Assembly: GCA_964587005.1 (NCBI GenBank)
Contig: CAZPJW010000003.1
Coordinates: 6,392 to 70,391, forward strand
Source of the DNA: Candidatus Woesearchaeota archaeon
GTDB lineage: Archaea; Nanobdellota; Nanobdellia; SCGC-AAA011-G17; PNOQ01
Direction: 5' to 3'
Length of the DNA stretch: 64,000 nt
The notes under the pieces were generated by a model that made no database searches, had not been told where the DNA came from, and saw only the letters and a program-made list of their open reading frames with translations. Within the stretch, counting starts at the first letter, position 1, and each line of letters begins with the position of its first letter. This document shows positions 1 to 64,000 of the stretch, in pieces. Both the position numbers and the translations under genes were made by a program.

Positions 1-329
1 TTTTACAATGCTAATATATTTTTGAGTTAGGATAGAAATATCTATATTCCATGGGTCCATTTTTTCAGTTTTTATTAAGTCAAATAGAATGGTTTGCCAT
101 GTAATCTCATCCTCTTTTAGCAGCATATCTAAAATTTGATCTTGCATAGAAGAATTTAGTTATATTTAGTTATTAAAGTTTGTGATTATAAACCCTAGGC
201 AAGTCCCTCCGAAAAGGCACCGGTTGGGTCGTTTAAGACTTGCTTGGGGAAAAAGAGGTGATATACATATGGAGAATATTTATTATTTATAAATCTTTCG
301 GTATTTGCTACTTTAGAATAGTTACAGGA

Positions 330-521
330 TTATTCTTTTTTTACCTTGAATTCCACGTATCCACACTTTCCACAGTATAATCTGTCTTTGTGGTCTGCTA
401 GGAATACTCCTGCTCCGCATTTTGGGCATGTTGGCTTCCTAATTAGGTTATTATCCTTTACTTCGTATTTTGAGTATTTTTTACTCGTTGCTTTGTTCTT
501 TGGTTTCGGTTTCTTTGCCAT
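330..521 (-). CDS. rps27ae: 30S ribosomal protein S27ae (eS31)
   Basis: 63 aa; basic N-terminus; CPKCG...CGKCG zinc ribbon typical of S27ae; sits beside S24e as in the canonical archaeal operon. Confidence 0.8.
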
Positions 522-918
522 TTTCTTCCTTTACTTCTTCTTTTGGAGCTTCCTCAGCAGGCTTTTCCTCTACTTTCTCAGGTTCTGCTGGCTTTTCCTC
601 TTTTGGTTGCTCTTTAACAGGTTCAGTTTTTGGAGCTTCTTCTGCTTTTGGCTCTTCTTTTTTAGGTTCTTCGTATTTTTCTAGTTTTTTTAGTTCTTCT
701 AAACTATCATAAGCAAATGCTGAAATGATGGAGGTTCCTTCTCCAAATTTAGTATCTATTTTTTTTAGGATTATTAGTTCTTCTTTTGCTTTTAATTCTG
801 AAGCGATTAATTTCTTTATTTCATTATTTGAAGGAGTTGGTTTTCCTATGTGAGGAAACTCTGCTTCTATTTCAGTTCTATCTATTAATTTTGATTTTTC
901 TTTTTTTAGAATTTTCAT
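481..918 (-). CDS. rps24e: 30S ribosomal protein S24e with Glu/Pro/Lys-rich C-terminal extension
   Basis: N-terminal [29 protein letters not shown] matches the S24e family; the C-terminal ~50 aa are an [10 protein letters not shown] low-complexity tail; the 3' end overlaps the rps27ae start by 41 nt. Confidence 0.75.
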
Positions 919-919
919 T

Positions 920-1105
920 TTAAAGTTTGATTGCGTATTCTCCCTTCACTTTTATCCCCGTATTTTTTGCGATCTCTGATTTCTCTGCATTGATAACTAT
1001 GATTTTTCCTTTCCAAGAATCTGAGAATTGATCTGATTCACAAAGAGGACATTTTGGTTTATCTGTTAAATATTTACATGTTCTGCATGCTTTTTTATTT
1101 GCCAT
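920..1105 (-). CDS. spt4: Transcription elongation factor Spt4 / RNA polymerase subunit E''
   Basis: 61 aa; CRTC...CPLC zinc ribbon; KGKIIVINAEKSEIAK motif; immediately downstream of rpoE' as in the conserved archaeal operon. Confidence 0.8.
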   Translation of the reverse strand: MANKKACRTCKYLTDKPKCPLCESDQFSDSWKGKIIVINAEKSEIAKNTGIKVKGEYAIKL

Positions 1106-1658
1106 TCTTTTTCTCCTTCTGTTTTTTTAGATCTTCTTCAATCCATTTTAAGTTTCCAAGGAAAGGTTGTCTCATTGTTAATCCGATTTTTGGATTGTTA
1201 GCTTCTTTATATGACACGGCAATTACTCTTGCTCTACATACATCATTTGCTTTTAATACTCTCTTTGATTCTTTTCCAGTTAGCACGTTTTCTTTGCTGA
1301 ATGATACATAGTCATCCATTGTTTGTGAAACGTGAATCATTCCGTCTATTGGTCCCATTTCTAAGAATGCTCCGAAGTCTGTTATTTCGGAAATTCTTCC
1401 TAGGACAACTTCTTGTAATTCTGGTATGAATGTGAATACTGTGAATGTTGTTTCGTAATGTGCGGCTCCATCTCCAGGGATAATTATTCCTTCTCCGATT
1501 GTGTCTATCTGTTTTATCCCAATTACAAAACCTAATTCTTCTGAAACATAGCCTTCGAATTTCTCGTTTAGACTCTTTATTACAGATTCTTTTACAGATT
1601 CCTTGAATAGGTTTGGTGGAACTCTGATGTGTTCTTTTAATTTTAGTTCGTAAAACAT
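1095..1658 (-). CDS. rpoE: DNA-directed RNA polymerase subunit E' (Rpb7 homolog, S1 domain)
   Basis: MFYELKLKEHIRVPP N-terminus and a C-terminal S1-like fold (ARVIAVSYKEANNPKIGLTMRQ); the ORF track extends to 1679, the likely start is Met at 1658. Confidence 0.8.
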   Translation of the reverse strand: MFYELKLKEHIRVPPNLFKESVKESVIKSLNEKFEGYVSEELGFVIGIKQIDTIGEGIIIPGDGAAHYETTFTVFTFIPELQEVVLGRISEITDFGAFLEMGPIDGMIHVSQTMDDYVSFSKENVLTGKESKRVLKANDVCRARVIAVSYKEANNPKIGLTMRQPFLGNLKWIEEDLKKQKEKKNGK

Positions 1659-1704
1659 TTTGTTAGTTTTTTGGGGCAAAGTTTGGTTTATAAAGGTTTT
1701 TGTT

Positions 1705-2037
1705 TTATTCGGAGATATACTTCTTTTGTCTTACGGTTATTGTTTTGATTTGTTTTTCTTTTAATTGTTTTTTTAGTTTTTTATCTTGAGTTGCAACTAT
1801 ATCTTCTTTTGTTGCTTCTTCAAGAATTAAATCATCAACTATTTTGTCTTTCTTTGTTTTTATTACTTTGAATTTTTTTATTTCTATTAATTTTAATGCT
1901 GCTTTTGCGTTAGAATTGCGGATAGATTCTAGTTCTTCTATAGTTTTATCTATTATGCAAGGATTAGTTATTTCTTCTATATTTACCTTGTTTTTTATTA
2001 CATTTATTAGGAAATCTGTATCCAATATTGTTTTCAT
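1705..2037 (-). CDS. PIN-domain protein (putative ribonuclease)
   Basis: MKTILDTDFLI N-terminus with acidic residues typical of a PIN fold; a PIN-domain gene conventionally sits upstream of rpoE'/spt4 in archaea. Confidence 0.4.
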   Translation of the reverse strand: MKTILDTDFLINVIKNKVNIEEITNPCIIDKTIEELESIRNSNAKAALKLIEIKKFKVIKTKKDKIVDDLILEEATKEDIVATQDKKLKKQLKEKQIKTITVRQKKYISE

Positions 2038-2157
2038 AATTATTAGTATTTTTTAGTATTTATAAAGGTTTTTTAGCTTATTTTGTTTTTTATGAATTTT
2101 GGGAGTAGGGGGCTTGAAACGACCAAATTCTGGCAGAAAGTTTTATAAACTAAAGTG

Positions 2158-2165
2158 TATAAATA
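2158..2165 (+). promoter_or_regulatory. Archaeal TATA box (TATAAATA) about 25 nt upstream of the ATG at 2190, suggesting a leaderless transcript
   Basis: TATAAATA sits in the divergent intergenic region between the PIN gene and the LAGLIDADG gene; the spacing fits a TATA centred near -27. Confidence 0.3.
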
Positions 2166-2189
2166 ATACTACTTTTAGAGGAAATTTAA

Positions 2190-5037
<2,848 letters not shown>

Positions 5038-5038
5038 A

Positions 5039-5578
5039 ATGAAAGAGAAAGTTTATTTTTTTGATTGGATGGAGACATTGGCCAATGTTCGTGCTAGTGA
5101 GAAAGAAATACTTACTCAGAGAGAGCATGAATTGCTGTTGGTGACCCCTTTTGAAGAAGTTGAGTTTTCTGAAGGAAGGGCGGAAATTGTTCATGATTTC
5201 CTTACCGGAGTTGAACATTTCTTATATTCTGATAGTGTTGATGTTATGTCAAGATTGAAGGAAGAAGGATATCGTTTGGGGATTGTTTCTGATATGTATG
5301 ATTTAACAGAGGAGATTGTTCGAAGAGAGTTTAGTGATTTTATTGGAATGTTTGATGTTTTTGTGACATCTGTGGGGGCAGGATTTGCTAAGCCATCTCC
5401 AAATATATATTTATCCGCAATTAATCAGTTGAATGAAAAAACAGGCATCTATACTCTTCCTGGACAGATTACTATGGTGGGAGATAGTGAGAGAAGAGAT
5501 ATTGATCCAGCTTCTAGACTGGGTATGCAAGCAAGATTAATTGACAGATCTTATCAAGGTTTGGAGGAAGTTTTTTAG
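5039..5578 (+). CDS. HAD-superfamily hydrolase (subfamily IA-like, degenerate motif I)
   Basis: Motif I FFDWMETL has the nucleophile Asp but the second Asp is replaced; motif II IVSD, Lys in FAKPSP, motif IV VGDSERRD. Confidence 0.5.
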   Translation: MKEKVYFFDWMETLANVRASEKEILTQREHELLLVTPFEEVEFSEGRAEIVHDFLTGVEHFLYSDSVDVMSRLKEEGYRLGIVSDMYDLTEEIVRREFSDFIGMFDVFVTSVGAGFAKPSPNIYLSAINQLNEKTGIYTLPGQITMVGDSERRDIDPASRLGMQARLIDRSYQGLEEVF

Positions 5579-5582
5579 ACAA

Positions 5583-6170
5583 ATGATAAAAGCAATTGTT
5601 TTTGATTTGGCCGGGGTGTTGATGGATATTGGAGGCATATCTGACAGTTTTAATAAACTGTGTAATAGATATGGTAAAGATGATGTTGTTCCTTGGCGAG
5701 ATTTTAGAGAGGAATGGAATAAAGTTAAATTGGATGAAATTAGTTGTGAAGATTTTTATAAGGTGATTGCTAGAAAACTAGAAATTGATTTTGAAGAAGT
5801 AAAACGGACATTCTCAAATATAGAGGTAGATAAAGAAATGAAAGAGCTTGTTTTAAAATTATTAGAAAGTTATAAAATAGGTATTCTTTCAAACACAACG
5901 AAAGATATATTAAGAGAATTGTTGAAAATTTGGGATTTAAATGCAGTTGCGAAAGTGACTACTTCGTGTTATGATAAAGTTAAGAAACCAGATACAGAAG
6001 CTATTGATTTAATCATTAAGAAATTGAATGTTGAAAAAGATGAAATTATTTTTATCGATGATAAGCTTGAAACTATTGAAACATATTCGGAATATGGAAT
6101 TAAATGTATAAAATTTGATAGTAAAGAACAGTTAGTTGAGGATTTAAAAAAATTTGGAGTTGAAGTATGA
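5583..6170 (+). CDS. HAD-superfamily hydrolase (dehalogenase/phosphatase-like, DxA motif I)
   Basis: [13 protein letters not shown] motif I, ILSNTT motif II, KKPD lysine, FIDDK motif IV; the ORF track start at 5541 is probably an N-terminal over-extension. Confidence 0.55.
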
Positions 6171-8554
6171 ATAATAATAACAAAGTTCAGCAAAGGCTAA
6201 TTGAAGAAGAAATGAAAGAAGCGTACATAGATTATGCTATGTCTGTTATTGTTTCTAGAGCTTTGCCGAATGTTTGTGATGGTCTTAAACCAGTTCATAG
6301 AAGAATTTTGTATGCTATGAAAGATATGGGCATGCTTCATAATAAACCGTTTAAAAAATGTGCAAGAATTGTAGGAGAAGTTTTAGGTAAATATCACCCA
6401 CATGGAGATACTGCTGTTTATGATGCATTAGTTAGAATGGCTCAAGATTTTAGTTTGAGATATCCTTTGATTAATGGCCACGGAAATTTTGGAAGTGTGG
6501 ATGGAGATAGGGCGGCTGCAATGAGGTATACTGAAGCAAGATTGCAAAAGATGGCTTCTGATTTATTGGAAGATTTAGATAAGAATACTGTTGAATATGT
6601 TGATAATTTTGATGCTTCTTTGAAAGAGCCAGTTGTTTTGCCATCGAAATTACCGAATTTGTTAATTAATGGTTCTTCAGGAATTGCTGTTGGAATGGCA
6701 ACGAATATTCCACCACATAATGTTTCAGAGGCATTAGATGCTTGTATTGCTTTTGTTGATAACCAAGATATTTCTATTGATGAATTGATGAAATATGTAA
6801 AAGGTCCCGATTTTCCTACTGGCGGAATTATTTTGGGTAGTAACGGAATAATTAAAGCGTATAAAACTGGAAGAGGTTCTATTAGAATTAGGTCTGTTGT
6901 TGATATTGAAGATAATAAATTAATTATTTCGGAGATTCCTTATCAAGTTAATAAAACTACTTTAATAGAAGGTATTGTTAATTTAGTTAAAGAAAAAAGA
7001 GTTGAAGGCATTTCGGATATTAGAGATGAATCAGATAGAGATGGAATGAGAGTTGTTATTATTTTAAAGAAGAATGTTAATCCCGAATTAATTTTGAACC
7101 AATTATATAGGCTTTCTCAGTTGGAAGTTAGTTATGGTATGAATATGTTGGCTTTAGTTAATAATCAACCAAAAACTTTGTCTTTGTTTGATATGGTTAA
7201 ACATTTTGTTTTTCATAGAAAAGAGATTGTTGTTAGAAGAACGAAATTTGATTTAGATAAAGCTGAGAAAAGAGCACATATTTTAGAGGGTTTGAAAATT
7301 GCTTTGGAAAATATTGACGAAGTTGTTAAAACTATTAAATCTAGTAAAGATGTTGAAGGTGCTAGGAGATTATTAATAAGTAAATTTTCTTTATCTGAGA
7401 AGCAAAGCCAGGCTATTCTAGATATGAGATTACATAGATTGACTTCTTTGGAAACTAATAAGTTGAAGAATGAATATAATGATCTAATTAAGTTAATTAA
7501 GAATTTGAAAGAAATTTTACAAGATGAAAATAAAGTTTTTAAGATTATTAAAGATGAATTTTTGGAAATGAAGAAGAAATATGGCGACGATAGAAAAACG
7601 GAATTGCTTGATGTTGAAGAAGAAATTGAAGATGAAGATTTAATTAAAAAGGAGAATGTTGTTGTTACGGTTACTCATGATGGTTATGTGAATAGGTTGC
7701 CAGTTGAAACTTATCGTAGTCAGGGGCGTGGTGGAAAAGGTATTCGTGCTACCGGAACTAAAGAAGAGGATTTCGTTGAACATATTTTTACAACTAGTAC
7801 TCATGATTATTTGTTATTTTTTAGTAATTTGGGAAGAGTTTATTGGAGTAAAGCTTATTCAATTCCTTCTGGATCTAGATATGCAAAGGGAATGAATTTG
7901 ATTAATTTGCTTAGGTTAAGAGAGGATGAAAGAATTAAGACCATTATTCCAGTTTCTAGTTTTGAAGAAGGTTTTTTGAATATCATAACTAAGAAAGGTT
8001 TGATTAAGAAAACAGCTTTGAAAGCATACTCCAAACCAAGAAAAGGCGGAATTGTTGCGGTTAATTTGAAGCAAGGAGATAATTTAGTTGAAGTTATATT
8101 AACTAAAGATGGGGAGGAATTAGTTGTAGCTACTGCTAATGGTCGCGCTATTAGATTTAAAGATGAATTAATTAGGCCGGTTGGTAGGAATTCCCAAGGT
8201 GTTCGAGCTATAAAATTGAGGAAGGATAAAGTTATTGGCGTTGCTATTGCTAAAAATAGTTTACTTTCTGTTACCGAAAATGGTTATGGTAAAAGAACCG
8301 ATATTAAGGAATATAGTGTTATTGGTCGTGGTGGTTTGGGAGTTATTAATATAAAAACTTCTGATCGTAATGGAAAAGTTATTGGTATTAAATCTGTTAA
8401 ATCTGAAGATGATTTGATGTTGGTTACAAAGAAAGGTACGTTGATTCGTGTTTCGGCTAAGAATATTTCTAAGATTGGTCGTAATACGCAAGGTGTTAGA
8501 ATTATGAAGCTAAAAGAAGGCGATAAAGTTATTTCAGTTGCTAGAGTTTTTTAG
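6167..8554 (+). CDS. gyrA: DNA gyrase subunit A
   Basis: [28 protein letters not shown] and the active-site region [10 protein letters not shown]; C-terminal β-pinwheel repeats; start overlaps the preceding stop (ATGA). Confidence 0.95.
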
Positions 8555-8588
8555 TTAATCTTTTATACTTAGTTCATGATTCTAATAT

Positions 8589-9083
8589 ATGCCATACTAT
8601 GTTATTATTCGTGGACCTGTAGGCGTTGGTAAATCTGTTGTTGCTAAAAATTTAGCTAAACAGATTGAAGGTGTCCATATTTCTATAGATAGGATTTTAG
8701 AAGAGGAAAATTTTGAGGATGATTCTGAGGAGGGTTATATATCTAATAAAGGTTTTTTGAAAGCGAATGAATTTGCTGCCAAATTAGCTAAAGAACATTT
8801 GAAGAATGGGAAATCTGTTATTTTTGATGGGACTTTTTATTGGAAATCTCAAATTGATAGTTTGATTGAAACAATGGGATCGAGACATTATGTTTTTACT
8901 TTAAAGGCAGATTTTGATATTTTAGTTGGAAGGGATGATAAAAGAGAGAGTGGAAGTGTTGGTAAAGAGGCTCTTAGAGAAGGACTTAGCAAAGTTTCTT
9001 CGTTCTATGATGGATTTGTTATAAATACTAATAAGAAAAATTGTGAAGAAGTTGTTGGAGAAATATTATTTCATCTTAAATAA
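8589..9083 (+). CDS. P-loop NTPase, small AAA-type kinase (AAA_33-like)
   Basis: Walker A GPVGVGKS at the N-terminus; 164 aa; hydrophobic-Asp Walker B (VIFDG). Confidence 0.5.
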   Translation: MPYYVIIRGPVGVGKSVVAKNLAKQIEGVHISIDRILEEENFEDDSEEGYISNKGFLKANEFAAKLAKEHLKNGKSVIFDGTFYWKSQIDSLIETMGSRHYVFTLKADFDILVGRDDKRESGSVGKEALREGLSKVSSFYDGFVINTNKKNCEEVVGEILFHLK

Positions 9084-9114
9084 TTGAACCATATCCAATT
9101 AAAATTTTCTATTC

Positions 9115-9387
9115 TCAATTATTAAGAGACCTATACCACTCAGAGAATTCTTTTCTTTTCTTTTGGGAGAGCATTGTTGAAATTGGTTTGTATGAGAAGA
9201 CTATCCCAACCGCCCCGAAAAAAATAGTTATTGCTGCGGGCAAGTAGCCTATTTCTTGTTGTTCTGTTGGGTTTTTTATTTTTGGAGCAGAAAGTAATGT
9301 ATTCTCTAATTTATTAGCTTCTGTAAATCTGGGCGAACTAAGTGTTAAAGTTGAAATTAGAAGAGTGTTGTATAGTTTATTTTTCAC
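9115..9387 (-). CDS. Hypothetical small membrane/secreted protein
   Basis: N-terminal hydrophobic segment and a central TM helix ([14 protein letters not shown]); no recognisable domain. Confidence 0.3.
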
Positions 9388-10616
9388 ATTAACTCACCGT
9401 AACCAATTAATCTCCAACGTGCACCAAGCATTCTTGCGATTGTTATTCTTTCGTTTTTGAATGCGCAAACTGGTTTTTTTAGTTTGAGTTTTATAGAATC
9501 TTTTTTTAGTTCTGTTACTGTTCCTACTGTTGCCGTTGAATTTACATTAAGCATTAAGATTTCGTTCATTTTTATTGGTTCAACTACTAATTCATCTTTT
9601 GAACCTACAACTCTTTCTAGTAATGTTTGTTTTAAATTAAGTTCTTCTAAAGTTTCTGGCATTTTTCCGTGTAAACCAGCTACATTTCCAACTAATGAAT
9701 CTGATTTTACTAATGTTGGGTCTAGTTTTGTTTGGATTCCTGCAGAACCTCCAGGAGTTATTTCTGAAACTTCTTGGTTTCCGGTAATTAGAGATTCAAT
9801 TTGAGTTTGTATTGGTTCCCAGATTATTTTATTTTGTTTTTCTGTTTTTATTCCAGGTTTTATTTCAATTAAATCTCCTTTTTTTAATATTCCCGTTTTC
9901 ATTGCTCCACCTAAAACTCCACCCTTTAGACCTTTTATTACGGTTCCAGGTTTGTTGATGTCAAATGATCTTGCTACTAAGAATAAAGGATCTTTTTTTT
10001 GGTCTCTTTCTGGAGTCGGGAATGTTTCTTGTATTGTTTTGATTAGGACGTCAATGTTTATTTTGTGTTGAGCAGAAATAGGTATTATTGGCGAATCTTC
10101 ATAATTTGTTCCTTTTAGAAATTCTTTAATTTGTTTGTAGTTTTCTAAAATTTTTTCTTTATCTACTAAATCTATTTTATTTTGTATAATTATTACATTT
10201 TTTACTTCAGCTATTTCTAATGCCATTAAGTGTTCTTTTGTTTGTGGTTGAGGGCATTCTTCTGTTGCCGAAACCATTAATAATGCTGCATCCATGATTG
10301 CTGCTCCAGAAAGCATTGTTGCCATTAGTGTTTCGTGGCCAGGAGCATCTATGAATGAGACTTTTCTTAGTGGGATAAATTTTGGTTTTTTTTCTACTGT
10401 ATAACATTCTGGATCTTTTTTATCTGGATCTTTATAGAATGTAGTGTCTGCGTATCCTAATTTTATTGTGATTCCTCTTTTTAATTCTTCAGAATGAACG
10501 TCTGTCCATTTTCCGGACAAAGCTTGTGTTAAGGTGGTTTTTCCGTGGTCAACATGTCCAACTAATCCTATACTAATTTCTGGTTGTAATTCTTTGGTTT
10601 CATTTTTCTTAGGCAT
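9384..10616 (-). CDS. eif2g: Translation initiation factor 2 subunit gamma (aIF2γ)
   Basis: G-domain [21 protein letters not shown]; the zinc-knuckle region and domains II/III typical of aIF2γ. Confidence 0.9.
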
Positions 10617-10660
10617 AAGAATTTGATTTTTGTGATGGTTTATAAATATATTGGTAAGAA

Positions 10661-11173
10661 TTAAGGTAGTGACTTTTTTACAAGTTTTTTTAAATAGGCA
10701 TCTTTATATTTTCTATATCTTTTGCCGTCTCCCCCCGCATATTTGACTGCATTTTTTTTTATTAAGGAATACTTTTTTGCTTCATCCTTATGTTGATTTA
10801 GATAGTCTCTAACCGCAATCATTTCTTCCCATTTTTTACTGTTATAGTAAGTAAGCTGTATATGTACCCGTCTTTCTTTTTTATTATATTTTATAATTTT
10901 TTGAAGAAATTTTCTTTCTTCATCTCCAGTATATGGTTTGTAAACATATCTGTTATTCTGTAATTTTTTTATCGCTTTTTCTACTTCTGTTTTTGGAACA
11001 GAAATTGTTATATCAATTATTCCTTTCCCGCCGAGATTTTTTACTGCGGAGCTACCAATGTGTTCTATTTTTGATTTTGGAAGTATTTTTGATAATCTCC
11101 TCTTTTCTTTTTTGAATAATTCTTGGTATTTTTTTGAGTATCTTAAATAGATGTATTTCTCTTTTTCTACCAT
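10661..11173 (-). CDS. GrpB-family protein (nucleotidyltransferase fold, UPF0157)
   Basis: [20 protein letters not shown] motif characteristic of GrpB/DUF98-type proteins. Confidence 0.6.
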
Positions 11174-11244
11174 ATTTTCAAATTAGAATTCTTTATTTAT
11201 AACTATTTGTAATTTTTAATTAGGGGCAAGAATCACTTCTTCTT

Positions 11245-11700
11245 TTACTTTGGTTCCTCTTTAGGAGCTTCTTTTACTTCTTCAGTAGGTTTTTCTTCTG
11301 ATTTTGTTTCTTCTGCTGGAGCTTCGGGTTCTTTTTCTAAGCCTAAAACTTTTGGAAGAGTATCTTTACCGTATTTTTCAACCTTTAAATTTATTTGAGA
11401 AATTGATTCATCAATAGTATTTCCATGCATTGTTTTTCTTTGTTGCATTCCTTTGACTTTGTTTTTTACTCCAATGCCAGAAACGACTAAGGGTCTTTTT
11501 CTTCCAATTCCAGGAATATCGGATCTCATTGGAAAACCTTGTTTATCAGATCCTCCTGTTATTGTGAATTCATAACCTTTGAAACCAAATTCGTCACCAG
11601 AGATTTTTTCTCCGATTTTTTTATTTAAGAATATATCTGATTCTACTTCTTTCTTATATGATTTTTTTGCTTTTACATCGTTTATTGTTAGTTTGAACAT
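11245..11700 (-). CDS. rps6e: 30S ribosomal protein S6e with an EPK-rich C-terminal tail
   Basis: ITGGSDKQGFPMR and GMQQRKTMHGNTI conserved S6e motifs; the C-terminal EKEPEAPAEETKSEEKPTEEVKEAPKEEPK tail is low complexity. Confidence 0.8.
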   Translation of the reverse strand: MFKLTINDVKAKKSYKKEVESDIFLNKKIGEKISGDEFGFKGYEFTITGGSDKQGFPMRSDIPGIGRKRPLVVSGIGVKNKVKGMQQRKTMHGNTIDESISQINLKVEKYGKDTLPKVLGLEKEPEAPAEETKSEEKPTEEVKEAPKEEPK

Positions 11701-11703
11701 TTT

Positions 11704-13443
11704 TTACATACCCCACGTTGGATTTTCATTTCTTTTGATTTCGGCGATTTCTTTTAACAATTGGGTCTCTGATTCATTTAAATACTTTTTCATTAGTTTT
11801 TTAAGCTTTTTGAAGTCTCCTTGTGGAATATCTGAGTATAAAATATCATTTTCCTTGATTTGTCTGCCACAAGTTATGTTTGGTAAGGAAATAGCGACTT
11901 CTTTGCCTTGTTTTGCTTCTTGCACAGTTTCTTTATTGTCTTGTATTTCTTTTAGCTCGGTTAGTTTTTTTCCTTTTGATGTCATTAAAGGAGTTCCAGC
12001 TCTTGCTGTTCCTATTAATATATCTACTCCAACTACAGCAGGATTTAACTGTCTAAAAACACATCCGGGCATAATTTTTAGTTTGAAAGGTTTTACTAGG
12101 TCTTGAAATTCTTTTTCTTCTAATGATTTTGATGTTGTGTCTAAGTGTTTTGTAACATCATCGATTATTTTATAGATTATGTTGTTTGTAATTATTTTTA
12201 CTTCTTTAGATTCTTCTAAAACTTTTATGTTGAAACCAACTACTGTTTTGTTTAGTGGGTCTTCGTTTGAAGAAGCTTCTGCAATGTCGTTTTTTGTTAT
12301 ATTTCCGATTGCTGCCTTTTTTATTTTTATGTTTTTATCTTTTAATAATGAGATTAATGCTTCTAAAGAACCAAGAGTGTCTGCTTTTGCTATAATTCCT
12401 TCGTTGTCTGTGTCTATTGTGACTTCATCTATTTCTTGTTGAAGTTCTTTTATTATTTCTTTTTCATTTTCTTTATTTGAAACTCTTAATGGCATTCCGG
12501 GAATTGCTTCTTCTAAATTTGGTGAAGAAATTTTTATTCCTGCTGATGCATGTACTTCTTTTTTTTCTGTTAGTTTCGATTTTTCATATTTGAATAAACA
12601 TTTTACTTTTGTTTTTATTGGTTCATTTAAAGTTCCAATTACAATATTATCATTTTGTTTTATCTTTCCATCGTAAATTACTACATCTAGTGTTTTTCCA
12701 ATTCCTTTTTCTTCTGTTACTTCTAGTATTGTTCCTTTTGCAGGTTTTTCTAGATCTGTTTCTAAAGAAGATTCTAAGAATTTTTGAGCTAGCCCGGAAA
12801 TTACCATAAGCAATTCTGGTAAGCCATCTTTTGTTTTTGCAGAACAAGGGATTATTGCTACTTGTTTTGTGTAATCTTGTAATCTGTCAAATCTTTCTGA
12901 TTGTAGGCCGTGTTCGTGTAGAGTTTGAACTATTTTGTATAATTTTGTTTCGATATCAGTTGTTACATAATCTTGTTGATCTTTGATATTTTGCAAGATT
13001 GGTTTTTTTGGATCTGAAATAAATCCTCCAGATCTGTCTATTTTATTTGCTGCTACTACGAATGGAGTTTTTGAGTTTTTTAGAATTTCAATAGCTTCTA
13101 GTGTTTGAGGTTTTGCACCTTCGTTCATATCAATAACTAGGATTGCGATGTCTGCTATATTTCCTCCCCTTTTTCTTAGGGTTGTGAAAGCTTCGTGCCC
13201 AGGGGAGTCTATGAATAAAATTCCTGGAATTGTTAAGTTAATATTTTTTAATAAATCTCCACAGGTTTGTTTTATTTTATTTAGTTCTATTGAATGTGCT
13301 GTGATGTTTTGAGTTATTCCTCCGGCTTCTTTGTCTGCCACAGATGTCTCTCTAATTGAGTCTAGAATACTTGTTTTTCCGTGGTCTACGTGTGCTAATA
13401 ATACACATATTGGTTGTCTTAGCATTTTCTTAATATTAGGCAA
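11704..13443 (-). CDS. infB: Translation initiation factor IF-2 (aIF5B)
   Basis: AHVDHGKTSILD, DSPGHEAF, NKID G-motifs followed by β-barrel domains; 579 aa. Confidence 0.9.
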   Translation of the reverse strand: MPNIKKMLRQPICVLLAHVDHGKTSILDSIRETSVADKEAGGITQNITAHSIELNKIKQTCGDLLKNINLTIPGILFIDSPGHEAFTTLRKRGGNIADIAILVIDMNEGAKPQTLEAIEILKNSKTPFVVAANKIDRSGGFISDPKKPILQNIKDQQDYVTTDIETKLYKIVQTLHEHGLQSERFDRLQDYTKQVAIIPCSAKTKDGLPELLMVISGLAQKFLESSLETDLEKPAKGTILEVTEEKGIGKTLDVVIYDGKIKQNDNIVIGTLNEPIKTKVKCLFKYEKSKLTEKKEVHASAGIKISSPNLEEAIPGMPLRVSNKENEKEIIKELQQEIDEVTIDTDNEGIIAKADTLGSLEALISLLKDKNIKIKKAAIGNITKNDIAEASSNEDPLNKTVVGFNIKVLEESKEVKIITNNIIYKIIDDVTKHLDTTSKSLEEKEFQDLVKPFKLKIMPGCVFRQLNPAVVGVDILIGTARAGTPLMTSKGKKLTELKEIQDNKETVQEAKQGKEVAISLPNITCGRQIKENDILYSDIPQGDFKKLKKLMKKYLNESETQLLKEIAEIKRNENPTWGM

Positions 13444-13478
13444 GAATTTGGTTTTTTAAAGGTTTCTAATAAAAAGTT

Positions 13479-13486
13479 TTATAAAG
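13479..13486 (+). promoter_or_regulatory. Putative TATA box upstream of adk
   Basis: TTTATAAA lies about 21–28 nt upstream of the ATG at 13507. Confidence 0.25.
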
Positions 13487-13506
13487 AATACTCTTTGTTC
13501 ATTTCC

Positions 13507-14139
13507 ATGAAATTAATATTTTTGGGTGCACCTGGTGCAGGGAAAGGAACATATTCTTTTAAGATTAAGGATGAGATGAATGTTGCTCATATTTCTACTG
13601 GTGATTTATTAAGAGAAAATGTAGATCATGAAGAGCATGGTAGTATGATAAAGGAAACTATGTCTGAAGGCAAGTTATTTCCTGATGAAATAATGGCTTC
13701 TTTATTAATTGAAAGGTTATCTAAGGATGATTGTAATAATGGTTTTATTTTAGATGGCTTTCCAAGAACTGTTAGACAAGCTGAGATTTTAATAGAGAAA
13801 GGAATTGAAGTTGATAAGGTTGTTCAGTTAGATGTTAATGAAGAAACTGTTTTGAATAGATTATCTGGGAGACATACTTGTACTGGTTGTAAGAAATTAT
13901 ATAATGTTAATACTGGGATGTTGCCCGAACAAGAAGGAAAATGTGATGATTGTGGTGCAGAATTATTCCAAAGAGAAGATGATAAAGAGGAAACAATTAA
14001 AAAAAGACTTGCTGTTTATCATGAAAGTACTTCTCCTTTGATTGAATTTTATGAAAGCAAGGGCAAATTAATAAAACATGATTCAAATAGAGAAGTTACA
14101 GTTGTTATTCCTGAATTAATTGAAAGATTAAAAGAATAA
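13507..14139 (+). CDS. adk: Adenylate kinase (long type with zinc-binding lid)
   Basis: MKLIFLGAPGAGKGT P-loop, GFPRT, lid CTGC...CDDC; the ORF track start at 13495 is a TTG, the ATG at 13507 is the more likely start. Confidence 0.9.
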   Translation: MKLIFLGAPGAGKGTYSFKIKDEMNVAHISTGDLLRENVDHEEHGSMIKETMSEGKLFPDEIMASLLIERLSKDDCNNGFILDGFPRTVRQAEILIEKGIEVDKVVQLDVNEETVLNRLSGRHTCTGCKKLYNVNTGMLPEQEGKCDDCGAELFQREDDKEETIKKRLAVYHESTSPLIEFYESKGKLIKHDSNREVTVVIPELIERLKE

Positions 14140-14304
14140 TTATTTTTTAGTTGCCCATTTAAATTTAACAGGTTTTCTATTTAATTTTAATAAGTTTTTT
14201 TCACATTTATTGGAACAGAAGTTAAGAGTTTTTCCGGATTTGTATACATATAGCTTGCCGGTTCCCTTTTCTATTTCTTTTGAACAAAATGAACATTTAG
14301 CCAT
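14140..14304 (-). CDS. rpl24e: 50S ribosomal protein L24e (eL24) – 54-aa ORF absent from the supplied ORF track
   Basis: Hand translation of the minus strand gives [54 protein letters not shown] with the C4 zinc ribbon and the L24e consensus; it lies directly downstream of rps28e as in the conserved L7Ae–S28e–L24e operon. Confidence 0.8.
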
Positions 14305-14306
14305 CT

Positions 14307-14567
14307 TTATTTACCCTTTGAAGTAATTTTTCTAGCTTCAATTTCAGTTTCTCTTAGCATTAATAGGTCACCAGGTTTTATTGGGCCCTTAACATTTCTT
14401 CTAAGAACTTTATTTTGATCTCTACCTTCAAGAACTTTACATCTAACTTGGGTTATTTCGCCTTTCATTCCAGTTCTTCCGACTATTTCTTCAATTCTTG
14501 CTGGAACTGCTGGCTTGAATAAGCTAGTGTCTTCCTTTTTTGTTGTTTTTTTCTTCTCAGGAGCCAT
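14307..14567 (-). CDS. rps28e: 30S ribosomal protein S28e
   Basis: [37 protein letters not shown] matches S28e. Confidence 0.85.
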
Positions 14568-14569
14568 TT

Positions 14570-14863
14570 TTATTTCTTGCCTTCTTGGATAACTGCAACT
14601 GCTGAAGTTGATACTTGTAGCCCTGCTGCTGCCCCTAGCTCTTCTCTTGAGTCTACTTCAACGAAAGGAATTTTCTTTTCTTCGCATAAAGGTTTTAGGT
14701 GCATGATAACTTCTGCAGGAGAAACATCTTTTGCAACGACAATTAGCTTCGCTACACCTCTTTCAGCGGCTTTTGTTACTTCATTTGTGCCTTTTTTTAT
14801 CTTTCCAGATTTTTTTGCAAGTTCAACAGCTTCATATGCTTGATCTTGATTTATTTCTACCAT
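14570..14863 (-). CDS. rpl7ae: 50S ribosomal protein L7Ae (K-turn binding protein)
   Basis: [26 protein letters not shown]...EELGAAAG matches the L7Ae/L30e family. Confidence 0.9.
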
Positions 14864-14969
14864 CTTAACCCTCCTATCATTAGGTTAGAATTTTGAGACA
14901 TAGTGTTGTTTATAAATCTTTTTGTTAAAAGAAATCTACTTTTTAAGATGGTTTGGAGATTAAATGATA

Positions 14970-15305
14970 TTAGTTTCTTCTGTAGTCGATTCCAGGTGTT
15001 CCCAAATCTCTAAGTTTTAGGTCTTTTCTGTTTCTGTTATCGTAAGTTAATCCAGGGTTATCTTCTTCTACTTGGTCTTTATAATCTTCTACGGTTAAAT
15101 TAGTGCCTTCAATTTCTCTTCTTGCTACTCTTCTTAATTCGGTCCAAGAAACGATAACATCATCTAGAGTTACTAGCTTTGCTTCAGCTAATTCTTGCTT
15201 GTCTTCTTCTCTAGCCTGTTTTTCTGCCTTTACCTTTTTTATGTAATCACAGCCAGTACTTGCTAGTACAAGAGGTACTAATAATGTTAATAGTGTTTTT
15301 CTCAT
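14970..15305 (-). CDS. Putative lipoprotein (signal peptide plus ASTGC lipobox)
   Basis: MRKTLLTLLVPLVLASTGC: a hydrophobic h-region followed by a lipobox-like STG-C; the rest is charged and coiled-coil. Confidence 0.4.
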   Translation of the reverse strand: MRKTLLTLLVPLVLASTGCDYIKKVKAEKQAREEDKQELAEAKLVTLDDVIVSWTELRRVARREIEGTNLTVEDYKDQVEEDNPGLTYDNRNRKDLKLRDLGTPGIDYRRN

Positions 15306-15387
15306 TTTGTAGTACTTTTTAAGTAGTTACACTCTTTATAAAGTTTTCTATGGATAATTTTATATAGTTTATTTTGAGTAGAAAATT

Positions 15388-17022
15388 ATGGATAAAAGTG
15401 AGTTAAAGAGATATGTTTTGGATAATGCGGTTTTGTATAAAGGCAAGGCAAATTTGAAAGCAGTTGTTGGACATTTAATTGGAAAGTTTCCAGAAGTAAA
15501 AAAAGATATGAAGAATTTTATGAAAGATTTAAGGAAAGTTGTTGATGAAGTTAATTCTCTAGATTTTGAGAAACAAAAGAAGGAATTAGAAAAATTAGGA
15601 AAAGTTGAGAAAATTAAGAAAGAAGTTAAATTATTTGATTTTTTGAGGGTAAAAAAAGGAGAGAAAGTTATTACTGCTTTTCCTCCAGAACCAAGTAAAT
15701 ATTTACATATTGGTCATGCAAAGTCTATTTTTTTGAATTATTTGTTAGCTAAAGAATATAAGGGAAAGTTTTTTTTGAGATTTGAAGATACTAATCCAGA
15801 ATTGGTTGATAATGAATTTTATGATATCATTTTGGAGGACATTAAATGGTTAGGAATCAAACCAGATAAAGTCCAGTATGCTTCTGATAATATGGATTTG
15901 TTTTATGGGTTTGGAGAGAAGTTGATTAAAAGTGGAGATGCTTATGTTTGTTATTGCACATCTAATACAATTAGAGATAATCGGATGAAAAAGAATGAAT
16001 GTTCTTGTAGATATGTTGATTTAAAGAAAAATTTAGAAAATTGGAAGGGTTTTTTTAAAGCTAAGGAAAAAAGTTGTGTTGTTCGTTTGAAGGGAGATAT
16101 GAAAAGCAAGAACGGGGTTATGAGAGATCCCACTATTTTTAGAGTTATTAATAAAAAACATCCTAGGACGGGTAATAAATATAGAATTTGGCCAACTTAT
16201 GAATTTCAAAATTCTGTTATGGATGGTCATTTTAAAGTTAGTTATAGGTTAAGGGGAAAGGAATTTGAAGCAATGTCAGAGTTGCAGAAATATTTACAAA
16301 AATTACTTGGATTCAAACTAACTAAGACTTATGAATTTGCTAGATTTAATATGAAAGGAATTTTGAGTTCGGGTAGAATTATCAGAGAGAAGATTTCTAA
16401 GAAAGAATTGATCGGTTGGGATGATCCAAGGCTTACTACTTTGGTTGCTTTACGTCGGAGAGGATTTTTACCTGAAGCAATTAAAGATTTTGTTGTTTCT
16501 ACTGGGATTTCAAAAAGTGAAAGTACTATGACTTGGGATGATTTGATTATTAAGAATAGAAGATTGATTGATGATGTTGCTAATAGGTATTTTTTCATTG
16601 CTAAACCTAAGAAAGTTAAGATAAAAGGTTTTTCTGAGAAAAGTATTTCTGCACCATTACACCCGGATCATCTAGGTCGGGGGAATAGGAAGTTGAAAGT
16701 TAGTGATGATTTTTATGTTGAAGATAGTTTGAAGAAAAATAAGAATTATCGATTTATGCATTTATTTAATTTTAAAGATAAAGAGATTGTTTCTGAGGAG
16801 TTTGATAAAGATTTGAAGGCTCAGTTGTTACATTGGTTGCCAGTTTCTAATGATTTGGTTAAAGTTAAAATTTTAATGGATAATGGGAAGTTTGTTAATG
16901 GAATTTGTGAGCCGGATGTTAGTAAATTGAAAGTGGGGGATTTAGTTCAGTTTGTTAGATTTGGTTTTTGTAGGCTGGATAAGAAAGGAAAAGTTTTGGA
17001 GTTTATTTTCACACATAAGTGA
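15388..17022 (+). CDS. gltX: Glutamyl-tRNA synthetase (archaeal/eukaryal type)
   Basis: Class I HIGH motif (LHIGHAKS), a KMSKS-like segment (KISKKEL) and an archaeal-type N-terminal extension. Confidence 0.9.
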   Translation: MDKSELKRYVLDNAVLYKGKANLKAVVGHLIGKFPEVKKDMKNFMKDLRKVVDEVNSLDFEKQKKELEKLGKVEKIKKEVKLFDFLRVKKGEKVITAFPPEPSKYLHIGHAKSIFLNYLLAKEYKGKFFLRFEDTNPELVDNEFYDIILEDIKWLGIKPDKVQYASDNMDLFYGFGEKLIKSGDAYVCYCTSNTIRDNRMKKNECSCRYVDLKKNLENWKGFFKAKEKSCVVRLKGDMKSKNGVMRDPTIFRVINKKHPRTGNKYRIWPTYEFQNSVMDGHFKVSYRLRGKEFEAMSELQKYLQKLLGFKLTKTYEFARFNMKGILSSGRIIREKISKKELIGWDDPRLTTLVALRRRGFLPEAIKDFVVSTGISKSESTMTWDDLIIKNRRLIDDVANRYFFIAKPKKVKIKGFSEKSISAPLHPDHLGRGNRKLKVSDDFYVEDSLKKNKNYRFMHLFNFKDKEIVSEEFDKDLKAQLLHWLPVSNDLVKVKILMDNGKFVNGICEPDVSKLKVGDLVQFVRFGFCRLDKKGKVLEFIFTHK

Positions 17023-17064
17023 ATGTTATTTCTTTTTAGTGGTTACAGATGCAAAGATTTATAA

Positions 17065-17826
17065 ATGAGAATTAATTTAAAATTTTATAAAATTTTTAAG
17101 AAAATAAAAATGAAATATGGAATATTAAAGGGTCCGGAGATGCCACAGTCCTCGATAGATTTAGTTAGAATCCCTCATAAAGGGAAGCCTTTAATTATTA
17201 GCCCCGCGTTTGGTCCCTCTCACCTTAAAGGTGTTTTAGATGGAATGACTCAAGGAAGTTTTTATAACTCAGAACAATTCCCCGATGTGAGATTTAGAAA
17301 ACCATTAATACAGGAATCAATTTCGGCGCTGGTGTTTGAATTTGAAAGTGGAATTGGGCCGCGAACATTAGATTTGGGTTGGTTATACGCCGGAGAGGTT
17401 ATGGGTACCGAAGAAGGAATTTTTACTAATACGCGAGAGAGGAATACAGATAGATTGAAGCAATTATTAAATGGGACTACGAAGGTTAATGGAATTTATT
17501 TGATTAATGATAAAATAGCTTTTGCCCCCTTTGAATCTTTTGAAACTGGGGCTCAAGAAGGTAGAGAATTTGCAGAGGGAGGGTTGGCAAGAGCATTAGA
17601 ACACACCGAGACAAGAGTGGCCGAGGATTTATTGAAAATACTTTCAACAGAAAATTATCCCAGGGGTATAAGTATTTCTGGTTTTGATATGCCTGGTTTC
17701 GGAGTTAGTAGAGATGATGTGAAATTTAAATCCGATGGTTACTGTCCAGGAAGACTGGTCCTTGATGGTGGTAGAAGGGGAGGGGGCAGAAAGGATTTTT
17801 CATTTGGAGTATATCACTCAAATTGA
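17065..17826 (+). CDS. Hypothetical protein in a compositionally distinct (more GC-rich) stretch; Gly/Arg-rich C-terminus
   Basis: No recognisable motif; the sequence is visibly richer in G/C codons than its flanks; the real start may be the internal Met near 17110. Confidence 0.3.
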   Translation: MRINLKFYKIFKKIKMKYGILKGPEMPQSSIDLVRIPHKGKPLIISPAFGPSHLKGVLDGMTQGSFYNSEQFPDVRFRKPLIQESISALVFEFESGIGPRTLDLGWLYAGEVMGTEEGIFTNTRERNTDRLKQLLNGTTKVNGIYLINDKIAFAPFESFETGAQEGREFAEGGLARALEHTETRVAEDLLKILSTENYPRGISISGFDMPGFGVSRDDVKFKSDGYCPGRLVLDGGRRGGGRKDFSFGVYHSN

Positions 17827-17877
17827 TTTGTTAATTTGATACAAAAATTTATTAAGTCTTCTTTCTTTTGTACTTTT

Positions 17878-18321
17878 ATGAGAAATTTTGAATTATTAAA
17901 TAGTAAGGAAATTAAGAAGTTAAACAAACAATTAAAAGAACAATTTGGAAATGAGTTTAATTTTAAAGAGTATTTAACTTTTAAAACTCCCAGAGATAGG
18001 ATTTACATTGTTAATAAGGGATTTTCTGATGTTGATGTTGCTAAACTAAAAATAAACAATATTGGTTTATATTTTTTGAGTGTAATGGCCGATGGTTTAA
18101 GGCTTAGCATTGAAGGTTCGCAACTATTTAAAGCAAAGAAAAATATTTTGGAGTTAAAGAAAAGCGATTTTGAAGGGTGGATGACTGGTGAAGATTTAGA
18201 TTTAGAATATGAGAAAGGTTATGTTTTGATTAAGTATAAAGATGATTTTTTGGGTTGTGGGAAATCTATGGGAGAAAAAGTGTTAAATTACGTTCCAAAG
18301 CCTAGAAGAGTGAAGTTTTAG
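17878..18321 (+). CDS. Nip7-like ribosome biogenesis protein with a C-terminal PUA-like domain (tentative)
   Basis: About 150 aa; the length and the pattern MR.FE.L...E...L...L.EQFG...F.....L followed by a PUA-like tail (YVLIKYKDDFLGCGKS) resemble archaeal Nip7 homologs; the ORF track start at 17836 is probably an over-extension. Confidence 0.4.
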   Translation: MRNFELLNSKEIKKLNKQLKEQFGNEFNFKEYLTFKTPRDRIYIVNKGFSDVDVAKLKINNIGLYFLSVMADGLRLSIEGSQLFKAKKNILELKKSDFEGWMTGEDLDLEYEKGYVLIKYKDDFLGCGKSMGEKVLNYVPKPRRVKF

Positions 18322-18374
18322 TTGTTATTTTTGACTATAAAAAAACTTTTAAAGTTGTTTTTGTCTATTTTTTT

Positions 18375-18983
18375 ATGAAAGATAAGTTAAAAGAGGCTGT
18401 TAGAGTTTATGATAAAATAGCGTCGATTTATTCTAAATATAATTATGAAAAATTAATGCAATTTCAATTGACTAAGTTTGAATCTTTGTTGAAAGGAAAG
18501 AGGATTTTGGATGTTGGTTGTGGTGTTGGTCGTGATGTAGAATACTTAATGCAGGATGGTTATGAGGTTACTGGCGTCGATATTTCTGAGAATATGATTA
18601 AGGAAGCTAAGAAAAGTGTAAAAAAAGGCAAGTTTAAAGTTATGGATTTCAGGAAGATGAAGTTTAAGGCGAAATCTTTTGATGGAATTTGGGCCATGGC
18701 AAGTTTGTATCATATTGATAGGAAAGATGTGGAGAAAACTTTGAAGGAATTTTTTAGAGTTTTAGATGTTAAAGGTGTTTTATATTTGGCTTTGTATGAA
18801 GGGGGAGGAGAAGTTGAGGTTAAGAAAACTGAGTATGGTGAGAATAAGAGAACTATTTATTTGTATAAAGATGAAGAAATAAGAAAATCTTTAGAGAAAG
18901 TTGGTTTTGAAATTATTTCTTGTGAAGTTAATACTACTGAAAATCATAAATGGTTGGAAGTTTATGCTGAGAAAAAAGGTTAG
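18375..18983 (+). CDS. Class I SAM-dependent methyltransferase
   Basis: Motif I ILDVGCGVGRD and the acidic motif II loop (EVTGVDIS). Confidence 0.7.
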   Translation: MKDKLKEAVRVYDKIASIYSKYNYEKLMQFQLTKFESLLKGKRILDVGCGVGRDVEYLMQDGYEVTGVDISENMIKEAKKSVKKGKFKVMDFRKMKFKAKSFDGIWAMASLYHIDRKDVEKTLKEFFRVLDVKGVLYLALYEGGGEVEVKKTEYGENKRTIYLYKDEEIRKSLEKVGFEIISCEVNTTENHKWLEVYAEKKG

Positions 18984-19397
18984 TTATTCTCCGATTATTT
19001 TTATTAAAACTCTCTTTTTTCTTTGACCATCAAATTCTGCGTAATAAATTTGTTCCCAAGGTCCTAAGTCTAATGAGTTATTTGTTATTGCCATTGTAAC
19101 TTGGTGCCCCATTAAAGTTCTTTTTAGGTGAGCGTCTGCGTTGTCTTCTCCGGTTTGATGGTGTTTGTAATCTAAACCATAAGGAGCAAGTTTTTCTAGC
19201 CATTCTTGGAAATCTTGTATTAATCCAGATTCTGCATCGTTTACATAGACTGCCGCAGTTATATGCATTGGGTTAATTAAAACTAAGCCTTCTTTTATTT
19301 TTGAGTTTTTTATTACTTTTTCTACTTCATGAGTTATATTTAGAAAGTCTTGTCTTTTTTCAGTTTTGAAATATAAATATTCTGTGTGAGATTTCAT
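18984..19397 (-). CDS. YjbQ/UPF0047 family protein
   Basis: 137 aa; [21 protein letters not shown]...[19 protein letters not shown] matches the YjbQ fold signature. Confidence 0.6.
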
Positions 19398-20344
19398 TTG
19401 TAAGCTTTTCTGATGGGTGTTATGATCTTTATTAAATATTCTGATGTTGAATTTTTTAGGTCTAGTGGATGTATTTTTTTAGATGTGAATCCTTTTTCTA
19501 GTTCTTCGTATGTTTTGAATTTTAAATTTCCTCCAAATTTTTTGTCTCTTTTTATTTCGAAGGTTTTTGTTCTGGGGAAAATTATTAATTTAATTATTTC
19601 TAGAACTGGACTGTTTTTTTCTCCAGAGATACAATGTGTTTTGTTTATTTTTTTCTTTATTGATTCATTGGTGTCTCTTATTGAGATAAATGATTCTGCT
19701 TCCGAGGATGACATTTTTGAACCAGATCCTTTTAGGGAGTTAATTAAAGGAGTGTGAATGAATAATGGGGTTTTATAGTCTATTTTTGAAAAGATTTCGG
19801 AACCCATCATATGAATTTTTCTTTGTTCTATTCCAGATTGAACTGCATCTAGTTTTAAGTGTTTTATATCAACTATTTGCATAAATGGGTAGATAACTTG
19901 TGAGACTTTTGCGTTTTCTATGTCTCTTGCCACTTGTTGCATACTTCTTAATGCTCTATTGATTGTTACTGATGAAGATAGCTTTAGAACGTCTTCTTGA
20001 TATTCTTTTTTAGTTTGAAATGAACTTCCCACTACGAATTCTGCTTTACTTAGTCCTGCTGCTTTGAAACCTTTTTTCCAGTGTTTTACTTGTTCGTTAA
20101 TGAATTTCCAATCTCCTTTTTGATTTAGGAATGCGTGATAATCTGCAAATAGAATTACGACTTGGAATCCTGCTTCTTGCAAATCTAGTAATTTAGTTAT
20201 TGTTACTAGGTGTCCCAGGTGGATTTCTCCAGAAGGTTCGTAACCACAATAAACTCTTGGTTTTTTCTTTTTTAGAAGAGTTTTTAGTTTTTCTTCTGAG
20301 ATTATTTCTTGAGTATTTCTTTTTATTAAATCTAATTTGTTCAT
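19394..20344 (-). CDS. tyrS: Tyrosyl-tRNA synthetase (archaeal short type)
   Basis: HIGH-type motif ([10 protein letters not shown]) and KMSKS-type motif (KMSSSE); 316 aa. Confidence 0.9.
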
Positions 20345-20369
20345 GTTTAAGTTTTTGATTAGTTGATAT

Positions 20370-20762
20370 TTAAGCTTTTTCTTTTAGAACTAAATACGCT
20401 ATGATTAAAACCCCAATTACATTAAATGAGTCTGCTATATTAAAAATTGGCCAAACTTGTAAATCTATGAAATCTCTAACATAACCTAATGAAACTCGGT
20501 CTATTAAATTTCCAATTGTTCCTCCGAATAAAAAAGCTAAAGGAATTCTTAGATTTTTTTCTTTTTTTGCTAAGAAAAATATAAAAATTGCTACTAGGAA
20601 TGAGATTATTGTTAATAGAAATGTTTGATTTTGTAGTATTGAGAAGGCTGCTCCGGTGTTTGTTGTGTAGTTTATGAATAAAAAATGCTTATTTGTGAAT
20701 AAGTCTTTTGTTAGTTGATCTAGGAAGATTATTAATATTGAAATTAGGAGGAATTTTTTCAT
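20370..20762 (-). CDS. lspA: Lipoprotein signal peptidase (signal peptidase II, LspA-like)
   Basis: Conserved LspA blocks NTGAAFS, GGTIGNLIDR, GYVRDF and IFNIADS (catalytic Asp positions) across 4 TM segments. Confidence 0.75.
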   Translation of the reverse strand: MKKFLLISILIIFLDQLTKDLFTNKHFLFINYTTNTGAAFSILQNQTFLLTIISFLVAIFIFFLAKKEKNLRIPLAFLFGGTIGNLIDRVSLGYVRDFIDLQVWPIFNIADSFNVIGVLIIAYLVLKEKA

Positions 20763-20815
20763 AGTTTTATTGATTTAGAAATCTTTATAAATTTTTATAA
20801 TATGCCTTTTATACA

Positions 20816-21916
20816 GTGGAAACTTGTAAAGAACCACCAAAGAGACTTTCTATTATTGTTAAGCCGACTCATGATTGCAATATGGGCTGTGAGTATTGTT
20901 ACATTGATCCCGAAGCAGAACAAGGAGTTATGGATGAAGGAACATTGGAAAATATGGTTAATAAATCGATGTCTACCCATGATTCTGTTCATTTTATCTG
21001 GCATGGGGGGGAACCCTTGTTGTTACCCCTGTCTTTTTATAGAAAGGCTGTTGAATTTCAAAAGCAATTTGAAGGCAAAGGTGTCAGCAATGGATTTCAG
21101 ACTAACGGAACACTAGTAACTAAGGAAGTTCTGGATTTTTGCGAGGAGAATCAATTTAGTATGGGATTTAGTTTAGATGGTCCAAAACATATTAATGATG
21201 AAACTAGGCATTTTAAAGACGGAAGCAGTAGTTATCTAAAAACATTAAGAGCGATTAAGCGAGCACAAAAGAGAAAAGTGGGAGGGGGCGCTATTGTTGT
21301 TGTGAATAAAACAAATGTAGATAGGCTCCCGGAGATATATGAATTTGCTCAGAGGCAAGGAATAAACTTGAAATTGAATCCGTTGATTAAGGCAGGTTCC
21401 GCTCTTGATAGTATGGAAGATTTGGGTATTGGTCCCCTAGAATATGGTCGAGCTTTAGTAGATTTATTTGATAGGTGGTTTTATGATGATTCTAGTGTTA
21501 GAGTGGATCCCTTTGAAGATTTGATGGGCAATTTGTTAACTGGGAAACCTTGGGGATGTAATTATTCTGAATCTTGCCAAAATTCCTTTATATCTGTTGG
21601 TCCACAAGGAGACATATACCCTTGTGGGAGGTTTGATGGAGTTCCTGGATTTCATTTAGGAAATGTAAATGAGGGAGATCTTGCTGATGTTTTAACTTCG
21701 GAGAAAAGGTTACATCTGAGAGGAAGGGCCGAACGGATTGAGCCCTGTCAGCCGTGCGAACATAAGGATATATGCAATTCTGGCTGTATGCATAATGCTT
21801 ACATGAGGAGAGGCAGAGTCGATGATAGAGATTATTATTGCGCAAGCTTTAAATTGTTGTTTGATCATATTAATGAAGCGATGGATGCTGAGTTGGCTAA
21901 CGCGGAGGTGAAATGA
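20816..21916 (+). CDS. Radical SAM enzyme with a C-terminal SPASM domain (peptide-maturase type)
   Basis: CNMGCEYC CxxxCxxC cluster, GGEPLL, and a C-terminal auxiliary-cluster Cys array (CNYSESC...CGRF...CQPCEHKDICNSGC); more GC-rich than the flanks; stop overlaps the start of the first downstream small ORF (ATGA). Confidence 0.8.
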   Translation: METCKEPPKRLSIIVKPTHDCNMGCEYCYIDPEAEQGVMDEGTLENMVNKSMSTHDSVHFIWHGGEPLLLPLSFYRKAVEFQKQFEGKGVSNGFQTNGTLVTKEVLDFCEENQFSMGFSLDGPKHINDETRHFKDGSSSYLKTLRAIKRAQKRKVGGGAIVVVNKTNVDRLPEIYEFAQRQGINLKLNPLIKAGSALDSMEDLGIGPLEYGRALVDLFDRWFYDDSSVRVDPFEDLMGNLLTGKPWGCNYSESCQNSFISVGPQGDIYPCGRFDGVPGFHLGNVNEGDLADVLTSEKRLHLRGRAERIEPCQPCEHKDICNSGCMHNAYMRRGRVDDRDYYCASFKLLFDHINEAMDAELANAEVK

Positions 21917-22182
21917 TGGCTGAATTAGAGGGAATTGTTATGGTAAACGGAAGAAAAATTGATATAAGAAAGGTTAGTAATAAAAGAATGAGATATGTTT
22001 TAGGGGGATTTTCTGAATCCACCTCAGACGGATTTATGTTTCGAAAGAGAAATCATACAGATTACACTGACCATTCTGAATATGAAATAGGTATAGACTG
22101 TGATCCTGCGGACCATTGGGGGCATACGGACCATTCTAACTATAGTGACCATAAAGATAAACATACAGACAATCATAAGTAA
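21913..22182 (+). CDS. Putative RiPP precursor peptide A (leader plus HTD/YTD/YSD repeat core)
   Basis: 89 aa; leader-like NGRKIDIRKVSNKRMRYVLG...DGFMFRKRNHTD shared with the next two ORFs; core rich in H/Y-T/S-D/E triplets; start codon overlaps the maturase stop. Confidence 0.5.
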   Translation: MMAELEGIVMVNGRKIDIRKVSNKRMRYVLGGFSESTSDGFMFRKRNHTDYTDHSEYEIGIDCDPADHWGHTDHSNYSDHKDKHTDNHK

Positions 22183-22204
22183 TACTTTGTGAGGTGAAAT
22201 TGAA

Positions 22205-22435
22205 ATGGAAAGATTAGAAGAAAAAGTTATTGAAATACAAGGCAAAAAAATTGACCTAAATAAATTAGGAAATAAAAGAATGAGATATGTTTTAGGAAGA
22301 CTTGATTATTCTGACGGGTTTTTGTTTTGGAAAAGAAATCATACTGACCATCGGGAACACACGGATGAAGATGGAGGAATTGATTGTAGTCATATTAATT
22401 GGACCGATCATACAGATTATTCCGAGAATTGTTAG
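22205..22435 (+). CDS. Putative RiPP precursor peptide B
   Basis: 76 aa; QGKKIDLNKLGNKRMRYVLG...DGFLFWKRNHTDHREHTDEDGGIDCSHINWTDHTDYSENC; paralog of peptide A. Confidence 0.5.
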   Translation: MERLEEKVIEIQGKKIDLNKLGNKRMRYVLGRLDYSDGFLFWKRNHTDHREHTDEDGGIDCSHINWTDHTDYSENC

Positions 22436-22516
22436 GAATGGATAATTTATGGTTGTTGGGGTCAAAGTTTGAAAGGCATAAAGATTTGTATGGTGGTTCA
22501 AATAGGTAATTAAGAA

Positions 22517-22960
22517 ATGTCAAAGATAATAAGGTTTAATGGAAGGAGAATTGATTTGGGAAGGATCACAAACCTAAAATTAGTTGAAGTGTTTAAAGAA
22601 AGAGTTCATGATGGAAATAGATTTTTGTTTTTTCATAAAGATAATTATACGGAAGAACATACCGATCGTAGTAAAAGAAATTATGATGATTATTCTGATC
22701 ATTCTGAATACGGAGATCATCACGATCATAAAGATGGACACAGAGATTATGACAAATATTATGATCGTCATAATGATCGGGGCGAGGGGCATACTGATAA
22801 ATTTGGTAAATTTCATTTTAATAGGGATGACCATACTGACCACGGAGGAGTTCCCAGATTCCATAGGGATTCGGCGGGAGGAATAGGGAGAAGCCATGAA
22901 GATCATGGTGGTCATAAGAAAAATAAACATACTGATGATCATACTGATAAGACCAAGTGA
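22517..22960 (+). CDS. Putative RiPP precursor peptide C (extended His/Asp/Tyr-rich core)
   Basis: 147 aa; the NGRRIDLGRITN leader is homologous to A and B; the core has many HTD/YSD/HSE/YDD triplets and is His-rich. Confidence 0.5.
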   Translation: MSKIIRFNGRRIDLGRITNLKLVEVFKERVHDGNRFLFFHKDNYTEEHTDRSKRNYDDYSDHSEYGDHHDHKDGHRDYDKYYDRHNDRGEGHTDKFGKFHFNRDDHTDHGGVPRFHRDSAGGIGRSHEDHGGHKKNKHTDDHTDKTK

Positions 22961-23017
22961 GTTTGTTAAGGTGTTGGTGATAGAAATCTTTAAATACGTT
23001 TAAACCAGATTTTTAGT

Positions 23018-24535
23018 ATGGCTGAAATGAGTATAGAATCTGCTAGAGAGAAGTTGAAAGATAAGAAGACTTCTTTTAAAAAGAAAATTGAAATTAGGCA
23101 GAAACTTATTGAAAAACTAAGAAAAGAAAAACAGGTTAAGTTTTCTGTTGGAGACCCTGTTGAATATAAGATTATTTATGATACTTTTGCTGGTTCTTTG
23201 GAGCCAGTTTATTTTTGGACTTTAGATTTTTTAAGAAATAATAATCCTTCAGGATTGGGATTTGAGGTGGATAAGACTGCTGAAGAATTTGAGGCTACTG
23301 CTGGTGGAGGTTTTTTTGGAGAGTTAGGTTCAAGGGCTACTGTGATGCAGGAAAGGGGAATGAAAATATTAGAAACGGTTAATGCGGTTTTGAGAACAAT
23401 TATTAATTTAATTTATGATTTGAAAGAGTTTGAAATGAGATTGAATGCTTATGATGATGCGAATTCTGAAGATAAACAAAGAAAGGATGCTGGAGAGTAT
23501 TCTTTGAAAGGAATTTGGATGGATCAAGTTGATGTTAAAACAGGCTTAGGAAGTATTAATCAATTGACAAGGGGAGATTTACAATTTGTTACTTTGAGAG
23601 ATGCATTTATGCAGGCTAGAGTTTATAAGAAAAAGGATGGCTCTTTTAACAAGTCTAAAACTTTCAAGGATATAGGTGAAAGTGAAAAAGAAGGAATGGA
23701 TTTGAATAGAAGAGTTAAGGTTTTGTTAAAGAAAAAACTTGAAGAATATTTGAATTGGAGAGAGGCTAGTGAAAAAGAGCTGAAGAAAAGATTTGAGATA
23801 GAAAAAAATTATTTGAAAGCACAAGTTGATAGTTTGAAGTTGTATACTACGTGGGCAAAGCCTTATTTGAGGGCGGCCCAGAAATTAGGAATGAAAGAAT
23901 TTAAGACGGGTAGAGATTTGCCTGTTCCGGATATGGTTACAGCGTTTAATAGTATGCAAATGAATTTGAAATTGTTGGGCAGAAAAGAGTTTAAACCTAC
24001 GAAGGTCCATCCTTCTTTTGATAAATTTGATTTTGGAAAGAAATACTATTCATGCATTGAAGTAGAGTTTTTGTATAGGTCTGCTCCACAAGTGGTAAAA
24101 CAAGGGCAGAGCCAACATTATACCCACATGGGCACTGTTGAAGTTTGTTTTAAGGCGTTTGTTTTTGATGATAGGGATTTAGAAGATATTTATGCTCAAG
24201 AGGTTTATGAAGATATGGCTTTAGTTGAAGAATTAACTGAGACCTCTTTGAATGATTTGCAAGAAGATATAGAAAGATATATTTACCCGGATGAAAAAAA
24301 AGAAGAAGAGGATAATGGTCAGGACCTATTTAGTGGAATTTTGGGTGGTTTTAGTAGTTTGAAAAAAGTCTCTAAGTTTCCTAGTAAGATTATGAAACTT
24401 GGTCCTTCTGGAAAAAGAAATGCTGGAAGTTATGAAAAGAAAAAAGTTGTTCAAGAAGCTGGTGATAGTGCAAGAGATAGTTGTTATGTTTTATATGATG
24501 TTTTTAAGAAGTCACATGGAATGGTAACATGGTAG
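23018..24535 (+). CDS. Hypothetical protein (505 aa), start-coupled to the downstream Nfo-like gene
   Basis: No recognisable motifs; its stop overlaps the next start within ATGGTAG; charged coiled-coil segments. Confidence 0.3.
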   Translation: MAEMSIESAREKLKDKKTSFKKKIEIRQKLIEKLRKEKQVKFSVGDPVEYKIIYDTFAGSLEPVYFWTLDFLRNNNPSGLGFEVDKTAEEFEATAGGGFFGELGSRATVMQERGMKILETVNAVLRTIINLIYDLKEFEMRLNAYDDANSEDKQRKDAGEYSLKGIWMDQVDVKTGLGSINQLTRGDLQFVTLRDAFMQARVYKKKDGSFNKSKTFKDIGESEKEGMDLNRRVKVLLKKKLEEYLNWREASEKELKKRFEIEKNYLKAQVDSLKLYTTWAKPYLRAAQKLGMKEFKTGRDLPVPDMVTAFNSMQMNLKLLGRKEFKPTKVHPSFDKFDFGKKYYSCIEVEFLYRSAPQVVKQGQSQHYTHMGTVEVCFKAFVFDDRDLEDIYAQEVYEDMALVEELTETSLNDLQEDIERYIYPDEKKEEEDNGQDLFSGILGGFSSLKKVSKFPSKIMKLGPSGKRNAGSYEKKKVVQEAGDSARDSCYVLYDVFKKSHGMVTW

Positions 24536-26457
24536 ATAGATTTCATAAGGATGTTCAAGAGAATATGGATAGTTCTAATTCTATGAAGTTTGGAGATTTA
24601 AGTTGGACTACTAATCCTCAAAGTGCCAATCAATTGGCAGAGTTAGGTAAGAGATTAAATGAGGGAGTTAAGAATGTGGAAGTGGGTGCTTTGAGTCAAC
24701 AAGTTTTTGATGCAATTCCTCAGCAACATTTTGAAGAAATGAGAAGGCTTTCTAAAATGGGCGGCGTTGGTTTAACTATGCATGCCCCTTTGACTGATCC
24801 CGCAGGTTTTTCAGAAAGAGGTTGGGCAGAACATAGTAGGAATTTGGCTGGGCAAGAATTTAAGGATGTTGTTGATAGGGCACATAAGCTTAGCCCAGAT
24901 GGGAAAATGACAGTTAATTTTCATTCATCTGGCGGAGGTATTGCTGCCACAGTTTGGGAGAAGAAAGAAAAAGGGAAACCTGAAGAAAAACAATTTATTT
25001 CTGCAGTTAATACAAGAACTGGTGAGATTAAACCAATTCAACGAGATAAGATGGATTGGTTAACTGGGGAAAAGATAATGACTCCTCAAGATAAGTTAGA
25101 TAATCTAAATAACGTTTCTTGGGATCAAGATATTATGCAAGTAATGTCTATGAAACACCAAAAAGATGAAATTGATAATCAACAGATGAAATGGAGAACT
25201 CAAACTCCTCAAGGTTTACAGTTGCTTGAGTTGGAAATGAAAAAAAAGAAGGGAAGGATTACGGGGCAAGAAGAAAAATTGAGAAATGAATTGCTTTCGG
25301 AAGATAAATTTTTTGAAGCCCATAAAGAGGAAATTAATCAAGTTATGATGAGTCAGTTAAATAGTTTGTATAATGATTATAAGCATTACGCTGAATCCAA
25401 AGCAAAAGATGTAGAAGAGAATAGAGATTATCATGATAAAAATTTAAAAATGTTTGGGAAAATTAAGAAAAAGTATGCAGAAAGAAATAAATATATGAAT
25501 GAGAGACTTAAAACGGAAGATAAGAAATTTAAGGAATGGATTGTAAAAAATCCAAATGTTTCAACGGAAGAAATATTAGAAAAACAGGCTAGTATCCGTG
25601 AGGATGTGTTTAGAAAAGCTAAGGAAAAGGGATTGGATATTTCTCCAGAACGATTAAGTTTAATGTTGAAAAATATTGAAGCGCCCGAAAGGTTTAGGCC
25701 TGCAGATGATGTGGCTAGAGAAAAGGCCGCAGAAACTTTTGCTGATGTTGCTTTGCACGCACATGAAAAATATGGCGATAAGGCGCCCCTAATTGCTATT
25801 GAAAATGTTTATCCTGAATGGACCTTGTCTAGAGCAGAGTCTTTGAAGGGAATGGTTGGGGATTCTAAGAAATTACTTGTTAAGAAGTTAAAGGAAAAGG
25901 GAATTGGTGAAGGTGAAGCAAAAAGAATTGCTGAAACTAAAATGGGAGTTACTTGGGATCTTGGGCATATCAATCAATTAAGGAAGTATGGATTTACCAA
26001 AGAAGATATTGTTAAGGAAGCTGAAAAGATAGGGAAACATGTAAAACATATTCATATTACAGATAATTTTGGTTATTCTGATAGTCATTTAGCTCCAGGA
26101 ATGGGAAATGTTCCAATAAAAGAGCAACTTGAAGCCATTGAAAAGAAAGTTGGAAAAGATGAATATAGAAGAATGAAAGGAGTTATTGAGGGCGGAGGGA
26201 TGTTTCAACAATTTCAAGCTAATCCTGTTCCGTATACTATGGATGAGGGGGCGTTTAATAGCCCATTTTATACTTATGATGGTCCAAGTTGGGGTGATGT
26301 GAAAGATTTGTATTCGTCTTATATGTTTGGATTTGGAGATGTTTTGCCAGATGTTCATTTCAAAACCCAGGGGGCAGGATTTTCGATGTTACCCAAGGAG
26401 TTGGGTGGTGGAGGTGGTGGCGGAGATAAAGGGAGATTTGCGGATCAGAATCAATAA
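24529..26457 (+). CDS. Endonuclease IV (Nfo)/xylose-isomerase-like TIM-barrel protein with a large coiled-coil insertion
   Basis: Nfo-like metal-ligand blocks appear in the expected order: MHAPL, VNFHSSGG, then a ~300-aa K/E-rich insertion, then LIAIENVYPE, GVTWDLGHINQL, HIHITDNFG..DSHLAPGMGNVPI; poly-Gly C-terminus. Confidence 0.55.
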   Translation: MVDRFHKDVQENMDSSNSMKFGDLSWTTNPQSANQLAELGKRLNEGVKNVEVGALSQQVFDAIPQQHFEEMRRLSKMGGVGLTMHAPLTDPAGFSERGWAEHSRNLAGQEFKDVVDRAHKLSPDGKMTVNFHSSGGGIAATVWEKKEKGKPEEKQFISAVNTRTGEIKPIQRDKMDWLTGEKIMTPQDKLDNLNNVSWDQDIMQVMSMKHQKDEIDNQQMKWRTQTPQGLQLLELEMKKKKGRITGQEEKLRNELLSEDKFFEAHKEEINQVMMSQLNSLYNDYKHYAESKAKDVEENRDYHDKNLKMFGKIKKKYAERNKYMNERLKTEDKKFKEWIVKNPNVSTEEILEKQASIREDVFRKAKEKGLDISPERLSLMLKNIEAPERFRPADDVAREKAAETFADVALHAHEKYGDKAPLIAIENVYPEWTLSRAESLKGMVGDSKKLLVKKLKEKGIGEGEAKRIAETKMGVTWDLGHINQLRKYGFTKEDIVKEAEKIGKHVKHIHITDNFGYSDSHLAPGMGNVPIKEQLEAIEKKVGKDEYRRMKGVIEGGGMFQQFQANPVPYTMDEGAFNSPFYTYDGPSWGDVKDLYSSYMFGFGDVLPDVHFKTQGAGFSMLPKELGGGGGGGDKGRFADQNQ

Positions 26458-26498
26458 TTTTTTAAAGGTTAAAAATAAATTTGAGAGTAGGTGATTAA

Positions 26499-27407
26499 TT
26501 GGTAACGAAAAAAAAGAAGAGGAGTGTAAAAAAAGTTCCTAGTCCGGGCAAGAAAACTGGCAAATTAGAAAAGGCTCCTAAGCCCGGGAAAAGAAGTAAA
26601 AGATTGAAAACTGATAAAGATATTGCCTATGATTTTTCTTTAAAGGCTTATGAAGAATTTAAAGAGGTAATTAAGTCCGTAGTTCTTTTTGGAAGTGTTG
26701 CTAAAAATACTGCAAAAAAAGGAAGCGATATTGATATAGTTATAATTATTGATGATTGTGTTATTAATTGGGATCAGGAATTGATTGCTTGGTATAGACA
26801 AGAATTAAAAGAATTGATTGAAAAACAAAGCTATGCTGAAAGAATTCATTTAACCACTGTTACTTTGAGTGCATTTATGGAAGAAGTTAGAATTGGAGAG
26901 CCAGCTGTTATTAATATGATTAGATATGGTGAGACAATTTTAGATTATGGTGGTTTTTTTAATCCCATGAAAGTTTTATTAGCTAAGGGAAAAATTAGAC
27001 CAACTGCTGAGTCTATTTTTGTTGCTTTACGGAGAGCTCCGATGCACATAGCTAAAGCTAAGGTTGGTATTGTTGCAAGCATTGAGAATATTTATTGGAG
27101 CATGGTAGATAGTGCACATGCTGCTTTGATGGCGGCAGGACATGTTCCTCCGAGTCCAGAATATGTTAGCGAATTACTACAGAAAGTTTTTATTAGTAAT
27201 AAGAAATTGGATAAGAAATATATTTCTTGGTTTAATGAAATGTATACTTTAACTCACGATATTATGCATGGTAATGTTAAATATTTGAATGGTAAAGAAA
27301 TTGATTTATATTTAGATAGAGCTGAAGAATTTGAAAGGGTTATGCGAAAAATAACTACTAATTATATAGATAATGAAAAAATAATAAAAATAGAAAAAAG
27401 AAATTAA
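26499..27407 (+). CDS. Minimal nucleotidyltransferase (Pol β-type) fused to a HEPN-like helical domain
   Basis: LFGSVAKNTAKKGSDIDIVIIID NTase signature (GS...DxD); C-terminal domain with RRAPMH (Rx4H) and AHAALMAAGHVPPSPE; paralog of the 36507–38297 ORF. Confidence 0.55.
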   Translation: MVTKKKKRSVKKVPSPGKKTGKLEKAPKPGKRSKRLKTDKDIAYDFSLKAYEEFKEVIKSVVLFGSVAKNTAKKGSDIDIVIIIDDCVINWDQELIAWYRQELKELIEKQSYAERIHLTTVTLSAFMEEVRIGEPAVINMIRYGETILDYGGFFNPMKVLLAKGKIRPTAESIFVALRRAPMHIAKAKVGIVASIENIYWSMVDSAHAALMAAGHVPPSPEYVSELLQKVFISNKKLDKKYISWFNEMYTLTHDIMHGNVKYLNGKEIDLYLDRAEEFERVMRKITTNYIDNEKIIKIEKRN

Positions 27408-27409
27408 AT

Positions 27410-28102
27410 TTATTGTTTTTCTAGGTCTAGTTTGTCTAAGTATAGTTTTGCTGTCATAAATGCCCTATCTTCTGGTTTTTCTACACCCATTAATGTTTGA
27501 GTTGTAGATCTTGCTAGATAGTCTTTAGTTTTTCCAGCTCCTGACAGTGCTTCTTTCATACTTTCGACTCTTTCATTTGCTAGTATTGTTCCAAAGTGAG
27601 TTAGGAATACTTCACTTCCTGGACCCCTACTTGCTTCTGCAAAAGATCTTTCCCAACCTTCTGGTGCATAATTGGTTGCGAATTGTCCTAAAATATTAGT
27701 GTCTTTTTCAGTTAACCCACGTGCTAATTTTCTATATTCATCGTGATCTTGTGTTACTTGTGGTTTTTCGTAATCTGAAACGGGTGCAAGTACTTTTAGT
27801 TTACCTAGTGCTTCATCAAAATTATCGGTTGATTTTGCTTTTGCTACTTTACCTATTAATGCTTCATCAGTTATACCAACTAGTTCTTCTAGTTTTTTTG
27901 GAACGGCATCTGCTACAAACGCAACTCTTTCCCTTTTTAGAGTTCCTCTACCTTGTGTAAAATGGTTTTCGGGTAATCCATAAATATTTTCCCCATTTAA
28001 AGCAGCACCAATTTCGTCTGATGTGGCTTTCTCTGAATCTTGAGAAGCTTCATAAAATAGGTCGAATGCTTTTGCAATTGGATCGTATTGTGTTAATGTC
28101 AT
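27410..28102 (-). CDS. Hypothetical protein
   Basis: 230 aa, no recognisable motif, relatively GC-rich codons. Confidence 0.3.
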   Translation of the reverse strand: MTLTQYDPIAKAFDLFYEASQDSEKATSDEIGAALNGENIYGLPENHFTQGRGTLKRERVAFVADAVPKKLEELVGITDEALIGKVAKAKSTDNFDEALGKLKVLAPVSDYEKPQVTQDHDEYRKLARGLTEKDTNILGQFATNYAPEGWERSFAEASRGPGSEVFLTHFGTILANERVESMKEALSGAGKTKDYLARSTTQTLMGVEKPEDRAFMTAKLYLDKLDLEKQ

Positions 28103-28158
28103 TTTGTATTTTCCCCCTTTAATGTTACTACTTCATTGTAATTACTATTATATAAAGG

Positions 28159-30471
28159 TTATGATTTAGGCCTAGAAGGCTCAGAATGCCCAGATTTTTC
28201 AGTTTCAGAGACTAACTTTCTTATTTTCGTGATAGAATCTAAGTTTACAGAAAGAGAATCAATTCCTATTTCTACTAAGTATTTTGCCATATCTTCATTT
28301 GATGCCGCTTGTCCACAGATGCTAGAAGTTACTTTATACATTTTTGCTGTTTTTACTACTTTTTTTATTAATCTTAATACTGAGGGGTGCATTTCATTGT
28401 ACAATTCTTGGATTTCTGCATTATTTCTGTCTATTCCTATTGTGAATTGAGTTAGGTCATTTGAACCAATACTTACGAAGTTTACTCCTTCGTCTTTACA
28501 GATTTCGTGAATTATGAAGCAAGCTGCTGGAGTTTCAATCATTACTCCAAGATCTATGTCTTCCATGTTCATATCTTTTAAGATTTCTTTTGTTTTTTTT
28601 ATTTGTTCTAAATGTGAAATCATTGGAAGCATTATTGCAATTTCTTTATATCCTTTTTCTCTTAGTTCTTTGACTGCTTTTAATTCTGCTTTGAATAGTT
28701 TTAGTTCTTTTAGTGATTTTCTTATTCCGTGAAGGCCCATCATTGGGTTGGATTCATCTGGTTCTTGATCTCCGCCTTCAAGTTCTCTATATTCGTCTGT
28801 TCTTATGTCTGAAGTTCTTATCCAAACTGGTTTGTCTTTAAAATAATGTACAGTTTTTTCTATTTCTCTTACTAACATTTCGGTATATTCATCTTCTCTG
28901 TTTTCTCTTATGTATTTCATTGGGTGGATTTTATTTTGACCTATGATAAATTCAAGTCTCATTAATCCAATTCCGTCTGGTTTGAATTGAGAAGCTTTTT
29001 CTGCTATTTCTGAAATGTCTAAGTTTACTTTTATTTTTGTTTTGGTTTCAGGTATTTCTGTTGGAACTTCTAGTTCTTGTCTTTTTTCAATTTTTGTTAG
29101 TCCTTCGTAGACTTTTCCAGTTGTACCATCAACAGTTATTTCATCACCATCTTTTAGTTTTGCAGTTGCTTCTTTTGATCCCACTATTGCAGGAATTCCC
29201 ATTTCTCTACTGACTATTGCTGCATGAGAAGTCATTCCCCCTTCGTCAGTTAGGATTGCTGAAGCTTTTTTCATTGCTGAAACATAATCTGGATTTGTCA
29301 TTTCGGCTACTAAGACATCTCCTTCTTGGATTTTTTGTAAATCATCTATTGATTTGACTATTTTTACTTTTCCAGAACCAATTCCTGGAGATGCAGGTTG
29401 TCCTTCAAGAATTTGATTTTTACCTTCAAACTTTTCTTCACTTTTTTCAATATTGTCTATTTTTTTTACTGTTGTTATTGGTCTGGCTTGAAGTAGGAAT
29501 AATTTATTATCATCTATTGCAAATTCCATGTCTTGTGGTGTTTTATAATATTCTTCTACTTTTATTGCAAGTTGTGCGATATTTCTTATTTCTTGTTCGG
29601 TTAGAACTTGGGAAGTTGCTTTTTCATCGTTTAGAATTCTTTTTGTTGTTCTTCCAGTATTTTGATCTCTGAATAATAACCACTCTTTTTTGTTTACTTT
29701 TATGTCTGTTATTCTTAAGTCTTCTTTATCAATAGTATATTTATCTGGAGAGATTGATCCAGAGACTACTGCGTCACCCAGTCCAAAGGAAGCTTCTATG
29801 ATTACTTCTTTTTCGTTAGTACTTGGATTTATTGAGAACATTACTCCTGCTTTTGATGAGTCAATCATCTTTTGGACTACTACTGCTATATTTACTTTAG
29901 AATGTTCGAAATTGTTTTTTACTCGATAGTATATTGCTCTTGATGTGTATAATGATGCCCAACATTGGTGGATTGCTTGGATTACTTGTTCATTTCCTCT
30001 AATATTTAGGTATGTTTCTTGTTGTCCGGCGAATGATGCTTCGGGCAAATCTTCTGCGGTTGCGGAAGATCTTACTGCTACAAATGAATTTTCTCTTCCT
30101 GCTTTTATGAAATTTAATACTTCCGGGGCTTTGTTGATTAAATCGTTATTTACGTTTAGGTTTGAATATGCTTCAATTATTTCTTTTTTTATGTCATTTG
30201 GAATTTGATATGATAGAATTTTGTCTTGAATTTTTTCTGCTGTGTTTTTTAATTCTGATGCGTTTTCTACATCTAAATCCTTTAGGAGATTTGTTATTTC
30301 GGTTTGGATTCCGGATTCTTGAAGAAATTTTACGTATGCATCTGCAGTAACTACAAATGCATTTGGTACTGGGAACTCTGCATTATACATTTCTCCCAGG
30401 TTTGCTCCTTTTCCACCTACTTCTATTATTCTATCTTTAGAAATCTCTTTTAGCCAAAGTATATTTTTCAT
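28159..30471 (-). CDS. ppsA: Phosphoenolpyruvate synthase (pyruvate, water dikinase)
   Basis: N-terminal GGKGANLGEM, phospho-His domain GGMTSHAAIVSREMGIPAIVG, and a C-terminal PEP-utilising TIM barrel. Confidence 0.9.
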   Translation of the reverse strand: MKNILWLKEISKDRIIEVGGKGANLGEMYNAEFPVPNAFVVTADAYVKFLQESGIQTEITNLLKDLDVENASELKNTAEKIQDKILSYQIPNDIKKEIIEAYSNLNVNNDLINKAPEVLNFIKAGRENSFVAVRSSATAEDLPEASFAGQQETYLNIRGNEQVIQAIHQCWASLYTSRAIYYRVKNNFEHSKVNIAVVVQKMIDSSKAGVMFSINPSTNEKEVIIEASFGLGDAVVSGSISPDKYTIDKEDLRITDIKVNKKEWLLFRDQNTGRTTKRILNDEKATSQVLTEQEIRNIAQLAIKVEEYYKTPQDMEFAIDDNKLFLLQARPITTVKKIDNIEKSEEKFEGKNQILEGQPASPGIGSGKVKIVKSIDDLQKIQEGDVLVAEMTNPDYVSAMKKASAILTDEGGMTSHAAIVSREMGIPAIVGSKEATAKLKDGDEITVDGTTGKVYEGLTKIEKRQELEVPTEIPETKTKIKVNLDISEIAEKASQFKPDGIGLMRLEFIIGQNKIHPMKYIRENREDEYTEMLVREIEKTVHYFKDKPVWIRTSDIRTDEYRELEGGDQEPDESNPMMGLHGIRKSLKELKLFKAELKAVKELREKGYKEIAIMLPMISHLEQIKKTKEILKDMNMEDIDLGVMIETPAACFIIHEICKDEGVNFVSIGSNDLTQFTIGIDRNNAEIQELYNEMHPSVLRLIKKVVKTAKMYKVTSSICGQAASNEDMAKYLVEIGIDSLSVNLDSITKIRKLVSETEKSGHSEPSRPKS

Positions 30472-30655
30472 TTTTACCTCTTTTAATTTTGGAAGGTTTA
30501 GAATTTTATAAAGGTTTTGTTAATTAAAAAGAAAAAGAGAATTATTCTGTATCGTCGTCCGGATCTGAACAGGTCATTTTTCCGCCAAGCTCTGCCCCAT
30601 CATCAAATTTTATTGGTTCCATTGGTATCACCTCTTTATTTGTAGATATGATTAT

Positions 30656-30898
30656 TTATATTTGTTTTGGTGTTTTTTTTAATATTGTTAAAGCAACTAT
30701 TCCTAGTACAAAAACAGACATTATTAGTAATATGGGAAGTTTGTCTTGTGTTGGTGAAAATTTGTATATTTGTTTTGAGTCTTCTCCAGGCGAGAATTTT
30801 GCTTCTGTGTTTGTGGGCAGGTTTGAGCTTAAAATTATACTGGTAAGTAAAGTTAGTAAAATGAGACTTGATAATAGTATGGTTGTGGTTGCTTTCAA
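30656..30898 (-). CDS. Small secreted/membrane-anchored protein (signal peptide plus C-terminal TM anchor)
   Basis: N-terminal hydrophobic signal; C-terminal LPILLIMSVFVLGIVALTILKK anchor followed by basic residues. Confidence 0.3.
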   Translation of the reverse strand: MKATTTILLSSLILLTLLTSIILSSNLPTNTEAKFSPGEDSKQIYKFSPTQDKLPILLIMSVFVLGIVALTILKKTPKQI

Positions 30899-30947
30899 TA
30901 TATCACCTGATTAGTTTCTGATTTAGGTTTTTTTAAGTATTTTGGTT

Positions 30948-31463
30948 TTAAGAAATCTCTATTCCAACCTTACCAGCTATTCTTGGCTTTGTTTTTGTTA
31001 ATGCTTTTTTTGCAAATTCAACCCCGTCTTCAGGAACACATACGGTTAGTATTGTTTTTCCAGGTTTTAGTTGAGCTGCTGTTCCCATTGCTTTTCCAAA
31101 TGAGTGCTTCATTCCAGATTGCATTCTATCTGCTCCAGCACCGGTAAGCATCTTATTTTCTCTAAGAACATGGTGCGGAAATTGATTTATTGTGAATTTG
31201 TATCCTTTTGCTCCGAATCTAGCTTGTAATTGTCTATTTACTAGAGTTCTGCAAGATTCTAAAGAATTATGTCTAAGTTGGAATTTTTCTTTTGAAATCA
31301 ATTTTACTTTTTTTGGGAATTCTTTTTTTAAATCTCCCATGTTGTATTTAACTATCTTTCTTGCTGGCACTACTTTTATGAAACCTTTTTTCTTATATTT
31401 AGAGTTTCTTGTGTATGCTCTTGTTGTTTTCTTGTATGCATTTCCTTTTCTTAGTTGTGCCAT
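30948..31463 (-). CDS. rpl10e: 50S ribosomal protein L10e (uL16)
   Basis: MAQLRKGNAYKK...RFGAKGYKF...KMLTGAGADRMQ matches L10e/L16. Confidence 0.85.
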   Translation of the reverse strand: MAQLRKGNAYKKTTRAYTRNSKYKKKGFIKVVPARKIVKYNMGDLKKEFPKKVKLISKEKFQLRHNSLESCRTLVNRQLQARFGAKGYKFTINQFPHHVLRENKMLTGAGADRMQSGMKHSFGKAMGTAAQLKPGKTILTVCVPEDGVEFAKKALTKTKPRIAGKVGIEIS

Positions 31464-31465
31464 TT

Positions 31466-31723
31466 TTATTCAATTTTAACTTTTGTTCCTATTGCTTGTC
31501 CAGGAAGACCTTTTTCAAATTTTACTCTTACAGCGCCTTTATTGCCGTGTTCTTTTGTAATTGTACCTTTTATTTCTTTTTTTGTTGGTGTTACCCAAGT
31601 TACTGTTTTTTTTAAGAGTTCTTTAGCTTTTTCTTTAGTTTCTATTTCTTTTACTTTAATGATCATCTGATTGGGATGTTGCGTTTTGTGGGATCCCCTG
31701 TAATTTATAATTGTACCTTCCAT
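31466..31723 (-). CDS. rpl35ae: 50S ribosomal protein L35Ae (eL33)
   Basis: 85 aa; YRGSHKTQHPNQ...HGNKGAVRVKFEKGLPGQAIG pattern typical of L35Ae. Confidence 0.75.
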   Translation of the reverse strand: MEGTIINYRGSHKTQHPNQMIIKVKEIETKEKAKELLKKTVTWVTPTKKEIKGTITKEHGNKGAVRVKFEKGLPGQAIGTKVKIE

Positions 31724-31858
31724 ATTAAGAATTTGTGGCGATGTTTGGTTTATAAAAGTTTCTACGTGGATTTTTAGAAATGGAGTTTTTGTTATTATTG
31801 TTTGGTAGTTAAAATAGGAAGACTTATAAACAGTAAGATTTTTTATATTTTTATAAAA

Positions 31859-32539
31859 ATGACAACAATTTTAGGTTTAAAGGCTGCAAAAGGAAAATCG
31901 GGCATAATTATGGCTTCCGATTTGCAAGGTACTGCAGGTGATGAGAAGACTCTTACTAGGAAATTATATGTAAATGAGATAGGGGATAGTGTTGCAGGTG
32001 TTGCTGGAATTTATGATGCTATGTTTAGAGATTTTTTGGGAGAATTTGTTTCTGGAAAGTATGATATTGAAAGAATTGTAAAGAAAGGTGAATTTCCCCA
32101 ATTGAGAAAGATGAATATTGCTAGATGGGAAGGTAGAGAGCCCTCTAATGAAAAAGGATTTAACAGCATGTTATTAGGTACTAATATTGGAGGCAATCCA
32201 GAATTGTTTACTTGTTGGCCTCTTGGTTTAGTTGAGCCAAGGACTAATTGCTATATAGGGAGTGGTTCTAAGTTTGTTCAAGATTATTGGTTGGGTAAAT
32301 CTATTGTTGCTGATGCTGAGCAAGGAGCCCCAGTATTGGATCCAGACCATTTGAGTTTGGATGAAGGTATTGATTTGGCAGAAAAGGCCCTGGGGTTTGC
32401 ATCAAAGGATCTGTATTCAGTTGGTTTTGATATAGTTGTTATTGCTGATGAGATTTTTGAAGCTCCTGAATTGCATGAAGAATCAAATTTGGCTAGAAAT
32501 AGAGCCATAAAAAAGATTAAGAAAAAGATAAACAATTAA
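31859..32539 (+). CDS. Proteasome β-subunit/HslV-like Ntn hydrolase with no propeptide (Met-Thr-Thr N-terminus)
   Basis: MTTILGLKAAKGKSGIIMASDLQGTAGD with Thr directly after the initiator Met, as in HslV; a Lys near position 33–35, AGVAG and GSGS motifs; the ORF track start at 31802 is probably an over-extension. Confidence 0.5.
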   Translation: MTTILGLKAAKGKSGIIMASDLQGTAGDEKTLTRKLYVNEIGDSVAGVAGIYDAMFRDFLGEFVSGKYDIERIVKKGEFPQLRKMNIARWEGREPSNEKGFNSMLLGTNIGGNPELFTCWPLGLVEPRTNCYIGSGSKFVQDYWLGKSIVADAEQGAPVLDPDHLSLDEGIDLAEKALGFASKDLYSVGFDIVVIADEIFEAPELHEESNLARNRAIKKIKKKINN

Positions 32540-32550
32540 TTTTTATTTCT

Positions 32551-34329
32551 TTAGAGTTTTAATTTGCTACTAAATCTTTTGAACTTGGGATTTTTCTTAA
32601 TTTCTTCTAATGAACCTTGCGCGACGATTTTTCCGTTTTCAAATAAATAAATATAATCGAATAAGTTAAGCAAGTTTAATTTATGTATTGCAGATATTAC
32701 TGTTTTGTTTTTAAATTTTTTGAAAGTATTCTTGTAGATTTTTGTTTCATTTAAACTATCTACACTTGAAGTTGGCTCGTCCATTAATACTATCTCACTA
32801 GTTTTTGCTGCGAGTATTCCTCTTGCTAGAGCCAATCTTTGTTTTTCTCCACCGCTTAATGAAACTCCTTTTTCAAGAACATTTGTATCAAGCCCTTTCT
32901 CTAATCTATTTAGAACTGTTCTGAATTGTGCTAGATCTATTGCTTTTTCTAATTCTTCTTTTTTAGTTCTTATATCCATGGTTATGTTGTAACCAATTGT
33001 GTTGTTGAATATTTCGGGATCTTGGGGAATTAGGGTAACATGTTTCTTAAGATTCCAAAAATCGTTTTCTAATCTTTTTTTATTGCAGTATATTTTGCCC
33101 TTTTCTGGATGATAAAGGCCTCTTATTAAGGCAAGCATAGTGCTTTTTCCTGAACCAGATTCTCCAACAAAAGCTATTTTTTGTCCTTTTGAAATATTTA
33201 CATTAATATCATTTATTTGGTGTTTTTTCCCTTCTTTGTCATATGTGAAATGAACATTTTTTAGTTCGATATTTTTCCAGTTTAATGGGAGGGTTCCTCT
33301 CAATTCCTTTTTCAATTTGTCAAATTCGTCATCTATTGGACTTGCATTTTTTAGTTTGGCGTTTATTTCAACTAAATCTCCATATAGACTTGCAAAATTA
33401 TAGAAGGTGTAACCTACTTTGTCCAGATATCCATATAGCATGTACAATGTTCCAATCATAATCACACCAGTTGTTGTGAAATCCGTGTATGCTCTCCAGC
33501 TAAGTACTATAACGGTCATTATTGAAATTGCTATAGACGCGAAGGCCCATTTGAATTCGTTTACGATGGATGCACTTTTTATTGTGTCATATGCTTTCAT
33601 TACTTTTGAATCTATTTCTTTTTTTACGGTTCTTTTTAGTTTTAGTGTGATTATTGTTGTTATGTTGCTTAGATAATCAAAAATTGATGCTGCTGCTTTA
33701 TTTTCAAATTTATTTATTGCCTTGTATTTTTCTACGAGTCTTTTGTCAAATCTGAATATTATGAATAGAGTTGTTAATGCGAATACTAATGCGAATAGAG
33801 CGGCTTTTAGATCTATGAATAGTAGTACTATTACTGAACCGAATAAACCGATGATCCCCTCAATTATTCGGAAAGTCATCCATTGTGAGAATCCCCCTAT
33901 TCCGTTAGAGCTTTTGTTGATTTTATCGATAGTATCTCCGGAATGGTGATCCTTGTGCCAACTGATTGGAAGTTCTAGGACTTTTGATATCTTTTTGTTT
34001 AGAAAATTTCTTTTTACTAAAAATCCTGTTCTTGTTTCCATTACTCTAGCTGTTCCATGAAATGCCCAGAAACCAATTGTAACTGCTAAAAGGAGCATTA
34101 TTTTTAAGATTAGGCTAGTAAGTTCTGCGTTTGATGTAATTGTGTTTTGAATGGAGTTGAAAATTAGGCCGATTATTAATGGTTGTGCTAAATTAATTAT
34201 GTTCCCAATTATGAAGAGAGTTACATAAAGTATGAATGTTCTTCTTTCTTTTCCTAAAAATTTCCATTCCGTTTTTAGGAGATTGAAAATTGGATTTCCA
34301 GAATTTTCTTCTTTCATAATTATTTTCAT
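32551..34329 (-). CDS. ABC transporter, fused permease/ATPase (type I exporter, MsbA-like)
   Basis: 6-TM N-terminal domain; Walker A GESGSGKST, signature LSGGEKQRLALARG, Walker B IVLMDEPTS. Confidence 0.85.
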   Translation of the reverse strand: MKIIMKEENSGNPIFNLLKTEWKFLGKERRTFILYVTLFIIGNIINLAQPLIIGLIFNSIQNTITSNAELTSLILKIMLLLAVTIGFWAFHGTARVMETRTGFLVKRNFLNKKISKVLELPISWHKDHHSGDTIDKINKSSNGIGGFSQWMTFRIIEGIIGLFGSVIVLLFIDLKAALFALVFALTTLFIIFRFDKRLVEKYKAINKFENKAAASIFDYLSNITTIITLKLKRTVKKEIDSKVMKAYDTIKSASIVNEFKWAFASIAISIMTVIVLSWRAYTDFTTTGVIMIGTLYMLYGYLDKVGYTFYNFASLYGDLVEINAKLKNASPIDDEFDKLKKELRGTLPLNWKNIELKNVHFTYDKEGKKHQINDINVNISKGQKIAFVGESGSGKSTMLALIRGLYHPEKGKIYCNKKRLENDFWNLKKHVTLIPQDPEIFNNTIGYNITMDIRTKKEELEKAIDLAQFRTVLNRLEKGLDTNVLEKGVSLSGGEKQRLALARGILAAKTSEIVLMDEPTSSVDSLNETKIYKNTFKKFKNKTVISAIHKLNLLNLFDYIYLFENGKIVAQGSLEEIKKNPKFKRFSSKLKL

Positions 34330-34374
34330 TATTGTAGTTTTATAAATGTTTTTGAAAAAAAGAAAAATAAATGT

Positions 34375-34836
34375 TTATTCTTCTTTTATTGGATATTGGT
34401 CGTTTTTTATAATCCAATGCAATAGTTGGGAAGCTCTGTAAGATACTGATTTTGTTGGCCATCTTTCACGTAAGCCCTGTAAGCTAGTAAGTGGCATTCC
34501 TATTTCATCCGCTAATTTTACCAGAGGCTTATTTGTATAAATGATTTTTGTTAGGTCTTCCTGTTTAAGTTCTCTGTGTAATTCTTTTATCTTTTTTGTA
34601 TCTTCTTTACCTAGGTAGTTATCTGCCCTGTATCTTGTTAGGCCGTTTGCAGTTGGCGATTTGTCTGGCAATTTTGCGTGAACCCCCTGTATAAGTTTTT
34701 CTAAACCTTCTAAGGTTCTAGCTTTTTGGTAGATGGTAGCTTTTCCCATGTATATCTCTTTAAGACTGCCTACCCTGGCGTCGTAGAGTTCTTCCCATAG
34801 GTTTTCTAATTTTGTATCTTTTTCCATTTTAATCAC
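34375..34836 (-). CDS. Hypothetical protein with a possible C-terminal HTH
   Basis: No strong motif; the C-terminal LVKLADEIGMPLTSLQGLRERW resembles an HTH segment. Confidence 0.3.
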   Translation of the reverse strand: MIKMEKDTKLENLWEELYDARVGSLKEIYMGKATIYQKARTLEGLEKLIQGVHAKLPDKSPTANGLTRYRADNYLGKEDTKKIKELHRELKQEDLTKIIYTNKPLVKLADEIGMPLTSLQGLRERWPTKSVSYRASQLLHWIIKNDQYPIKEE

Positions 34837-34931
34837 TTAATAGTAATATTGTTTTGTTAATATTTATAACTATTTATTAAAAACTCAGTAAAAACACAAG
34901 ATTTATATAGTAATTATGTTAAATAACTGAT

Positions 34932-35891
34932 ATGGATGTAAAAGATAAAAAAATCCTTTTTGAACTTGAGAATAATGCCAGATTGAGTAATAAGGTAATT
35001 GGGAAGAGAATTGGTGTAAAACCGGATTTAGTTAGATATAGAATCAATAATTTAGTTGAGGAGGGAATTATCCAGAAATTTCTTACTTTTGTGAACTTTG
35101 CTAAACTTGGATATACTGACTACGGGGTCTTTGTAAACACCAAGAAGTTTACTAAGGAGAAGGAGAAAGAGTTCGTTTCCTTTGTAAAGAAAAATCAGAA
35201 TATTTCGTTTTTTTCTAGAGTTGGTGGGAAATATGATTTTATTATTGGGATCTTAGCTAGAAATGTTTTACATTTTAATCAGATTTTTTCAGAAATTATG
35301 AATAAATTTGGAGACTATATAACTAAGAGGGACATTGCTACAAGGGTTTTGTTGTTTCACTTTTCAAAGGATTATTTGGTAGATAAGAAGTCGGTTGGGG
35401 GGAAGATGCCAAAATTTGGAGGAGAAATTGATATGGTTGAGTTGGATGAGTTAGATAAAGACATTTTGGGTTATGTTTCTACAAATGCTAGGGCAAGTGT
35501 GTTGGATGTTTCTAGGGAATTAGACATTCCTGCATCTACTATTGCTTTAAGATTGAAAAATTTGTCTAAGGAAGGAATTATTGAAGGTTTCTTTACATTT
35601 ATTGATTCTTCTAAGTATGGTCATGAGAACTATAATTTGTTAGTGTCTTTTAATAAAATACCCAAGGAAATTGAAAATAAGTTTTACGAGTTCTGTAAAT
35701 CCAACCCTTATGTTTCTTGGTTAATTAAGACTGTTGGAAAATGGGATTACGAAGTTGGAGTTGATGTTCCTGATAGGGAGAATTTTCAAAAATTACTTGT
35801 TGATATAAGAGAGAACTTTTCTGAGAATTTAGTTGATTTAGATTTTGTTTCTATATTTGAAATTTATAAGTATGATTTGTATCCTTTTTAA
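34932..35891 (+). CDS. Tandem-duplicated Lrp/AsnC-family transcriptional regulator
   Basis: Two complete HTH_AsnC plus RAM-domain units (DKKILFELENNARLSNKVIGKRIGV... and DKDILGYVSTNARASVLDVSRELDI...). Confidence 0.7.
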   Translation: MDVKDKKILFELENNARLSNKVIGKRIGVKPDLVRYRINNLVEEGIIQKFLTFVNFAKLGYTDYGVFVNTKKFTKEKEKEFVSFVKKNQNISFFSRVGGKYDFIIGILARNVLHFNQIFSEIMNKFGDYITKRDIATRVLLFHFSKDYLVDKKSVGGKMPKFGGEIDMVELDELDKDILGYVSTNARASVLDVSRELDIPASTIALRLKNLSKEGIIEGFFTFIDSSKYGHENYNLLVSFNKIPKEIENKFYEFCKSNPYVSWLIKTVGKWDYEVGVDVPDRENFQKLLVDIRENFSENLVDLDFVSIFEIYKYDLYPF

Positions 35892-35900
35892 AGAAGTAAT

Positions 35901-36416
35901 TCAATATTTTTTCCGATTATTTTCTTTAACCCAAAGAATCTTCTTAACACCATTTTCATTTACATAAGATTTAACTTTTTTAAATCCTAATTTATTATTT
36001 ATTGAGATAACTCCCTTGTTTATTGCTTTGCACTGTGCGAAGATTCTTTTAAATTTCTTTTTAAGACCATATTGTAGTAATTCATTAAGTACTTTTGTTG
36101 CTAATCCCTTGCCTCTAAAATCAGGATGAATCCAAAGATGAACCCTTCCTTCATCTGAATTTGGGTCCCAATTTTGATGTTGTAAAACAATATTTCCTGC
36201 ATATTTTTCTTTAACCTCTATTGTAAAGTATTCAGAATCTTTATCTTTTACTTGTTTTAGATAATCTCTTATTTCTTGTTTTGCTTCTGCTAGGGAATTT
36301 GGGACACTTTCCATATTTCTTTTAGTCTCTTCATTTTGCATTACTTCAAAATAAGGTTTGGCATCTGATAGCCTTAAAGGTCTTAAAATGAAATCTTTTG
36401 TTTTTATGATAATCAT
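35901..36416 (-). CDS. GNAT-family N-acetyltransferase (RimJ/RimL-like)
   Basis: Acetyl-CoA binding motif HPDFRGKGLATKVLNELLQYG; 171 aa. Confidence 0.7.
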   Translation of the reverse strand: MIIIKTKDFILRPLRLSDAKPYFEVMQNEETKRNMESVPNSLAEAKQEIRDYLKQVKDKDSEYFTIEVKEKYAGNIVLQHQNWDPNSDEGRVHLWIHPDFRGKGLATKVLNELLQYGLKKKFKRIFAQCKAINKGVISINNKLGFKKVKSYVNENGVKKILWVKENNRKKY

Positions 36417-36506
36417 AGATATTTTAAAATTTTAAGTAAATATAAATATATCGATAAGAAAAATTACCTTCTTCTATTTTTAGGACTTCAAGTTTTTTGA
36501 ATCTAA

Positions 36507-38297
36507 TTACAACAATAATTCAATATCTTTTCCAATTATTTTTTTCAAATCTTCAAATAATTTAGTTGTTAAAGAAATAGATTGTGGAACTTCTACATCA
36601 ACTAATGTTTTGTCTAGTTCGTCCCGATTTGAATCTTTTAAGTCCACTAATTTTCCTTTAACTATATCTGCTTTTTGGATTTTGTCTTTTTGTTTTAAAT
36701 CTTTAATTATGAAAATTTGGTCTTTTAGTATTAAAATCTCTCCTATTTTTCCAGCGTGTTTAAATTTAATCTTGGCTCGTTCAATACCAAAGAATTTTTT
36801 CCTTTGAACATGTTCTGTTACTGCTCTTATGAATGTTCTGACTTCTCTCTTTACTTTATCTGATTCTGCTTTTATTAATTTTTTAGATTTGAAATCAGCG
36901 TATGCCTTATTGAAATATTTTAGACTATCTGATAAAGATTCTGGTAAGTTTTCTTTTTCTATGAATTTTTTGAATCCTAAATCTAGTTTTTTGAAGGGTA
37001 TTCCTTCCTCTGTTAATATTTTTTCAAGAGTATTATTTAGAGCACTATACATTTCTGTGAATGTTTCTTTTTCTGTTTTTTTCTCAATTTGTTTGAATAG
37101 TTTTTTTATTCTTGCTAAGTATGCTTCGGAATCTAATAATAATTGATCAATTTCTGCCCCCTTAATCTCTTTTACTTTTCCGTGTTCTATATTTTTGAAG
37201 AAAACTCTAATTTTTTCTAGAGTGTCAACATATTTTTGTTCTAGAATTTTTTCTTTCTTAACAAAGATTTCTTCTAATAGTTTAACGGTTTCTTTTGGTG
37301 TTGGTGGAGAAATTCCATAAAGCATTAATGCTGCTTGTGAGGGATTTAATATTCCGTAGTATAAATCTTCTCCGGCAATCATTAGTAATTTCTTTTTTGC
37401 TCTGTCTAGTAATTTTTCTCCCATATCCATTTGCATGTCTATTGCTTCCGGGGAAGGCCTGATTCTTCCCATATTTAATAATAATCTCCAGGGCGTGAAA
37501 ACTCCCCTATCATAAATTGGTACTCCGTCTCTTAGTAATGTGAATATAACCGGGTGTGCATCTTTTACAGATTCCCAGAAATCAGTTAAAATATATATTT
37601 GAACGTGGAAGTCTTTTTTTACACCAGTTATTGCGGATGCTTCAAAGCCTTGACTTATAATTAATGATCTTAATTTGTCTCTTAGTTCGGTACGTGTCAT
37701 TCTTCGGACATCGGTATCGTCTATTACAACATAAACATCGATATCATTTGATTTTTCTCCTCTAAATAATGAACCTGCTGCCACGTAGCTAACAATATAT
37801 TTTTCGAATTTTTGTAAGACCATGTTTTTATGGACTTCGGAGATTTTTAAGGCACCTAAAAAGTCCATTGGATCATAAAGAATTGCAGACATTGCCGTCA
37901 TTTGTAGAACTTCGTATTTTGAATCGAATAAGGATTCTTTTATTTCTGAGACAGTATAAACTTCTGGGTATATATCATCTGATTGTGCAACTTTATCTAA
38001 TTCTGAAAATACTTTATCTCTTAATTTGAAATCCGGTTGTAATTTTGATTTTGAATCATCAACTACTACAAGTACTTGAGTTTCTCTTTTGTTTTGTTTT
38101 GGTGGTTGGTTTGGTGCATTTGGTTCTGCTTTTTGTGGCGGAAGTAATGCAACCCCTAGAATTTGTTTTTTATGAGTTTTTAGAATTTTATCTTTGAATT
38201 TCTCTGCTTTTGCCTTAATTTTTTCTATTTTCGCCTTTATTTTCTCTTGTTCTTCCGGCGTAGGCAATTTTGGTGGTAAATATGGAGATTGATTCAT
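36507..38297 (-). CDS. Nucleotidyltransferase-domain protein (Pol β-type NTase plus helical domain) with long charged extensions; paralog of 26499–27407
   Basis: AAGSLFRGEKSNDIDVYVVIDDT NTase signature; the GRIRPSPEAI...SQAALMLYGISPPTPKE block aligns with the 302-aa paralog; Lys/Glu-rich N- and C-terminal extensions. Confidence 0.5.
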   Translation of the reverse strand: MNQSPYLPPKLPTPEEQEKIKAKIEKIKAKAEKFKDKILKTHKKQILGVALLPPQKAEPNAPNQPPKQNKRETQVLVVVDDSKSKLQPDFKLRDKVFSELDKVAQSDDIYPEVYTVSEIKESLFDSKYEVLQMTAMSAILYDPMDFLGALKISEVHKNMVLQKFEKYIVSYVAAGSLFRGEKSNDIDVYVVIDDTDVRRMTRTELRDKLRSLIISQGFEASAITGVKKDFHVQIYILTDFWESVKDAHPVIFTLLRDGVPIYDRGVFTPWRLLLNMGRIRPSPEAIDMQMDMGEKLLDRAKKKLLMIAGEDLYYGILNPSQAALMLYGISPPTPKETVKLLEEIFVKKEKILEQKYVDTLEKIRVFFKNIEHGKVKEIKGAEIDQLLLDSEAYLARIKKLFKQIEKKTEKETFTEMYSALNNTLEKILTEEGIPFKKLDLGFKKFIEKENLPESLSDSLKYFNKAYADFKSKKLIKAESDKVKREVRTFIRAVTEHVQRKKFFGIERAKIKFKHAGKIGEILILKDQIFIIKDLKQKDKIQKADIVKGKLVDLKDSNRDELDKTLVDVEVPQSISLTTKLFEDLKKIIGKDIELLL

Positions 38298-38416
38298 TCT
38301 ACTTTTAAGGGAAAATTTATTCTATTTAAAGCTTTTGTTAGTAAAATAATTCCTGAAGGGGAGAAGAGGAAGAAGAGGCATGTAAACCTATGAATCTCCC
38401 GCTCCAGGATATAAAT

Positions 38417-38611
38417 TTAAAAGTTTAGTTCGTCTAGGTCTATGTCGTCTGCTAGTTCTGTTTCTACATCATCTAGATCTTTTATGATATCTTCTTCTAT
38501 GTTGTCATCTATGGTTTCTTCATTATCGGCAATATTCTCAGTTGTTGCAAAAAATGTACAACTTGAAATCAATATGGTTGCCAATACTAAAGCGACTATT
38601 GCTGTTTTCAT
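38417..38611 (-). CDS. Small highly acidic secreted lipoprotein-like peptide
   Basis: Signal peptide with LISSC lipobox, then about 40 aa that are over 50% Asp/Glu. Confidence 0.35.
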   Translation of the reverse strand: MKTAIVALVLATILISSCTFFATTENIADNEETIDDNIEEDIIKDLDDVETELADDIDLDELNF

Positions 38612-38613
38612 TT

Positions 38614-39516
38614 TTAGTTAATATCTAGTTGTTCTTTTGGGGTTGTCGCTGCAGTTAGTGTTGGAAATTCACCAAGATACTCTCTGTATAGTTTTATTAA
38701 CTCTAACAGATTTTTGTGTGCGTCTCTTAAGTGTTCTTTTGCTTCGTTTAATAGATTCTTTATAGATTCTAAATCTCCAGTTAGGGATGCGGCATTTTGA
38801 TTTTTGTTAAAAATATCTAATGCGTCGTTGTATTTCCCTTTTGCAAGTTTTATGTTTCCATCCATTTCCGATAATATGTCTTGCATTTTTGAAACTTGTT
38901 TGTTATTTTGGTCTAACGAATCTATTTTTTTGTGTAGTCTTTCAGATAGTGCTTCTGTTCTTTCTATTGCATCGTTAACTTTTTCTATTAAGATTATTGC
39001 TGTGTGCACTCTTAATTTCTCTCTTACATCTTTCCAGAACTCTTTAATTTCCGAAGAAAGTTCTCTAAGTTCTACGATGTTGTCGGCATTTTCAACTTTT
39101 TCTTTATATTCCTTAAGTTGTTCTTTGTAGCCGTTTATTTCTTCTATTAGATCTTCATACACTACTTTGTCTGTAACTGATCTAACTAACCAGCTTTCTA
39201 TGATTTCTAGATGTCTTTCCATTCTTTCTAGAGTTTTTATTAAAAAGTTTTTAACTATGTTAACATGGTTAGCTGATGTTAAACTAGCTTGGTTATTTGT
39301 TAAAGTAGGTTTTATTGCCATATAACTATTTCTTGCTGCTTCCCACTCTGTTTTTGTATTTTGATATTTGTTTTTTATTACGTTGTATGCTTGTATTAAC
39401 TCTTTATTCTGAGCTTTTGTTATTGATCTACTTGATGTTGAAGGCTCAGCAGTTGTTAGTGGAATCATACCAAACATGAAGATTCCTACAAGCAAGATTG
39501 CTATTGTTTTTTTCAT
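38614..39516 (-). CDS. Secreted α-helical/coiled-coil protein
   Basis: N-terminal signal peptide (MKKTIAILLVGIFMFGMIPLTTA); the rest is predicted helical with heptad-like periodicity; no enzymatic motif. Confidence 0.35.
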   Translation of the reverse strand: MKKTIAILLVGIFMFGMIPLTTAEPSTSSRSITKAQNKELIQAYNVIKNKYQNTKTEWEAARNSYMAIKPTLTNNQASLTSANHVNIVKNFLIKTLERMERHLEIIESWLVRSVTDKVVYEDLIEEINGYKEQLKEYKEKVENADNIVELRELSSEIKEFWKDVREKLRVHTAIILIEKVNDAIERTEALSERLHKKIDSLDQNNKQVSKMQDILSEMDGNIKLAKGKYNDALDIFNKNQNAASLTGDLESIKNLLNEAKEHLRDAHKNLLELIKLYREYLGEFPTLTAATTPKEQLDIN

Positions 39517-39658
39517 TTTGTATCCTCCAATTATGATTTTGATACATGTGTATGGTGGATTTTGTTTATAAAGAAACTTTTTTTAATAGGTTTCTTAAGC
39601 TTTAGAAAGCTTTAATTCTATCATAAAGCTTTTAAGTTTGTATTTTTAGGGTATTTTT

Positions 39659-40297
39659 ATGAAAAAATTATTATTGTTATTTGTTATATTATTAGTACCT
39701 GTTTTTGCTAGTGCGGCAACCCTACATGGAACAGTTTATGATTTGGATTTTGAAGTTGTTGAAAATGCTGTTGTGGAGATTAATTCTAATCCCTTACAAA
39801 GTATGATAGCTGTTAATGGGGATTATTCTTTTGAGTTGAATGAAGGAGATTATATCTTGGAAGCTAAATATTATATTGGTCAGACTTTAGTGTCTAGTGT
39901 TTCTGAGGAAGTTAGCATAGTTGAAGATGGAGATTATGTTCTGGATTTAATCTTATTTCCTAATTTAGATGAAGAAATTGTTGATGATTTTGATTTTGAT
40001 GATGAGGAGACTAGAACGTCTTTAACTTATTGGATGATTGGACTTGCTGTCTTTTTTATTTTGTTTGTTTTGTTTAGGTATAAAAAACCTAAGAAAAAGA
40101 AATTTGATAGGGATGAGGCCGATGATGTTTTAGAGTTTATTAAAAAAGAAGGTGGAAGAACTACTCAGAAAGAGATTAGGAAAAATTTGGGTTTTGGTGA
40201 GGCCAAGATGAGTTTGATTATTGCTGAATTAGAACATAAGAAAGTAGTTAAGAGAATTAAGAAAGGTAGAGGGAATATTATTATTTTGAATAAATAA
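39659..40297 (+). CDS. Membrane-anchored winged-helix protein with an extracytoplasmic carboxypeptidase-regulatory-like β-domain
   Basis: Signal peptide, GTVYD...VENAVVEI (CarbopepD_reg-like), a single TM (WMIGLAVFFILFVLF), then a basic stop-transfer and a wHTH (VLEFIKKEGGRTTQKEIRKNLGFGEAKMSLIIAELEHKKVVKRIKKGRGNII). Confidence 0.45.
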   Translation: MKKLLLLFVILLVPVFASAATLHGTVYDLDFEVVENAVVEINSNPLQSMIAVNGDYSFELNEGDYILEAKYYIGQTLVSSVSEEVSIVEDGDYVLDLILFPNLDEEIVDDFDFDDEETRTSLTYWMIGLAVFFILFVLFRYKKPKKKKFDRDEADDVLEFIKKEGGRTTQKEIRKNLGFGEAKMSLIIAELEHKKVVKRIKKGRGNIIILNK

Positions 40298-40299
40298 AT

Positions 40300-40629
40300 T
40301 TATTTTGTTTTAAGGATGTGTTCGGACCACTCTCTTAAAGTTATTCCTCCCCACTCTTTTTCTCCGGGGGGGCAAAATTCTTGGGGGAATACTTGGATTC
40401 GATCAATTAATATTTCTAACTCGCCAGAGCTTTTTTCTTCTTTAAATGGACAGCCATTCCAATCCGGTTGTTCACCTTCCTTTTCCATTTGGCATGGTCT
40501 GTAGGAATCAATTACCAGGGCGCATTGGTTGCCATGTTGGTCCATCATCATTCCATTGGCTGCGAAGAAACCATAGAATGGACAGGTGTGCCTTTCTTTT
40601 TCTTTGTAAGGTTTTAATTCTTCTGGCAT
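40300..40629 (-). CDS. Hypothetical Cys-containing protein
   Basis: 109 aa, several Cys (HTCPFYG, NQC, RPCQ, NGCPF, FCPPG), GC-richer codons; no assignable family. Confidence 0.3.
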   Translation of the reverse strand: MPEELKPYKEKERHTCPFYGFFAANGMMMDQHGNQCALVIDSYRPCQMEKEGEQPDWNGCPFKEEKSSGELEILIDRIQVFPQEFCPPGEKEWGGITLREWSEHILKTK

Positions 40630-40717
40630 ATCGGAGGGAATTCATTTTTGTTTTTAATACTTCCTTTTTTACATAAATAGAAAGGTTTTTAAAATTAGAT
40701 TTTGTCTTTTTTGTTGT

Positions 40718-40790
40718 GAGCTCGTGGCGCAGCGGTAGCGCAACACGTTTACACCGTGTAGGTCGCCGGTTCGATCCCGGCCGGGCTCAT
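40718..40790 (+). tRNA. tRNA-Val (anticodon UAC)
   Basis: A manually folded cloverleaf: 7-bp acceptor stem (GAGCTCG/CGGGCTC), D-arm GCGC-AGCGGTA-GCGC, anticodon stem ACACG/CGTGT with loop TTTACAC, T-arm GCCGG-TTCGATC-CCGGC, discriminator A; no encoded CCA; a GC-rich island in an AT-rich intergenic region. Confidence 0.85.
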
Positions 40791-40799
40791 ATTTAAAAA

Positions 40800-41015
40800 A
40801 TGAAAAACAAAAAGATTATTTCGGTGATTCTTTCTTTCTTTGTATCTTTGGTTATATCTGGTATTGTTTATTACAATCAAGCTAAATGTCCCAATGAGGT
40901 CCAGTGCTCTCCGATGGGAACCATTTCTTACTTTTTTATTTTATTTTTATTTTTTGGAGGATGGCTTTTCTCATATTTTTTGATAATGTATGTTATGTCT
41001 CCAATGTTGGAGTAA
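40800..41015 (+). CDS. Small hypothetical membrane protein
   Basis: 71 aa with two hydrophobic helices. Confidence 0.25.
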   Translation: MKNKKIISVILSFFVSLVISGIVYYNQAKCPNEVQCSPMGTISYFFILFLFFGGWLFSYFLIMYVMSPMLE

Positions 41016-41053
41016 TTCCAAACTTTTAAATTCCTTTGTGTTGTATTAATAAT

Positions 41054-41800
41054 ATGGATTATTCAAGGCAAGAGTTGGTTATTGGAAAGAAAGCTCAAAA
41101 ACAATTAGAAAAGTCTAAAGTTGCTGTTATTGGAGTTGGAGCACTAGGCAGTTTGACTTCTGAATTATTAGTTCGCGGCGGAGTAAAGAAATTAATTCTT
41201 TTTGATAGAGATTTTGTTGAAATGAGTAATTTACAGAGACAACATTTGTATAAACTAGATGATGTGAATAAACCCAAAGTTAAGGTTGCTAAGAAACATT
41301 TGAAGGAAATTAACCCAGATGTTTCTATAAAAGGACATTTTGAAAGTTTGACTGCAAATAATATAAAAAAATTAAAAAAAGTTGATTTAATCTTAGATTG
41401 TACAGATAATATGCAAACTAGATTTTTGTTGAATGATTTCTGTGTTAAAAATAAAATAAATTGTGTTTTTGCTTCTGCTATTCAAGAAAAAGGATATGTT
41501 TATGTTTATGTTCCTAAGAAGGCCTGTTATAGTTGTATTTTTTCTGGTTTGAAATCGATAGACTCATGTGAAACCTTGGGGGTCTTAAATGGGATTAGTT
41601 CTTTAGTTTCTAGTTTACAAGTTAGTGAAGCTATAAAATTATTAATTGGAAAAAAGGCTGAAGAGGGTTTGATTCATGTTAATTTGGGGAAAAATGAGTT
41701 TAATAAAATAAAAGTTGAAAAGAGAAAAGATTGTAAAGTTTGTAAAGGAAAATTTGATTATTTAGAAGGGAAAATAAATAAAGATTTATGCGGAAGGTAA
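41054..41800 (+). CDS. E1-like ThiF/MoeB/UbaA-family adenylyltransferase with C-terminal CxxC pairs
   Basis: Rossmann GxGxxG (VIGVGALGS), DRDFVEMSNLQRQHLY, and CYSC plus CKVCKG zinc motifs. Confidence 0.8.
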   Translation: MDYSRQELVIGKKAQKQLEKSKVAVIGVGALGSLTSELLVRGGVKKLILFDRDFVEMSNLQRQHLYKLDDVNKPKVKVAKKHLKEINPDVSIKGHFESLTANNIKKLKKVDLILDCTDNMQTRFLLNDFCVKNKINCVFASAIQEKGYVYVYVPKKACYSCIFSGLKSIDSCETLGVLNGISSLVSSLQVSEAIKLLIGKKAEEGLIHVNLGKNEFNKIKVEKRKDCKVCKGKFDYLEGKINKDLCGR

Positions 41801-42013
41801 TTTTTCCATTGTATCTTCTAAGGAGTTGTGTTTTTGAGGATGGTTTGGGGTTTCTGGTAGTTTTTCGGCGTATAATGATAAATGTGTAATTCGTTTCCAT
41901 AAGTAAGGTATTAATCCCAGTGAATTTATCTCATGATGTTTTAGGCGTTCCAGGGAAAGATAATCTTCTCTCAGAAATGCTAACTTTGTTATTGGAATTA
42001 TTTCAGCTGCCAT
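41786..42013 (-). CDS. Hypothetical small protein immediately downstream of the GGDEF gene
   Basis: 75 aa; one-nt gap from the GGDEF ORF stop, suggesting co-transcription. Confidence 0.25.
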   Translation of the reverse strand: MAAEIIPITKLAFLREDYLSLERLKHHEINSLGLIPYLWKRITHLSLYAEKLPETPNHPQKHNSLEDTMEKLPSA

Positions 42014-42014
42014 T

Positions 42015-42587
42015 TTATGAAACTACCCTATTTCTGCCCCTTTCTTTAGCTTTATAGAGTTTTTCATCTGCAGATTTGTATAATTTTTCTATATCTGGTT
42101 TTTCTTTTGGTTTAAAATTTGATAATCCTATACTTATTGTAATTTTTTCTTTATTTTTGTAGAACTTTTGTATTGATTTTCTTAGTCTTTCTGCTACTTT
42201 TTTTGAATTTTTTTTATTTGTGTTTGGAAGTATTACTGCGATTTCTTCTCCACCATATCTTCCAATACTTTTTCCAGGGATATCGGTATCTCTGATTTGG
42301 GTTTTTAGTAGTTTTGAGATTTGTTTTAGGACTTCGTCTCCTTTATCATGCCCGTATGTGTCGTTTATTTTTTTGAAATGGTCTATGTCTATGAAAAGTA
42401 AAGATGCTTCTTGCTTTAGTTTGTAGGATCTATTTAGAACTTTTTTGAAGATTTCATCGAATGTTTCTCTTCTTAGTAAATTTGTTAGTTTGTCATACTT
42501 TGCTTTCTTTTTCCATATGATTAATTGTTGTTTTAGCTTTTTGTTTTCTACTTTTAGCTCTTCATTTCGTTTTTCTAATTTTTTCAT
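42015..42587 (-). CDS. GGDEF-domain protein (putative diguanylate cyclase) with an N-terminal coiled coil
   Basis: GGDEF-domain blocks RRETFDE, LLFIDIDHFKKINDTYGHDKGDEVL and RYGGEEIAVIL (GGEEI variant of GG[DE]EF); N-terminal leucine-zipper-like helix. Confidence 0.7.
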   Translation of the reverse strand: MKKLEKRNEELKVENKKLKQQLIIWKKKAKYDKLTNLLRRETFDEIFKKVLNRSYKLKQEASLLFIDIDHFKKINDTYGHDKGDEVLKQISKLLKTQIRDTDIPGKSIGRYGGEEIAVILPNTNKKNSKKVAERLRKSIQKFYKNKEKITISIGLSNFKPKEKPDIEKLYKSADEKLYKAKERGRNRVVS

Positions 42588-42640
42588 AGATTTATTTTAG
42601 AAAGAGCATATTTAAAGTTTATTAAAAAAAGAAAAAAAGG

Positions 42641-43291
42641 TTAAGAATTTAGTTCTTGTTCTATTAGTTGTTCAAAAGCACCAAATGGTTGTGCACCCGA
42701 TAAAGGAATTCCGTTTATGAAAAATGCTGGTGTTCCTCTTACTCCTGCTGCTGAACCATCTCGTAGGTCTTTTTGTACTTCGTCGTAGTTTTTTCCAGAG
42801 TCAAGACAATCATTAAATTCAGTTGTGTCTAATCCTATTTGAGAGGCGTATTGTTTAAAGGACTCAACACCCTGAGATACTCCTGACTCGAAAAGTTTGT
42901 CGTGCATTTCATAGTATTTCCCTTGGTCTCCTGCGCACTCTGCTGCTTCTGCTGCTTTTTGTGCGTTTCGATGACTACTTAATGGGAAATCTCTATAAGC
43001 GAATTTGACCTTTCCTGTGTCAATATATTTTTCTTCTATTAATTTTAGTGTTTGTGAATAGAATCTTGCACAGTAAGGACATTCGTAATCAGAAAATTCT
43101 ACGATTGTTACTGGAGCATTTGAATCTCCTTTTATAGTATCATCATCTAAAGATACTTGTACTCTTTGTACTACTTGTTCTTCTTGTATTGTATTTCCAG
43201 TTTGACTTGTTTCATTTGAATTTATAAAAAAGGTTGCTACTAACAATATTGCTAAAACTCCTACAGTTATCTTTAATCCTTTGTTTTTCAT
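42641..43291 (-). CDS. DsbA-like thiol:disulfide oxidoreductase (secreted/anchored)
   Basis: N-terminal TM/signal, then a thioredoxin fold with the CPYC active site (FSDYECPYCARF). Confidence 0.7.
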   Translation of the reverse strand: MKNKGLKITVGVLAILLVATFFINSNETSQTGNTIQEEQVVQRVQVSLDDDTIKGDSNAPVTIVEFSDYECPYCARFYSQTLKLIEEKYIDTGKVKFAYRDFPLSSHRNAQKAAEAAECAGDQGKYYEMHDKLFESGVSQGVESFKQYASQIGLDTTEFNDCLDSGKNYDEVQKDLRDGSAAGVRGTPAFFINGIPLSGAQPFGAFEQLIEQELNS

Positions 43292-43433
43292 ATTTTGCCT
43301 CCTTTATTCTACTAGAGAATTGTTTTAATAAATTAACAATTGTTTATTTATAAGCCTTTTGAAAGAAAAATCAGATTAATAGAAAGAACCTAGTGTTCGG
43401 TAAACTTATATATTGGAGGTAATTTCGTTTTAG

Positions 43434-43844
43434 ATGGTACCATTGTTAGAATTAGAAACTCCCGAGGCGATCTTTAGAAATGATATGCGTGGAGAAGGTC
43501 ATTTCTTTATTGATTGTAGTTGTGGTGGCATGGATGGAAGCTATTCTGGGTTTCATTATAAAAATACTGCCGATGAGGCAACTCATCGGGCAGATCATTA
43601 TGATGCAAGTGAGGAAAGCGATGCAAAAGAACATACTTTCTATATTGGCGAATTATTCTTCCTTATGGCTTTAGAGGCACAAGAGGAAGAGATGGGAGAT
43701 AAACCATTAGTTGTAGTATGTAATGATTGTCAAAGAGAATTTCCATTTACTTTAGACTCTTATGAGGAGTTAAATGAAAGAATGCGGGCAGAATATAGTC
43801 GTAGAGTGTTTGAAAAGGACCATCCCTCAGGCCAATCCAAATGA
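43434..43844 (+). CDS. Hypothetical acidic protein with CxC...CxxC motifs
   Basis: 136 aa; IDCSCGG ... VVCNDCQ; GC-richer than its neighbours. Confidence 0.3.
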   Translation: MVPLLELETPEAIFRNDMRGEGHFFIDCSCGGMDGSYSGFHYKNTADEATHRADHYDASEESDAKEHTFYIGELFFLMALEAQEEEMGDKPLVVVCNDCQREFPFTLDSYEELNERMRAEYSRRVFEKDHPSGQSK

Positions 43845-44099
43845 TTCTACGAATTTTGTTATTTGAGTATAACCACTTAGATAATTAAAACCTTTTTCAG
43901 TTAAAGAATAAGTTTTTCCTTTTTCATTTTTTAATTCGTTAATAAAACCTTTTCCGATTAGTTCATCTAAATATTGTTGCATCATTTGATGAGATAGGTT
44001 TGACTTGTAAAGAATGTGCGTGGGCTTTATTTTCTCTCCCTTATCCCTGATAACCTCCAGAATGTCATAAATGATCTGGAGTCTGTCTCGCTTTTTCAT
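43827..44099 (-). CDS. Small winged-helix DNA-binding protein
   Basis: 90 aa; predicted wHTH (THILYKSNLSHQMMQQYLDELIGKGFINE); 3' end overlaps the start of 43434–43844 and the start overlaps the upstream membrane-protein stop. Confidence 0.45.
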   Translation of the reverse strand: MKKRDRLQIIYDILEVIRDKGEKIKPTHILYKSNLSHQMMQQYLDELIGKGFINELKNEKGKTYSLTEKGFNYLSGYTQITKFVESFGLA

Positions 44100-44758
44100 T
44101 TCTTAAACACCATGATTAAATTGAGTAGGATGAGCACGTAACTTGCTAATTCGAGGTAATGCCCAATTACATAAAATAGACTATGGTTTATCGAAAATAT
44201 GAAGTGAACATCACTTAAGAAAAGAAGCAAGAATGCTATGAATACTAAAAATGTGTTGAATTGTTTTTTTTCTATAAAATTTTTCAAGTAATGATGTGAG
44301 ATGAAAAGTAAATATGTTGAAGAAATTATGAAAAATGTGTAAATTGGATCTTTTCCTAAATAAATTGGCAAGATTGAAATTAGGGCCAAAAGTAAAAATA
44401 TTTTTATGTTTCTTGGCTTTAGAGTTATTAAAATTATTAAAATTAGTCCTAATAACATGAAAATCATGTGGGTATATAGTGCATTTAAGCCCAAGTTAAC
44501 AACCTGACTTACTTGTTGCAGAACGTCTACATTTTGACTTAATTCAAATAATATCCCGATGTTTAAAATTGACTGAACGAAATATGATGCCGAAAATAAT
44601 AGGAAGGCCATACCAAATAAAACTGCAGATTTCTCCCTGGATGCTTTATATATTTTAAATGAATATAGTGAAACGAATAGAGTTATTATAGCAAAAGCTA
44701 ATTCAAAGATAATGCTTTGATTAAAGAACCAGTTCGGACAAAACCCTAAAGATACCAT
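44096..44758 (-). CDS. Integral membrane protein (about 6 TM)
   Basis: Highly hydrophobic; translationally coupled with the downstream wHTH gene. Confidence 0.35.
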   Translation of the reverse strand: MVSLGFCPNWFFNQSIIFELAFAIITLFVSLYSFKIYKASREKSAVLFGMAFLLFSASYFVQSILNIGILFELSQNVDVLQQVSQVVNLGLNALYTHMIFMLLGLILIILITLKPRNIKIFLLLALISILPIYLGKDPIYTFFIISSTYLLFISHHYLKNFIEKKQFNTFLVFIAFLLLFLSDVHFIFSINHSLFYVIGHYLELASYVLILLNLIMVFKK

Positions 44759-45105
44759 TGTCTAGTTATCAAAATGTAATGATGGTTAATTTTTAAGCTT
44801 TACGTATTTGGTTTCTTTATTTTCTTTCTGAAGCTCATTTTAATAATCCCTTTATAAGGAAAAATCTAATTTTTGTTTAAATGGAGGTGATTGCCATGGA
44901 TAAGTTGGATAATATAATTGAGTTGAAGTTTAAAGAGTATAGGATAGAGTTTTGGGAGAGATATGGTAAAATCTTAGAAAACGAGGAGGGGATATTGTGA
45001 AACGCAAAATAAAATACAGTAGGTATTATGTATCTAGGTTGTTTGAGATGGGATATTTTGGAGATGGGGATTTTGTGGATTCGAGAAATAGTGATTTGGT
45101 AGAAA

Positions 45106-45681
45106 TTAGTTAGTTTTTTCGTCTGAAGATCCGATTTTCTTGGTTACTATGAATCCTGCGCTTATACTAGTACCAGAGATTTTTTCTGTTGTTATGCCCG
45201 ATAATGATTTTCTTGTTTGTTCTCCAGTTCTGTTTATTATTGATAATATAAAATCTAGGTTTGCGCTATTTGTTTCTGCTAGGGTTTTTAATCCATATAG
45301 CTCAAATGCTCTTGCTCCGGTTTCAAGATAGTATTCTTCTGAGTTGGCTGGATGTGCCCTTTTACTTGAGCTGTAATCTACTATAGATGCTCCAAGAGAG
45401 AAACCATCAAAGTTTCTCTTTAGACCTAAACCATAGCCTCCAAGAAATTCTGTGCCTCCTTTGAAACCATTGTCCACTCTTATGCTTGATTTTAATATTG
45501 CGGTTAAGTCAAAAGGTAATGGGACCGGTAATTCTAATCCAACATTCATATTTCCTGCTGTTTGTTCCATTGGGAAATCTGCTTGTATCGGAATTTGGTA
45601 TTGAAAACATTGGTTATTAGAAGCAAGAGTGGCAGAAGTTATTCCTAAAAGAGCTGTCAATGTGGCTACTGCTTTGTACAT
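45106..45681 (-). CDS. Secreted hypothetical protein (signal peptide, Gly/Ser-rich β-strand-like repeats)
   Basis: Cleavable signal MYKAVATLTALLGITSATLA; alternating hydrophobic patterns suggestive of β structure. Confidence 0.35.
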   Translation of the reverse strand: MYKAVATLTALLGITSATLASNNQCFQYQIPIQADFPMEQTAGNMNVGLELPVPLPFDLTAILKSSIRVDNGFKGGTEFLGGYGLGLKRNFDGFSLGASIVDYSSSKRAHPANSEEYYLETGARAFELYGLKTLAETNSANLDFILSIINRTGEQTRKSLSGITTEKISGTSISAGFIVTKKIGSSDEKTN

Positions 45682-45718
45682 AGTAAATTAGGAAGTCTTA
45701 GGTTGCTTATAAATTTTC

Positions 45719-45916
45719 TTATCCTCCAGAAATAACTGAAAGGAATTTTAATTCATCGTTTTCTTTTAATTTTGAGGTTTCTGTTACTAAGGCATTATTT
45801 TTTATTATGATAACTTCTTCTAGATTTATGCTTAGCTTTTCGGCTGCTTCTTTTATTGAGGAAACGTTTATTTGTTTTTTTATGTCGTTTCTTTCGTCGT
45901 AAACTTTTATTTTCAT
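45719..45916 (-). CDS. Ubiquitin-like small archaeal modifier (ThiS/MoaD fold, C-terminal Gly-Gly)
   Basis: MKIKVYDERNDIKKQINV...ELKFLSVISGG; a β-grasp-length peptide ending in GG; the ORF track start at 45949 is an over-extension. Confidence 0.6.
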   Translation of the reverse strand: MKIKVYDERNDIKKQINVSSIKEAAEKLSINLEEVIIIKNNALVTETSKLKENDELKFLSVISGG

Positions 45917-46821
45917 TTTATTTGTTTTATTAGTTTGCAGGTTTGGCATTCTTCTTTTGATGAAGGTTCACCACAGGTTTTGCAATATTTTATTTTCCCT
46001 TTTTTATAATTTTCTTTTAGTAGTGGAAGTATTTCTATAAATGAGTTTATTATTGAATGTTTTGATGAAGGGTATTTTTTGTCTAGATTGTTTATTAGTT
46101 TCCTAATTTCATCTCTGTATGCGTTCTTTGCATAGGGGCATTCATTGTAATCTGATGAAAGGTTTTTTAGATAGGCATATGTCATAATTTCTTTTTCGGT
46201 TAGAAAATATAATGGTTTTATTCTTCTTATGAACTTTTTATCTTTTTTTATTCCAGTTATTGGTCCTAGTCTTGCTGAAGCGGCTACATTGTTTCTGAAT
46301 TGGTTCATTAAGATAGATTGGGCCTCATCATCTAGATTGTGACCGGTTGCAAGAACATCAAATTTTAATCTTTGAGCTAAACTATTTAATAGGTATCTTC
46401 TGAAAACCCCACATACCGAACAAGGCAGAATTTTATTCTTTTTAAGGATTTGATCAAGAGTTTTTCCAAATTCTTTTTTATATGAAGTTGTTTTTAATGG
46501 AATTTTTAGTTCTTTGCAAACTTTTTTTGCGAATTTTATTGTTTCATCTCTGTAACCTTTTATTCCTTCATCGATTGCTATTGCAGTTAATTTTGTTGTT
46601 TTTTGAGGTTTGGTTATTTGATTTAGAACGTAAAGTGTTGTTAGGGAATCTTTTCCTCCAGAAACTGCTATTCCTATATGTTGTCCTTTTTTGAAAAGTT
46701 TATACTGTCTGATTGTTTTTCTGACTTTTCTTTCAAAGTATTTTATGAAGCAAGTTTTACAAAGAGAGATATTACTATTTGGAAGCTTAATTACTGGTTT
46801 TAGTTTACAATTTTTGCACAT
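45913..46821 (-). CDS. ncsA: tRNA 2-thiolation PP-loop ATPase (NcsA/Ncs6/TtcA family)
   Basis: N-terminal CKNC...CKTC zinc finger, PP-loop SGGKDS, C-terminal CKTCGE...CQTC zinc finger. Confidence 0.8.
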   Translation of the reverse strand: MCKNCKLKPVIKLPNSNISLCKTCFIKYFERKVRKTIRQYKLFKKGQHIGIAVSGGKDSLTTLYVLNQITKPQKTTKLTAIAIDEGIKGYRDETIKFAKKVCKELKIPLKTTSYKKEFGKTLDQILKKNKILPCSVCGVFRRYLLNSLAQRLKFDVLATGHNLDDEAQSILMNQFRNNVAASARLGPITGIKKDKKFIRRIKPLYFLTEKEIMTYAYLKNLSSDYNECPYAKNAYRDEIRKLINNLDKKYPSSKHSIINSFIEILPLLKENYKKGKIKYCKTCGEPSSKEECQTCKLIKQIK

Positions 46822-46874
46822 AGAAAATTAGGAAGTTAAATGGTTTATAAAATTAATGAAAAAAAGAAAAAAGG

Positions 46875-47789
46875 TTAACAGCTTCCTGATGCTGTCCCTT
46901 GTGTGTCATCTAGTACTTCATCACAAATTCCTGGTGCGTTGTTAAATCCAGAACAGATTGCTGTTTTTATTCCGTCTTGTGTTCTTGCAGGACTTATTTT
47001 AACACCGTTTAGGAAAAATGTTGGTGATCCTCCAACTCCATTTTCATCTGCGTAGACAACATTTTCACTTAATAGATCTGAACCTTCGTTGTTGAAACAG
47101 TCTAATATTATTGTTGCGTCTATTCCAACTTGTTCTGCACATGTTCCCCAGATTGTGTCTAGATTTCTATAATCTTCTGCCACACATAGCAAATAGTCGA
47201 AATATTTTTCTGGGTAATTTTTCTCTACACATAACTGTCTTATATTTCCATCAACTTCAGGTTGTCCGTGTAGACTACTAAATGTTCCGTCTCCATTATC
47301 ATTTGCAATAAATCTTAGATTGAACTCAATATCATCTCCGAACAATTCTACCACCGGAAATGTGATTTCTTCTGCTTGTGTACCATATGGACATTGAGAC
47401 ATTACATATAGATCCAGAACTGGTTTGTCTGTTTTTGGTACGTTTGCTGGTGCTGGAGGTTCGGGTTTATCTTCTTGCTCAACTTCTTTTAGTTCTACTA
47501 ATGGTTGGACAAGATATTCTCCAGATTTTGTTATGTACAAGAATTGCGGTGCGCCATTTAGAGTTACGGGTACTTTATATAGGCCACCTTCAGTAATAAC
47601 GTCTCCAGTTATTTCTGCTTGCGTTCCTTCTTGCAATATTTCCATGTTAATAAATTCAATGGCATCCTTTGCTACCATATTGCCAGTTTTGAATGATAGG
47701 CCACAACCAGAGGTTGCAGTAACAAAGACAAATATGATTAGAATGGCAAAAGTACTAATTTTCCATTTGTTTAATTTTTTTTCTGTCAA
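46875..47789 (-). CDS. Secreted lipoprotein-like protein with a C-terminal thioredoxin-like (CPYG) domain
   Basis: Signal plus TSGC lipobox; the C-terminal LDLYVMSQCPYGTQAE resembles DsbA/thioredoxin-like folds. Confidence 0.45.
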   Translation of the reverse strand: MTEKKLNKWKISTFAILIIFVFVTATSGCGLSFKTGNMVAKDAIEFINMEILQEGTQAEITGDVITEGGLYKVPVTLNGAPQFLYITKSGEYLVQPLVELKEVEQEDKPEPPAPANVPKTDKPVLDLYVMSQCPYGTQAEEITFPVVELFGDDIEFNLRFIANDNGDGTFSSLHGQPEVDGNIRQLCVEKNYPEKYFDYLLCVAEDYRNLDTIWGTCAEQVGIDATIILDCFNNEGSDLLSENVVYADENGVGGSPTFFLNGVKISPARTQDGIKTAICSGFNNAPGICDEVLDDTQGTASGSC

Positions 47790-47835
47790 TTTTTATTCCC
47801 CCTTTCTTGTTCGTTTTGATTACTCTTAAAGTTTT

Positions 47836-48567
47836 TTAAATCTTTCGTATATTTTTCAAAACTATTATTGAGATTATAAATAACGGAATTGAAATCCATT
47901 GTCCATAAGTTAGTCCTGAAAAAATTACTTGGTCTTTGAAAAATTCTATTATAAATCTAAATAGAGAATAGAGTGCTATGAACATCCAGAAGATAACTCC
48001 GCGCTTTATATTTTTAACTTTGTAGAAGTTTAAGAGAATTATGAAAATGAAAAAATTCTTTATTGATTCGTATATTTGTGAAGGATGTCTTAGTCCTTCT
48101 AGATTATCATAATATATCCCCCAGGGAACGTTTGTTATTCTTCCAGGAAATTCTTGGTTAAGGAAGTTTCCTATTCTTCCTAGACTTAATCCTAATGCTA
48201 AAGGAATAACGATTATGTCTGCTATGTCGTAGAAATGTATTTTATATTTTTTACAGAAGAAATATGTTCCTATTATTGCTCCGAGTAAACCCCCATGAAA
48301 AGCCATTCCTCCTTGCCAGATGTAAAATACCCTTAGTAGATTATCTTGGTATAAATGGAAGTTGAGTATTACTGCTAAAAGTCTTGCTCCAATTATGCTG
48401 CTTGGAATTAAATAAACAAAATAATCATAGATTTGTTGTTTTGTTATATTTCTCTTTTTTGCAAGTTTTATTGAGATTGGGATTGCTATTAAGAAACCTA
48501 GGGCGAATATTATCCCATACCAATGTATCTGTAATGTTCCTATTGTGAATGCTATTGGATCAATCAT
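47836..48567 (-). CDS. lgt: Prolipoprotein diacylglyceryl transferase (Lgt-like)
   Basis: Lgt signature blocks: IHWYGIIFALGF, IGARL, WQGGMAFHGGLLGAI, GRIGNFLNQE, VPWG; multi-TM. Confidence 0.8.
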   Translation of the reverse strand: MIDPIAFTIGTLQIHWYGIIFALGFLIAIPISIKLAKKRNITKQQIYDYFVYLIPSSIIGARLLAVILNFHLYQDNLLRVFYIWQGGMAFHGGLLGAIIGTYFFCKKYKIHFYDIADIIVIPLALGLSLGRIGNFLNQEFPGRITNVPWGIYYDNLEGLRHPSQIYESIKNFFIFIILLNFYKVKNIKRGVIFWMFIALYSLFRFIIEFFKDQVIFSGLTYGQWISIPLFIISIIVLKNIRKI

Positions 48568-48637
48568 TGGTTTTTGTAGATTATTGATTCTTTTTAAATT
48601 TATAGAAATCTTTTTATATATCTTATTTATTTTTTAG

Positions 48638-49084
48638 TTGATGATATGTGTAATTGCAATGGTTGTTTTTGGAGTAATGGCAATATTTTCTGCGAGTCAT
48701 AGGCCGTTAGCGAAAGAAGCATTTGATTGTGTTTTTAGAAGAATTACTTTGAGGAGTTGTCAATCTGGTTTGGATGTTAAATTGAAAGCTAAATTGGTTG
48801 GTAGTTTAATGAGGAAGAATTCTAAGTTTGCCAGGCCCGTGTATAAACATTTTGAAATGGTTTCTTGGATATTTGTCATTATTTTCTTTGTAAGTTTAGT
48901 TTATTCGGGAGTATCTGTTTATAATTTAGCTGTGCATGATAATTGTGCTGGCCCAGATGCAGATCCAGAAGAATGTATTTTTGTTCCTAATAATGAAGCA
49001 GTAAGTTGTGGCGATCCTTTATGTGAATCTGGAGAATGTGAAGTTTGTGGAGAAGTATGTGGTTGTCATGAGTGTGAAGGTTAA
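48638..49084 (+). CDS. Membrane protein with a Cys-rich C-terminal domain
   Basis: Two TM helices, then CAGPDADPEECIF...SCGDPLCESGECEVCGEVCGCHECEG. Confidence 0.3.
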   Translation: MMICVIAMVVFGVMAIFSASHRPLAKEAFDCVFRRITLRSCQSGLDVKLKAKLVGSLMRKNSKFARPVYKHFEMVSWIFVIIFFVSLVYSGVSVYNLAVHDNCAGPDADPEECIFVPNNEAVSCGDPLCESGECEVCGEVCGCHECEG

Positions 49085-50760
49085 TCTCTTAAATTTACTC
49101 TGATTTGGTCTGCTCTTTCTTTCATTAATTCTTTGTGCTTTTTTTTATCATAGGTCGGGTCAAATGGAATAATTTTTGAACAATGGGTTTTGTCTGGACA
49201 GAACCCAATATAACCACATTTTGGAACCACTAATCCGGCCATATGATCTGGGAAGTCAGGTGAACCAGTAATTAATTTCATTTCTCTTTCTGTTAAATCT
49301 TGCATTTCGGGTTCTGCATGATTACATAGTCTTAAAGATGCGTATCCAGATGTTAGGTTATATAGGTCCCATTTTTTTGTAACTCCAACTTTCATTCCTC
49401 TTGGAACCACCGCTATTGCATCACTTTTTGGAATTCCCATCTCAATTAAAGCGTTATATGTTCTTACAGACTCATAAATTCTATCTCTCCAAAGTTTGAA
49501 GTTATCTTCATCAGATTCTACTGAAGCTGGAACGGAGGAAATTGACTTGAGCATGCCGAAATCCAGTAAGCCGGAAGACAACATTTTGTTTGCTCTTTCT
49601 AAAGCATCGTAAATGGACTCTACTGTTTGTGGCATTGTCCTATGTCTTTTTACTTCTCCCCAAACTCTCCAAGGAGTATTTGTAGCAGTTACTGCATCAA
49701 ATTCTGTATTGTGGTCATGGATAATATTGTCTAATTCTTTTAGTATGTTTCTCCACCCCCTTCTTATGTCCCCAGGCTCTCTAAATAATTCTTCTCTTCT
49801 TTCTAGATATGCTTTTACTCTTCTTTCTAGATCTTTTGTTGGAGTACTTGTTAGGGATAATAAAGCAGGTTCGTAAAGTGCATTTTTTTCGTTTTCTTCC
49901 ATAATTTCGTGAGCGTGATTCGTTCTTGAATGGAATAATTCTGGATTTGGACATCCAGTTCTTGCTGCTGCTTTTCTTGCTTCGTAAGTTATGCCCATTC
50001 CCCTTCCGTGAATGATTTTTTCTAATTCCGATAGAATTTCTAGCCCTTCCTTTGGGATTGATTCTTTATCCGCATCTGCACGAATTTTTAAGTTAATTAT
50101 TGTTTCTAGTGGGAAGAAAGCTTCTCCTCCTCCTCTTAAACCATATTGAACTATTTTGCTTGCTACTTGTTTTGGAACGCCATTGGCTTTTAGAGTTTCA
50201 TGTGCTTGAATATTTGATCGAGACGTGTTTAAGTATAAATCTAAGGCTTCTCCCCCCATATCTGCTATTGACTCAGGAACTAGTATTTGTTCTTTTTCAA
50301 TTGGAATTCTTCTTCCAGAAGGCATTAGTGCGCTCATGAATCTTGCACCGGTGAACAGGGAGTCAACAAATTTTGAAGTGTTTCCTTCAAGATAAACCCA
50401 TAATCCCGGGTTTGTTGCAATTGAAGCATGCCCTGCCCCAGCGGAAGCTATTAGGCCAGCGGTAACTTTCTCTGTGAAATCTTGTTCCATCATTTGTTCC
50501 ATTAATTCACCCATTACTCCGGTGTCTTTGTAAGTGATTAGAGAAGCTAGTTGGCCAATTTCATCTGGATTAATAGAATTGTGAATGCTTAATTCTGATT
50601 CAGGGATTAGTATTTTTCCATCTTGAATAAACTCTTTTGGTAGAATTACATTTCCTGCTTTTGTTCTCTTTACTTCTGCTGTTAATTCTCTTTTTAGAAC
50701 TTTTTCAGGACCATATCCCAGCAAGGTAACTTTTGGATCGATAACTTTTATTTCTGACAT
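49081..50760 (-). CDS. Large hypothetical protein (559 aa); weak ThyX-like N-terminus and an RHR motif, family unresolved
   Basis: N-terminus IKVIDPKVTLLGYGPEK resembles ThyX openings and there is an RHRTMPQTVES segment, but the ThyX SxNExSxRY continuation is missing and the protein is about twice ThyX length. Confidence 0.3.
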   Translation of the reverse strand: MSEIKVIDPKVTLLGYGPEKVLKRELTAEVKRTKAGNVILPKEFIQDGKILIPESELSIHNSINPDEIGQLASLITYKDTGVMGELMEQMMEQDFTEKVTAGLIASAGAGHASIATNPGLWVYLEGNTSKFVDSLFTGARFMSALMPSGRRIPIEKEQILVPESIADMGGEALDLYLNTSRSNIQAHETLKANGVPKQVASKIVQYGLRGGGEAFFPLETIINLKIRADADKESIPKEGLEILSELEKIIHGRGMGITYEARKAAARTGCPNPELFHSRTNHAHEIMEENEKNALYEPALLSLTSTPTKDLERRVKAYLERREELFREPGDIRRGWRNILKELDNIIHDHNTEFDAVTATNTPWRVWGEVKRHRTMPQTVESIYDALERANKMLSSGLLDFGMLKSISSVPASVESDEDNFKLWRDRIYESVRTYNALIEMGIPKSDAIAVVPRGMKVGVTKKWDLYNLTSGYASLRLCNHAEPEMQDLTEREMKLITGSPDFPDHMAGLVVPKCGYIGFCPDKTHCSKIIPFDPTYDKKKHKELMKERADQIRVNLRD

Positions 50761-50851
50761 TTTTTTGGAAATGTCTTTAAATTTATAAGGTTATACTATT
50801 TTTAAAATATAATTAGAAACATTTATTAATGGATTACATATTTGTCTTCTA

Positions 50852-51994
50852 ATGAATGTTGAGAAAATAAGAGGGGATTTTTCTGTTTTGAAAAAAGACA
50901 TTATTTACTTTGATAGTGCTTGTATGTCTTTGAAACCTAAATCGGTAGTTAATAAGATTCTTGAATACTATAAAGATTATCCCTCTTGTGCTGGGAGAAG
51001 CGTTCATAAATTTGGGATTAAGTTAGATGAAGAGATTAATTCTTCTAGAAAATCTATTCAAAAATTTATTGGAGCTAAAAAGTCTAATGAAGTGATATTT
51101 TCTAAGAATACTACCGAAAGTATTAATTTGATTGCTAATTCGTTTAAATTTGATAAAGTTTTAGTTAGTGATAGGGAACATAATTCTAATTTATTACCTT
51201 GGCAAAAATTTAAGTATGGTGTTTTGAAGAGTAAAAATGATTTTATGTTTGATTTGGAAAAATTTTCCGAAGCCGTAAAAAATTATGATTTCGTCTCATT
51301 TGTTCATACTTCAAATTTTGATGGGTATACTTTGCCCATTAAGGAAATTATTAAAATTGCTCATGATAATAAAACTAAAGTTCATTTGGATGCTGCTCAA
51401 GCTGTGCCGCATAAGGAAGTTAATGTTAAGAAGTTGGGAGTTGATTTTTTGACTTTTTCTGGACATAAAATGCTTGGGCCTACTGGTACTGGTGTTTTGT
51501 ATGCTAATGAAAATATTTTGGAAGATATGAAACCGTTTTTAGTTGGTGGAGAAACTGTTATTGATTCTAGTTATGATGGCCACGTTTTAGAAGAATTGCC
51601 AAATCGATTTGAAGCAGGTTTGCAAAATTATGCTGGGATTTTAGGTTTGGGTGAAGCTGCTAAATATTTGAAAAAAATTGGAATGTCTGATATTGAAGAT
51701 CATGAGAAAAAATTAGTTAAAGAAATAAGTTTAGCTGGTGTTGAGCAAGTTGGTTTTAAGGGCGAAAGAGGAATTTTTAATTTTAATATTCCAAAAATTG
51801 ATCACCATGAAGTTGCTGGAATTTTGAGTTCAAGCAAAAATATTATGTTGAGAAGTGGTATGCATTGCGCGCATTCTTGGTATAATGCTCATAATTTGAA
51901 AGGAAGTGTTCGTGCTAGTTTTTATTTATATAATAATTTAGATGAAGTTAAAATTTTTAATGAAGAATTAGAGAAATTAATGAAGTTGAGTTAG
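50852..51994 (+). CDS. Cysteine desulfurase (class V aminotransferase, SufS/CsdA-like)
   Basis: PLP-lysine motif FLTFSGHKMLGPTGTG and active-site Cys region RSGMHCAHSW. Confidence 0.85.
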   Translation: MNVEKIRGDFSVLKKDIIYFDSACMSLKPKSVVNKILEYYKDYPSCAGRSVHKFGIKLDEEINSSRKSIQKFIGAKKSNEVIFSKNTTESINLIANSFKFDKVLVSDREHNSNLLPWQKFKYGVLKSKNDFMFDLEKFSEAVKNYDFVSFVHTSNFDGYTLPIKEIIKIAHDNKTKVHLDAAQAVPHKEVNVKKLGVDFLTFSGHKMLGPTGTGVLYANENILEDMKPFLVGGETVIDSSYDGHVLEELPNRFEAGLQNYAGILGLGEAAKYLKKIGMSDIEDHEKKLVKEISLAGVEQVGFKGERGIFNFNIPKIDHHEVAGILSSSKNIMLRSGMHCAHSWYNAHNLKGSVRASFYLYNNLDEVKIFNEELEKLMKLS

Positions 51995-53034
51995 GGGACT
52001 AGCAAAGCTTCTAAATTGTTTACTAGGTTACTTCCTTCTTTTAAGATTATAAATTCGCACCCCAAATGTTCTGTTATTTCTTTTTGTCTTTGTTCGTCTT
52101 TTTCTTTTCTTTTATTATGTGCTTTTTCATAGAATTCTATAACTATGTTTTTTTCTGGGTCATAGCCATCTACCCAGTACCCTAGTTCTGGGATGTGACA
52201 TTCTCCATTCTCTCCCCTGATTATTAATTCGGTTTTGACTTCTTTTTTACTAGGTGTTTCGGCGTGAATGAAATTATAGCCATTTAATATTCCATATAGT
52301 TCAATAATTTCACAAGCATTCTGGTTATAATTTGGGCTTGCTTTTCCATTTTTTCTTTTTATGTCTTCGATTCTGTTTAACCTGCCTAATCTTGACATCA
52401 TTTTTTTGAATTTTGGATCTTCCCATCTTTTCAATAAACTTTCTTTCATTAATTTTCTATGTTTAGGATCTTCCCATAGATTTTTAGATTGCTGCGATAC
52501 TTTTTCTCTGTTTTCTGGGGTTTGTGCTCTTTCCCTGCTTTTTTCTTCCATCATTTTTCTATAATTCGGATCTTCCCATAGTTCTCTGGCTACTTGTACC
52601 ATCATCCCTTTATACAGGGGGTTTTCCCATCTTTCCCTCATTCTATCTTTAGCTCTTTCTCTATGTTCTGGATTTTCCCACCGGCTAGTTAGTTGTTCTA
52701 ATCTTTCTGACCTATACTCTGGGTCTTCCCATCTTTCCCTCATTCTATCTTTAGCTCTTTCTCTGTGTTCTGGATTTTCCCAAGTTCTCTTTGATACTTG
52801 AGACATTATTTTATCTCCCCTGTATATCCTATCTTCTTTTTCTAATAACCCCAATGCTTTCATGACTTGAGATTTACTGATATTATATTTTTCTATTAAT
52901 TCGGGGGTTGTGGTAAATCGACTTATTTTGCTTAGCCGGTGTAAATCAATTTCCTCACTTACTCTTGTTAGAATTTCTTCTCTTATTTTTGCATACTCTG
53001 CATTTGATAATTTTCTTTGAGTCATTTCCCCCAA
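51991..53034 (-). CDS. Putative site-specific/homing-type endonuclease: HTH plus NUMOD3-like repeats plus a C-terminal PD-(D/E)xK (DUF559/Vsr-like) domain
   Basis: Six or seven tandem ~20-aa repeats W(E/D)(D/N)P(E/K)(H/Y)R...; the C-terminal GYWVDGYDPEKNIVIEFYEKAHN...LGCEFIILKE matches the DUF559/Vsr-like restriction-endonuclease fold pattern. Confidence 0.45.
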   Translation of the reverse strand: MGEMTQRKLSNAEYAKIREEILTRVSEEIDLHRLSKISRFTTTPELIEKYNISKSQVMKALGLLEKEDRIYRGDKIMSQVSKRTWENPEHRERAKDRMRERWEDPEYRSERLEQLTSRWENPEHRERAKDRMRERWENPLYKGMMVQVARELWEDPNYRKMMEEKSRERAQTPENREKVSQQSKNLWEDPKHRKLMKESLLKRWEDPKFKKMMSRLGRLNRIEDIKRKNGKASPNYNQNACEIIELYGILNGYNFIHAETPSKKEVKTELIIRGENGECHIPELGYWVDGYDPEKNIVIEFYEKAHNKRKEKDEQRQKEITEHLGCEFIILKEGSNLVNNLEALLVP

Positions 53035-53990
53035 TCATAATCCCTAACTTTTTCAGTTGCAAAGAAAGTGGCATCATGTCCTCTATTTTGAACTAGGCTC
53101 CAAAGTAAAATTTCTTTTTCTGCTTTTGTTAGTTTTCTGGGTTTGGTTTCGTCTTTACCTTGTATTAAACAATTTTCAGATAACTTTCTATAGAAGTCTA
53201 CTGTGTCTTGAGTGGGAATTGCGAACTGACTCATTTCTAATGGTCTAATATTTTTTTCTTTTAACCAATAATGATCAATTATAGCTAAATAGGCTGCTGC
53301 TTCATGAGCACAGAAATTAAAAACTCTTGAACTCTCTTTATCATCTTTGAATCTATATCTTATGTCAAATCTTTTTCTATCACAAGTATGATCTGTTGCA
53401 ACGTTATGTGCTATTCCCCACTTTTCTTTAGAATCAACTACGGGAACTGAAGAAAATTTGAATCTATGTCTAGGTTGTTTTTGTGTTCTTGATGGTACAC
53501 TTACAATAATTTCTGCCCCTTGTGTTTCTACAGCTGCTGAATCATCGTAGGGTTTTACTTCTATGCCCGTTGCAGGATTTTGGTGCGAATATGCAAATAT
53601 TTTTGCCCCTTCAAGTTCTTCTACCAATGAAAATCTTCTTTTTCTTTGGTCTTTACCTACGAAAGGCATTATTGAATATCCTGGATGAAATGGATTTCTT
53701 ACTCCGTCGAAAGCCATTTCTCTTAGTTGTACTGGAGTTTTTCTGTATCTAATTGCATCTTCTAAACTTTTTCTTCTTGGTAGCATTACTTCTGGACTGT
53801 GTTTTAGAAAATGTCTCCCATTTCTGAAAGATTTTGGTATTAGATTTGCGTGTAAAATTAAGGCTTCATCTTCACATAAATTTTCAATTTCACTTACAAA
53901 ATTTCTAGAAATATCTCTAATTCTATCATAATGTTTTATATCTGCTGCCGTTGGTTCCTGAAAATATGATTTTCTGATAGTTTTGGCCAT
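53022..53990 (-). CDS. Hypothetical protein, start/stop-coupled to the downstream NUMOD/nuclease gene
   Basis: 322 aa, no recognisable motif; 13-nt overlap with the next gene; GC-richer codons. Confidence 0.3.
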   Translation of the reverse strand: MAKTIRKSYFQEPTAADIKHYDRIRDISRNFVSEIENLCEDEALILHANLIPKSFRNGRHFLKHSPEVMLPRRKSLEDAIRYRKTPVQLREMAFDGVRNPFHPGYSIMPFVGKDQRKRRFSLVEELEGAKIFAYSHQNPATGIEVKPYDDSAAVETQGAEIIVSVPSRTQKQPRHRFKFSSVPVVDSKEKWGIAHNVATDHTCDRKRFDIRYRFKDDKESSRVFNFCAHEAAAYLAIIDHYWLKEKNIRPLEMSQFAIPTQDTVDFYRKLSENCLIQGKDETKPRKLTKAEKEILLWSLVQNRGHDATFFATEKVRDYDWGK

Positions 53991-54221
53991 TTTTCATGAT
54001 ATTTCTGAGCTTATTTCTTTTATAAATCTTTCTGTTTGTTACTATGTTTAAGTAATTACTATTCCTTAGAAAGTTTTAAATAGTTCTTTTTCGAAATTTT
54101 GTTTAATGGCAGATAAAATTTTGTATGCGATCTTTGTGGTTATTGGTGCTATTGTTTGGCTACTTTTTTCTTTATGGTTTTTGAAAAGATCTTTTAAGAA
54201 ATATTCTCCATCTGTTCAGAT

Positions 54222-54911
54222 TCAGAAAAAAGTCTGAATTACAAGTAATAACATTGTGGTTGCTGCTAATCCTATTGAAAAAAAGGTTAAGTTTTCTCTC
54301 TTTTCTTCTAGAGGCATTATGTCTCTTGAGACTATATATAATAATGAACCTAATGCATAACCGAAAGCAGCTGCGAATAGTACTTTGTTGAATGAAAAGA
54401 ATGTTCCAACTAATGCTCCCAATACTGCTGATGATCCAAGGACTAATTTTGTTATTGGTGTTTTAGAGGTTTTGTCTATTATTTTTAGTAAAACGGATGA
54501 AGAGACTGTTAGTAGTATAAATGGGAGAAATAATAGTATTGAAACTAATGGCGTTTTAAAAGTTAGAGTTAACATAAATCCTAAAATAAAGTGTTCTATG
54601 AAGAATGCAACTATATGATTATTTCTAAATCTCGCTTTTAGTTCTTTTTTTGTTTTTATGTGTTTGAAATTATATGCTCTTATTGAGTGGAATGCTACAA
54701 AACCCATTAATGGGAATAAAAATAGTAATGGGTCGGTTTCTGTTACTAACTCTGAAAACTTTGGCAACATTTTTATGAAAATTATTGATAATAAAATTCC
54801 TGCTGCTAAACTCATTATTTTTACTATATGTTTTTTTGTGAAGTTTGCGAACACATCACTAATAAAATGGATTATACTTAATACTAATGCAAAATAAATT
54901 CCAAGCTGCAT
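54222..54911 (-). CDS. Integral membrane protein (possibly a ZIP-like metal transporter)
   Basis: Multi-TM with His-containing segments (FHSIRAYNFKH, HIVAFFIEHF); the assignment is weak. Confidence 0.3.
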   Translation of the reverse strand: MQLGIYFALVLSIIHFISDVFANFTKKHIVKIMSLAAGILLSIIFIKMLPKFSELVTETDPLLFLFPLMGFVAFHSIRAYNFKHIKTKKELKARFRNNHIVAFFIEHFILGFMLTLTFKTPLVSILLFLPFILLTVSSSVLLKIIDKTSKTPITKLVLGSSAVLGALVGTFFSFNKVLFAAAFGYALGSLLYIVSRDIMPLEEKRENLTFFSIGLAATTMLLLVIQTFF

Positions 54912-54946
54912 ATGTTAATTTTGGAAAAAATTGTTTATAAATGTTT

Positions 54947-55564
54947 TTATAATTTTTTTAACTCTTCTTTTATTTCTTCGAAAACTTTTTCTGGAGTTCT
55001 GCCCCCATCTATTATTTTTATGTTTTCTTTTTTTGAAGAGCCTTTGTCTAGGTATTTTGCATAGTAAGGCATTTTTAGATATATTTCTCTAAGTTCTTCT
55101 AAGAATTTTAATTTTTCAAATTTTTCTTCTTTGTTGCCTCTTGCCTTTAATCTTTTGAAAGCTGTTTTTGCAGATAAATCTATGATTATAGTTAGGTCTG
55201 GAACTAGAAATTTTTTTGACTGTTTTAGTATTTTTTTTACATCTGTTCCTTGGGCTTGTTGGTATGCAATTGAAGAATAGTAATATCTATCTAAGATTAC
55301 TATGTTTCCTACGTTTAATTGATGTTTTATTAATTTATTATGTTCTTTTCTGTCTTTTCGGTATAATTTTGTAAATAGTTTTGCATTTGATTTTGGGTAG
55401 GTTTGTTCCCTTAAGAGTTTTTTAATTAATTTTCCTGTTTTTAATGTTGAAGGCTCTTTTGAATAAAAGATGGGTTTGAAATCTTTTAAAAAATTTATAG
55501 TGTTGAGTATTTGAGTAGTTTTTCCACAACCATCTATTCCTTCGAATACTATAAATTTTGACAT
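54947..55564 (-). CDS. tmk: Thymidylate kinase
   Basis: P-loop FIVFEGIDGCGKTTQ, DRY motif region (VILDRYYYSS), and lid. Confidence 0.85.
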   Translation of the reverse strand: MSKFIVFEGIDGCGKTTQILNTINFLKDFKPIFYSKEPSTLKTGKLIKKLLREQTYPKSNAKLFTKLYRKDRKEHNKLIKHQLNVGNIVILDRYYYSSIAYQQAQGTDVKKILKQSKKFLVPDLTIIIDLSAKTAFKRLKARGNKEEKFEKLKFLEELREIYLKMPYYAKYLDKGSSKKENIKIIDGGRTPEKVFEEIKEELKKL

Positions 55565-55631
55565 CTGATTTTTGGAGTTCTGATTTGTTTATATAGATAT
55601 ATTTATAAGGAATCTATATTTTTTAGTTGCT

Positions 55632-55919
55632 ATGAAAGAAATTACCAAGGAGAAATTGGAGAAGTATTTTGCTGTTTCTAGTGAAGCTTATGAATTGGCT
55701 AAAAAGAATGTTAATTCGGAGTTTAAGGAAGTTGCTGAAGACTTTTTGGATATGATATCTAGATATTTGAGTGATGCTAAGCATTTTTTTGAGAAAGAGG
55801 ATTATGTGAATGCTTTTGCTGCCCTAAATTATTTACACGGATGGTTGGATGCTGGTGCTAGGGCAAAGATATTTTTGGTTAGTGATTCTAGATTGTTTAC
55901 GGTTGATGATAAAGTTTAA
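55632..55919 (+). CDS. Small conserved archaeal protein (DUF357-like, often tmk-associated)
   Basis: 95 aa helical protein located next to tmk; the motif match is weak. Confidence 0.35.
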   Translation: MKEITKEKLEKYFAVSSEAYELAKKNVNSEFKEVAEDFLDMISRYLSDAKHFFEKEDYVNAFAALNYLHGWLDAGARAKIFLVSDSRLFTVDDKV

Positions 55920-55943
55920 ATAGAGAGTATTTTTGTCTTTTTT

Positions 55944-56573
55944 ATGCCATTTACACCAGAAAAAGTGCAGGAATTGATCAGTAGTTTGGAATATGAAGAT
56001 GTTCCTTGGTCTGTTACTATTAATTCTGCTGAATCAACTTTGCGCAAGGGGTCTGGCAATTGTCTGGAGATTGCATTGGTTGCGGCGCTTTTGATGGAAC
56101 CTCTGGGCTTTCCACCAAAATTGTTAGAGGTTTCTTTGCCAGGTGAATGCCATGCAATGTATTATTATCAGACGTCAGAAGGGTATTCCGTAATGGAAAG
56201 AAATGAAGATTTTGCCTTAAATGGGAAATCTTTCAAGGATTTTAGATTTCTTTTATATTGTTATGAACTTGCTAGAAGAGAAAGACCCCATCATATGGAA
56301 GGATATAAAAAACAAGATGAAGAAGATGTTGCTAGGGTCGGGAGTTTTGCTGTGGGGTGGCATTTAGATCCAAAGCCTGTTGATTTGTTAGAATATGATC
56401 GGCGTCATCCCGAAAAAGATTGGAGAAGAGCAAAAGATGAACTTTATGAGGGGTATTTTCATAGGAATTGTTTAATGGCGCCCGCCAGGAAAAAGGATGC
56501 CTATCTGTTTTCTCCGCCCCCCTTTATTATTTGGCCAAGTATTGAGGCTTTGATTGACGGAGGGAAAGTTTAA
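55944..56573 (+). CDS. Transglutaminase-like/papain-fold cysteine protease-like protein
   Basis: GSGNCLEIALVAALL (Cys nucleophile context), downstream CHAM His and Asp candidates; GC-richer than the flanks. Confidence 0.45.
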   Translation: MPFTPEKVQELISSLEYEDVPWSVTINSAESTLRKGSGNCLEIALVAALLMEPLGFPPKLLEVSLPGECHAMYYYQTSEGYSVMERNEDFALNGKSFKDFRFLLYCYELARRERPHHMEGYKKQDEEDVARVGSFAVGWHLDPKPVDLLEYDRRHPEKDWRRAKDELYEGYFHRNCLMAPARKKDAYLFSPPPFIIWPSIEALIDGGKV

Positions 56574-56599
56574 ATAGAGAAGTTTCTAAAATTAAGTTA

Positions 56600-57274
56600 A
56601 TGAAAAAAATTGTGATATCTTTAGGTGGAAGCGTTATTATACCCAATGAAATTGATTATAATTATTTGAAGAAATTTAAAAGAATGATTAATGGCGTTTC
56701 TAAGAAAAATAAAATTGTTATTGTTTGTGGTGGTGGAAAGACAGCTAGGAAATATATTGGTCCTTTGATGAAAGAAAAAGCTGGGAGTACTGCTTATGCT
56801 TTGATTGGTATTGCTGCTACAAGAATTAACGCTAGGCTAGTTAGAGGTTTTTTTGGAATTACAAAAAGAGTTCCTGAGAGTGTTAAAGATGTTAAAAATG
56901 ATTTGAAAAAAAGTAATTTAGTTATTTGTGGTGCTTTGGGAATGAGAAAAGGAATGACTTCAGATGGTAATGCTGTTGAAATTGCTAGCGAGATAAAAGC
57001 GGATTTTTTTGTTAATATTACTGATGTTTTAGGATTGTATAATAAAGATCCGAAATTGAAAGGCGCTAAGTTGATTGAAGAGATTGATTATAAAGATTTT
57101 TTGAAAATGGTTAATAAAATTAAATTTAAGGCTGGGCAACATTTTATTTTAGATCAGGCTTCTGCCAAGTTAATTAAGAAGAATAAAGTTAAAACTTTGA
57201 TTGTTAGTAAAAACTTAAAGAATTTGAAGAAGGTTTTACGAGGAAAGAAGTTTAAAGGAACTGTTATAGGATGA
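56600..57274 (+). CDS. pyrH: Uridylate (UMP) kinase, archaeal type
   Basis: Amino-acid-kinase fold: IVISLGGSVI, IVIVCGGG, ICGALG. Confidence 0.8.
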   Translation: MKKIVISLGGSVIIPNEIDYNYLKKFKRMINGVSKKNKIVIVCGGGKTARKYIGPLMKEKAGSTAYALIGIAATRINARLVRGFFGITKRVPESVKDVKNDLKKSNLVICGALGMRKGMTSDGNAVEIASEIKADFFVNITDVLGLYNKDPKLKGAKLIEEIDYKDFLKMVNKIKFKAGQHFILDQASAKLIKKNKVKTLIVSKNLKNLKKVLRGKKFKGTVIG

Positions 57275-57756
57275 AAGTTATTTGTGTCTCTGGTTCTGTT
57301 GGTTCGGGTAAAACTACACTAAGCAAAAAATTAGCTAGATCTTTAAAATTTGAATATGTTGATGTTACTAAAGAAATTAAAAAAAATAAATTATCTTCTG
57401 GTTATGATGAAAAAAAGAAATGTGAAATTGTTGACGAAAAAAAATTAATTAAGTTTTTAGTTGAGAAAATAAAGGAATCTAAGAATTTGGTTATTGATTC
57501 TATTTTTAGTCATTTAATTCCAAAGAAATATATTGATTTGTGTATTGTTACAACTTGTGAGATTGATGTTTTAAGAGATAGATTAAAGAAAAGAAAATAT
57601 TCTCCTGAAAAGATTAAGGAAAATGTTGAAGTTGAAATTTTTGATAGCTTTGTTATTGAAGCTAAAGAGAAAAAACATGAATTATTGATTGTTAATACTA
57701 CTGAAGGTTATAAAATAAAAGAAATAATTGAGTTTGTTAAAAAAGAAATTTTATAA
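57271..57756 (+). CDS. Putative adenylate kinase (Fap7/AK6-like) P-loop NTPase
   Basis: MKVICVSGSVGSGKTT Walker A; 161 aa; start overlaps the pyrH stop (ATGA). Confidence 0.6.
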   Translation: MKVICVSGSVGSGKTTLSKKLARSLKFEYVDVTKEIKKNKLSSGYDEKKKCEIVDEKKLIKFLVEKIKESKNLVIDSIFSHLIPKKYIDLCIVTTCEIDVLRDRLKKRKYSPEKIKENVEVEIFDSFVIEAKEKKHELLIVNTTEGYKIKEIIEFVKKEIL

Positions 57757-57779
57757 ATGTTGAGTGTTTTCCGCTTTTT

Positions 57780-58592
57780 ATGAAATTAGATGTTAATCTT
57801 TTTGAGAGTGTTGATCCAAGGGTATTACAGAGCAGAGTTTTTATGGCACTTGAGAATGCATCAAGGTGGGGCCATGTTGATAAAGAATGGTTAAGTGTTC
57901 TTAAAAGAGATGTTAAACAATATCGATTTTGGCATGTTGTTAATGGGATTGATGATAATAGGGATATGATGGATAAATCTGCCGAGAGTATTTTTGATCA
58001 AGAGGAATTACAGTCCATTTTTGATTTTGTTGTAACTACTGCTGTCTATGGTTCTAATGTTCCTAACAAAATGGTTGTTGCTCCAGGGTTTTTTAGGGGA
58101 CATAGTATTTTGCATGAAAAAATTTCTGTTAATCCTAAGTCTGTTTTTTATGAATCAGTTACTCCAGAATTTGCAAAGAGATTAAATAATGGCAGGTTCT
58201 GGGAAGAATTGCCAGAGTTAATACCAAATATTAACGGTGGGAGGGGATATGGTGCATTGGAAGATGTGCTTGTTCAATATCCTTCTGATCTTGATCCTAA
58301 TTTTGCTGAAACTGGATTGGGATTGTTTGAGAGAAATGGCGGAGCTAAAGGAGGTTTTAGTCTTACTACTACAGGAAGATCACTTTCTGTTCGAGCCATG
58401 GAAAATTATAGAATATTTATAGAGGAAATTGATACTCGTCTTGAAGAGCTAGGTATTCCAAGAGAGAGATTTGCTCCGTTAGTATCGGCATATATGGGAG
58501 CATTAGGTTCTACTGACAGAGATGGAATTCCAGTATTTTCAGATTGGAGAGAAAGAGGAAAATCTACTTTGATTCAAAAATACTCAGAATAA
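57780..58592 (+). CDS. Hypothetical protein
   Basis: 270 aa, no assignable motif; GC-richer. Confidence 0.3.
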   Translation: MKLDVNLFESVDPRVLQSRVFMALENASRWGHVDKEWLSVLKRDVKQYRFWHVVNGIDDNRDMMDKSAESIFDQEELQSIFDFVVTTAVYGSNVPNKMVVAPGFFRGHSILHEKISVNPKSVFYESVTPEFAKRLNNGRFWEELPELIPNINGGRGYGALEDVLVQYPSDLDPNFAETGLGLFERNGGAKGGFSLTTTGRSLSVRAMENYRIFIEEIDTRLEELGIPRERFAPLVSAYMGALGSTDRDGIPVFSDWRERGKSTLIQKYSE

Positions 58593-58599
58593 AAAAGAA

Positions 58600-58914
58600 T
58601 TATTTAATGCAATTACAAGGTTTGTAACCTTTGTTCAAAGCAGAGTTTTTTGTTTTGAATGTAACTTTGCTTTTTGGTTTAATATTTTTTGCAAAAGGAC
58701 ATTCTCTTATATGGAATTTCTTTCCTTCTTTAGCTGCTACAAAAGTTTTTGTTTTTTTGGTTGTAGTTTTCTTAGTTGGTTTGTTTAATTTTTCGAGTTT
58801 TTCTACTATTACTCTTTGATTTCTAGACAACTCTATAACTTTGTTTTGTAGTTGAATAATATCGCTTTTTGCTAAACCAAATGATTTTAGTATGTTTTTT
58901 TCTATAGATTTCAT
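58600..58914 (-). CDS. Small basic protein with a C-terminal H/C zinc-binding-like motif
   Basis: N-terminal coiled coil; C-terminal HIRECPF...YKPCNC. Confidence 0.25.
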   Translation of the reverse strand: MKSIEKNILKSFGLAKSDIIQLQNKVIELSRNQRVIVEKLEKLNKPTKKTTTKKTKTFVAAKEGKKFHIRECPFAKNIKPKSKVTFKTKNSALNKGYKPCNCIK

Positions 58915-59001
58915 TTTGATTACCTAAAAGTAGTAATTTGGAGGTATTTTTAAGTGTTTCGAATTGGATAATTTTATAAGTATTTATGATAGTTTAGCAC
59001 T

Positions 59002-59496
59002 ATGTTAACTTTAAAGCAAAATAAGGACTTTGAAGAAAAATTGGGAATAAAGACAGAATTAGTTAGAATTATTGATGTTCCTTTGGATAAATTAAGAAAT
59101 GAGATTCAAAAAGAGAAAGGAAAAGTAATTATTCAAGGAGGTGATGAAAAAACAAATAGGGCAGTAGTAGAGAATAAGAAAGTTGACATTTTACTAAGTC
59201 CGGAAGTGAATAAGAAGAAAGATCATTTACATTATAGAAAATCAGGGTTAAATCAAGTTTTGTGTAAATTGGCTAGAGAAAATAAAGTTGCTATTGGTTT
59301 TGATTTTTCTTTATTGTTAAATTCTAAAGAAAGAAGTAAAATTCTGGGAAGAATGATGTTTAATTATAAATTATGTAAAAAATATAAAGTAAAAATGGTT
59401 TTTTCTTGCTTTTCTAAAGATAAATTTGAATTAAGAAGTGAAGATTCTATGAAAGTTTTTGAAAGAATTTTGGAAAAATACGCGAAAGATTTATAA
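59002..59496 (+). CDS. rnp3: RNase P protein component 3 (Rpp30-like), shortened
   Basis: SGLNQVLCKLARENKVAIGFDFSLLL...LCKKYKVKMVFSCFSKDKFELRSEDSM matches Rpp30 conserved blocks; position in the exosome/RNase P superoperon. Confidence 0.55.
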   Translation: MLTLKQNKDFEEKLGIKTELVRIIDVPLDKLRNEIQKEKGKVIIQGGDEKTNRAVVENKKVDILLSPEVNKKKDHLHYRKSGLNQVLCKLARENKVAIGFDFSLLLNSKERSKILGRMMFNYKLCKKYKVKMVFSCFSKDKFELRSEDSMKVFERILEKYAKDL

Positions 59497-59524
59497 ATAT
59501 GTTTTGTTATTTTAGTATTTCTTA

Positions 59525-60046
59525 GTGAAAATGGATGAAGAAGTAAAAGTTAATTTTTCGCGGCCTATGATGGTTTTGAAAATAAGGGAGACCTATAAAG
59601 CACCGTATCATAAGAATAAATATGTTACAGTGAAACCAATACATTTGGAGAATATTTTTGTTTTTAAGAAACATGTACAGCAATATACTGGGAATTGGAG
59701 CTCGGGTAGTTATGATTTACAATATATCTTGAAGGAAGGAACCTATATGCAGACTGCGATTTATGCTACCTTTTGTAGGATTGAGGTTAGAGATGGGAAA
59801 ATTTCTACGATTTTGAAGAATTCTCCGTATTCTAAGAAGCCATATCCGTGTTGGCAGTACATTGGGAAGGTTAAGAGGAAGAAGAAAGTAGTTAAGAAGA
59901 AGGGTGTTAAGGCTAAACCCAAGAAAAAAGTAGCAAAGAAGAAGGTTGTCAAGAAAAAGATAGTGAAGAAGAAGCCAGTTAAGAAACCAGTGAAAAAGAA
60001 AACTGTTAAAAAAGTTAAGAAAGTAGTGAAAAAGAAGAAAAAATGA
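59525..60046 (+). CDS. Hypothetical protein with a ~60-aa poly-Lys/Val histone-H1-like C-terminal tail
   Basis: Globular N-terminal ~115 aa with no assignable motif, then (K3-4 V/P/A)n repeats. Confidence 0.35.
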   Translation: MKMDEEVKVNFSRPMMVLKIRETYKAPYHKNKYVTVKPIHLENIFVFKKHVQQYTGNWSSGSYDLQYILKEGTYMQTAIYATFCRIEVRDGKISTILKNSPYSKKPYPCWQYIGKVKRKKKVVKKKGVKAKPKKKVAKKKVVKKKIVKKKPVKKPVKKKTVKKVKKVVKKKKK

Positions 60047-60201
60047 AAGGAAAATTTCCAGTATTTTGGGTGGTTATCTTGGTTTTCGGAGTTGTTTGGT
60101 TATTGAATGAGTTGTCTTTGATTCAGTTAGAATTACCGTGGTTTCCAGTTGTTTTGATAATTATTGCTATTGGCGCTATTTTTAATAGGTTTAATGATTA
60201 G
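60043..60201 (+). CDS. Small two-TM membrane protein (52 aa), not in the ORF track
   Basis: The ATG overlaps the preceding stop (ATGA); translation is MKGKFPVFWVVILVFGVVWLLNELSLIQLELPWFPVVLIIIAIGAIFNRFND. Confidence 0.3.
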   Translation: MKGKFPVFWVVILVFGVVWLLNELSLIQLELPWFPVVLIIIAIGAIFNRFND

Positions 60202-60282
60202 AAACATTTATAAATAACTTTTTTCTACTAATTCTGTCGTGAAAATAGAGAAGTGTTTTATCATTTACTTCTCGGTTATAAG

Positions 60283-60621
60283 ATGAAACCGATATTACCA
60301 AGCTTGAAAGAAAAGAAACGTTACGTCGTTTTTGAAGTTCTTTCAGACAAGAAAGTTTCTCAAAAAGAAATTGAGGAAGGAGTCCAAAGCAATGTGGCTA
60401 AATTTCTTGGTGAACTTGGAATTGCAAGGTCTGGTTTTGTCTTAATGAATGACACAATAAAAGGAAAAAAAGGAATAATAAGAACAAACGTAAAATATCA
60501 AGACGAAATAAAAATGGCATTGTCTTTAATAAAGAATATCGGAAAGGAAAAAGTAATAGTTAATGTTACTGGAGTTTCAGGTATTTTGAAAAAAGCAAAA
60601 GGGAAATTTTTGGAGGTGTAA
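60283..60621 (+). CDS. rnp2: RNase P protein component 2 (Pop5/Rpp14-like)
   Basis: LPSLKEKKRYVVFEV...GELGIARSGFVLM...GIIRTNVKYQDEIKMALSLI matches the Pop5 pattern; conserved position upstream of psmA; the ORF track start at 60253 is probably an over-extension. Confidence 0.6.
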   Translation: MKPILPSLKEKKRYVVFEVLSDKKVSQKEIEEGVQSNVAKFLGELGIARSGFVLMNDTIKGKKGIIRTNVKYQDEIKMALSLIKNIGKEKVIVNVTGVSGILKKAKGKFLEV

Positions 60622-60623
60622 AA

Positions 60624-61343
60624 ATGCAACAAGAATCTGTTCAACATCAAATGATGGGATATGACCGTGCGAGTACTATGTTTAGTCCCGACGGTAGGTT
60701 ATTACAAGTAGAATATGCAAAAAAAACTGTTAAGCAAGGAACTCCGGTGTTAGGAGTAGTTTGTAAAGATGGAGTTGTTTTAGTAGCCGATAAGAGGGTT
60801 ATTGATAAATTAATGGTTGTCGATAGCGTTGAAAAAGTTTTTCAAATAGATGAGCACATTGCTGCAGCTGCATCAGGAATTATGAGTGATGCAAGAATTT
60901 TAATTGAAAAAGCTCAAGTAATGGCACAACAACATAGAGTTACTTATGATGAGGCAATGGAACCTGCTTCTTTGGTAAAAGAAATTTCAAATTTAAAGCA
61001 AGCATACACACAATATGGTGGTGCTAGACCCTTTGGTGTTTCTTTATTGATTGCAGGATGTAATGATGAACCTAGATTGTTTTTAACCGATCCTACTGGA
61101 ATTCAATGGGAGTATAAAGCAACTGCTATTGGAGAATATGAAGATGAATTGAAAGCAATTTTAGCTAAAACATACAAAGAGAATATTAGTGTTGAAGAAG
61201 GTGTAAAACTAGGATTGAATGCTATAAAGTCTGTTTTGGGAAAAGATTTCAATTTGGATAGATTGGACGGTGCGTATATAAAAATGAGTGATAAGAAATT
61301 TAAGAGGTTAAATAAAGATCACTTGAAAAAAATAATAAAATGA
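60624..61343 (+). CDS. psmA: Proteasome subunit alpha
   Basis: GYDRASTMFSPDGRLLQVEYA α-subunit N-terminal signature; 239 aa. Confidence 0.9.
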   Translation: MQQESVQHQMMGYDRASTMFSPDGRLLQVEYAKKTVKQGTPVLGVVCKDGVVLVADKRVIDKLMVVDSVEKVFQIDEHIAAAASGIMSDARILIEKAQVMAQQHRVTYDEAMEPASLVKEISNLKQAYTQYGGARPFGVSLLIAGCNDEPRLFLTDPTGIQWEYKATAIGEYEDELKAILAKTYKENISVEEGVKLGLNAIKSVLGKDFNLDRLDGAYIKMSDKKFKRLNKDHLKKIIK

Positions 61344-62026
61344 ATGTTGAGAACTCGGTAATAGCAAGAATGAAGAAAGGAGACCAGAATTTTGAGATTT
61401 TGGTTGACTGCGAAAATGCGATGGCATTTAAGAGGGGCAAGAGCACATTAGATGAAACTTTAATTAGCGAGGATATTTTTAAAGATTCTAAGAAGGGAGA
61501 GCACGCTTCAGAAAATGACTTGAAAACTTTATTTGGCACAGAAAATAAGAGAGAAGTTGCTGAAAAAATTTTGAAGAATGGAGAAGTGCAGTTAACTGTA
61601 GAATATAAAAATAGATTAAGAGAGGAGAAAAAGAAAAAAATTGCCTTTTTGATCTCACAATATGCTGTTAATCCTCAAAATAATTTGCCCCACCCTTTGG
61701 AAAGAATAGAAAGTGCAATGGATGAAAAGAAGGTTAAGATTGAAGAATTTAAATCTGCTGAAGGGCAAGTTGAAAATGTTGTTGCTGAGTTAAGAGAAAT
61801 ATTGCCAATCTCTTATGAAACGAAAAGACTTAATTTAATAATTCCTGCCGAGGCTTCAGGAAGGAGTTTTGGAATTATAAAAAAATATGGCAAAATAATG
61901 AAAGAAAACTGGTTAAGTGACGGTAGCTTGTCAGTAGATATAGAAGTCCCTGCAGGTTTGCAGGCGGGCTTATTTGATGATTTAAACGATATAGCTCACG
62001 GAAGAGTTGAGTCGAAGGAGATTTAA
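61340..62026 (+). CDS. sdo1: SBDS-family ribosome maturation protein
   Basis: VIARMKKGDQNFEILVD...ISEDIFKDSKKGEHASENDLKTLFGTENKREVAEKILKNGEVQLT matches the SBDS N-domain. Confidence 0.8.
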   Translation: MNVENSVIARMKKGDQNFEILVDCENAMAFKRGKSTLDETLISEDIFKDSKKGEHASENDLKTLFGTENKREVAEKILKNGEVQLTVEYKNRLREEKKKKIAFLISQYAVNPQNNLPHPLERIESAMDEKKVKIEEFKSAEGQVENVVAELREILPISYETKRLNLIIPAEASGRSFGIIKKYGKIMKENWLSDGSLSVDIEVPAGLQAGLFDDLNDIAHGRVESKEI

Positions 62027-62031
62027 GAAAA

Positions 62032-62718
62032 ATGGGAAAAATATTAGTAAAAGAAAGACAGCTTGTCATTCCAGGAGAAGAGCTGGCAGAAGGAATAGAT
62101 TATTTACCTGGAGATGGAGCTTTTAGAGAAGATGATAAAATTTATTCTTTGAAAGTAGGATTAGCACATCTTGATAATAGATTAATGAAAGTTATTCCAT
62201 TAGGCGGAAAATATTTGCCTAAAGAAGGAGATGTTGTTATAGGAAAAGTAGTAGATATTACAATGCACGGATGGAGGATGGACTTTGGTTGGCCTTTCTT
62301 TGCAACAATTATGCTTAGAGAAGGTAGCAGAGAGTTTATTCCAAACGGAGCGGACTTAACCCAATATTATGATTTTGGAGATTATCTTGCTTTTAAAATA
62401 ATAAAAGTGAGTGGTTCTAAGATTTTGGATGGGAGTATGAAAGTTCCTGGTGCAAGAAAATTAACCAATGGAAGAATGATTGAAGTTCAACCAACGAGAG
62501 TTCCAAGAATTATTGGAAAACAAGGCAGTATGATATCTTTAATTAAAGATGCTACTGGATGTTTTATTGTTGTTGGACAAAATGGTTATGTGTGGGTCTC
62601 AGGAGGAGAACCTGAAAAACAACTTTTAGCAATTAGAGCTATTCAGCTTGTTGAGAAGGAAGCCCACGGAGAAGGATTGACTGACAAGATTAGTAAATTC
62701 TTAAAGGAGAATAGTTAA
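62032..62718 (+). CDS. rrp4: Exosome complex RNA-binding protein Rrp4 (S1 plus KH)
   Basis: LVIPGEELAEG...VVIGKVVDITMHGWRMD (S1), then a KH-like GKQGSMISLIKDATGC. Confidence 0.85.
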   Translation: MGKILVKERQLVIPGEELAEGIDYLPGDGAFREDDKIYSLKVGLAHLDNRLMKVIPLGGKYLPKEGDVVIGKVVDITMHGWRMDFGWPFFATIMLREGSREFIPNGADLTQYYDFGDYLAFKIIKVSGSKILDGSMKVPGARKLTNGRMIEVQPTRVPRIIGKQGSMISLIKDATGCFIVVGQNGYVWVSGGEPEKQLLAIRAIQLVEKEAHGEGLTDKISKFLKENS

Positions 62719-62719
62719 A

Positions 62720-63427
62720 ATGGCTTATACAAAACGATTTGACGGAAGAAAATTTGATGAAATAAGAGCGATGGATGCTAAAGTTGGTGTCATAGATCGA
62801 GCTATTGGCAGTGCCATGTTTAAAATGGGAAATACCATTGCTTATGCTGCGGTTTATGGGCCAAGAGATTTGTTTCCAAGTTTTTTACAAAATTCAAGTA
62901 GGGGAGTTTTAAGATGTTATTATGACATGTGGAGCTTCTCTGTTACAGATAGAAAGAGACCTGGTCCAACCAGAAGAAGTACAGAGATTTCAAAAGTTTC
63001 TGAAGCTGCTTTGTTTCCAGCATTAAAGTTGGGAGCATTCGCTAATACAACTTTTGATGTGTACATAAACATTACACAAGCTGATGCAGGTACAAGAACT
63101 GCAGGAATTAATGCTGCGGCTTTGGCTTTGGCTGATGCGGGTGTGCCAATGGAAGATTTGGTTTGTAGTGTTGCGGTTGGAAAGGTTGGAGATAAAATTT
63201 GCGTTGATTTGGACAAAGAGGAAGAGGATTTTGAAGAGGGAGCTACAGATTTACCTGTTGCTATCATGCCAAGATCTGGTAAAATAACTCTTTTACAAAT
63301 GGATGGAAATATGACCCCGAAAGAGATTAAGGAAGCTTTGACTATGGCTAAAAAAGCGATGGAAAAAGTAAAGAAAGTTCAAGTGAAAGCCTTAAGAGAT
63401 AAGTATAAGGGGGAGGACAAAAAATGA
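62720..63427 (+). CDS. rrp41: Exosome complex exonuclease Rrp41 (RNase PH-like)
   Basis: RFDGRKFDEIRAMDAKVGVIDRAIGSAMFKMGNTIAYAAVYGPRD; RNase PH fold. Confidence 0.85.
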   Translation: MAYTKRFDGRKFDEIRAMDAKVGVIDRAIGSAMFKMGNTIAYAAVYGPRDLFPSFLQNSSRGVLRCYYDMWSFSVTDRKRPGPTRRSTEISKVSEAALFPALKLGAFANTTFDVYINITQADAGTRTAGINAAALALADAGVPMEDLVCSVAVGKVGDKICVDLDKEEEDFEEGATDLPVAIMPRSGKITLLQMDGNMTPKEIKEALTMAKKAMEKVKKVQVKALRDKYKGEDKK

Positions 63428-64000
63428 ATACTGAAATAAAAGCATTGGCAGAGAAAGGACATAGAGTTGATGGTAGAAAATTTGATGAGTTAAGAAAACC
63501 TATTAAAATCGAAACCGGAATTTCTAATAAAGCAGAGGGCTCTGCAAGAGTTACTTGGGGGAACACAGTTGTTCTTGCTGGTATTAAAATGAATGTTGGA
63601 ACTCCTTACCCAGATAGCCAAGACCAAGGTGTTTTGATTACTGGTGCTGAATTGAGTCCTATGTCTGACCCAAGATTCTTACCTGGACCACCTGGACCTG
63701 AAGCTATTGAATTAGCTAGGATTATTGATAGAGGTGTCAGGGAAAGTAAGATGATCGATATGAAGAAACTCTGTGTTAGAGAAGGAGAATTGGTCTGGAC
63801 AGTCTTTTTAGATATATACCCAATAAATAATGATGGTAACTTAATTGATGCTGCCGCTTTGGCTGCTGTTGCTGCATTAAAGAGCGCGGTATTTCCTAAA
63901 TTAGATGGAGACAAAGTTCTTTTTGGAGAATTTACAAAGACAAAGATACCTTTGAAATTGCTTCCAATAACATGTACACTTGCTAAATTAGGAAACAAAA
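63424..64000 (+). CDS. rrp42: Exosome complex component Rrp42 (RNase PH-like), 5' partial running off the window end
   Basis: Hand translation from the ATG at 63424 (ATGA overlap with rrp41) gives MNTEIKALAEKGHRVDGRKFDELRKPIKIETGISNKAEGSARVTWGNTVVLAGIKM...; it continues beyond 64000 and is absent from the ORF track because there is no stop in the window. Confidence 0.8.
   Translation, partial: MNTEIKALAEKGHRVDGRKFDELRKPIKIETGISNKAEGSARVTWGNTVVLAGIKMNVGTPYPDSQDQGVLITGAELSPMSDPRFLPGPPGPEAIELARIIDRGVRESKMIDMKKLCVREGELVWTVFLDIYPINNDGNLIDAAALAAVAALKSAVFPKLDGDKVLFGEFTKTKIPLKLLPITCTLAKLGNK

Follow-up and report, generated by a model that had tools for sequence, protein, structure and literature searches.

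An LspA (signal peptidase II) homologue with conserved catalytic aspartates, encoded together with Lgt on the DNA of a Woesearchaeota-type archaeon

Could an archaeon mature its lipoproteins with the enzymes that bacteria use for this purpose? The question is raised by a gene for a homologue of the bacterial lipoprotein signal peptidase (LspA, or signal peptidase II) within a 64-kb stretch of archaeal DNA, the whole of which was analyzed and is referred to here as the window. Three papers (Nat Commun 2025, PMC12462473; JBC 2026, PMC13631571; mBio 2026, PMC13251419) either report no known archaeal homologues of Lgt/Lsp or describe Lgt as missing from archaea; the same three papers call the lipoprotein signal peptidase of archaea still unidentified. 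The first-pass annotation of this DNA had described such enzymes as not a generally described archaeal trait, a wording that, if anything, understates the case, given that these papers deny archaea either homologues of Lgt/Lsp or Lgt itself.

In the archaeal lipoproteins examined to date, the lipid is thioether archaeol, attached by AliA/AliB (PMC12462473). Lipoproteins are predicted to be prevalent in DPANN archaea (Hong et al. 2025), and some archaeal genomes are rich in lipoproteins by prediction yet encode neither AliA nor AliB; more lipidation pathways have been called for (Hong et al.). Our literature search found no paper describing Lgt or LspA in Woesearchaeota or DPANN archaea, an absence that is not proof that these enzymes were never noted elsewhere. 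Lgt and LspA likewise do not appear in the main text or in two supplementary files of the principal survey of bacterial systems across DPANN archaea (Castelle et al. 2021).

The LspA homologue: conserved core and shortened loops

The gene and the sequence blocks characteristic of its product are located as follows, with P. aeruginosa LspA (PaLspA) residues numbered according to the native-length chain 9emz.

20370..20762, minus strand: lspA, 130 aa, ATG start; signal peptidase II (Peptidase A8) homologue with four transmembrane (TM) helices
20640..20660, minus strand: NTGAAFS block, residues 35-41, with N35 equivalent to PaLspA N54 and G37 to G56
20496..20513, minus strand: GNLIDR block, residues 84-89, with N85 equivalent to PaLspA N112 and R89 to R116
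20472..20474, minus strand: codon for Asp97, within GYVRDF (residues 93-98); corresponds to catalytic Asp124 of PaLspA in the alignment to 9emz/5dir
20430..20432, minus strand: codon for Asp111, within FNIAD (residues 107-111); corresponds to catalytic Asp143 of PaLspA in the alignment to 9emz/5dir

The profile search that the first-pass annotation had proposed as a check produced a match far above chance and over a nearly complete model: the lspA product scored 100.1 bits against Pfam PF01252, Peptidase_A8 (E=1.6e-28; cutoff 25), with residues 7-126 aligned to model positions 1-141 of 142. Approximately 20 NCBIfam LspA models also matched the product. For the lspA equivalog TIGR00077, the score of 70.5 bits falls narrowly under the cutoff of 73.95, which is an annotation threshold and neither a structural nor a functional criterion; we attribute this shortfall to deletions in the 130-aa protein. 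Sequence comparison with solved LspA structures identified 6ryo from S. aureus (1.7e-15) and 5dir/9emz from P. aeruginosa (~3e-11).

In PaLspA, D124 and D143 form the essential catalytic dyad of this aspartyl peptidase, and 14 residues in total are conserved across the LspA family (PMC8689077). All four motif blocks that had been reported from a first reading of the window (NTGAAFS, GNLIDR, GYVRDF, and FNIAD) were found, and the accompanying claim that both catalytic Asp positions are retained stands, as D97 and D111 align with PaLspA D124 and D143 and are invariant in 30 clade sequences. For the 14 conserved residues, we used positions that we take to be those given by Vogeley et al. 2016. 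Based on an alignment of the 30 clade members (45-92% identical to the query), 13 of the 14 positions are kept and invariant; in the window protein, these residues are D15, K19, N35, G37, G81, N85, R89, V95, D97, F107, N108, A110, and D111, which align with PaLspA D23, K27, N54, G56, G108, N112, R116, V122, D124, F139, N140, A142, and D143, respectively. The sole exception is the equivalent of PaLspA A109, which is T82 in the window protein and varies among T, A, I, V, and S across the clade.

An AlphaFold2 model built on 30 homologues (mean pLDDT 83.9, pTM 0.78) contains alpha-helices at residues 2-22, 47-67, 69-92, and 109-126, as well as short strands at residues 30-35 and 95-100; the four helices and the length of the open reading frame agree with the initial description of a 130-aa protein with four TM segments. 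When the model was compared with the PDB using Foldseek, LspA chains alone were recovered (5dir, 6ryo, and 6ryp; TMq 0.74-0.83, probability 1.00), the next match having E>4, and identity to the solved LspAs in the structural alignments was 31-33%. Both termini are predicted to be cytoplasmic (N-in/C-in), with the dyad at the outer membrane face. The positive-inside rule agrees with this predicted topology: Lys and Arg are concentrated in three places: the N-terminus (MKK), the loop joining TM2 to TM3 (KKEKNLR), and the C-terminus (KEKA).

The protein lacks approximately 21 of the 142 profile positions, and most of these losses fall within the extracytoplasmic beta-cradle and the loop that precedes TM4. 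Based on pairwise alignments with the solved LspAs, ~11 residues are lost from the first part of the beta-cradle, the stretch that runs from TM1 to the NTGAAFS strand, and four to five residues are gone from the loop before TM4, where the bacterial enzymes have a one-turn helix; a few further residues are lost ahead of TM2 and at both termini. In the model, pLDDT is 60-67 in the shortened beta-cradle and pre-TM4 loops. In bacterial LspA, substrate and inhibitor are held in place by the beta-cradle and the pre-TM4 loop (PMC8689077). The LspA core is intact, but because these clamping regions are shortened and modeled with low confidence, the substrate may be handled differently than in bacteria.

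Lgt, candidate substrates, and the proposed pathway

A second gene in the window encodes a homologue of the enzyme that acts before LspA in bacteria, and three other window genes encode candidate substrates (a hyphen precedes the lipobox cysteine).

47836-48567, minus strand: lgt, 243-aa prolipoprotein diacylglyceryl transferase homologue, 27 kb from lspA
14970..15305, minus strand: candidate substrate, 111 aa; signal peptide MRKTLLTLLVPLVLASTG-C; LASTG-C
38417..38611, minus strand: candidate substrate, 64 aa; canonical lipobox MKTAIVALVLATILISS-C; LISS-C
46875..47789, minus strand: candidate substrate, 304 aa; GILT/DsbA-like thiol oxidoreductase encoded immediately downstream of lgt; ...FVFVTATSG-C

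The gene at 47836 had been put forward in the first-pass annotation as the pathway partner of lspA, and this assignment is borne out by a full-length match of its product to PF01790 (247 bits, E=2e-73, positions 1-238 of 240) and by retention of the key motifs. In the alignment to 5azb (E=2e-35), the FHGG, GRxGNFxNxExxG, and YxxxRxxxE motifs are kept, the letters in the window protein being FHGG, GRIGNFLNQEFPG, and YSLFRFIIE. These motifs hold the positions of H103, R143, N146, E151, G154, Y235, R239, and E243, which we take, from the 5AZB work, to be the key residues of E. coli Lgt. The homologues of this Lgt form a large clade named as Woesearchaeota/Nanoarchaeota, and in three related loci lgt adjoins archaeal rpoH, split rpoB, and rpoA'. 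In six pairs of LspA and Lgt clusters, the longest contig is identical in size (262,465; 172,035; 80,626; 346,477; 178,900; and 90,457 bp), which suggests that lspA and lgt occur together on six further contigs. Whereas lgt directly follows lspA in the bacterial loci of several Omnitrophota/WOR-1, the two genes are not adjacent in the window.

The lipoprotein intramolecular transacylase Lit (PF07314) is an N-terminal remodeling enzyme, and its step is optional in bacteria too. Neither TBLASTN nor an HMM derived from three Lit homologues of archaea revealed a Lit gene in the 64-kb window. Three related Woesearchaeota loci do contain a Lit-family gene at a distance of 3-4 kb from lgt, with scores of 48-59 bits (cutoff 24).

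The 111-aa and 64-aa candidate substrates have few or no detectable homologues; just three relatives of the 111-aa lipobox protein were found, and these keep the Cys, although they are too close to inform. The lipobox Cys of the lgt-adjacent GILT/DsbA-like protein is not conserved, as its syntenic orthologues have a TM anchor and lack the Cys. Four to five canonical lipoboxes occur in related archaeal loci (VIAG-C and IVAG-C in L002; SIVG-C and FVMG-C in L007; LVVG-C in L081), and some of these related-locus proteins sit beside lspA. Across ten archaeal loci, 7 of the 29 N-terminal signal- or anchor-like proteins match the lipobox, compared with 0.33 expected (Poisson P ~6e-8), and the enrichment is also seen against a hydrophobic-context control of 2.1% (binomial P ~2e-6); these counts come from a custom regular expression and a hydropathy filter, not from SignalP. 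By these counts, lipobox signal peptides are strongly enriched in the window and related archaeal loci.

Signal peptidase II is characterized by cleavage of lipid-modified prolipoproteins ahead of the +1 Cys and by inhibition by globomycin. Judged from these sequence features, lspA probably encodes a functional signal peptidase II whose action follows that of Lgt in a Woesearchaeota-type DPANN archaeon. In such a pathway, modeled on the bacterial one, Sec-exported lipobox preproteins would have their +1 cysteine lipid-modified by the co-resident Lgt. LspA would then bind the lipidated signal peptide within the membrane and hydrolyze the bond just before the +1 Cys, using Asp97 and Asp111, which sit at the outer ends of helices TM3 and TM4; the product would be a lipid-anchored surface protein.

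The lipid transferred by Lgt and recognized by LspA may be diacylglycerol, as in bacteria. Phosphatidylglycerol is the normal donor lipid of Lgt, and archaeal membranes are normally composed of ether isoprenoid lipids with the opposite glycerol stereochemistry. No lipid-synthesis genes were found in the 64-kb window. Some Woesearchaeota have genes for bacterial G3P dehydrogenase, fatty-acid synthesis, and the MEP pathway (Castelle et al. 2021). Key archaeal lipid-synthesis genes are missing even in the biosynthetically best-equipped Woesearchaeota subgroup, and it has been suggested that Woesearchaeota obtain lipids from other organisms (Huang et al. 2021).

The main rival explanation also holds LspA to be active; however, its substrates would be lipoproteins bearing thioether-linked archaeol, and it would not belong to a bacterial-style route in which Lgt and LspA handle diacylglycerol. 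Either Lgt, drawing on archaetidylglycerol, or an AliA-type enzyme encoded at another place in the genome would attach the archaeol, and LspA would be the archaeal lipoprotein signal peptidase sought by the field, at least in this lineage. The sole difference between this explanation and the one that we prefer is the lipid. Thioether archaeol is carried by Haloferax lipoproteins, for which the signal peptidase is still sought (PMC12462473); in addition, AliA occurs in DPANN “with some gaps,” and a different lipid moiety might account for the trimming of the beta-cradle. We nevertheless consider the archaeol explanation unlikely, given that Lgt is encoded both in the window and on other contigs; because of this co-occurrence, Lgt and LspA acting together are the simplest pairing. 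No AliA-like gene stood out in the window.

It is less probable still, to the point of being very unlikely, that the gene is a decaying or repurposed relic, encoding an LspA-fold protein with no peptidase activity or with a non-lipoprotein role. Such a relic would fit the length of 130 aa, as compared with 163-169 aa in characterized LspAs, and the TIGR00077 score below the cutoff; however, both catalytic Asp residues and nearly every position conserved in the family stay the same throughout a diverse clade, and Lgt co-occurrence and lipobox enrichment also argue against it. Comparison with an 81%-identical orthologue from another genome (L001) yielded dN/dS of 0.10 (dN 0.115, dS 1.15), which indicates that lspA is under purifying selection and likewise speaks against a relic. 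Signal peptidase II activity following lipidation by Lgt is our preferred explanation.

Archaeal host, distribution, and origin

The window genes that are confined to archaea and eukaryotes are as follows.

330-521: S27ae
920-1105: Spt4
1095-1679: Rpo7/RpoE'
9384-10616: aIF2-gamma
11245-11700: S6e
11704-13443: aIF5B
14307-14567: S28e
14570-14863: L7Ae
30948-31463: L10e
31466-31723: L35Ae
59002-59496: RNase P Rpp30
60624-61343: proteasome alpha
61340-62026: SBDS
62720-63427: RNase PH exosome subunit

These genes lie on both sides of lspA, with the nearest hallmarks within 6-11 kb each way; the archaeal host claimed in the first reading is confirmed by archaeal genes for translation, transcription, the ribosome, the exosome, and the proteasome on either flank. 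GC content is uniform across the window (28-37%). The gene order radical-SAM, lspA, tyrS, UPF0047, methyltransferase has been independently assembled in at least four metagenomes, and the L001 genome, classified as ‘Candidatus Woesearchaeota archaeon,’ is syntenic with the window, with 81% identity for LspA and 55-70% identity for the neighboring proteins. Elsewhere, a divergent 154-aa archaeal LspA is encoded beside aIF1A and TFE (L034), and one LspA homologue comes from a Nanoarchaeota single-cell genome. The host is a small-genome DPANN archaeon of the Woesearchaeota type, and lspA is located on contiguous, unambiguously archaeal DNA.

LspA is otherwise a bacterial hallmark and the related sequences are mostly from metagenome-assembled genomes, but contamination or chimerism, by which mis-assembly or mis-binning would have placed bacterial DNA in an archaeal contig, is ruled out for practical purposes because of the archaeal flanks, the tyrS gene 25 nt away on the same strand, the uniform composition, the same arrangement in at least four independent metagenomes, the synteny with another Woesearchaeota genome at 55-70% protein identity, the L034 context, the Lgt relatives that abut archaeal RNA polymerase genes, and the single-cell homologue.

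The immediate surroundings of lspA contain the following features.

19394-20344, minus strand: tyrS, 316 aa, PF00579; 25-nt gap to lspA
18984..20344, minus strand: tyrS together with a UPF0047/YjbQ gene that overlaps tyrS by 4 nt; same direction as lspA
20783..20791, minus strand: TATA-box-like TTTATAAAG, 21-29 nt upstream of the lspA ATG, in a 53-nt divergent intergenic region

As originally noted, tyrS is the neighbor of lspA, beginning 25 nt downstream on the same strand, and lspA, tyrS, and UPF0047 probably constitute one operon. In DNA that is 68% A+T, the TATA-like element carries little weight.

A protein search with the window LspA returned 1,065 significant matches. The best 120 clusters among these matches are 45-99% identical to the query and nearly all 127-147 aa long, and every named cluster among the 120 is archaeal (Woesearchaeota, Nanoarchaeota, Nanoarchaeum sp., or ‘archaeon’). 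The window protein is thus a member of a clade of short LspAs that comprises >100 clusters at 90% identity and shares the invariant residues. NCBI and JGI records already name the genes of this short-LspA clade ‘signal peptidase II.’ In a representative library of 1.84 billion proteins without taxonomy, 16,856 clusters matched at E<=1e-3, the nearest of them 128-150 aa long. Based on species-representative genomes, the nearest bacterial LspAs are 33-46% identical over the best-matching segment and belong to Dehalobacterium, Omnitrophota, Dehalococcoidia/Chloroflexota, and other lineages.

A phylogeny was also proposed as a check in the first-pass annotation. In a neighbor-joining tree of 108 LspA sequences, 35 of the 36 archaeal sequences fall within one clade, sister to Chloroflexota/Dehalococcoidia. 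The bootstrap values are 1-9%, and ~50% even for the close short-LspA clade, such that the tree supports neither a particular donor nor monophyly. Almost all bacteria have LspA, whereas its occurrence in archaea is patchy; because of this distribution, we infer a bacterial origin, and the pattern would be most simply explained if lgt and lspA had passed long ago from bacteria into the archaeal clade. Gene transfer from bacteria to DPANN archaea is common (Castelle et al. 2021).

Significance and comparison with known systems

The kind of enzyme encoded by lspA is already known and labeled in databases; the unexpected part is the archaeal setting. We assign the window protein to LspA/Peptidase A8, rather than to a new kind of enzyme, because the testable defining features of the family are found in it, save for a TIGR00077 score above the threshold; the beta-cradle is reduced. 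The occurrence of both bacterial enzymes, intact, on archaeal DNA corrects the current, textbook-level generalization that archaea lack Lgt/Lsp. Lgt and LspA, with or without Lit, are also the obvious candidate set for predicted lipoproteins in archaeal genomes that lack AliA/AliB. This significance is tempered by the frequency of transfer from bacteria to DPANN archaea and by the fact that public databases already label the genes as signal peptidase II.

A broader proposal, which we advance only tentatively as one possibility, is that Woesearchaeales and their relatives, a large branch of the DPANN archaea, mature their surface lipoproteins with a complete bacterial toolkit (Lgt, LspA, and in some cases Lit), not with the AliA/AliB system of other archaea. 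If true, this would explain the lipoprotein-rich archaeal genomes without AliA and AliB. It would also mean either that bacterial Lgt and LspA work on archaeal ether lipids of opposite stereochemistry or that host-dependent archaea hold bacterial-type ester phospholipids, whether self-made or scavenged; either outcome bears on the lipid divide. Although mechanistically ordinary, the system raises a testable question about the lipid specificity of bacterial-type Lgt and LspA in an archaeal membrane across this divide.

Compared with the solved bacterial LspAs (6RYO/6RYP and 5DIR/6FMS), the window protein has the same four-TM fold, Asp dyad, and predicted topology, and it shares their conserved residues D/K, N-x-G, G-x-x-x-N-x-x-x-R, and F-N-x-A-D. 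It differs in size, with 130 aa compared with 169 aa in P. aeruginosa and 163 aa in S. aureus, and in its host, which is an archaeon rather than a bacterium and in which the membrane lipid context is probably different. Nothing essential distinguishes the window protein from the other members of the short LspA clade of Woesearchaeota/Nanoarchaeota, whereas other archaeal LspAs are either longer (154-178 aa in L007, L034, L036, and L080) or shorter (121 aa in L002).

The Haloferax volcanii proteins AliA and AliB (arCOG02177/02178) serve the same purpose, the maturation of lipobox proteins in an archaeon (PMC12462473). They differ from Lgt and LspA in that they are unrelated in sequence and attach archaeol; moreover, their role is in the lipidation step, whereas that of LspA is in cleavage. 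AliA and AliB are without a known archaeal signal peptidase II partner; the window instead encodes bacterial-type enzymes.

Lit-family genes and other genes near lgt

Lit is a third bacterial lipoprotein-modification family among these Woesearchaeota. Each of three related archaeal loci has a gene that matches the Lit-family profile (PF07314, lipoprotein intramolecular transacylase) at a distance of 3-4 kb from lgt, with scores of 48-59 bits against a cutoff of 24; no Lit-family copy was found within the 64-kb window.

L081:3078-3602, Lit-family gene
L083:1724-2278, Lit-family gene
L085:2369-2908, Lit-family gene

Two further genes lie near lgt in the window.

48638-49084, + strand, 148-aa membrane protein with a CVFRRxTLRxCQSG motif
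49081-50760, - strand, ThyX-like ORF of 559 aa

The membrane protein, whose gene neighbours lgt and diverges from it, had no match in Pfam; it is conserved at 60-75% identity in L081, L083 and L085, and it may be functionally linked to Lgt. In the ThyX-like ORF, the Thy1 domain is confined to residues 350-496, preceded by a long N-terminal extension; the orthologue is 527 aa long in L081 and about 296-315 aa long in L083 and L085.

Exported thiol oxidoreductases and lipoproteins

Two exported thiol-oxidoreductase-like proteins are encoded in the window.

46875-47789, - strand, GILT/DsbA-like
42641-43291, - strand, Thioredoxin_4/DsbA

Synteny of the GILT/DsbA-like gene with lgt is kept in the relatives. 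Only the window copy of this protein bears a lipobox Cys, the orthologues having an N-terminal transmembrane (TM) anchor instead; therefore, anchor and lipobox appear to be interconvertible in these proteins.

A very short LspA is encoded in another Woesearchaeota locus, L002.

L002:5944-6309, + strand, LspA of 121 aa

Here the spacing from TM1 to the conserved NTGAAFS block is reduced to almost nothing, and two paralogous canonical lipoproteins (VIAG↓C and IVAG↓C, arrow at the predicted cleavage point) are encoded ~4-5 kb from lspA.

Surroundings of lspA and gyrB

Divergent from lspA is a cluster that looks like a peptide-maturation (RiPP-like) cluster, and it is kept in four independent assemblies (L086-L089).

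20816-22960, + strand, whole cluster: radical SAM/SPASM enzyme, then three small ORFs (89, 76 and 147 aa)
20816-21916, + strand, radical SAM/SPASM enzyme

The three small ORFs have in common an N-terminal 'G+KIDL..NKRMRYVLG'-like region, and their tails are rich in His/Asp/Thr, with HTDH repeats.

Elsewhere in the window, a homing-endonuclease ORF overlaps the start of the bacterial-type gyrB.

2190-3158, + strand, LAGLIDADG_2 homing-endonuclease ORF of 322 aa
3139-8554, + strand, gyrB, then two HAD hydrolase genes and gyrA

Gene order of lspA and lgt

Bacterial relatives have lgt as the gene immediately downstream of lspA at loci (L004, L014, L017, L018, L020, L021, L032, L038, L048, L057, L072 and L077) that are mostly from Omnitrophota, together with WOR-1, Planctomycetales, Clostridiales and other bacteria, whereas 27 kb separate the two genes in the archaeal window. 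Joint transfer of lspA and lgt as an operon would imply that the two genes came apart afterwards.

Follow-up and report, generated by a model that had tools for sequence, protein, structure and literature searches.

A triceptide-like candidate RiPP cassette with His/Tyr-Thr-Asp repeat precursors in a Woesearchaeota-like DPANN archaeon

PapB and PqqE are SPASM enzymes that act on acidic residues. PapB, which uses an RRE, generates a radical on the beta-carbon of Asp that is coupled to a Cys sulfur, and PqqE, which relies on an RRE or a PqqD partner, couples the C-gamma of Glu to Tyr within the single E-x-x-x-Y of PqqA. Among the triceptide synthases characterised so far, none known to us uses an acidic residue at position 3 of its omega1-X2-X3 motif. 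His-C2-to-C-beta rings are formed on HTK by HtkB, on HAA by HaaB and on HNR by YhhB (PMC11499958), and the ring motifs of MicB are YSK, HAS and FTK (PMC12912966); for related enzymes, experiment has established His-Thr-Lys, His-Ala-Ala and Tyr-Ser-Lys as substrates (PMC11499958, PMC12912966). The specificity position is D214 in HtkB and H204 in HaaB. The dynobactin enzyme DynA makes a link from His N-epsilon to Tyr C-beta on H-S-Y, together with a Trp-Asn C-C link (PMC10288494).

The locus compared here with these systems is a 2.2-kb cassette of a Woesearchaeota-like DPANN archaeon, comprising one radical SAM gene and three leader-bearing peptide genes, within a 64-kb stretch of DNA that was analysed as a whole (the window). 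The four ORFs of the preliminary description, encoding the enzyme and peptides of 89, 76 and 147 aa, were recovered with unchanged boundaries, all on the plus strand. The peptide maturase (20816-21916, 366 aa) is a radical SAM/SPASM protein without an N-terminal RRE domain. It is followed by pepA (21913-22182, 89 aa), whose ATG shares bases with the TGA of the radical SAM gene in the ATGA overlap noted previously, by pepB (22205-22435, 76 aa) and by pepC (22517-22960, 147 aa). Two Shine-Dalgarno-like elements presumably serve these genes: GGAGGTGA (21904-21911, plus strand), within the 3' end of the radical SAM gene and before the pepA ATG (21913 or 21916), and GAGGTGA (22191-22197, plus strand), 7 nt 5' of the pepB ATG. 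A radical SAM/SPASM maturase is hence adjacent to, and start-coupled with, precursors bearing omega1-X2-X3 motifs, the arrangement expected of triceptide systems. A promoter and terminator scan, uninformative for an archaeon, returned 14 sigma-70 sites against 11.9 expected and no terminators. The operon had also been described as richer in GC than its neighbours. This holds for the radical SAM gene, which at 39.2% is the second highest among 56 ORFs (mean 32.2%, sd 3.7), but not for the three peptide genes, which lie in the normal range (31.6-35.2%).

The maturase carries a CxxxCxxC motif (C21/C25/C28; 20876-20899, plus strand) for the SAM-binding [4Fe-4S] cluster, and alignment places eight Cys (C248, C254, C270, C311, C314, C320, C324 and C342) in its SPASM region (21557-21841, plus strand). 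All eleven are invariant in 37 homologues, in agreement with the full C-terminal SPASM array reported earlier. The eight SPASM Cys would suffice for full ligation of two auxiliary [4Fe-4S] clusters and correspond, in alignment, to the part of anSMEcpe that holds its auxiliary-cluster Cys. Membership of the protein in Pfam Radical_SAM (PF04055, 61.9 bits for a cut-off of 29.5) and SPASM (PF13186, 32.4 bits for a cut-off of 21.5) is clear. Curated subfamilies presented a different picture. The top NCBIfam match is the DynA equivalog (NF041298), at 321 bits against a cut-off of 450; the Photorhabdus australis DynA reaches 608.9 bits with this model, and other members of the maturase clade 260-316 bits. 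The anSME family TIGR03942 is the second-best match (253 vs 349 bits), and the related models PRK13745 (178 vs 484) and PRK13758 (166 vs 441) are also below cut-off. The same applies to the cyclophane-synthase models XyeB (TIGR04496, 90 vs 450), GrrM/OscB (TIGR04261, 134 vs 310), YhhB (NF041707, 139 vs 445), FxsB (TIGR04269, 108 vs 370) and AmcB (NF041718, 114 vs 425), and to the methanogen-type peptide-modifying family TIGR04083 (186 vs 300); the PapB model scores 133 bits. The HMM comparison with radical SAM/SPASM subfamilies proposed in the preliminary description thus places the enzyme within SPASM, and short of the XYE and anSME cut-offs. None of the curated NCBIfam cut-offs is passed, those of the named cyclophane synthases included, an observation that sits uneasily with assignment to any of these families.

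In its AlphaFold2 model (pLDDT 90), the maturase adopts a fold close to that of anSME (TM 0.84) and of the triceptide synthase ChlB (TM 0.81-0.83). Its best relative among solved structures is anSME (E = 1.6e-40, 26% identity), and sequence similarity to ChlB (E = 2e-16) and to PqqE (E = 5e-7) is weak. The maturase presents C270-G271-R272 where anSMEcpe has C-D, and the sequence PCGRF is conserved throughout the clade. The Asp of the latter (Asp277, after the third Cys of auxiliary cluster I) is the proposed catalytic base of anSME. Firm clustering with anSME-type sulfatase maturases beside a sulfatase had been named as a finding that would speak against a peptide-modifying role; instead, the enzyme scores below the TIGR03942 cut-off, has Gly271 at the Asp277 position and lies in a window in which no ORF carries the sulfatase signature PROSITE PS00523, even in a loose version. 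No sulfatase Pfam domain is present within 6 kb on either side in the public annotation. Arg272 was considered as a reader of the acidic residue, a role that we do not claim; the residue is found clade-wide, also in members whose cores have no D/E triplets.

The three peptides share the N-terminal block first noticed from the sequence alone, with G13, I16, D17, N23, V29, D39-G40 and F-x-F invariant across all of them, and NKRMRYVLG and GIDC common to peptides A and B. Over about 45 aa, the leader follows the pattern of a strand-like V-I-E-x-x-G-x-x-I-D-L, a helix I-x-N-x-x-L-x-x-V-L and then D-G-x-x-F-L-F, and the corresponding HMM matches all three peptides (pepA, E = 2.6e-16; pepB, E = 3.2e-20; pepC, E = 5.2e-10). 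In pepA, the leader spans aa 1-47 (21913-22053) and the core aa 48-89 (22054-22179), with 7 omega-x-[DE] triplets; in pepB, the leader spans aa 1-45 (22205-22339) and the core aa 46-76 (22340-22432), with 6. The pepC leader (aa 1-43, 22517-22645) precedes a core of 104 aa (aa 44-147, 22646-22957) with 17 triplets, among them exactly the five HTD units counted before, and a C-terminal HTDK. This core is far longer than typical RiPP cores.

The reported density of three-residue units was borne out by shuffling. Occurrences of [HYWF]-[TS]-[DE] number 6, 5 and 8 in peptides A, B and C, against shuffle means of 0.53, 0.40 and 0.78, and none of 10,000 shuffles came as high; the looser [HYWF]-x-[DE] occurs 7, 6 and 17 times, where shuffles average 3.1, 2.0 and 6.7. 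Cys residues are scarce, with one in pepA, two in pepB and none in the pepC core. Scans of the three peptides with Pfam and NCBIfam gave no match at the thresholds used, and the C/S-x-P/A-x-R motif is absent from the peptides. The DynA-type C-terminal core WNSNVHSYRF is likewise missing from the window, which has HTD/YSD/HSE repeats in its stead, and was seen only in L075, L053, L068 and L077. Relaxed constraint on the peptides, raised earlier as a possible objection, was addressed with the paralogues themselves, which prove to be under constraint: synonymous sites are saturated (pS 0.72-0.99) and pN is 0.3-0.4; loci L001-L010 are 99.9-100% identical to the window and therefore carry no information on selection.

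The peptides are conserved outside this genome, where lack of conservation had been named as a possible objection: the leader HMM matches leader-plus-core ORFs beside a radical SAM homologue in 33 of the 80 species-representative loci. An unindexed HMM search of 1.84 billion proteins added 11 further leader-peptide homologues, whereas the peptide alignment, run by word index against 5.8 billion proteins, retrieved the peptides of the window only; homologues were reached solely through the neighbours of the enzyme and the unindexed search. Among 8,890 ORFs, leader HMM matches are confined to neighbours of the radical SAM gene, and lie on the strand of the enzyme in all cases but one (L032). In a neighbour-joining tree, leader-bearing loci fall in one enzyme clade, comprising 31 of its 44 members by HMM and about 39 when manual candidates are included; the Bacteroidales clade has none in 22 and the DynA-containing cluster a single weak case in 12 (L071). 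L174 is an additional leader-peptide case. The clade is made up mostly of DPANN archaea, with scattered bacteria, and the leader is conserved from the former to Verrucomicrobia, Kiritimatiellae, Syntrophaceae and Parabacteroides, with variable cores and one to four precursor copies per locus (four in L051). These are small peptides encoded beside the modifying enzyme, with a leader kept from taxon to taxon and a core that varies, all features by which RiPP precursors are recognised.

In 41 peptides of the family, shuffling yields 151 +/- 9 occurrences of [HYWF]-x-[DE] and 22 +/- 5 of [HYWF]-[TS]-[DE], whereas 390 and 177, respectively, are observed. D or E makes up 67% of the residues two positions after H, Y or W, for a background of 22%, and HTD is the most frequent triplet. 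Position 2 is occupied by Thr or Ser in 34% of triplets (Thr enriched 2.8-fold, Ser 2.0-fold), a bias that a crosslink between omega1 and X3 would not in itself need, and position +3 is enriched for H/Y. Family cores consist of 12% His and 15% Asp, and most contain 0-2 Cys, as opposed to 2-19 omega-x-D/E motifs; a C-terminal H-[TS]-D-K, as in pepC, is seen repeatedly in relatives. In six loci (L011, L025, L026, L027, L030 and L038) a C39-like cysteine peptidase lies 3' of the peptides, L023 shows an apparent enzyme-precursor fusion, and clade members L029, L034 and L039 have dynobactin-like ends (...YNVYKYAFF). A 51%-identical homologue adjoins an NHLP-type precursor and a LanM. Viral carriage was considered and set aside; the best relative in IMG/VR is only 36% identical, and leader peptides are absent there.

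The cassette is an accessory insertion, since the backbone relatives examined have Lsp directly beside the gene for a 505-aa protein. In the syntenic relatives L091, L092 and L175 these two genes adjoin each other, with gaps of 59-78 bp and no radical SAM gene, and the P0152 contig, compared by gene order only, shows the same order with a gap of 94 bp. A scan of L091 and L092 with the leader HMM found no leader ORF. The nearest backbone relative is 73% identical in the flanking 505-aa gene. Of the horizontal acquisition proposed in the preliminary description, presence and absence within a conserved backbone thus speak in favour, and the GC content on which it had been based lends poorer support. 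Downstream of the cassette lie the 505-aa gene (23018-24535) and a 642-aa xylose-isomerase-like TIM-barrel gene (24529-26457), families found beside a radical SAM gene in 8 and 6 loci, respectively. These two genes and a nucleotidyltransferase (NTase) gene were evaluated as tailoring genes and rejected, as the order Lsp/505/642/NTase/PPDK exists without radical SAM or peptide; given that the backbone is free of the cassette in L091, L092, L175 and the P0152 contig, the 505-aa and 642-aa genes are not considered part of the system. The 505-aa protein has more than 750 homologues, in DPANN only, and no Pfam match or PDB fold match.

What the data show is the gene structure, the motifs for cluster binding, the fold, the enrichment of triplets, the pairing of enzyme and leader peptides throughout the family and the accessory status of the cassette; an interpretation can be built on these observations. 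We consider it likely that the cassette is a self-contained, triceptide-like RiPP system linking His, Tyr or Trp to the beta-carbon of an Asp or Glu two residues further on. The products would most likely be cross-linked (cyclophane-type) peptides of an uncharacterised subfamily. The cyclophane-type RiPP interpretation put forward initially is supported by DynA being the closest curated family, by a ChlB fold match nearly equal to that of anSME, and by the proven precedents for His and Tyr triplets.

In the proposed mechanism, the three paralogous precursors would probably be co-transcribed, and translationally coupled with the enzyme. Each would present its conserved leader of about 45 aa to the compact maturase; lacking an RRE domain, the latter would probably bind it unaided, like ChlB. 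SAM would be cleaved at the C21/C25/C28 cluster, and the resulting 5'-deoxyadenosyl radical would abstract hydrogen at C-beta of the acidic residue (Asp or Glu) that occupies triplet position 3. The carbon radical could then attack the aromatic side chain of residue 1 of the triplet, at C2 of His or C3 of Tyr if HtkB, HaaB and MicB are a guide, with the electron being taken up by the two auxiliary clusters. The predicted outcome is a string of three-residue cyclophanes, each with a loss of 2 Da, with a maximum of about 7 rings in peptide A, 6 in B and 17 in C. Neither a protease nor an exporter is encoded in the cassette, and this counts against the reading, as do the length of the pepC core, the Thr/Ser bias at position 2, the scores below every curated cut-off and the want of a known triceptide synthase for an acidic position 3. 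No C39-like peptidase was found in the window (best E = 4.1); the leader would presumably be removed, and six relatives do have a C39-like peptidase. As to function, our guess is that these rigid, His-, Asp- and Tyr-rich products serve in metal binding or in interaction with a host.

The same RiPP logic could operate with a different bond, be it a dynobactin-type C-N link that joins His N-epsilon to residue 3 at C-beta, an ether bridge or a linkage in another register. DynA, at 321 bits the closest curated family, makes such a C-N link; the dynobactin-like ends of L029, L034 and L039 point the same way, and triplets are often contiguous (HTD-YTD-HSE), with H/Y enriched at +3, so that other registers are possible. 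We nevertheless regard this variant as rather unlikely, given that, DynA apart, every characterised His-x-X enzyme forms a C2-C-beta link (PMC11499958, PMC12912966) and that the strongest positional signal, D/E at exactly +2, is in the triceptide register. The structural proximity to anSME, together with its rank as second-best curated family and the enrichment of Thr and Ser at position 2, would fit an anSME-like oxidation that turns the Ser or Thr within H-[S/T]-D into an aldehyde or a ketone. This formylglycine-type change, also of -2 Da, would yield reactive or metal-binding carbonyls in place of crosslinks. It appears very unlikely, as DynA outscores TIGR03942, the Asp277 equivalent is Gly271 across the clade, the peptides have no C/S-x-P/A-x-R motif and the window no sulfatase signature, and position 2 is S/T in only about one third of triplets, whereas position 3 is D/E in two thirds.

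That the three ORFs encode small, unmodified His/Asp-rich metal-binding or storage proteins, with the radical SAM enzyme acting on another substrate, seems highly improbable. The His and Asp content of the cores does resemble that of known metal-storage peptides, and a 147-aa pepC in a cassette lacking protease and exporter would suit such proteins. A conserved leader followed by a hypervariable core is, however, the pattern of RiPP precursors; the peptides occur only beside this enzyme clade and are missing where the enzyme is missing, the pepA start overlaps the stop codon of the enzyme, and six loci contain dedicated C39-like peptidases and one an apparent enzyme-precursor fusion. PapB abstracts the C-beta hydrogen of Asp, and a thioether between Cys and Asp (sactipeptide/ranthipeptide), as made by PapB on C-x-x-x-D, could be imagined from the score with its model and from the GIDC of peptides A and B, which is followed by acidic residues. 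With one Cys in pepA, two in pepB and none in the pepC core, and with 0-2 Cys for 2-19 omega-x-D/E motifs in most family cores, we estimate its probability as next to nil.

In the literature available to us, we found no report of a radical SAM-modified RiPP from DPANN archaea, and no paper on an archaeal or HTD-repeat family. The triceptide-like reading could be extended to propose the first archaeal (DPANN) cyclophane-type RiPPs, with an undescribed crosslink from His, Tyr or Trp to the beta-carbon of Asp or Glu, up to about 17 per peptide, that would leave imidazole nitrogens and a carboxylate free in rigid, pre-organised poly-(His/carboxylate) metal binders that an ultra-small symbiotic archaeon might employ in metal capture or host interaction; in this full form, we hold the proposal to be somewhat doubtful. 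DPANN genomes are tiny, yet many lineages retain the cassette and frequently carry more than one precursor gene in it, an indication of a real function under selection. If the crosslink is as proposed, the known substrate space of cyclophane synthases would widen to Asp or Glu at position 3 and to runs of as many as 17 rings, and the 366-aa enzyme would offer a compact, RRE-less means of peptide stapling. Already, the leader HMM together with the [H/Y/W]-[T/S]-[D/E] signature delimits a searchable family with no matching Pfam or NCBIfam model at the thresholds used.

Among the described systems, PapB and PqqE show that Asp and Glu side chains are open to radical chemistry of this sort, but their homology to the maturase is weak (133 bits with the PapB model; E = 5e-7 for PqqE), the partner atom is another one and they work with RRE or PqqD partners. 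The anSMEs (TIGR03942; PDB 4K36-4K39) share its domain plan, three [4Fe-4S] clusters, lack of an RRE and, at 26% identity, its fold (TM 0.84); they differ in the cut-off that it does not reach, in the replacement of Asp277 by Gly, and in that the maturase has no sulfatase in the window and is tied genomically to leader peptides. The dynobactin system of P. australis is the best-scoring curated family, with 33% identity to the maturase (L075), and also combines a compact, RRE-less enzyme with a precursor gene directly downstream and modified three-residue units, including His-x-X. In contrast, the score of 321 is below the cut-off of 450 (a true DynA reaching 609), the enzymes fall in separate clades of the neighbour-joining tree, the single core of the dynobactin precursor is short and C-terminal, and its leader unrelated, where the cassette has long cores with 6-17 acidic triplets, and the host of the cassette is archaeal. 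The triceptide synthases HtkB/HtkA (HTK), HaaB (HAA), YhhB (HNR), MicB (YSK/HAS/FTK) and ChlB (YDR; PDB 9gm3) have in common with it a radical SAM/SPASM enzyme, a leader and omega1-X2-X3 motifs, often several per core, as well as the fold in the case of ChlB (TM 0.81-0.83). Sequence comparison sets them apart for YhhB (139 vs 445 bits) and ChlB (E = 2e-16), HtkB and HaaB being compared by motif description; the cassette has far more motifs per precursor and another leader family, and Asp or Glu at position 3 where the triceptide motifs have Lys, Arg, Ala or Ser. Between the HTK motif of HtkB and the HTD of the cassette, position 3 is the sole difference.

The radical SAM/SPASM gene and the three same-strand peptide ORFs of the preliminary description were all present in the ORF listing and the raw sequence, as four co-directional genes on the forward strand: rSAM (20816-21916, 366 aa), pepA (21913-22182, 89 aa), pepB (22205-22435, 76 aa) and pepC (22517-22960, 147 aa). 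The ATG of pepA overlaps the TGA of rSAM in the described ATGA, with a GGAGGTGA motif just 5' of pepA, and GAGGTGA lies ahead of the pepB start. In a 99.96% identical locus from the same population (L003:539-1638, one metagenome assembly), a single-base gap splits the rSAM gene into ORFs of 235 and 130 aa, through either misassembly or a frameshift variant present in the population.

The encoded enzyme scored above threshold for the Pfam Radical_SAM and SPASM domains. Cysteines C21, C25 and C28 and the eight SPASM cysteines, invariant in 37 homologues, are enough for three [4Fe-4S] clusters, and no RRE domain is present, since the protein begins directly with the radical SAM core. Comparison with radical SAM/SPASM subfamily models from NCBIfam identified the dynobactin maturase DynA as the top family (321 bits, cut-off 450), followed by the anaerobic sulfatase-maturating enzyme (anSME; 253 bits, cut-off 349), with all named cyclophane synthase models at 90-139 bits; no curated NCBIfam family cut-off was reached. 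The DynA model performed as expected on controls, with 609 bits for Photorhabdus australis DynA and 260-316 bits for other members of the enzyme clade. The nearest solved structures by sequence were anSME (E = 1.6e-40), CteB and the triceptide synthase ChlB, and an AF2 model (pLDDT 90) superposed on anSME with a TM of 0.84 and on ChlB-leader complexes with a TM of 0.81-0.83. An assignment to the sulfatase maturases was nonetheless rejected: beyond the sub-threshold score, Gly271 aligns with anSME Asp277, followed by a clade-wide Arg, and none of the window ORFs carries a sulfatase signature. The window enzyme hence has an anSME-like fold, yet is not an anSME.

Alignment of the three peptides recovered the shared N-terminal block described for them, spanning the first ~45 residues (invariant G13, I16, D17, N23, V29, D-G and F-x-F), beyond which they diverge into tails rich in His, Asp and Tyr. 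None of these precursors matched any Pfam or NCBIfam family. The [HYWF]-[TS]-[DE] triplet occurs six, five and eight times in pepA, pepB and pepC (0.5, 0.4 and 0.8 expected from shuffles), with the reported five HTD units in pepC. Composition-preserving shuffles never reached the observed counts (0/10,000), indicating that composition does not account for the pattern. With pS of 0.72-0.99 and pN of 0.3-0.4, the paralogues are old and constrained, contrary to a scenario of relaxed constraint.

A word-indexed search with the window peptides returned only the window's own copies. Homologues of the enzyme number more than 1,000, mostly in Woese-, Pace-, Aenigm- and Nanoarchaeota, and the ORFs downstream of each enzyme were read in 80 species-representative loci, where the leader-plus-core architecture recurs. 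Among the 8,890 ORFs of these loci, a leader HMM matched only beside the enzyme, and on its strand with a single exception (L032), in 33 loci with 1-4 copies each (four in tandem in L051; two each in L016, L017, L021 and L027). When the three window leaders were used for an unindexed HMM search of 1.84 billion proteins, 11 further members were recovered, several ending in H-T-D-K as pepC does, and again the peptide of L011; another locus (L174) contributed one more. The peptides are thus conserved beyond this genome. In a neighbor-joining tree of the enzymes, the peptide-associated loci, window included, form one clade, with 31 of 44 members positive for leader peptides by HMM and ~39 once divergent candidates picked by eye are added. 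This clade lies apart from the DynA-containing cluster, with a single weak leader match (L071), and from a Bacteroidales clade in which no leader peptides were detected. The latter, a large radical SAM/SPASM clade (L041, L046, L048-L050, L054, L058, L059, L061, L062, L066, L069, L074, L076, L079, L082-L085, L087, L088, L090), bears PCGRFC[D/E]; L048 and L059, the members scored against the models, match DynA best, at 260-296 bits, below its cut-off and above anSME.

The triplet signal extends to the whole family. In 41 peptides (2,576 residues past the leader helix), [HYWF]-x-[DE] was observed 390 times against 151 +/- 9 in shuffles, and [HYWF]-[TS]-[DE] 177 times against 22 +/- 5. Following H, Y or W, T or S occupies the +1 position in 34% of cases, and D or E the +2 position in 67%, over a background of 22%. 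The commonest triplets are HTD (66), HSD (30), YSE (20) and YSD (19), position 1 being His in 225 motifs, Tyr in 148, Trp in 13 and Phe in four, with 2-19 motifs per peptide.

The cassette occupies a slot that separates the signal peptidase II gene from a 505-aa gene (20370-20762, minus strand, and the stretch up to 23018). The closest backbone relatives present the order GluRS, TyrRS, Lsp, 505-aa gene, 642-aa gene, NTase and PPDK, with a Lsp-to-505 gap of just 59-94 bp. This order is kept in L175 and L091 (505-aa proteins 73% and 64% identical to the window's), in L092 and in the P0152 contig, none of which harbors an rSAM gene; no leader ORF was found in L091 or L092. In other relatives the slot holds a different 164-aa ORF (L176) or an inverted cassette with a peptidase (L011). 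The 20816-22960 region is therefore an accessory cassette, and the slot that holds it is variable. Genes of the 505-aa and 642-aa families neighbor the enzyme in eight and six loci, respectively, but their candidacy as tailoring genes was rejected on the basis of the rSAM-free relatives: they are backbone genes, outside the RiPP cassette. This pair (23018-24535 and 24529-26457) is conserved in DPANN archaea. Homologues of the 505-aa protein number over 750, none of them named or assigned a Pfam domain, and the AF2 model of this protein (pLDDT 74), in which long coiled coils accompany a beta-sheet, had no fold match in the PDB; the 642-aa protein is a xylose-isomerase-like TIM barrel interrupted by a large insertion. 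The GC enrichment attributed to the operon holds for the rSAM gene (39.2%; mean 32.2%, sd 3.7) but not for the peptide genes, of ordinary GC, and the variable slot is better evidence of cassette gain or loss than base composition. No close relative was found on viral contigs.

The context of the enzyme in other loci supports a RiPP pathway. In six of them (L011, L025, L026, L027, L030 and L038) the peptides are directly followed by a C39-like cysteine peptidase, a type that usually acts as leader peptidase; no such peptidase was detected in the window, and the cassette lacks an exporter. In L173:5001-10167, a 51%-identical enzyme homologue fused to TPR repeats adjoins an NHLP-type (nitrile-hydratase-leader) precursor and a LanM class II lanthipeptide synthetase, in what looks like a hybrid rSAM/lanthipeptide cluster. 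In an Anaerolineales MAG (L023:4944-6449), no stop codon separates the rSAM sequence from a leader and Tyr/Glu/Lys-rich core that follow in the same ORF (501 aa), which is either an apparent natural fusion of maturase and precursor or a product of misassembly. The same leader type also precedes other cores. In Ignavibacteriales, Terracidiphilus and Thorarchaeota (L029:6146-6370, L034:5995-6306 and L039:4714-4932), these end in YSDYGNIYKYAFF, YYNVYKYAFFD or YYNVYRYAFFD, resembling dynobactin-like C-termini (...WSGNVYKYSF in L077, WNSNVHSYRF in L075), and the peptides, one of which comes from an archaeal MAG, may be of the BamA-targeting type. In Ignavibacteria and Bacteroidetes (L057:6103-6309, L065:3008-3211 and L073:1320-1550), the core carries one HSD-W unit and then a Cys/Gly-rich tail, MYDKHSDWGQQGQCGCV[M/A]GCLGG.

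Judging from homology and motif register, the most likely chemistry is a triceptide reaction on omega-x-[DE] motifs (omega, aromatic). A SAM-derived radical would abstract a C-beta hydrogen from the position-3 Asp or Glu, the resulting carbon radical would add onto the aromatic ring of the position-1 His, Tyr or Trp, and the auxiliary clusters would re-oxidise the intermediate, yielding a three-residue cyclophane. PapB and PqqE provide precedent for attack on acidic side chains. For near-identical triplets there are experimental precedents: His-C2-to-C-beta links have been demonstrated on HTK (HtkB), HAA (HaaB) and HNR (YhhB) (PMC11499958), and MicB modifies YSK, HAS and FTK (PMC12912966). Less probably, the enzyme forms an N-C link of the dynobactin type or oxidises the position-2 Thr/Ser in the manner of anSME. 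The modified peptides would be rigid, with an extreme content of imidazole and carboxylate groups, and we therefore favor, speculatively, a role in metal binding.

The RiPP interpretation put forward in the preliminary description is hence supported as far as computation allows, with the chemistry as a prediction. The enzyme type, the adjacent omega-x-X precursors and the leader/core architecture are generic features of RiPP systems, and the window system parallels triceptide and dynobactin-type ones. Class and logic are already established, and the rSAM-peptide cassette offers a clean and cheap experimental target. No paper on an archaeal or HTD-type family was found, and the clade may figure as an uncharacterised cluster in a 2022 triceptide survey, outside the search. 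Compared with known triceptide and dynobactin systems, the new elements are the acidic residue at position 3, the many rings predicted per peptide, the leader family and the DPANN hosts.

What the first reader, a model, noticed from the sequence alone, without database searches (positions are those of the whole stretch)
23018..26457. Endonuclease IV-like TIM barrel split by a ~300-aa coiled-coil insertion, start-coupled to a 505-aa unknown
The 642-aa ORF contains, in the correct order, the metal-ligand blocks of the Nfo/xylose-isomerase-like AP-endonuclease family: H-A-P, N-F-H, I-E-N, D-x-x-H, H-x-x-D, D/H in the HLAPGMGNV segment, and a final E. Between the NFH and IEN strands sits a ~300-aa Lys/Glu-rich helical insertion. 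There is also a ~70-aa N-terminal extension and a poly-Gly tail.

Its start overlaps the stop of a 505-aa protein with no recognisable domains (ATGGTAG), which suggests a two-component unit.

An Nfo fold carrying a giant inserted coiled-coil is unusual. It could tether the nuclease to a partner or filament, or it could belong to a repair or defence module.
Basis: partly seen in the sequence, partly recalled or inferred. Interest (0 to 1): 0.6.

Follow-up and report, generated by a model that had tools for sequence, protein, structure and literature searches.

The report
Split metal TIM-barrel enzyme with orphan partner
Two overlapping genes on a tiny-celled (DPANN, Woesearchaeota-type) archaeal chromosome encode a metal enzyme barrel interrupted by a 246-residue inserted domain and a very conserved partner protein of unknown fold; the pair occurs in hundreds of related species and its job is unknown.

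Summary
ORFs 23018-24535 (505 aa, "P505") and 24529-26457 (642 aa) exist and overlap by ATGGTAG.

**The 642-aa protein**
- It is a xylose-isomerase-like TIM barrel (PF01261).
- AlphaFold2 (pLDDT 82, pTM 0.78) closes eight strands around a 246-aa insert in the β4-α4 loop. The insert is a β-meander plus three ~40-residue helices.
- All nine endonuclease IV metal-ligand positions are kept. Seven are invariant in 48 homologues.
- It is not an Nfo orthologue. There is no significant sequence match to E. coli Nfo.
- The only sequence-related solved structure is MJ1311 (function unknown), and ketose 3-epimerases top the fold ranking.
- The claimed 70-aa N-terminal extension is barrel, not an extension.

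**P505**
- It is an orphan family with 810 clusters at 50% identity.
- It has no match in Pfam, NCBIfam, PHROGs or PADLOC, and no fold match.

**The pair**
- It is a core syntenic module of Woese-, Pace- and Nanoarchaeota-labelled genomes (344 species).
- The barrel gene lies downstream of P505 in 66 of 66 informative loci.
- A ~200-aa charged ORF usually sits between the two genes but is absent here.

**Best guess**
A three-metal phosphoesterase working in a lineage-specific complex with P505, substrate unknown. A defence or mobile-element role is unlikely.

The parts
22989..22996 (+). TATA-like box TTTAAATA, centred ~25 nt upstream of the P505 ATG. Candidate archaeal promoter giving a leaderless or near-leaderless transcript.
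   Evidence: Read directly from the sequence. That it works as a promoter is inference.
23018..24535 (+). P505: a 505-aa orphan α/β protein, the first gene of the unit.
   Evidence: ORF. No match in Pfam, NCBIfam, PHROGs or PADLOC. 752 homologues at 40-73% identity. 810 clusters at 50% identity. AF2 pLDDT 78. No Foldseek match in PDB or BFVD.
24529..24535 (+). ATGGTAG overlap: the start of the barrel gene lies inside the last codons and stop of P505.
   Evidence: The same 7-nt overlap occurs in L001, L002 and L007-L010.
24529..26457 (+). 642-aa xylose-isomerase-like TIM-barrel metalloenzyme (whole gene).
   Evidence: PF01261 at 38.4 bits against a cutoff of 31.1. 51 homologues. AF2 pLDDT 82, pTM 0.78.
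24586..24939 (+). N-terminal barrel half (residues 20-137, β1-β4), carrying ligands H85 and H132.
   Evidence: Aligns to MJ1311 residues 61-145 once the insert is removed.
24940..25677 (+). Inserted module (residues 138-383): a β-meander (142-184) followed by helices 186-225, 227-240, 246-288, 299-340, 346-366 and 373-381. It sits in the β4-α4 loop on the catalytic face.
   Evidence: Present in all 48 family members at 192-264 aa. Only N194 and W198 are conserved in it.
25678..26223 (+). C-terminal barrel half (residues 384-565): the P-E-x-aromatic loop, α4 and β5-β8, carrying ligands E425, D477, H480, H509, D518, H520 and E554.
   Evidence: Aligns to MJ1311 residues 180-271.
26224..26454 (+). 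Conserved, predicted-disordered C-terminal tail (residues 566-642) with motif SPxY..PxW..Y..GxG..P..GxGF..LPxELGG plus a Gly run. Candidate partner-docking peptide.
   Evidence: pLDDT below 50 for residues 580-642. Motif conserved in at least 85% of 48 sequences. The docking role is inference.
26458..26463 (+). T6 run immediately after the TAA stop. Candidate archaeal transcription stop at the end of the two-gene unit.
   Evidence: Read from the sequence. Inference.
26499..27407 (+). 302-aa minimal nucleotidyltransferase (NTP_transf_2) with a conserved C-terminal helical domain. A frequent downstream neighbour and possible third component.
   Evidence: Pfam 3.9e-11. Directly follows the barrel gene in 47/59 loci. 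Strongly conserved, including the GS..SDID motif.
20370..20762 (-). Peptidase_A8 (LspA-like signal peptidase II). A conserved divergent upstream neighbour, given here as context.
   Evidence: Pfam 1.6e-28. Divergent upstream of P505 in 68/80 loci.

Best explanation
This is a two-gene operon on the chromosome of a Woesearchaeota-type (GTDB Nanoarchaeota) DPANN archaeon.

**Gene 2.** It encodes a metalloenzyme of the xylose-isomerase-like TIM-barrel superfamily, in the MJ1311 subgroup. It keeps all nine side chains that hold the three-metal cluster of endonuclease IV. A 246-residue module is inserted in the β4-α4 loop on the catalytic face. The module consists of a small β-meander and a bundle of three ~40-residue helices. 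It lies directly before a conserved P-[EK]-x-aromatic loop.

**Gene 1 (P505).** It encodes a highly conserved cytoplasmic α/β protein with no detectable relatives outside this lineage.

**Most likely mechanism (inferred).**
- The barrel is a three-metal phosphoesterase that hydrolyses a phosphodiester or phosphomonoester bond.
- It works as a stoichiometric complex with P505.
- The conserved disordered C-terminal tail of the enzyme, and/or the inserted module, dock it to P505 or shape access to the active site.
- The substrate is not established. A nucleic-acid end or lesion is the leading candidate. A small-molecule or lipid-type phosphodiester is not excluded.

**Shown versus inferred.** Shown here: the ORFs, the fold prediction, ligand conservation, family-wide presence of the insert, and strict gene linkage. 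Inferred: catalysis, complex formation and substrate.
For: - Fold and superfamily: PF01261 scores above its cutoff. With the insert removed the score is 50.1 bits, and 22/22 members match. The AF2 barrel closes around the insert. Foldseek aligns across the insert to TIM barrels.
- Ligands: seven of nine Endo IV positions are 48/48. The other two are 41/48, and their substitutes (N/H, E) can still bind metal. H85 and H132 (Endo IV site 1) and D518 and H520 (site 3) go beyond the E-D-H-E single-metal set of the epimerases. The motif-by-motif match to E. coli Nfo H69, H109, E145, D179, H182, H216, D229, H231 and E261 was read, and one search aligns the HxxD..DxH..GxGN..E part.
- Closest relative: MJ1311 at 2.4e-16, with both halves aligned. 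MJ1311 IPELW aligns to family aPklf, which is A385-P386-E387-R388-F389 in the window. P386 is 47/48 and position 389 is aromatic in 43/48.
- The superfamily includes a non-DNA phosphodiesterase, CbiR (PMC7733943). There is a weak N-terminal CbiR hit.
- Linkage: the barrel gene is downstream of P505 in 66/66 loci with at least 2.7 kb of downstream sequence. The two genes overlap or nearly abut in 12 loci. The pair is found under 344 GTDB species representatives.
- The tail is conserved although predicted disordered, which is typical of a docking peptide.
Against: - There is no activity, metal or interaction data.
- Sequence similarity to Nfo is not significant.
- The best fold matches are ketose 3-epimerases.
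- The same nine-ligand geometry can also hold iron in oxidative DUF692/MNIO enzymes (own knowledge).
- The Endo IV DNA-wedging residues Y72 and L73 have no obvious counterpart after H85, where the family has A-P-[LVI]-x-D.
- No domain is clearly basic. Median pI values are 5.1-8.6.
- The insert is poorly conserved in sequence, so it is an unlikely specific interface for the very conserved P505.
- Gene linkage inside a generally syntenic region is weaker evidence for a physical complex than linkage across scrambled genomes would be.
Confidence: 0.45

Rival explanations
1. It is the lineage's true endonuclease IV: an AP endonuclease and 3'-end-cleaning enzyme of base-excision repair. The insert and P505 would tether it to DNA or to a repair factor.
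For: - All nine Nfo ligand positions are present in order, with several identical tripeptides (NFH, IEN).
- MJ1311 was once listed as the predicted EndoIV homologue of M. jannaschii (PMC2770678).
- A Pol-β-superfamily nucleotidyltransferase lies next door in 47/59 loci.
Against: - There is no significant sequence match to Nfo and no NCBIfam nfo hit.
- Endo IV structures rank below the epimerases by fold (E 0.036-0.11 against 1e-4).
- The Y72/L73 equivalents are not evident.
- The neighbouring NTase is a minimal MntA-like nucleotidyltransferase, not a PolX polymerase.
- From my own knowledge of the MJ1311 structure paper (Uechi et al. 2014, not held in the library), MJ1311 keeps the nine ligands but lacks the DNA-binding groove.
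Confidence: 0.17
2. It is a metabolic sugar or sugar-phosphate isomerase/epimerase (or dehydratase), as public annotations say. The insert would serve only as an oligomerisation or lid domain, and P505 would be unrelated in function.
For: - The top Foldseek hits are D-psicose, D-allulose and D-tagatose 3-epimerases (E 1.2e-4, TM 0.62-0.68).
- JGI names the protein 'sugar phosphate isomerase/epimerase'.
- There is a weak NCBIfam hit to fructoselysine 3-epimerase.
- The shared E-D-H-E metal site is present.
Against: - The NCBIfam score is 30.5 against a cutoff of 305.
- Invariant H85 and H132, and the D518/H520 pair, are not part of the epimerase single-metal site.
- Strict linkage to a more conserved non-enzymatic partner is not typical of sugar catabolism.
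- No sugar-pathway genes were seen in the loci examined.
Confidence: 0.15
3. It is an oxidative multinuclear-iron enzyme, by analogy with the MNIO/DUF692 group. Like MbnB-MbnC or TglH-TglI, it would work with an obligatory partner (here P505) to modify a peptide or protein.
For: - MNIOs are TIM barrels of the same fold class with Endo IV-like ligands, and they need a partner subunit (own knowledge). TglHI appears among the Foldseek hits (8hci_B, rank 42).
- In the window and in L036, a radical-SAM/peptide cassette sits right next to the pair.
Against: - PF05114/DUF692 is not among the Pfam families listed for any of the 22 members (the first 25 of 29 families at E <= 0.1 are shown).
- The TglHI match is weak (E 0.11).
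- The radical-SAM cassette is present in only 2 of 86 loci.
- P505 is unlike the small RRE-type partners.
- Many hosts are anaerobes, although some relatives are marine (TARA).
Confidence: 0.07
4. It is an anti-virus defence or mobile-element module, with a nuclease effector and a sensor.
For: - A nuclease-like enzyme sits beside an unknown partner and a nucleotidyltransferase.
- The NTase gives weak PADLOC hits to candidate systems and to CBASS-type cyclases.
Against: - Neither P505 nor the barrel has a PADLOC or PHROG hit.
- The locus is a fixed chromosomal position with conserved housekeeping neighbours across 344 species. That is the opposite of the patchy distribution of defence islands.
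Confidence: 0.03

Closest known systems
MJ1311 of Methanocaldococcus jannaschii (PDB 3wqo; 'D-tagatose 3-epimerase-like protein', function unknown)
   Same: - It is the only solved structure with significant sequence similarity: 2.4e-16 with the insert removed, with both barrel halves aligned.
- It has the same HAP, VH, DxGH and HxHxxDN..D(E/S)H..G.GN motifs.
- It has the same P-E-x-aromatic loop after β4 (IPELW).
- From my own knowledge of the structure paper, it keeps the nine Endo IV ligands.
   Different: - MJ1311 is 293 aa with no insert.
- The DPANN family carries 192-264 extra residues exactly before the PE-x-aromatic loop, plus a ~75-aa conserved tail.
- The DPANN family is always encoded with P505.
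- Identity in the aligned parts is low.
Endonuclease IV (Nfo, E. coli b2159; three-zinc AP endonuclease)
   Same: - Same fold class.
- The same nine ligand positions in the same order: H69, H109, E145, D179, H182, H216, D229, H231 and E261, matching H85, H132, E425, D477, H480, H509, D518, H520 and E554.
- A three-metal phosphodiester-hydrolysis mechanism is the model for how it may work.
   Different: - There is no significant overall sequence similarity.
- The fold rank is lower than for the epimerases.
- The DNA-wedging residues are not evident.
- Nfo has no insert, no conserved tail and no obligatory partner gene.
Ketose 3-epimerases (D-psicose, D-tagatose and D-allulose 3-epimerase; for example 8xiv, 7x7w, 3vni)
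   Same: They are the best Foldseek matches over the whole barrel (E 1e-4 to 1e-2, TM 0.62-0.68). They share the E-D-H-E metal positions.
   Different: - They are single-Mn/Co enzymes.
- They do not rely on the extra His-His and Asp-x-His ligands that are invariant or near-invariant here.
- They have no insert.
- Sequence identity is 8-10%.
CbiR cobamide-remodelling phosphodiesterase (PF01261 superfamily)
   Same: It is a PF01261 member that hydrolyses a phosphodiester in a small molecule, and it has conserved His/Asp/Glu metal residues (PMC7733943). There is a weak N-terminal hit (E 0.0013).
   Different: The score of 18.3 is far below the cutoff of 105. There is no cobamide gene context and the architecture is different.

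Membership tests
Xylose isomerase-like TIM barrel / AP_endonuc_2 superfamily (PF01261) | Pfam model match above the gathering score | tested here: met
   38.4 bits against 31.1 for the native protein. 50.1 bits with the insert removed, with 22/22 members matching.
Xylose isomerase-like TIM barrel / AP_endonuc_2 superfamily (PF01261) | A single closed (β/α)8 barrel | tested here: met
   The AF2 model has eight strands and pTM 0.78. Foldseek aligns across the insert to ~290-aa barrels with TM 0.57-0.68. This is a prediction, not an experiment.
Endonuclease IV (Nfo) | Nine residues of the trinuclear metal site in order | tested here: met
   Seven positions are 48/48. D518 is 41/48 and H520 is 41/48. 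The match to Nfo is by motif.
Endonuclease IV (Nfo) | Significant sequence similarity to Nfo or a hit to a curated nfo model | tested here: not met
   The insert-free profile scores 1.0 bit against E. coli Nfo, and hhalign gives probability 1.3%. No nfo model appears among the NCBIfam hits.
Endonuclease IV (Nfo) | DNA-recognition residues (R37, Y72, L73) and a DNA-binding groove | tested here: inconclusive
   After ligand H85 the family has A-P-[LVI]-x-D where Nfo has D-S-Y-L. No structure-based superposition was possible because model coordinates are not returned.
Endonuclease IV (Nfo) | AP-endonuclease / 3'-diesterase activity | not testable with these tools
   Needs an enzyme assay.
MJ1311-like proteins | Sequence similarity over both barrel halves, including the PE-x-aromatic loop | tested here: met
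   2.4e-16, in two aligned stretches. P386 is 47/48 and position 389 is aromatic in 43/48.
MJ1311-like proteins | Compact ~290-aa single-domain architecture | tested here: not met
   A 192-264-aa insert is present in all 48 members, together with a ~75-aa tail.
Ketose 3-epimerases / sugar-phosphate epimerases | Curated family model above its cutoff | tested here: not met
   Fructoselysine 3-epimerase NF007360 scores 30.5 against 305.
Ketose 3-epimerases / sugar-phosphate epimerases | Closest fold | tested here: met
   They fill most of the top Foldseek ranks (ranks 1-21).
MNIO / DUF692 (PF05114) | Pfam model match | tested here: not met
   PF05114 is not among the families listed for the 22 members (the first 25 of 29 families at E <= 0.1 are shown).
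Known anti-phage defence systems (PADLOC-DB) | Any component model match for P505 or the barrel protein | tested here: not met
   Zero families for both proteins.

The most novel reading that the evidence does not exclude
P505, the insert-bearing three-metal barrel enzyme, the usually intervening ~200-aa charged protein and perhaps the adjacent nucleotidyltransferase together form a previously undescribed molecular machine. It would be specific to Nanoarchaeota, essential, and built on a new protein fold (P505). It could be, for example, a nucleic-acid end-processing complex or a phosphodiester-scavenging complex that replaces a function these reduced genomes otherwise lack.
Probability: 0.25. 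Interest if true: 0.8.

Novelty: new variant of a known kind. Interest (0 to 1): 0.55.

Why it matters
DPANN archaea have very small genomes, so a gene pair kept at one fixed locus in hundreds of species is likely to matter for the cell. P505 is better conserved than the enzyme it accompanies (40-73% identity against 29-62% among homologues outside the window's own close clade).

- Neither protein has an assigned function.
- P505 has no domain-database entry and no detectable fold relative.
- The enzyme shows that the Endo IV/MJ1311-type three-metal barrel can carry a 250-residue domain on its catalytic face.

Working out the substrate would also give a first functional handle on the MJ1311 subgroup, whose structure has been solved while its function remains unknown. 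It would also fill one of the larger conserved blanks in Woesearchaeota- and Pacearchaeota-type genomes.

Tried and rejected
- **Full-length profile against E. coli Nfo by hhalign.** The result was meaningless because of the insert. I repeated it with an insert-deleted alignment.
- **P505 against sequence libraries.** Pfam, NCBIfam, PHROGs, PADLOC and PDB sequence profiles gave nothing. Ten divergent family members also have no Pfam domain.
- **Insert-free relatives closer than MJ1311.** The last large homology search returned mostly fragments of the same family.
- **DUF5788 and DUF5678 hits in helix α5.** These are below threshold and were ignored.
- **The ~200-aa middle ORF.** I looked for it elsewhere in the window and found none.
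- **A second PF01261 or Nfo-like gene in the 64-kb window.** None was found.
- **PIP box.** I looked by eye in the C-terminal tail and found none.
- **HEPN Rx4-6H motif in the neighbouring NTase.** The conserved motif is R-x3-H, so I make no HEPN claim.
- **NTase and the 230-aa minus-strand protein against PDB.** No hits.
- **MJ1311 structure paper.** It is not in the paper library. What I say about it rests on my own memory.


Full report
**1. What is in the sequence**

The window has two ORFs on the + strand: 23018-24535 (505 aa, here "P505") and 24529-26457 (642 aa). The ATG of the second lies inside the TGG-TAG end of the first, giving ATGGTAG at 24529-24535.

A TATA-like TTTAAATA (22989-22996) lies about 25 nt upstream of the P505 start. 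A T6 run follows the second stop codon (26458-26463). From the sequence alone the two genes therefore look like one transcription unit; this is inference.

The window is 30-37% G+C. The region around the pair is collinear with housekeeping genes:
- a Glu/Gln-type and a Trp/Tyr-type tRNA synthetase;
- a PUA-domain protein and a methyltransferase;
- UPF0047;
- signal peptidase II;
- PPDK;
- ribosomal protein L10e/L16.

**2. The 642-aa protein is one TIM barrel with a domain inserted in it**

- Pfam finds only PF01261 (xylose-isomerase-like TIM barrel / AP_endonuc_2), on residues 466-539.
- A large homology search gives 51 homologues, mostly ~590-680 aa full-length proteins plus a few shorter fragments, down to 29% identity.
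- An AlphaFold2 model built on 48 of them is confident (pLDDT 81.9, pTM 0.78).
- The model has eight barrel strands: 24-27, 49-53, 81-85, 128-132, 421-425, 472-477, 505-510 and 550-553.
- Between strand 4 and helix α4 (392-418) lies a module made of β-strands (142-184) and long helices (186-225, 246-288, 299-340, plus shorter ones). It is predicted with pLDDT 84-94.
- Foldseek against the PDB aligns the query across the insert to ordinary ~290-aa barrels (540-580 alignment columns, TM on target 0.57-0.68).
- The insert is 192-264 aa in all 48 members. Apart from N194 and W198 it is hardly conserved in sequence.
- It sits in a β→α loop, so it is on the catalytic face.
- The first strand starts at residue 24, so the proposed ~70-aa N-terminal extension is in fact β1-α1-β2-α2 of the barrel.
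- Residues 580-642 are predicted disordered but carry a conserved motif, SPxY..PxW..Y..GxG..P..GxGF..LPxELGG, followed by the Gly run.

**3. Which kind of PF01261 enzyme?**

I fetched E. coli nfo and checked the nine residues that bind the three zinc ions. These are H69, H109, E145, D179, H182, H216, D229, H231 and E261; the numbering was verified on the translation, and the roles come from established knowledge (Hosfield et al. 1999).

| Nfo motif | Window motif |
|---|---|
| PH69D | MH85AP |
| NFH109 | NFH132 |
| IE145N | IE425N |
| D179TCH182 | D477LGH480 |
| H216LND | H509ITD |
| D229RH231..GEGNI | D518SH520..GMGNV |
| LE261T | IE554G |

- Seven of these positions are invariant in 48 sequences. 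D518 is D in 41 (N or H otherwise), and H520 is H in 41 (E otherwise).
- H85/H132 and D518/H520 go beyond the E-D-H-E single-metal site of the sugar epimerases.
- Membership in the Nfo family nevertheless fails. An insert-free family profile scores 1.0 bit against Nfo, hhalign gives 1.3% probability, and only the HxxD..DxH..GxGN..E stretch aligns. No nfo model appears in NCBIfam.
- The only solved structure with sequence similarity is MJ1311 (3wqo). The E-value is 1.3e-7 for the native protein, 4.9e-14 for the full-length family profile and 2.4e-16 for the insert-free profile, with both halves aligned.
- In that alignment MJ1311 IPELW matches the family's P-[EK]-x-aromatic loop, which begins exactly where the insert ends. 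P386 is 47/48 and position 389 is aromatic in 43/48.
- From my own memory of the MJ1311 structure paper (Uechi et al., Acta Cryst F 2014; not held in the library):
  - MJ1311 keeps the nine Endo IV ligands but has no DNA-binding groove;
  - E125, L126 and W127 of one subunit cover the metal site of the other;
  - its function is unknown.
- By fold, ketose 3-epimerases rank first (E 1.2e-4) and Endo IV structures lower (E 0.036-0.11).
- The superfamily also holds CbiR, a phosphodiesterase that acts on a cofactor (PMC7733943).

The evidence therefore supports 'a three-metal barrel of the MJ1311/Endo IV type'. It does not show a nuclease.

**4. P505**

- There is no hit in Pfam, NCBIfam, PHROGs, PADLOC or PDB sequences, either as a single sequence or as a profile.
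- It nevertheless has at least 752 homologues at 40-73% identity.
- A profile search of 1.84 billion cluster representatives finds 810 clusters (283 at E <= 1e-30). The 150 listed are mostly ~440-560 aa.
- Ten divergent members have no Pfam domain.
- The AF2 model (pLDDT 77.8, pTM 0.62) mixes long helices (103-148, 231-290, 385-422, 471-499) with two β-sheets, including ~20-residue hairpins (343-384).
- It has 39 invariant residues, many of them aromatic or charged, and a conserved C-terminus Y..KK.HGM.TW.
- I saw no transmembrane segment or signal peptide by eye.

**5. The pair is a conserved module**

A scan of one genome per GTDB species found 344 species encoding P505. All 80 listed record titles are Woesearchaeota, Pacearchaeota, Nanoarchaeota, Nanoarchaeia or unnamed archaea, including the complete genome GW2011_AR20. 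I annotated the 80 fetched loci with family HMMs:

| Feature | Count |
|---|---|
| Barrel gene downstream of P505, same strand (loci with >= 2.7 kb downstream) | 66 of 66 |
| Intergenic gap <= 0 nt | 4 loci (also the window's closest relatives L001/L002) |
| Gap 1-200 nt | 8 loci |
| Gap 201-1000 nt | 53 loci |
| Gap > 1000 nt | 6 loci |
| A further ORF in the gap (median 203 aa, 38% charged residues) | 58 loci |
| Minimal nucleotidyltransferase directly after the barrel gene | 47 of 59 |
| Peptidase_A8 gene divergent upstream of P505 | 68 of 80 |

- Of the 58 gap ORFs, 47 form one weakly conserved family. This ORF is absent from the whole 64-kb window.
- The nucleotidyltransferase corresponds to 26499-27407 here.
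- Much of this is general synteny of a slowly rearranging chromosome. tRNA synthetase, PPDK and L16 genes are also kept nearby. Only the P505-(small ORF)-barrel core can be called a unit with confidence.
- This distribution, together with zero PADLOC or PHROG hits, argues against a defence island or mobile element.

**6. How it most likely works**

Shown:
- a predicted closed barrel;
- an invariant Endo IV-type ligand set;
- an insert on the catalytic face immediately before the loop that, in MJ1311, reaches the active site;
- a conserved disordered tail;
- obligatory co-occurrence, and in this clade translational coupling, with P505.

Inferred:
- The enzyme binds two or three metal ions and hydrolyses a phosphoester.
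- It acts as a complex with P505, and equal dosage is ensured here by the ATGGTAG overlap.
- The tail is the more likely docking element, because it is conserved. The insert is more likely a lid, spacer or oligomerisation arm, because it is conserved in structure but not in sequence.

The substrate is open.
- A nucleic-acid substrate is favoured by the Endo IV-like site.
- Against it: no domain is clearly basic (median pI 5.1-8.6), the Y72/L73 wedge is not evident, and MJ1311 lacks a DNA groove.

I put 0.45 on 'three-metal phosphoesterase in a P505 complex', 0.17 on a true AP endonuclease, 0.15 on a sugar epimerase/isomerase, 0.07 on an MNIO-like oxidase and 0.03 on defence.

**7. Novelty**

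The barrel belongs to a known superfamily, and its nearest relative is a solved but uncharacterised protein. I found no description of the insert-bearing architecture, nor of its fixed pairing with an orphan protein absent from the domain databases I searched, in those databases or in the literature searches. I rate it a new variant of a known kind. There is an open possibility (about 0.25) that the whole module is a new lineage-specific machine.

Noticed in passing
window 20816-22960 (+); also L036:3505-5737 (-): A radical-SAM/SPASM peptide maturase lies at 20816-21916. Its best NCBIfam hit is the dynobactin maturase DynA, 8.8e-96, below the cutoff. It is start-coupled to an 89-aa ORF (21913-22182) and followed by a 147-aa ORF (22517-22960). 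The two small ORFs are 47% identical. They share a leader-like N-terminus (NGRxID...N) and repeated His-x-x-Tyr / HTDH / DHSEY motifs, which makes them candidate multi-crosslinked RiPP precursors. The same cassette (maturase, a 142-aa His/Asp-rich peptide and a 218-aa ORF that looks to me like a C39-type peptidase) sits in the same LspA-P505 intergenic position in L036, in the opposite orientation. It is absent from the other 84 loci.
   Followed up: partly
L003:7296-7871, L004:8557-9150, L005:8430-9050 and 58 of 71 GTDB loci; absent from the window: A ~200-aa ORF with ~38% charged residues and weak conservation lies between P505 and the barrel gene in most lineages. The window's clade, where the two genes overlap, lacks it. 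No homologue is found anywhere in the 64 kb.
   Followed up: partly
window 20370-20762 (-): A Peptidase_A8 (bacterial-type lipoprotein signal peptidase II) gene lies in an archaeal genome. It is divergently placed upstream of P505 in 68 of 80 loci. Whether this is only synteny or a functional link is not known.
   Followed up: partly
window 26499-27407 (+): A 302-aa minimal nucleotidyltransferase has a Lys-rich N-terminal tail and a very conserved C-terminal helical domain (conserved WD.ELIAWYR, RYG, GGFF, R-x3-H and PPSPE). It follows the barrel gene in 47/59 loci. It has no PDB sequence relative. It appears to start at TTG, preceded by AGGTGA.
   Followed up: partly
window 27410-28102 (-): A 230-aa ORF has no match in Pfam, NCBIfam, PADLOC or PDB. 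phmmer detects it at the same position only in L007 and L010; L001/L002 and L003 have an ORF of similar size (234 and 205 aa) at that position.
   Followed up: no
P0327 (278 aa, 67-kb contig), P0355 (286 aa, labelled Nitrososphaerota, 19-kb contig): Short proteins on long contigs match only the C-terminal barrel half of the family (47-63% identity). They may be split or frameshifted genes, or a half-barrel variant. One lies outside the DPANN labels.
   Followed up: no
P0197 (688 aa): A P505 homologue carries a ~239-aa N-terminal extension with no Pfam domain.
   Followed up: no

Follow-up and report, generated by a model that had tools for sequence, protein, structure and literature searches.

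A GGDEF gene and its surroundings

We analyzed a 64-kb stretch of a 100.8-kb archaeal contig (here referred to as "the window") and focused on a gene that lies 42 kb into it. The gene (positions 42015 to 42587, minus strand) starts with ATG, has an in-frame stop codon just upstream of that ATG in the ORF listing, and encodes a 190-amino-acid (aa) protein made of a zipper and a GGDEF domain, a predicted diguanylate cyclase. The GGDEF domain (residues 29 to 187; 42027 to 42503, minus strand) matches the Pfam profile PF00990 over its full length (profile positions 1 to 161 of 161; E = 2.2e-45; 154.8 bits against a cutoff of 23.8), and TIGR00254 scores 167.4 bits (E = 2.2e-49; cutoff 37.4). An earlier reading made from the letters of the DNA alone (the sequence-only reading) had recognized the core GGDEF blocks and proposed the PF00990 search that bears this out; all of the motifs that it quoted are in the protein, where we read them as RRETFDE, DIDHFKKINDTYGHDKGDEVL, and RYGGEEI. 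The AlphaFold model has a mean pLDDT of 82.7. In a Foldseek comparison of the model with the PDB, the best match was 3i5c (TM 0.76), and the active cyclases among the matches, WspR, DosC, GcbC, and PleD, had E values down to 7e-16 and TM scores of 0.69 to 0.76. The 190-aa protein contains no sensory or receiver domain.

Directly upstream is a gene for a DsbA-like secreted thioredoxin-fold protein (42641 to 43291, minus strand; Thioredoxin_4 E = 2.6e-38, DSBA E = 5.5e-20), which occupies the same position in loci L001 to L006, L013, L015 to L017, and L020. Downstream, a gene for a ThiF-family E1-like enzyme converges on the locus (41036 to 41800, plus strand; ThiF E = 3.4e-66) and is kept in L001 to L004, L014, L015, L020, L021, and L106. 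A pair of genes encoding a 220-aa membrane protein (TM220) and an HTH_45 winged-helix regulator (43827 to 44758, minus strand; HTH_45 E = 1.5e-20) is found in every syntenic relative, where it invariably precedes the GGDEF gene by a few genes; by position alone, the HTH_45 protein is a candidate regulator of that gene. In a sister group, LspA adjoins the GGDEF gene, and lipobox proteins occur in L007 to L012.

The GGDEF gene appears to have its own promoter. An archaeal TATA-box-like element, TTTAAATA (42609 to 42616, minus strand), stands 21 nt before the ATG with its first T at −29, and a comparable box lies 21 to 22 nt before the ATG in nine of nine distinct orthologous loci, the flanks of which have diverged. 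Positions −29 to −31 are modal for TATA boxes of genes in the window, those of aIF2-gamma and GluRS included. A box at this distance implies a leaderless or nearly leaderless transcript. Just past the stop codon of the DsbA-like gene are two T7 runs (42624 to 42638, minus strand) that resemble archaeal terminators and would end the transcript of the DsbA-like gene, thereby separating that gene from the GGDEF promoter.

On the other side of the GGDEF gene is a fast-evolving orphan ORF of 75 aa with two predicted helices (41786 to 42013, minus strand). As the sequence-only reading had noted, it begins one nucleotide past the GGDEF stop codon, forming a TAAaATG junction, from which translational coupling of the two genes is predicted. 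A 78-aa ORF at the same place in locus L013 is 59% identical and has kept the frame, with a dN/dS of 0.23. The junction also occurs in L015, L106, and L020, there too with the N-terminal motif M[AT]x(E)I..I.[KD]h[AQ]. This motif is absent elsewhere in 423,000 six-frame residues, a result that is supportive and not an independent test because the motif was defined after the sequences had been viewed. The single-sequence AlphaFold model of the 75-aa protein is a generic helical hairpin (helices at residues 8 to 26 and 34 to 50) with no significant match in the PDB; no Pfam family matched at E values up to 10, and a word-indexed search returned the protein itself alone, with no homolog beyond its own cluster. 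A phmmer search of 1.84 billion representatives gave one other match, a 1,929-aa repetitive protein that we judged to be spurious. The small protein might be a ribbon-helix-helix protein.

Archaeal residence of the gene

c-di-GMP is viewed as essentially bacterial, and GGDEF proteins in archaeal metagenome-assembled genomes (MAGs) are regarded as unconfirmed (PMC5847659, PMC10086821, PMC10249747). Reviews treat GGDEF and HD-GYP genes in such MAGs as potential bacterial contamination, with an archaeal origin that "needs to be confirmed in archaeal contigs" (PMC10249747, PMC5847659, PMC10086821). Contamination is the default suspicion (PMC5847659; bioRxiv 10.1101/2021.11.05.467447), and the sequence-only reading had itself named it as a possible refutation. 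In this view, the GGDEF gene would be bacterial DNA that was misjoined or misbinned into an archaeal contig. In keeping with that suspicion, the closest relatives outside the clade described below are bacterial, at no more than 49% identity.

The surroundings of the gene argue otherwise. Within the one contig, genes found only in archaea flank it on both sides: aIF2-gamma, aIF5B, S6e, and L10e on one flank and RNase P proteins, the proteasome, and the exosome on the other. The named markers in the window include RNase P p30 and Pop5, proteasome alpha, SBDS, Rrp4, and Rrp41, and further ones are an archaeal GluRS, S24e, and Rpb7/RpoE. At least six assemblies, made independently from different samples, contain the identical locus, and the same junctions recur in orthologous loci spanning 47 to 85% identity. 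The gene order Lgt-TtuA-ThiS-TM220-HTH_45-DsbA-GGDEF-ThiF is kept in orthologs at 85, 57, 51, and ∼50% identity. Divergence of the GGDEF gene tracks that of its neighbors: relative to the 85%-identical ortholog, its dN/dS is 0.096, compared with 0.094 for DsbA and 0.065 for ThiF. Composition also fits the genome (GC3 of 0.21, within a genome range of 0.17 to 0.27), and the archaeal TATA box keeps its spacing to the ATG throughout the nine orthologous loci examined. Contamination or a chimera is effectively refuted on these grounds. The GGDEF gene is inherited vertically in an archaeal lineage, and it is confirmed that a genuine archaeal genome encodes a GGDEF-type, diguanylate-cyclase-like protein.

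The gene belongs to a clade of 19 clusters, the full-length members of which score at least 279 bits compared with 180 for the next match, a gap of ∼100 bits to any bacterial GGDEF protein. The clade is monophyletic in a neighbor-joining tree and carries a unique insertion of 4 to 5 residues. Orthologs with named sources are from Woesearchaeota and "Nanoarchaeum sp.", and it is from these that the lineage of the host is taken. One ortholog (MBS3172509.1) is already annotated in NCBI, and one comes from a 0.1- to 0.22-μm Tara size fraction, consistent with ultrasmall cells. When GTDB genomes were scanned with the clade alignment, the matches listed were bacterial GGDEF proteins only, at no more than 45% identity.

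Coiled coil, active site, and inhibitory motif

The leucine-zipper-like coiled coil that the sequence-only reading placed before the domain is visible both in the heptads and in the predicted fold. Residues 1 to 31 (42495 to 42587, minus strand) have the pattern of a parallel-dimer-type coiled coil that continues into the first GGDEF helix, with M1, N8, N15, L22, and A29 at a positions and L4, L11, L18, and W25 at d positions; AlphaFold predicts a single 34-residue helix over residues 2 to 35. In a HMMER alignment, residues 1 to 28 are paired with the GCN4 zipper of 3i5c, an engineered fusion of this zipper to the WspR GGDEF domain; the sequence alignment with 3i5c extends over residues 1 to 188, and the structural match likewise takes in the zipper. 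The a-position Asn15 is kept in the clade and, together with the heptad pattern, suggests zipper-mediated dimerization.

The active-site motif, G112 G113 E114 E115 I116 (42240 to 42254, minus strand), is invariant in the clade from G112 to E115, and R110 is conserved along with it; at the fifth position I, M, L, and F all occur, with F in a minority of members. D67, I68, and D69 of the metal site and K72 are conserved across the clade, as are N75, an invariant guanine contact, and the invariant phosphate contacts K181 and R185. D84, the other guanine contact, is Asp in 15 of 16 clade sequences, Asn in the remaining one (P0010), and Ser in none. We take the PleD equivalents to be D327 for D67, N335 for N75, D344 for D84, R366 to E371 for the R110-E115 stretch, K442 for K181, and R446 for R185, assignments that are self-consistent with the spacing of the alignment. 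The active-site alignment suggested in the sequence-only reading therefore finds every catalytic, metal, phosphate, and guanine residue in place, and these catalytic and guanine-recognition residues are invariant or nearly so in a clade that has diverged to 47% identity.

Their retention bears on two alternatives to a cyclase, a degenerate receptor and an enzyme making a different nucleotide, and makes both less likely. In the first, the GGDEF domain would be inactive and would serve as a nucleotide receptor or a protein-interaction module, as in LapD, PelD, and CsrD. The motif does end in I and not F, an ending that led the sequence-only reading to allow for a degenerate receptor; the clade-specific insertion lies beside the active-site hairpin; and no phosphodiesterase or receptor partner is seen in the window. 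In degenerate GGDEF domains, however, the usual losses are the GG[DE]E motif and the metal or phosphate ligands, all of which are invariant here, and the GGEEI ending is no mark of degeneracy, being read in 30 of the 107 nearest bacterial GGDEF matches. Moreover, no other cyclase was found in the regions examined, which would leave a receptor without an obvious source of ligand. We consider an inactive receptor unlikely.

The second alternative is a GGDEF-fold enzyme with another product, such as a Hypr cGAMP synthase, a GdpP-like ATP-binding protein or ATPase, or a Cas10-like oligoadenylate cyclase. The Cas10/Cmr2 palm and the GdpP-type GGDEF are distant members of the same palm-domain superfamily, and both match the protein weakly (E = 8e-8 and E = 6e-4, respectively); the Asn for Asp at the guanine-contact position of P0010 might also be taken in its favor. 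By score, however, the two profiles reach 33 and 20.5 bits compared with 155 for GGDEF, so that the assignment to a noncyclase nucleotidyltransferase family that the sequence-only reading had allowed for does not hold. The Cas10 palm falls ∼120 bits below the GGDEF match, TIGR02578 gives 26.6 bits against a cutoff of 170, and the PADLOC Cas10 model matches only in part (E = 2.7e-4); the GdpP-like profile PF24898 remains below its cutoff of 30 bits, and the protein has no DHH domain. No cas genes or defense-system profiles occur nearby, and the context is neither that of CRISPR nor that of DHH/DHHA1 proteins. As for Hypr enzymes, their signature, reportedly described by Hallberg et al. in 2016, is a Ser that replaces the guanine-contacting Asp. 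This Ser is absent at the position equivalent to PleD D344, and the guanine-specifying N75 and D84 are both present. We consider a product other than c-di-GMP unlikely. We also considered a role in a defense system and rejected it, the PADLOC search having yielded only weak generic matches to palm and winged-helix models.

The inhibitory site is less canonical. An RxxD motif, R99 D100 T101 D102 (42282 to 42293, minus strand), is present, and its R99, T101, and D102 are invariant in the clade, which answers in part the question that the sequence-only reading had put about this site; the canonical spacing, in which RxxD precedes GG[D/E]EF by five residues, is absent. RxxD and GGEE are separated by 9 residues in this protein and by 10 in most relatives (9 to 10 in 10 of 10 clade members), compared with exactly 5 in 106 of 106 nearest bacterial matches scored. 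The difference corresponds to the clade-specific insertion, of 4 residues in this protein (approximately residues 103 to 106; 42270 to 42281, minus strand), between RxxD and RYGGEE. A 4-residue gap falls at the same site in four of the five PDB alignments printed, and the insertion is the sole segment with a pLDDT below 50. Given this spacing, feedback inhibition may not work as it does in PleD and WspR; an inhibitory site is not required for membership in the cyclase class.

Signaling partners, proposed function, and significance

Profile searches of the window's ORFs of at least 100 aa found no EAL, HD-GYP, or PilZ domain, in agreement with the sequence-only reading, and neither a further ∼17 kb of the contig nor ∼100 kb of related loci yielded one. 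A six-frame motif scan of the window for PilZ, HD-GYP, and MshEN gave no credible match; its lone hit, a spurious ORF overlapping tRNA-Val, was taken as chance. Riboswitch searches of the window and of six related loci likewise detected none for c-di-GMP.

Our main reading, to which we give a probability of roughly 70%, is that of a minimal diguanylate cyclase, competent for catalysis, from a DPANN archaeon of Woesearchaeota-like affinity. Most likely, as judged from its sequence features, the enzyme would be constitutively dimeric, product inhibited, and of bacterial origin. Two chains would pair through the N-terminal parallel coiled coil, bringing two GGDEF domains, each with GTP and Mg2+, face to face, and the intact active-site residues suggest that two GTP would then be converted to c-di-GMP. 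Since the protein has no sensory domain, nor room for one given the in-frame stop near the ATG, its output would be set mainly by transcription, that is, by its own archaeal TATA promoter and a leaderless mRNA. The RxxD motif may add feedback by the product, and the insertion of 4 to 5 residues could alter the geometry of that site. The gene was probably acquired once from bacteria; since then, its descent has presumably been vertical and under purifying selection, within a narrow lineage of archaea. There it sits beside bacterial-type envelope genes (DsbA-like at this locus and LspA in a sister group) and is often followed by the gene for the small protein, to which it is predicted to be translationally coupled.

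Attachment to a host is the presumed lifestyle of DPANN archaea. An active cyclase could therefore act outside its own cell, its c-di-GMP being released or transferred to manipulate a bacterial neighbor or host. The lack of an internal receptor or phosphodiesterase in ∼80 kb, the linkage to secreted and envelope functions (the DsbA-like protein, LspA, and the lipobox proteins), and the ortholog from the Tara fraction of ultrasmall cells are all compatible with such a role. No exporter is linked to the GGDEF gene, however, and internal receptors may lie elsewhere in the genome; we regard action on a partner organism as conjectural and improbable. A bolder proposal, which we hold to be doubtful, is a self-contained archaeal c-di-GMP module in which the cyclase and the coupled small protein form a new producer-effector pair that controls bacterial-type envelope machinery for lipoproteins and disulfides (Lgt, LspA, and the DsbA-like protein) or delivers c-di-GMP to a partner organism. 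The coupling is read from the TAAaATG junction and the N-terminal motif shared by the small ORFs of five lineages. If true, Archaea would have a working c-di-GMP pathway, and its receptors would bear no relation to those known so far.

The minimal cyclase that we favor resembles the bacterial cyclases with coiled-coil stalks, WspR, PleD, Caulobacter DgcB, and SiaD, in its fold and in its catalytic, guanine-binding, and RxxD residues, and a bacterial example of a short protein with a coiled coil and a GGDEF domain is the 193-aa P0071 of Thermodesulfobacterium commune. Unlike the stalked bacterial cyclases, it has an archaeal host, an archaeal TATA promoter, and no receiver or sensor; its RxxD-GGEE spacing is 9 to 10 and not 5, and in its clade I, M, or L mostly replaces the F of the motif.

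Among archaea, the Methanocella arvoryzae protein RCIX2274 (CAJ37382) has been named as the sole example of a GGDEF protein in a complete archaeal genome (PMC5847659; bioRxiv 10.1101/2021.11.05.467447). It is likewise an archaeal GGDEF protein but, by its description, a large REC-PAS-PocR-GGDEF-HD-GYP fusion in a methanogen, whereas the zipper-GGDEF protein is minimal, belongs to a DPANN lineage, and has its own family of 19 clusters. MAGs of "Candidatus Micrarchaeum acidiphilum" encode proteins with REC and an inactivated, WspR-like GGDEF domain, the archaeal origin of which was left open (PMC5847659). These are also DPANN associated and metagenomic; in contrast, the active site of the zipper-GGDEF protein is intact, the protein lacks REC, and synteny and promoter support its archaeal residence. 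GGDEF matches in DPANN and Asgard MAGs had been noticed earlier (PMC8646023). The statement in the sequence-only reading that archaeal GGDEF proteins are rare and largely uncharacterized is upheld, although these MAG cases and MBS3172509.1 were already known. The phrase "archaeal diguanylate cyclase" was not met in the literature searched, and no archaeon has ever been shown to contain c-di-GMP (PMC10249747, PMC8646023), DPANN not being among the archaea assayed.

The enzyme type is ordinary and its host unusual, and DPANN MAGs already contain annotated genes of this kind. For one lineage, the locus confirms a GGDEF gene that combines an intact active site and purifying selection with an archaeal promoter and conserved archaeal synteny. 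The gene is in line with a wider occurrence of bacterial-type envelope genes in this DPANN lineage, among them Lgt, which according to recent literature has no archaeal homolog. The biological significance of the locus would depend on the predicted activity and on partners, and the locus is a candidate for testing whether any archaeon uses c-di-GMP: its confirmation singles out a 190-aa protein for expression and assay and defines a lineage in which archaeal c-di-GMP receptors can be sought.

Archaeal residence of the GGDEF gene

The ORF at 42015-42587 (minus strand) begins with ATG and encodes 190 amino acids, and an in-frame stop directly upstream leaves no space for a longer N terminus. Its recognition as a GGDEF-type gene from the sequence was borne out by profile searches: Pfam PF00990 (GGDEF) spans residues 29 to 187 over the whole profile (E = 2.2e-45; 154.8 bits versus a cutoff of 23.8), and NCBIfam TIGR00254, "diguanylate cyclase," matches with E = 2.2e-49. 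The Cas10 palm and GdpP-type GGDEF models of Pfam score 32.9 and 20.5 bits, respectively. Every core motif quoted in the sequence-only reading is found in the ORF; read from the sequence, 42240-42254 encodes GGEEI and 42282-42293 encodes RDTD (both minus strand).

The gene is archaeal. One flank carries S24e, Rpb7/RpoE, S6e, aIF2-gamma, aIF5B, archaeal-type GluRS, and L10e, and the other carries RNase P p30 and Pop5, proteasome alpha, SBDS, Rrp4, and Rrp41. The window belongs to a 100,832-bp scaffold that continues with Rrp42, RpoK, and S2 at one end and Spt4, S27e, NAC, and Sec61-beta at the other. GC content is even across the window (∼0.32), and the GC3 of the GGDEF gene is 0.21 (range among housekeeping genes, 0.17 to 0.27). 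The same protein with the same neighbors occurs on contigs of at least six independent assemblies, and orthologs at 85%, 57%, 51%, and ∼50% identity share the gene order Lgt, thiol reductase, TtuA, ThiS, 220-amino-acid membrane protein, HTH_45 regulator, DsbA-like, GGDEF, and convergent ThiF. A 47% ortholog keeps this order in part (GGDEF and ThiF are directly convergent, and a DsbA-like gene stands a few genes farther upstream), and sister-group orthologs occupy another location, directly downstream of LspA, on equally archaeal contigs. Relative to the 85% ortholog, dN/dS is 0.096 for GGDEF, 0.094 for DsbA, 0.065 for ThiF, and 0.059 for TtuA, values close enough to indicate that the gene diverged together with its neighbors under purifying selection. 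Bacterial contamination, which the sequence-only reading had named as one finding that would overturn its proposal, is contradicted by the flanking markers, the synteny, and dN/dS alike; contamination or chimerism is ruled out by recovery from at least six assemblies, synteny in diverged orthologs, and a dN/dS matching that of the neighbors. Elsewhere on the scaffold, ∼3 kb past the high-coordinate end of the window (13833-14972, minus strand, of the scaffold extension L102), a DDE_Tnp_1 IS-type transposase and a patatin-like phospholipase adjoin the exosome/RpoK/enolase cluster.

Active site and dimerization

Residue conservation was assessed in an alignment of ten clade members with divergence down to 48% identity. 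D67, I68, D69, K72, N75, R110, G112, G113, E114, E115, K181, and R185 are invariant, as are R99 and D102 of the RxxD motif, and D84 is kept in 15 of 16 clade sequences. We take the invariant D67-D69 region to hold the equivalent of the PleD metal ligand D327, N75 and D84 to correspond to the guanine contacts N335 and D344, R110 to R366, G112 to E115 to the GGEE catalytic loop, K181 and R185 to the phosphate contacts K442 and R446, and R99 and D102 to the inhibitory RxxD (R359 and D362); the PleD numbering comes from the known structure and agrees with the spacing in the clade alignment. The A-site residues are thus intact, and the RxxD motif is present but lacks the canonical five-residue spacing to GGEE: the distance is 9 to 10 residues in all 10 clade members examined versus exactly 5 in 106/106 scorable nearest bacterial hits, so canonical I-site geometry cannot be assumed. 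The inserted residues (∼103 to 106) are the sole segment of the AlphaFold model with pLDDT below 50. An earlier suggestion that GGEEI hints at degeneracy did not hold up; the terminal isoleucine is no defect, since clade members have I, M, L, or F as the fifth motif residue and GGEEI is also the reading in 30 of the 107 nearest bacterial hits.

The model (pLDDT, 82.7) consists of one helix (residues 2 to 35) followed by the GGDEF fold, and its top Foldseek matches are active cyclases throughout. The leucine-zipper-like coiled coil noticed ahead of the domain is visible as a clean heptad pattern in the N-terminal 31 residues, with L4, L11, L18, and W25 at d positions and N8, N15, L22, and A29 at a positions; Asn15 is conserved across the clade. 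Parallel dimeric zippers, GCN4 among them, typically show such a pattern. In sequence and structure combined, the best match that extends over the entire protein and its zipper is PDB 3i5c, an engineered construct in which the GGDEF domain of WspR is fused to a GCN4 zipper. The archaeal protein is thus the natural equivalent of this minimal construct, with no sensor domain. The protein would be a constitutive dimer, with output fixed by expression level and possibly also by product inhibition. The minimal zipper-GGDEF protein of this bona fide archaeal gene is most likely an active diguanylate cyclase (probability of roughly 0.7).

Promoter, companion ORF, and gene neighborhood

The 53-nt spacer between the DsbA-like and GGDEF genes contains two T7 runs and then TTTAAATA, a box that ends 21 nt 5' of the GGDEF ATG. 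A TATA-like box lies at 21 to 22 nt in 9/9 distinct orthologous loci, in diverged surrounding sequence. Within the window, a TTTAWAWA box most often starts 29 to 31 nt ahead of the ATG (13 genes, including aIF2-gamma, GluRS, TtuA, Lgt, and LspA; examples are 9384-10616, 15388-17022, 45913-46821, and 47836-48567), so the GGDEF gene uses the ordinary promoter layout of the organism. Its mRNA, from the start site that we infer, is probably leaderless, and the frequency of these boxes indicates that the organism commonly makes leaderless transcripts. A minority of window genes, such as the DsbA-like gene, carry GGAGG-like sequences instead.

The previously noticed 75-amino-acid ORF (41786-42013, minus strand) does begin 1 nt after the GGDEF stop. 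Its sister-species counterpart (locus L013) has 78 amino acids, a kept frame, 59% identity, and a dN/dS of 0.23, and small ORFs also follow the GGDEF gene in the ortholog loci L015, L106, and L020. The junction is TAAaATG in the window, L015, and L106 and TAAaaATG in L013; in L020, the small ORF stands 65 nt from the GGDEF gene and has a TATA-like box of its own. All five begin alike (M[AT]x(E)I[IFYT][PSN]Ix[KD][LIVF][AQ]), a motif defined post hoc; six-frame translations of the window and ten archaeal loci (423,000 residues) contain no further occurrence. Beyond this motif the sequences are unrelated. Protein searches with the small ORF returned no Pfam family and no homolog, and it is modeled as a hairpin of two helices plus a disordered tail. 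It is missing in clade members L018 and L021 and in the LspA-linked group. We regard it as a real, fast-evolving companion of the GGDEF gene, with which it is probably cotranslated.

As the sequence-only reading had it, no EAL, HD-GYP, or PilZ domain occurs among window ORFs of at least 100 amino acids, and the contig extensions and precomputed annotations of related loci likewise yielded none; these searches cover a fraction of a genome. No c-di-GMP riboswitches were found in the window or the related loci searched, and no defense-system profiles matched at the locus. Among the neighbors of the GGDEF gene, a single functional theme recurs, the cell envelope: in the window, the gene immediately upstream (42641-43291, minus strand) encodes a DsbA-like secreted thioredoxin, whereas the sister group has LspA in that position, with two lipobox proteins downstream in the loci encoding clade protein P0006 (L007-L012). 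Any connection between c-di-GMP and the envelope is putative.

Several observations concern these neighbors. In the LspA-GGDEF-two-small-protein order (L007, 10725-11620; same genes in L008-L012), the two small proteins have N termini that resemble bacterial lipoprotein signal peptides and end in a lipobox (…LLGGC and …LTLAGC). Among NCBIfam models, the DsbA-like protein best matches "Rcas_1661 family thioredoxin-like (seleno)lipoprotein" (139 bits; cutoff, 190), and with a second thiol-reductase-like gene, of the GILT-domain type (46875-47789), it suggests that this DPANN archaeon has an extracytoplasmic disulfide system. Two genes that overlap by 4 nt (43827-44758, minus strand), located just ahead of DsbA-GGDEF and kept in every syntenic relative, encode an HTH_45 winged-helix protein and a 220-amino-acid multipass membrane protein without a Pfam family; they could be a regulator and a membrane sensor, respectively.

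Bacterial-type lipoprotein maturation genes are present on the same contig: Lgt (47836-48567, minus strand; PF01790, E = 2e-73; equivalog TIGR00544 passed at 186.7 bits versus 118.9) and LspA/signal peptidase II (20370-20762, minus strand; PF01252, E = 1.6e-28; TIGR00077, 70.5 bits, just below the 73.95 cutoff). Lgt occurs in all syntenic relatives (L001-L003, L013, L015, L018, L020, and L106) and LspA also in L008-L010 and L107. According to recent literature, Lgt has no homolog in archaea; this DPANN lineage seems to be an exception. The 75-kb contig L107, with archaeal L7Ae, S28e, L24e, and GluRS and an LspA-GGDEF pair, also encodes a 382-amino-acid RpoD-like sigma-70 family protein (11221-12369, plus strand; Sigma70_r2/r3/r4; ∼200 bits against the models for RpoD and RpoS, under equivalog cutoffs), either another bacterial acquisition or a misassembly. 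In the window, a free-standing LAGLIDADG_2 homing-endonuclease-like ORF (2190-3158, plus strand; E = 4.5e-40) lies directly upstream of gyrB (3139-5037) and overlaps its start; two HAD-hydrolase genes (5039-6170) separate the bacterial-type gyrB and gyrA. An unusually long ThyX protein (49081-50760, minus strand; 559 amino acids) has its ThyX (Thy1) domain at residues 350 to 496 only, and its N-terminal 350 residues have no family match.

Family history and significance

Searching the clade profile against a 5.8-billion-protein database set apart 19 clusters, with full-length members at ≥279 bits and one fragment at 226; the next match is a bacterial multidomain GGDEF protein at 180 bits. The clade is monophyletic in a neighbor-joining tree, which together with the clade-specific insertion supports a single acquisition of the gene and vertical inheritance since. 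Named members are MBS3172509.1 ("Candidatus Woesearchaeota archaeon," annotated as a GGDEF domain-containing protein) and MBA4405597.1 ("Nanoarchaeum sp."), and one ortholog comes from a Tara 0.1- to 0.22-μm mesopelagic fraction.

The enzyme family is known and the host unusual, and the phyletic oddity was partly anticipated. Methanocella arvoryzae CAJ37382 was listed as the only archaeal GGDEF protein, and those derived from MAGs were left open as possible contamination (Galperin et al. 2018, PMC5847659); a census of HD-GYP domains reached the same verdict for archaeal HD-GYP (bioRxiv 10.1101/2021.11.05.467447). GGDEF presence "needs to be confirmed in archaeal contigs" (Romling 2022, PMC10086821), and c-di-GMP had been detected in no archaea according to a 2023 review (PMC10249747). 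More than 300 BLAST hits, chiefly in Asgard and DPANN archaea (Braun et al. 2021, PMC8646023), and other earlier reports mean that archaeal GGDEF annotations were already known. New here are the evidence for true archaeal residence, vertical inheritance, an archaeal promoter, and an intact active site, as well as the clade-specific insertion and the companion ORF. With this gene, an openly stated question about archaeal GGDEF proteins is now directly testable.
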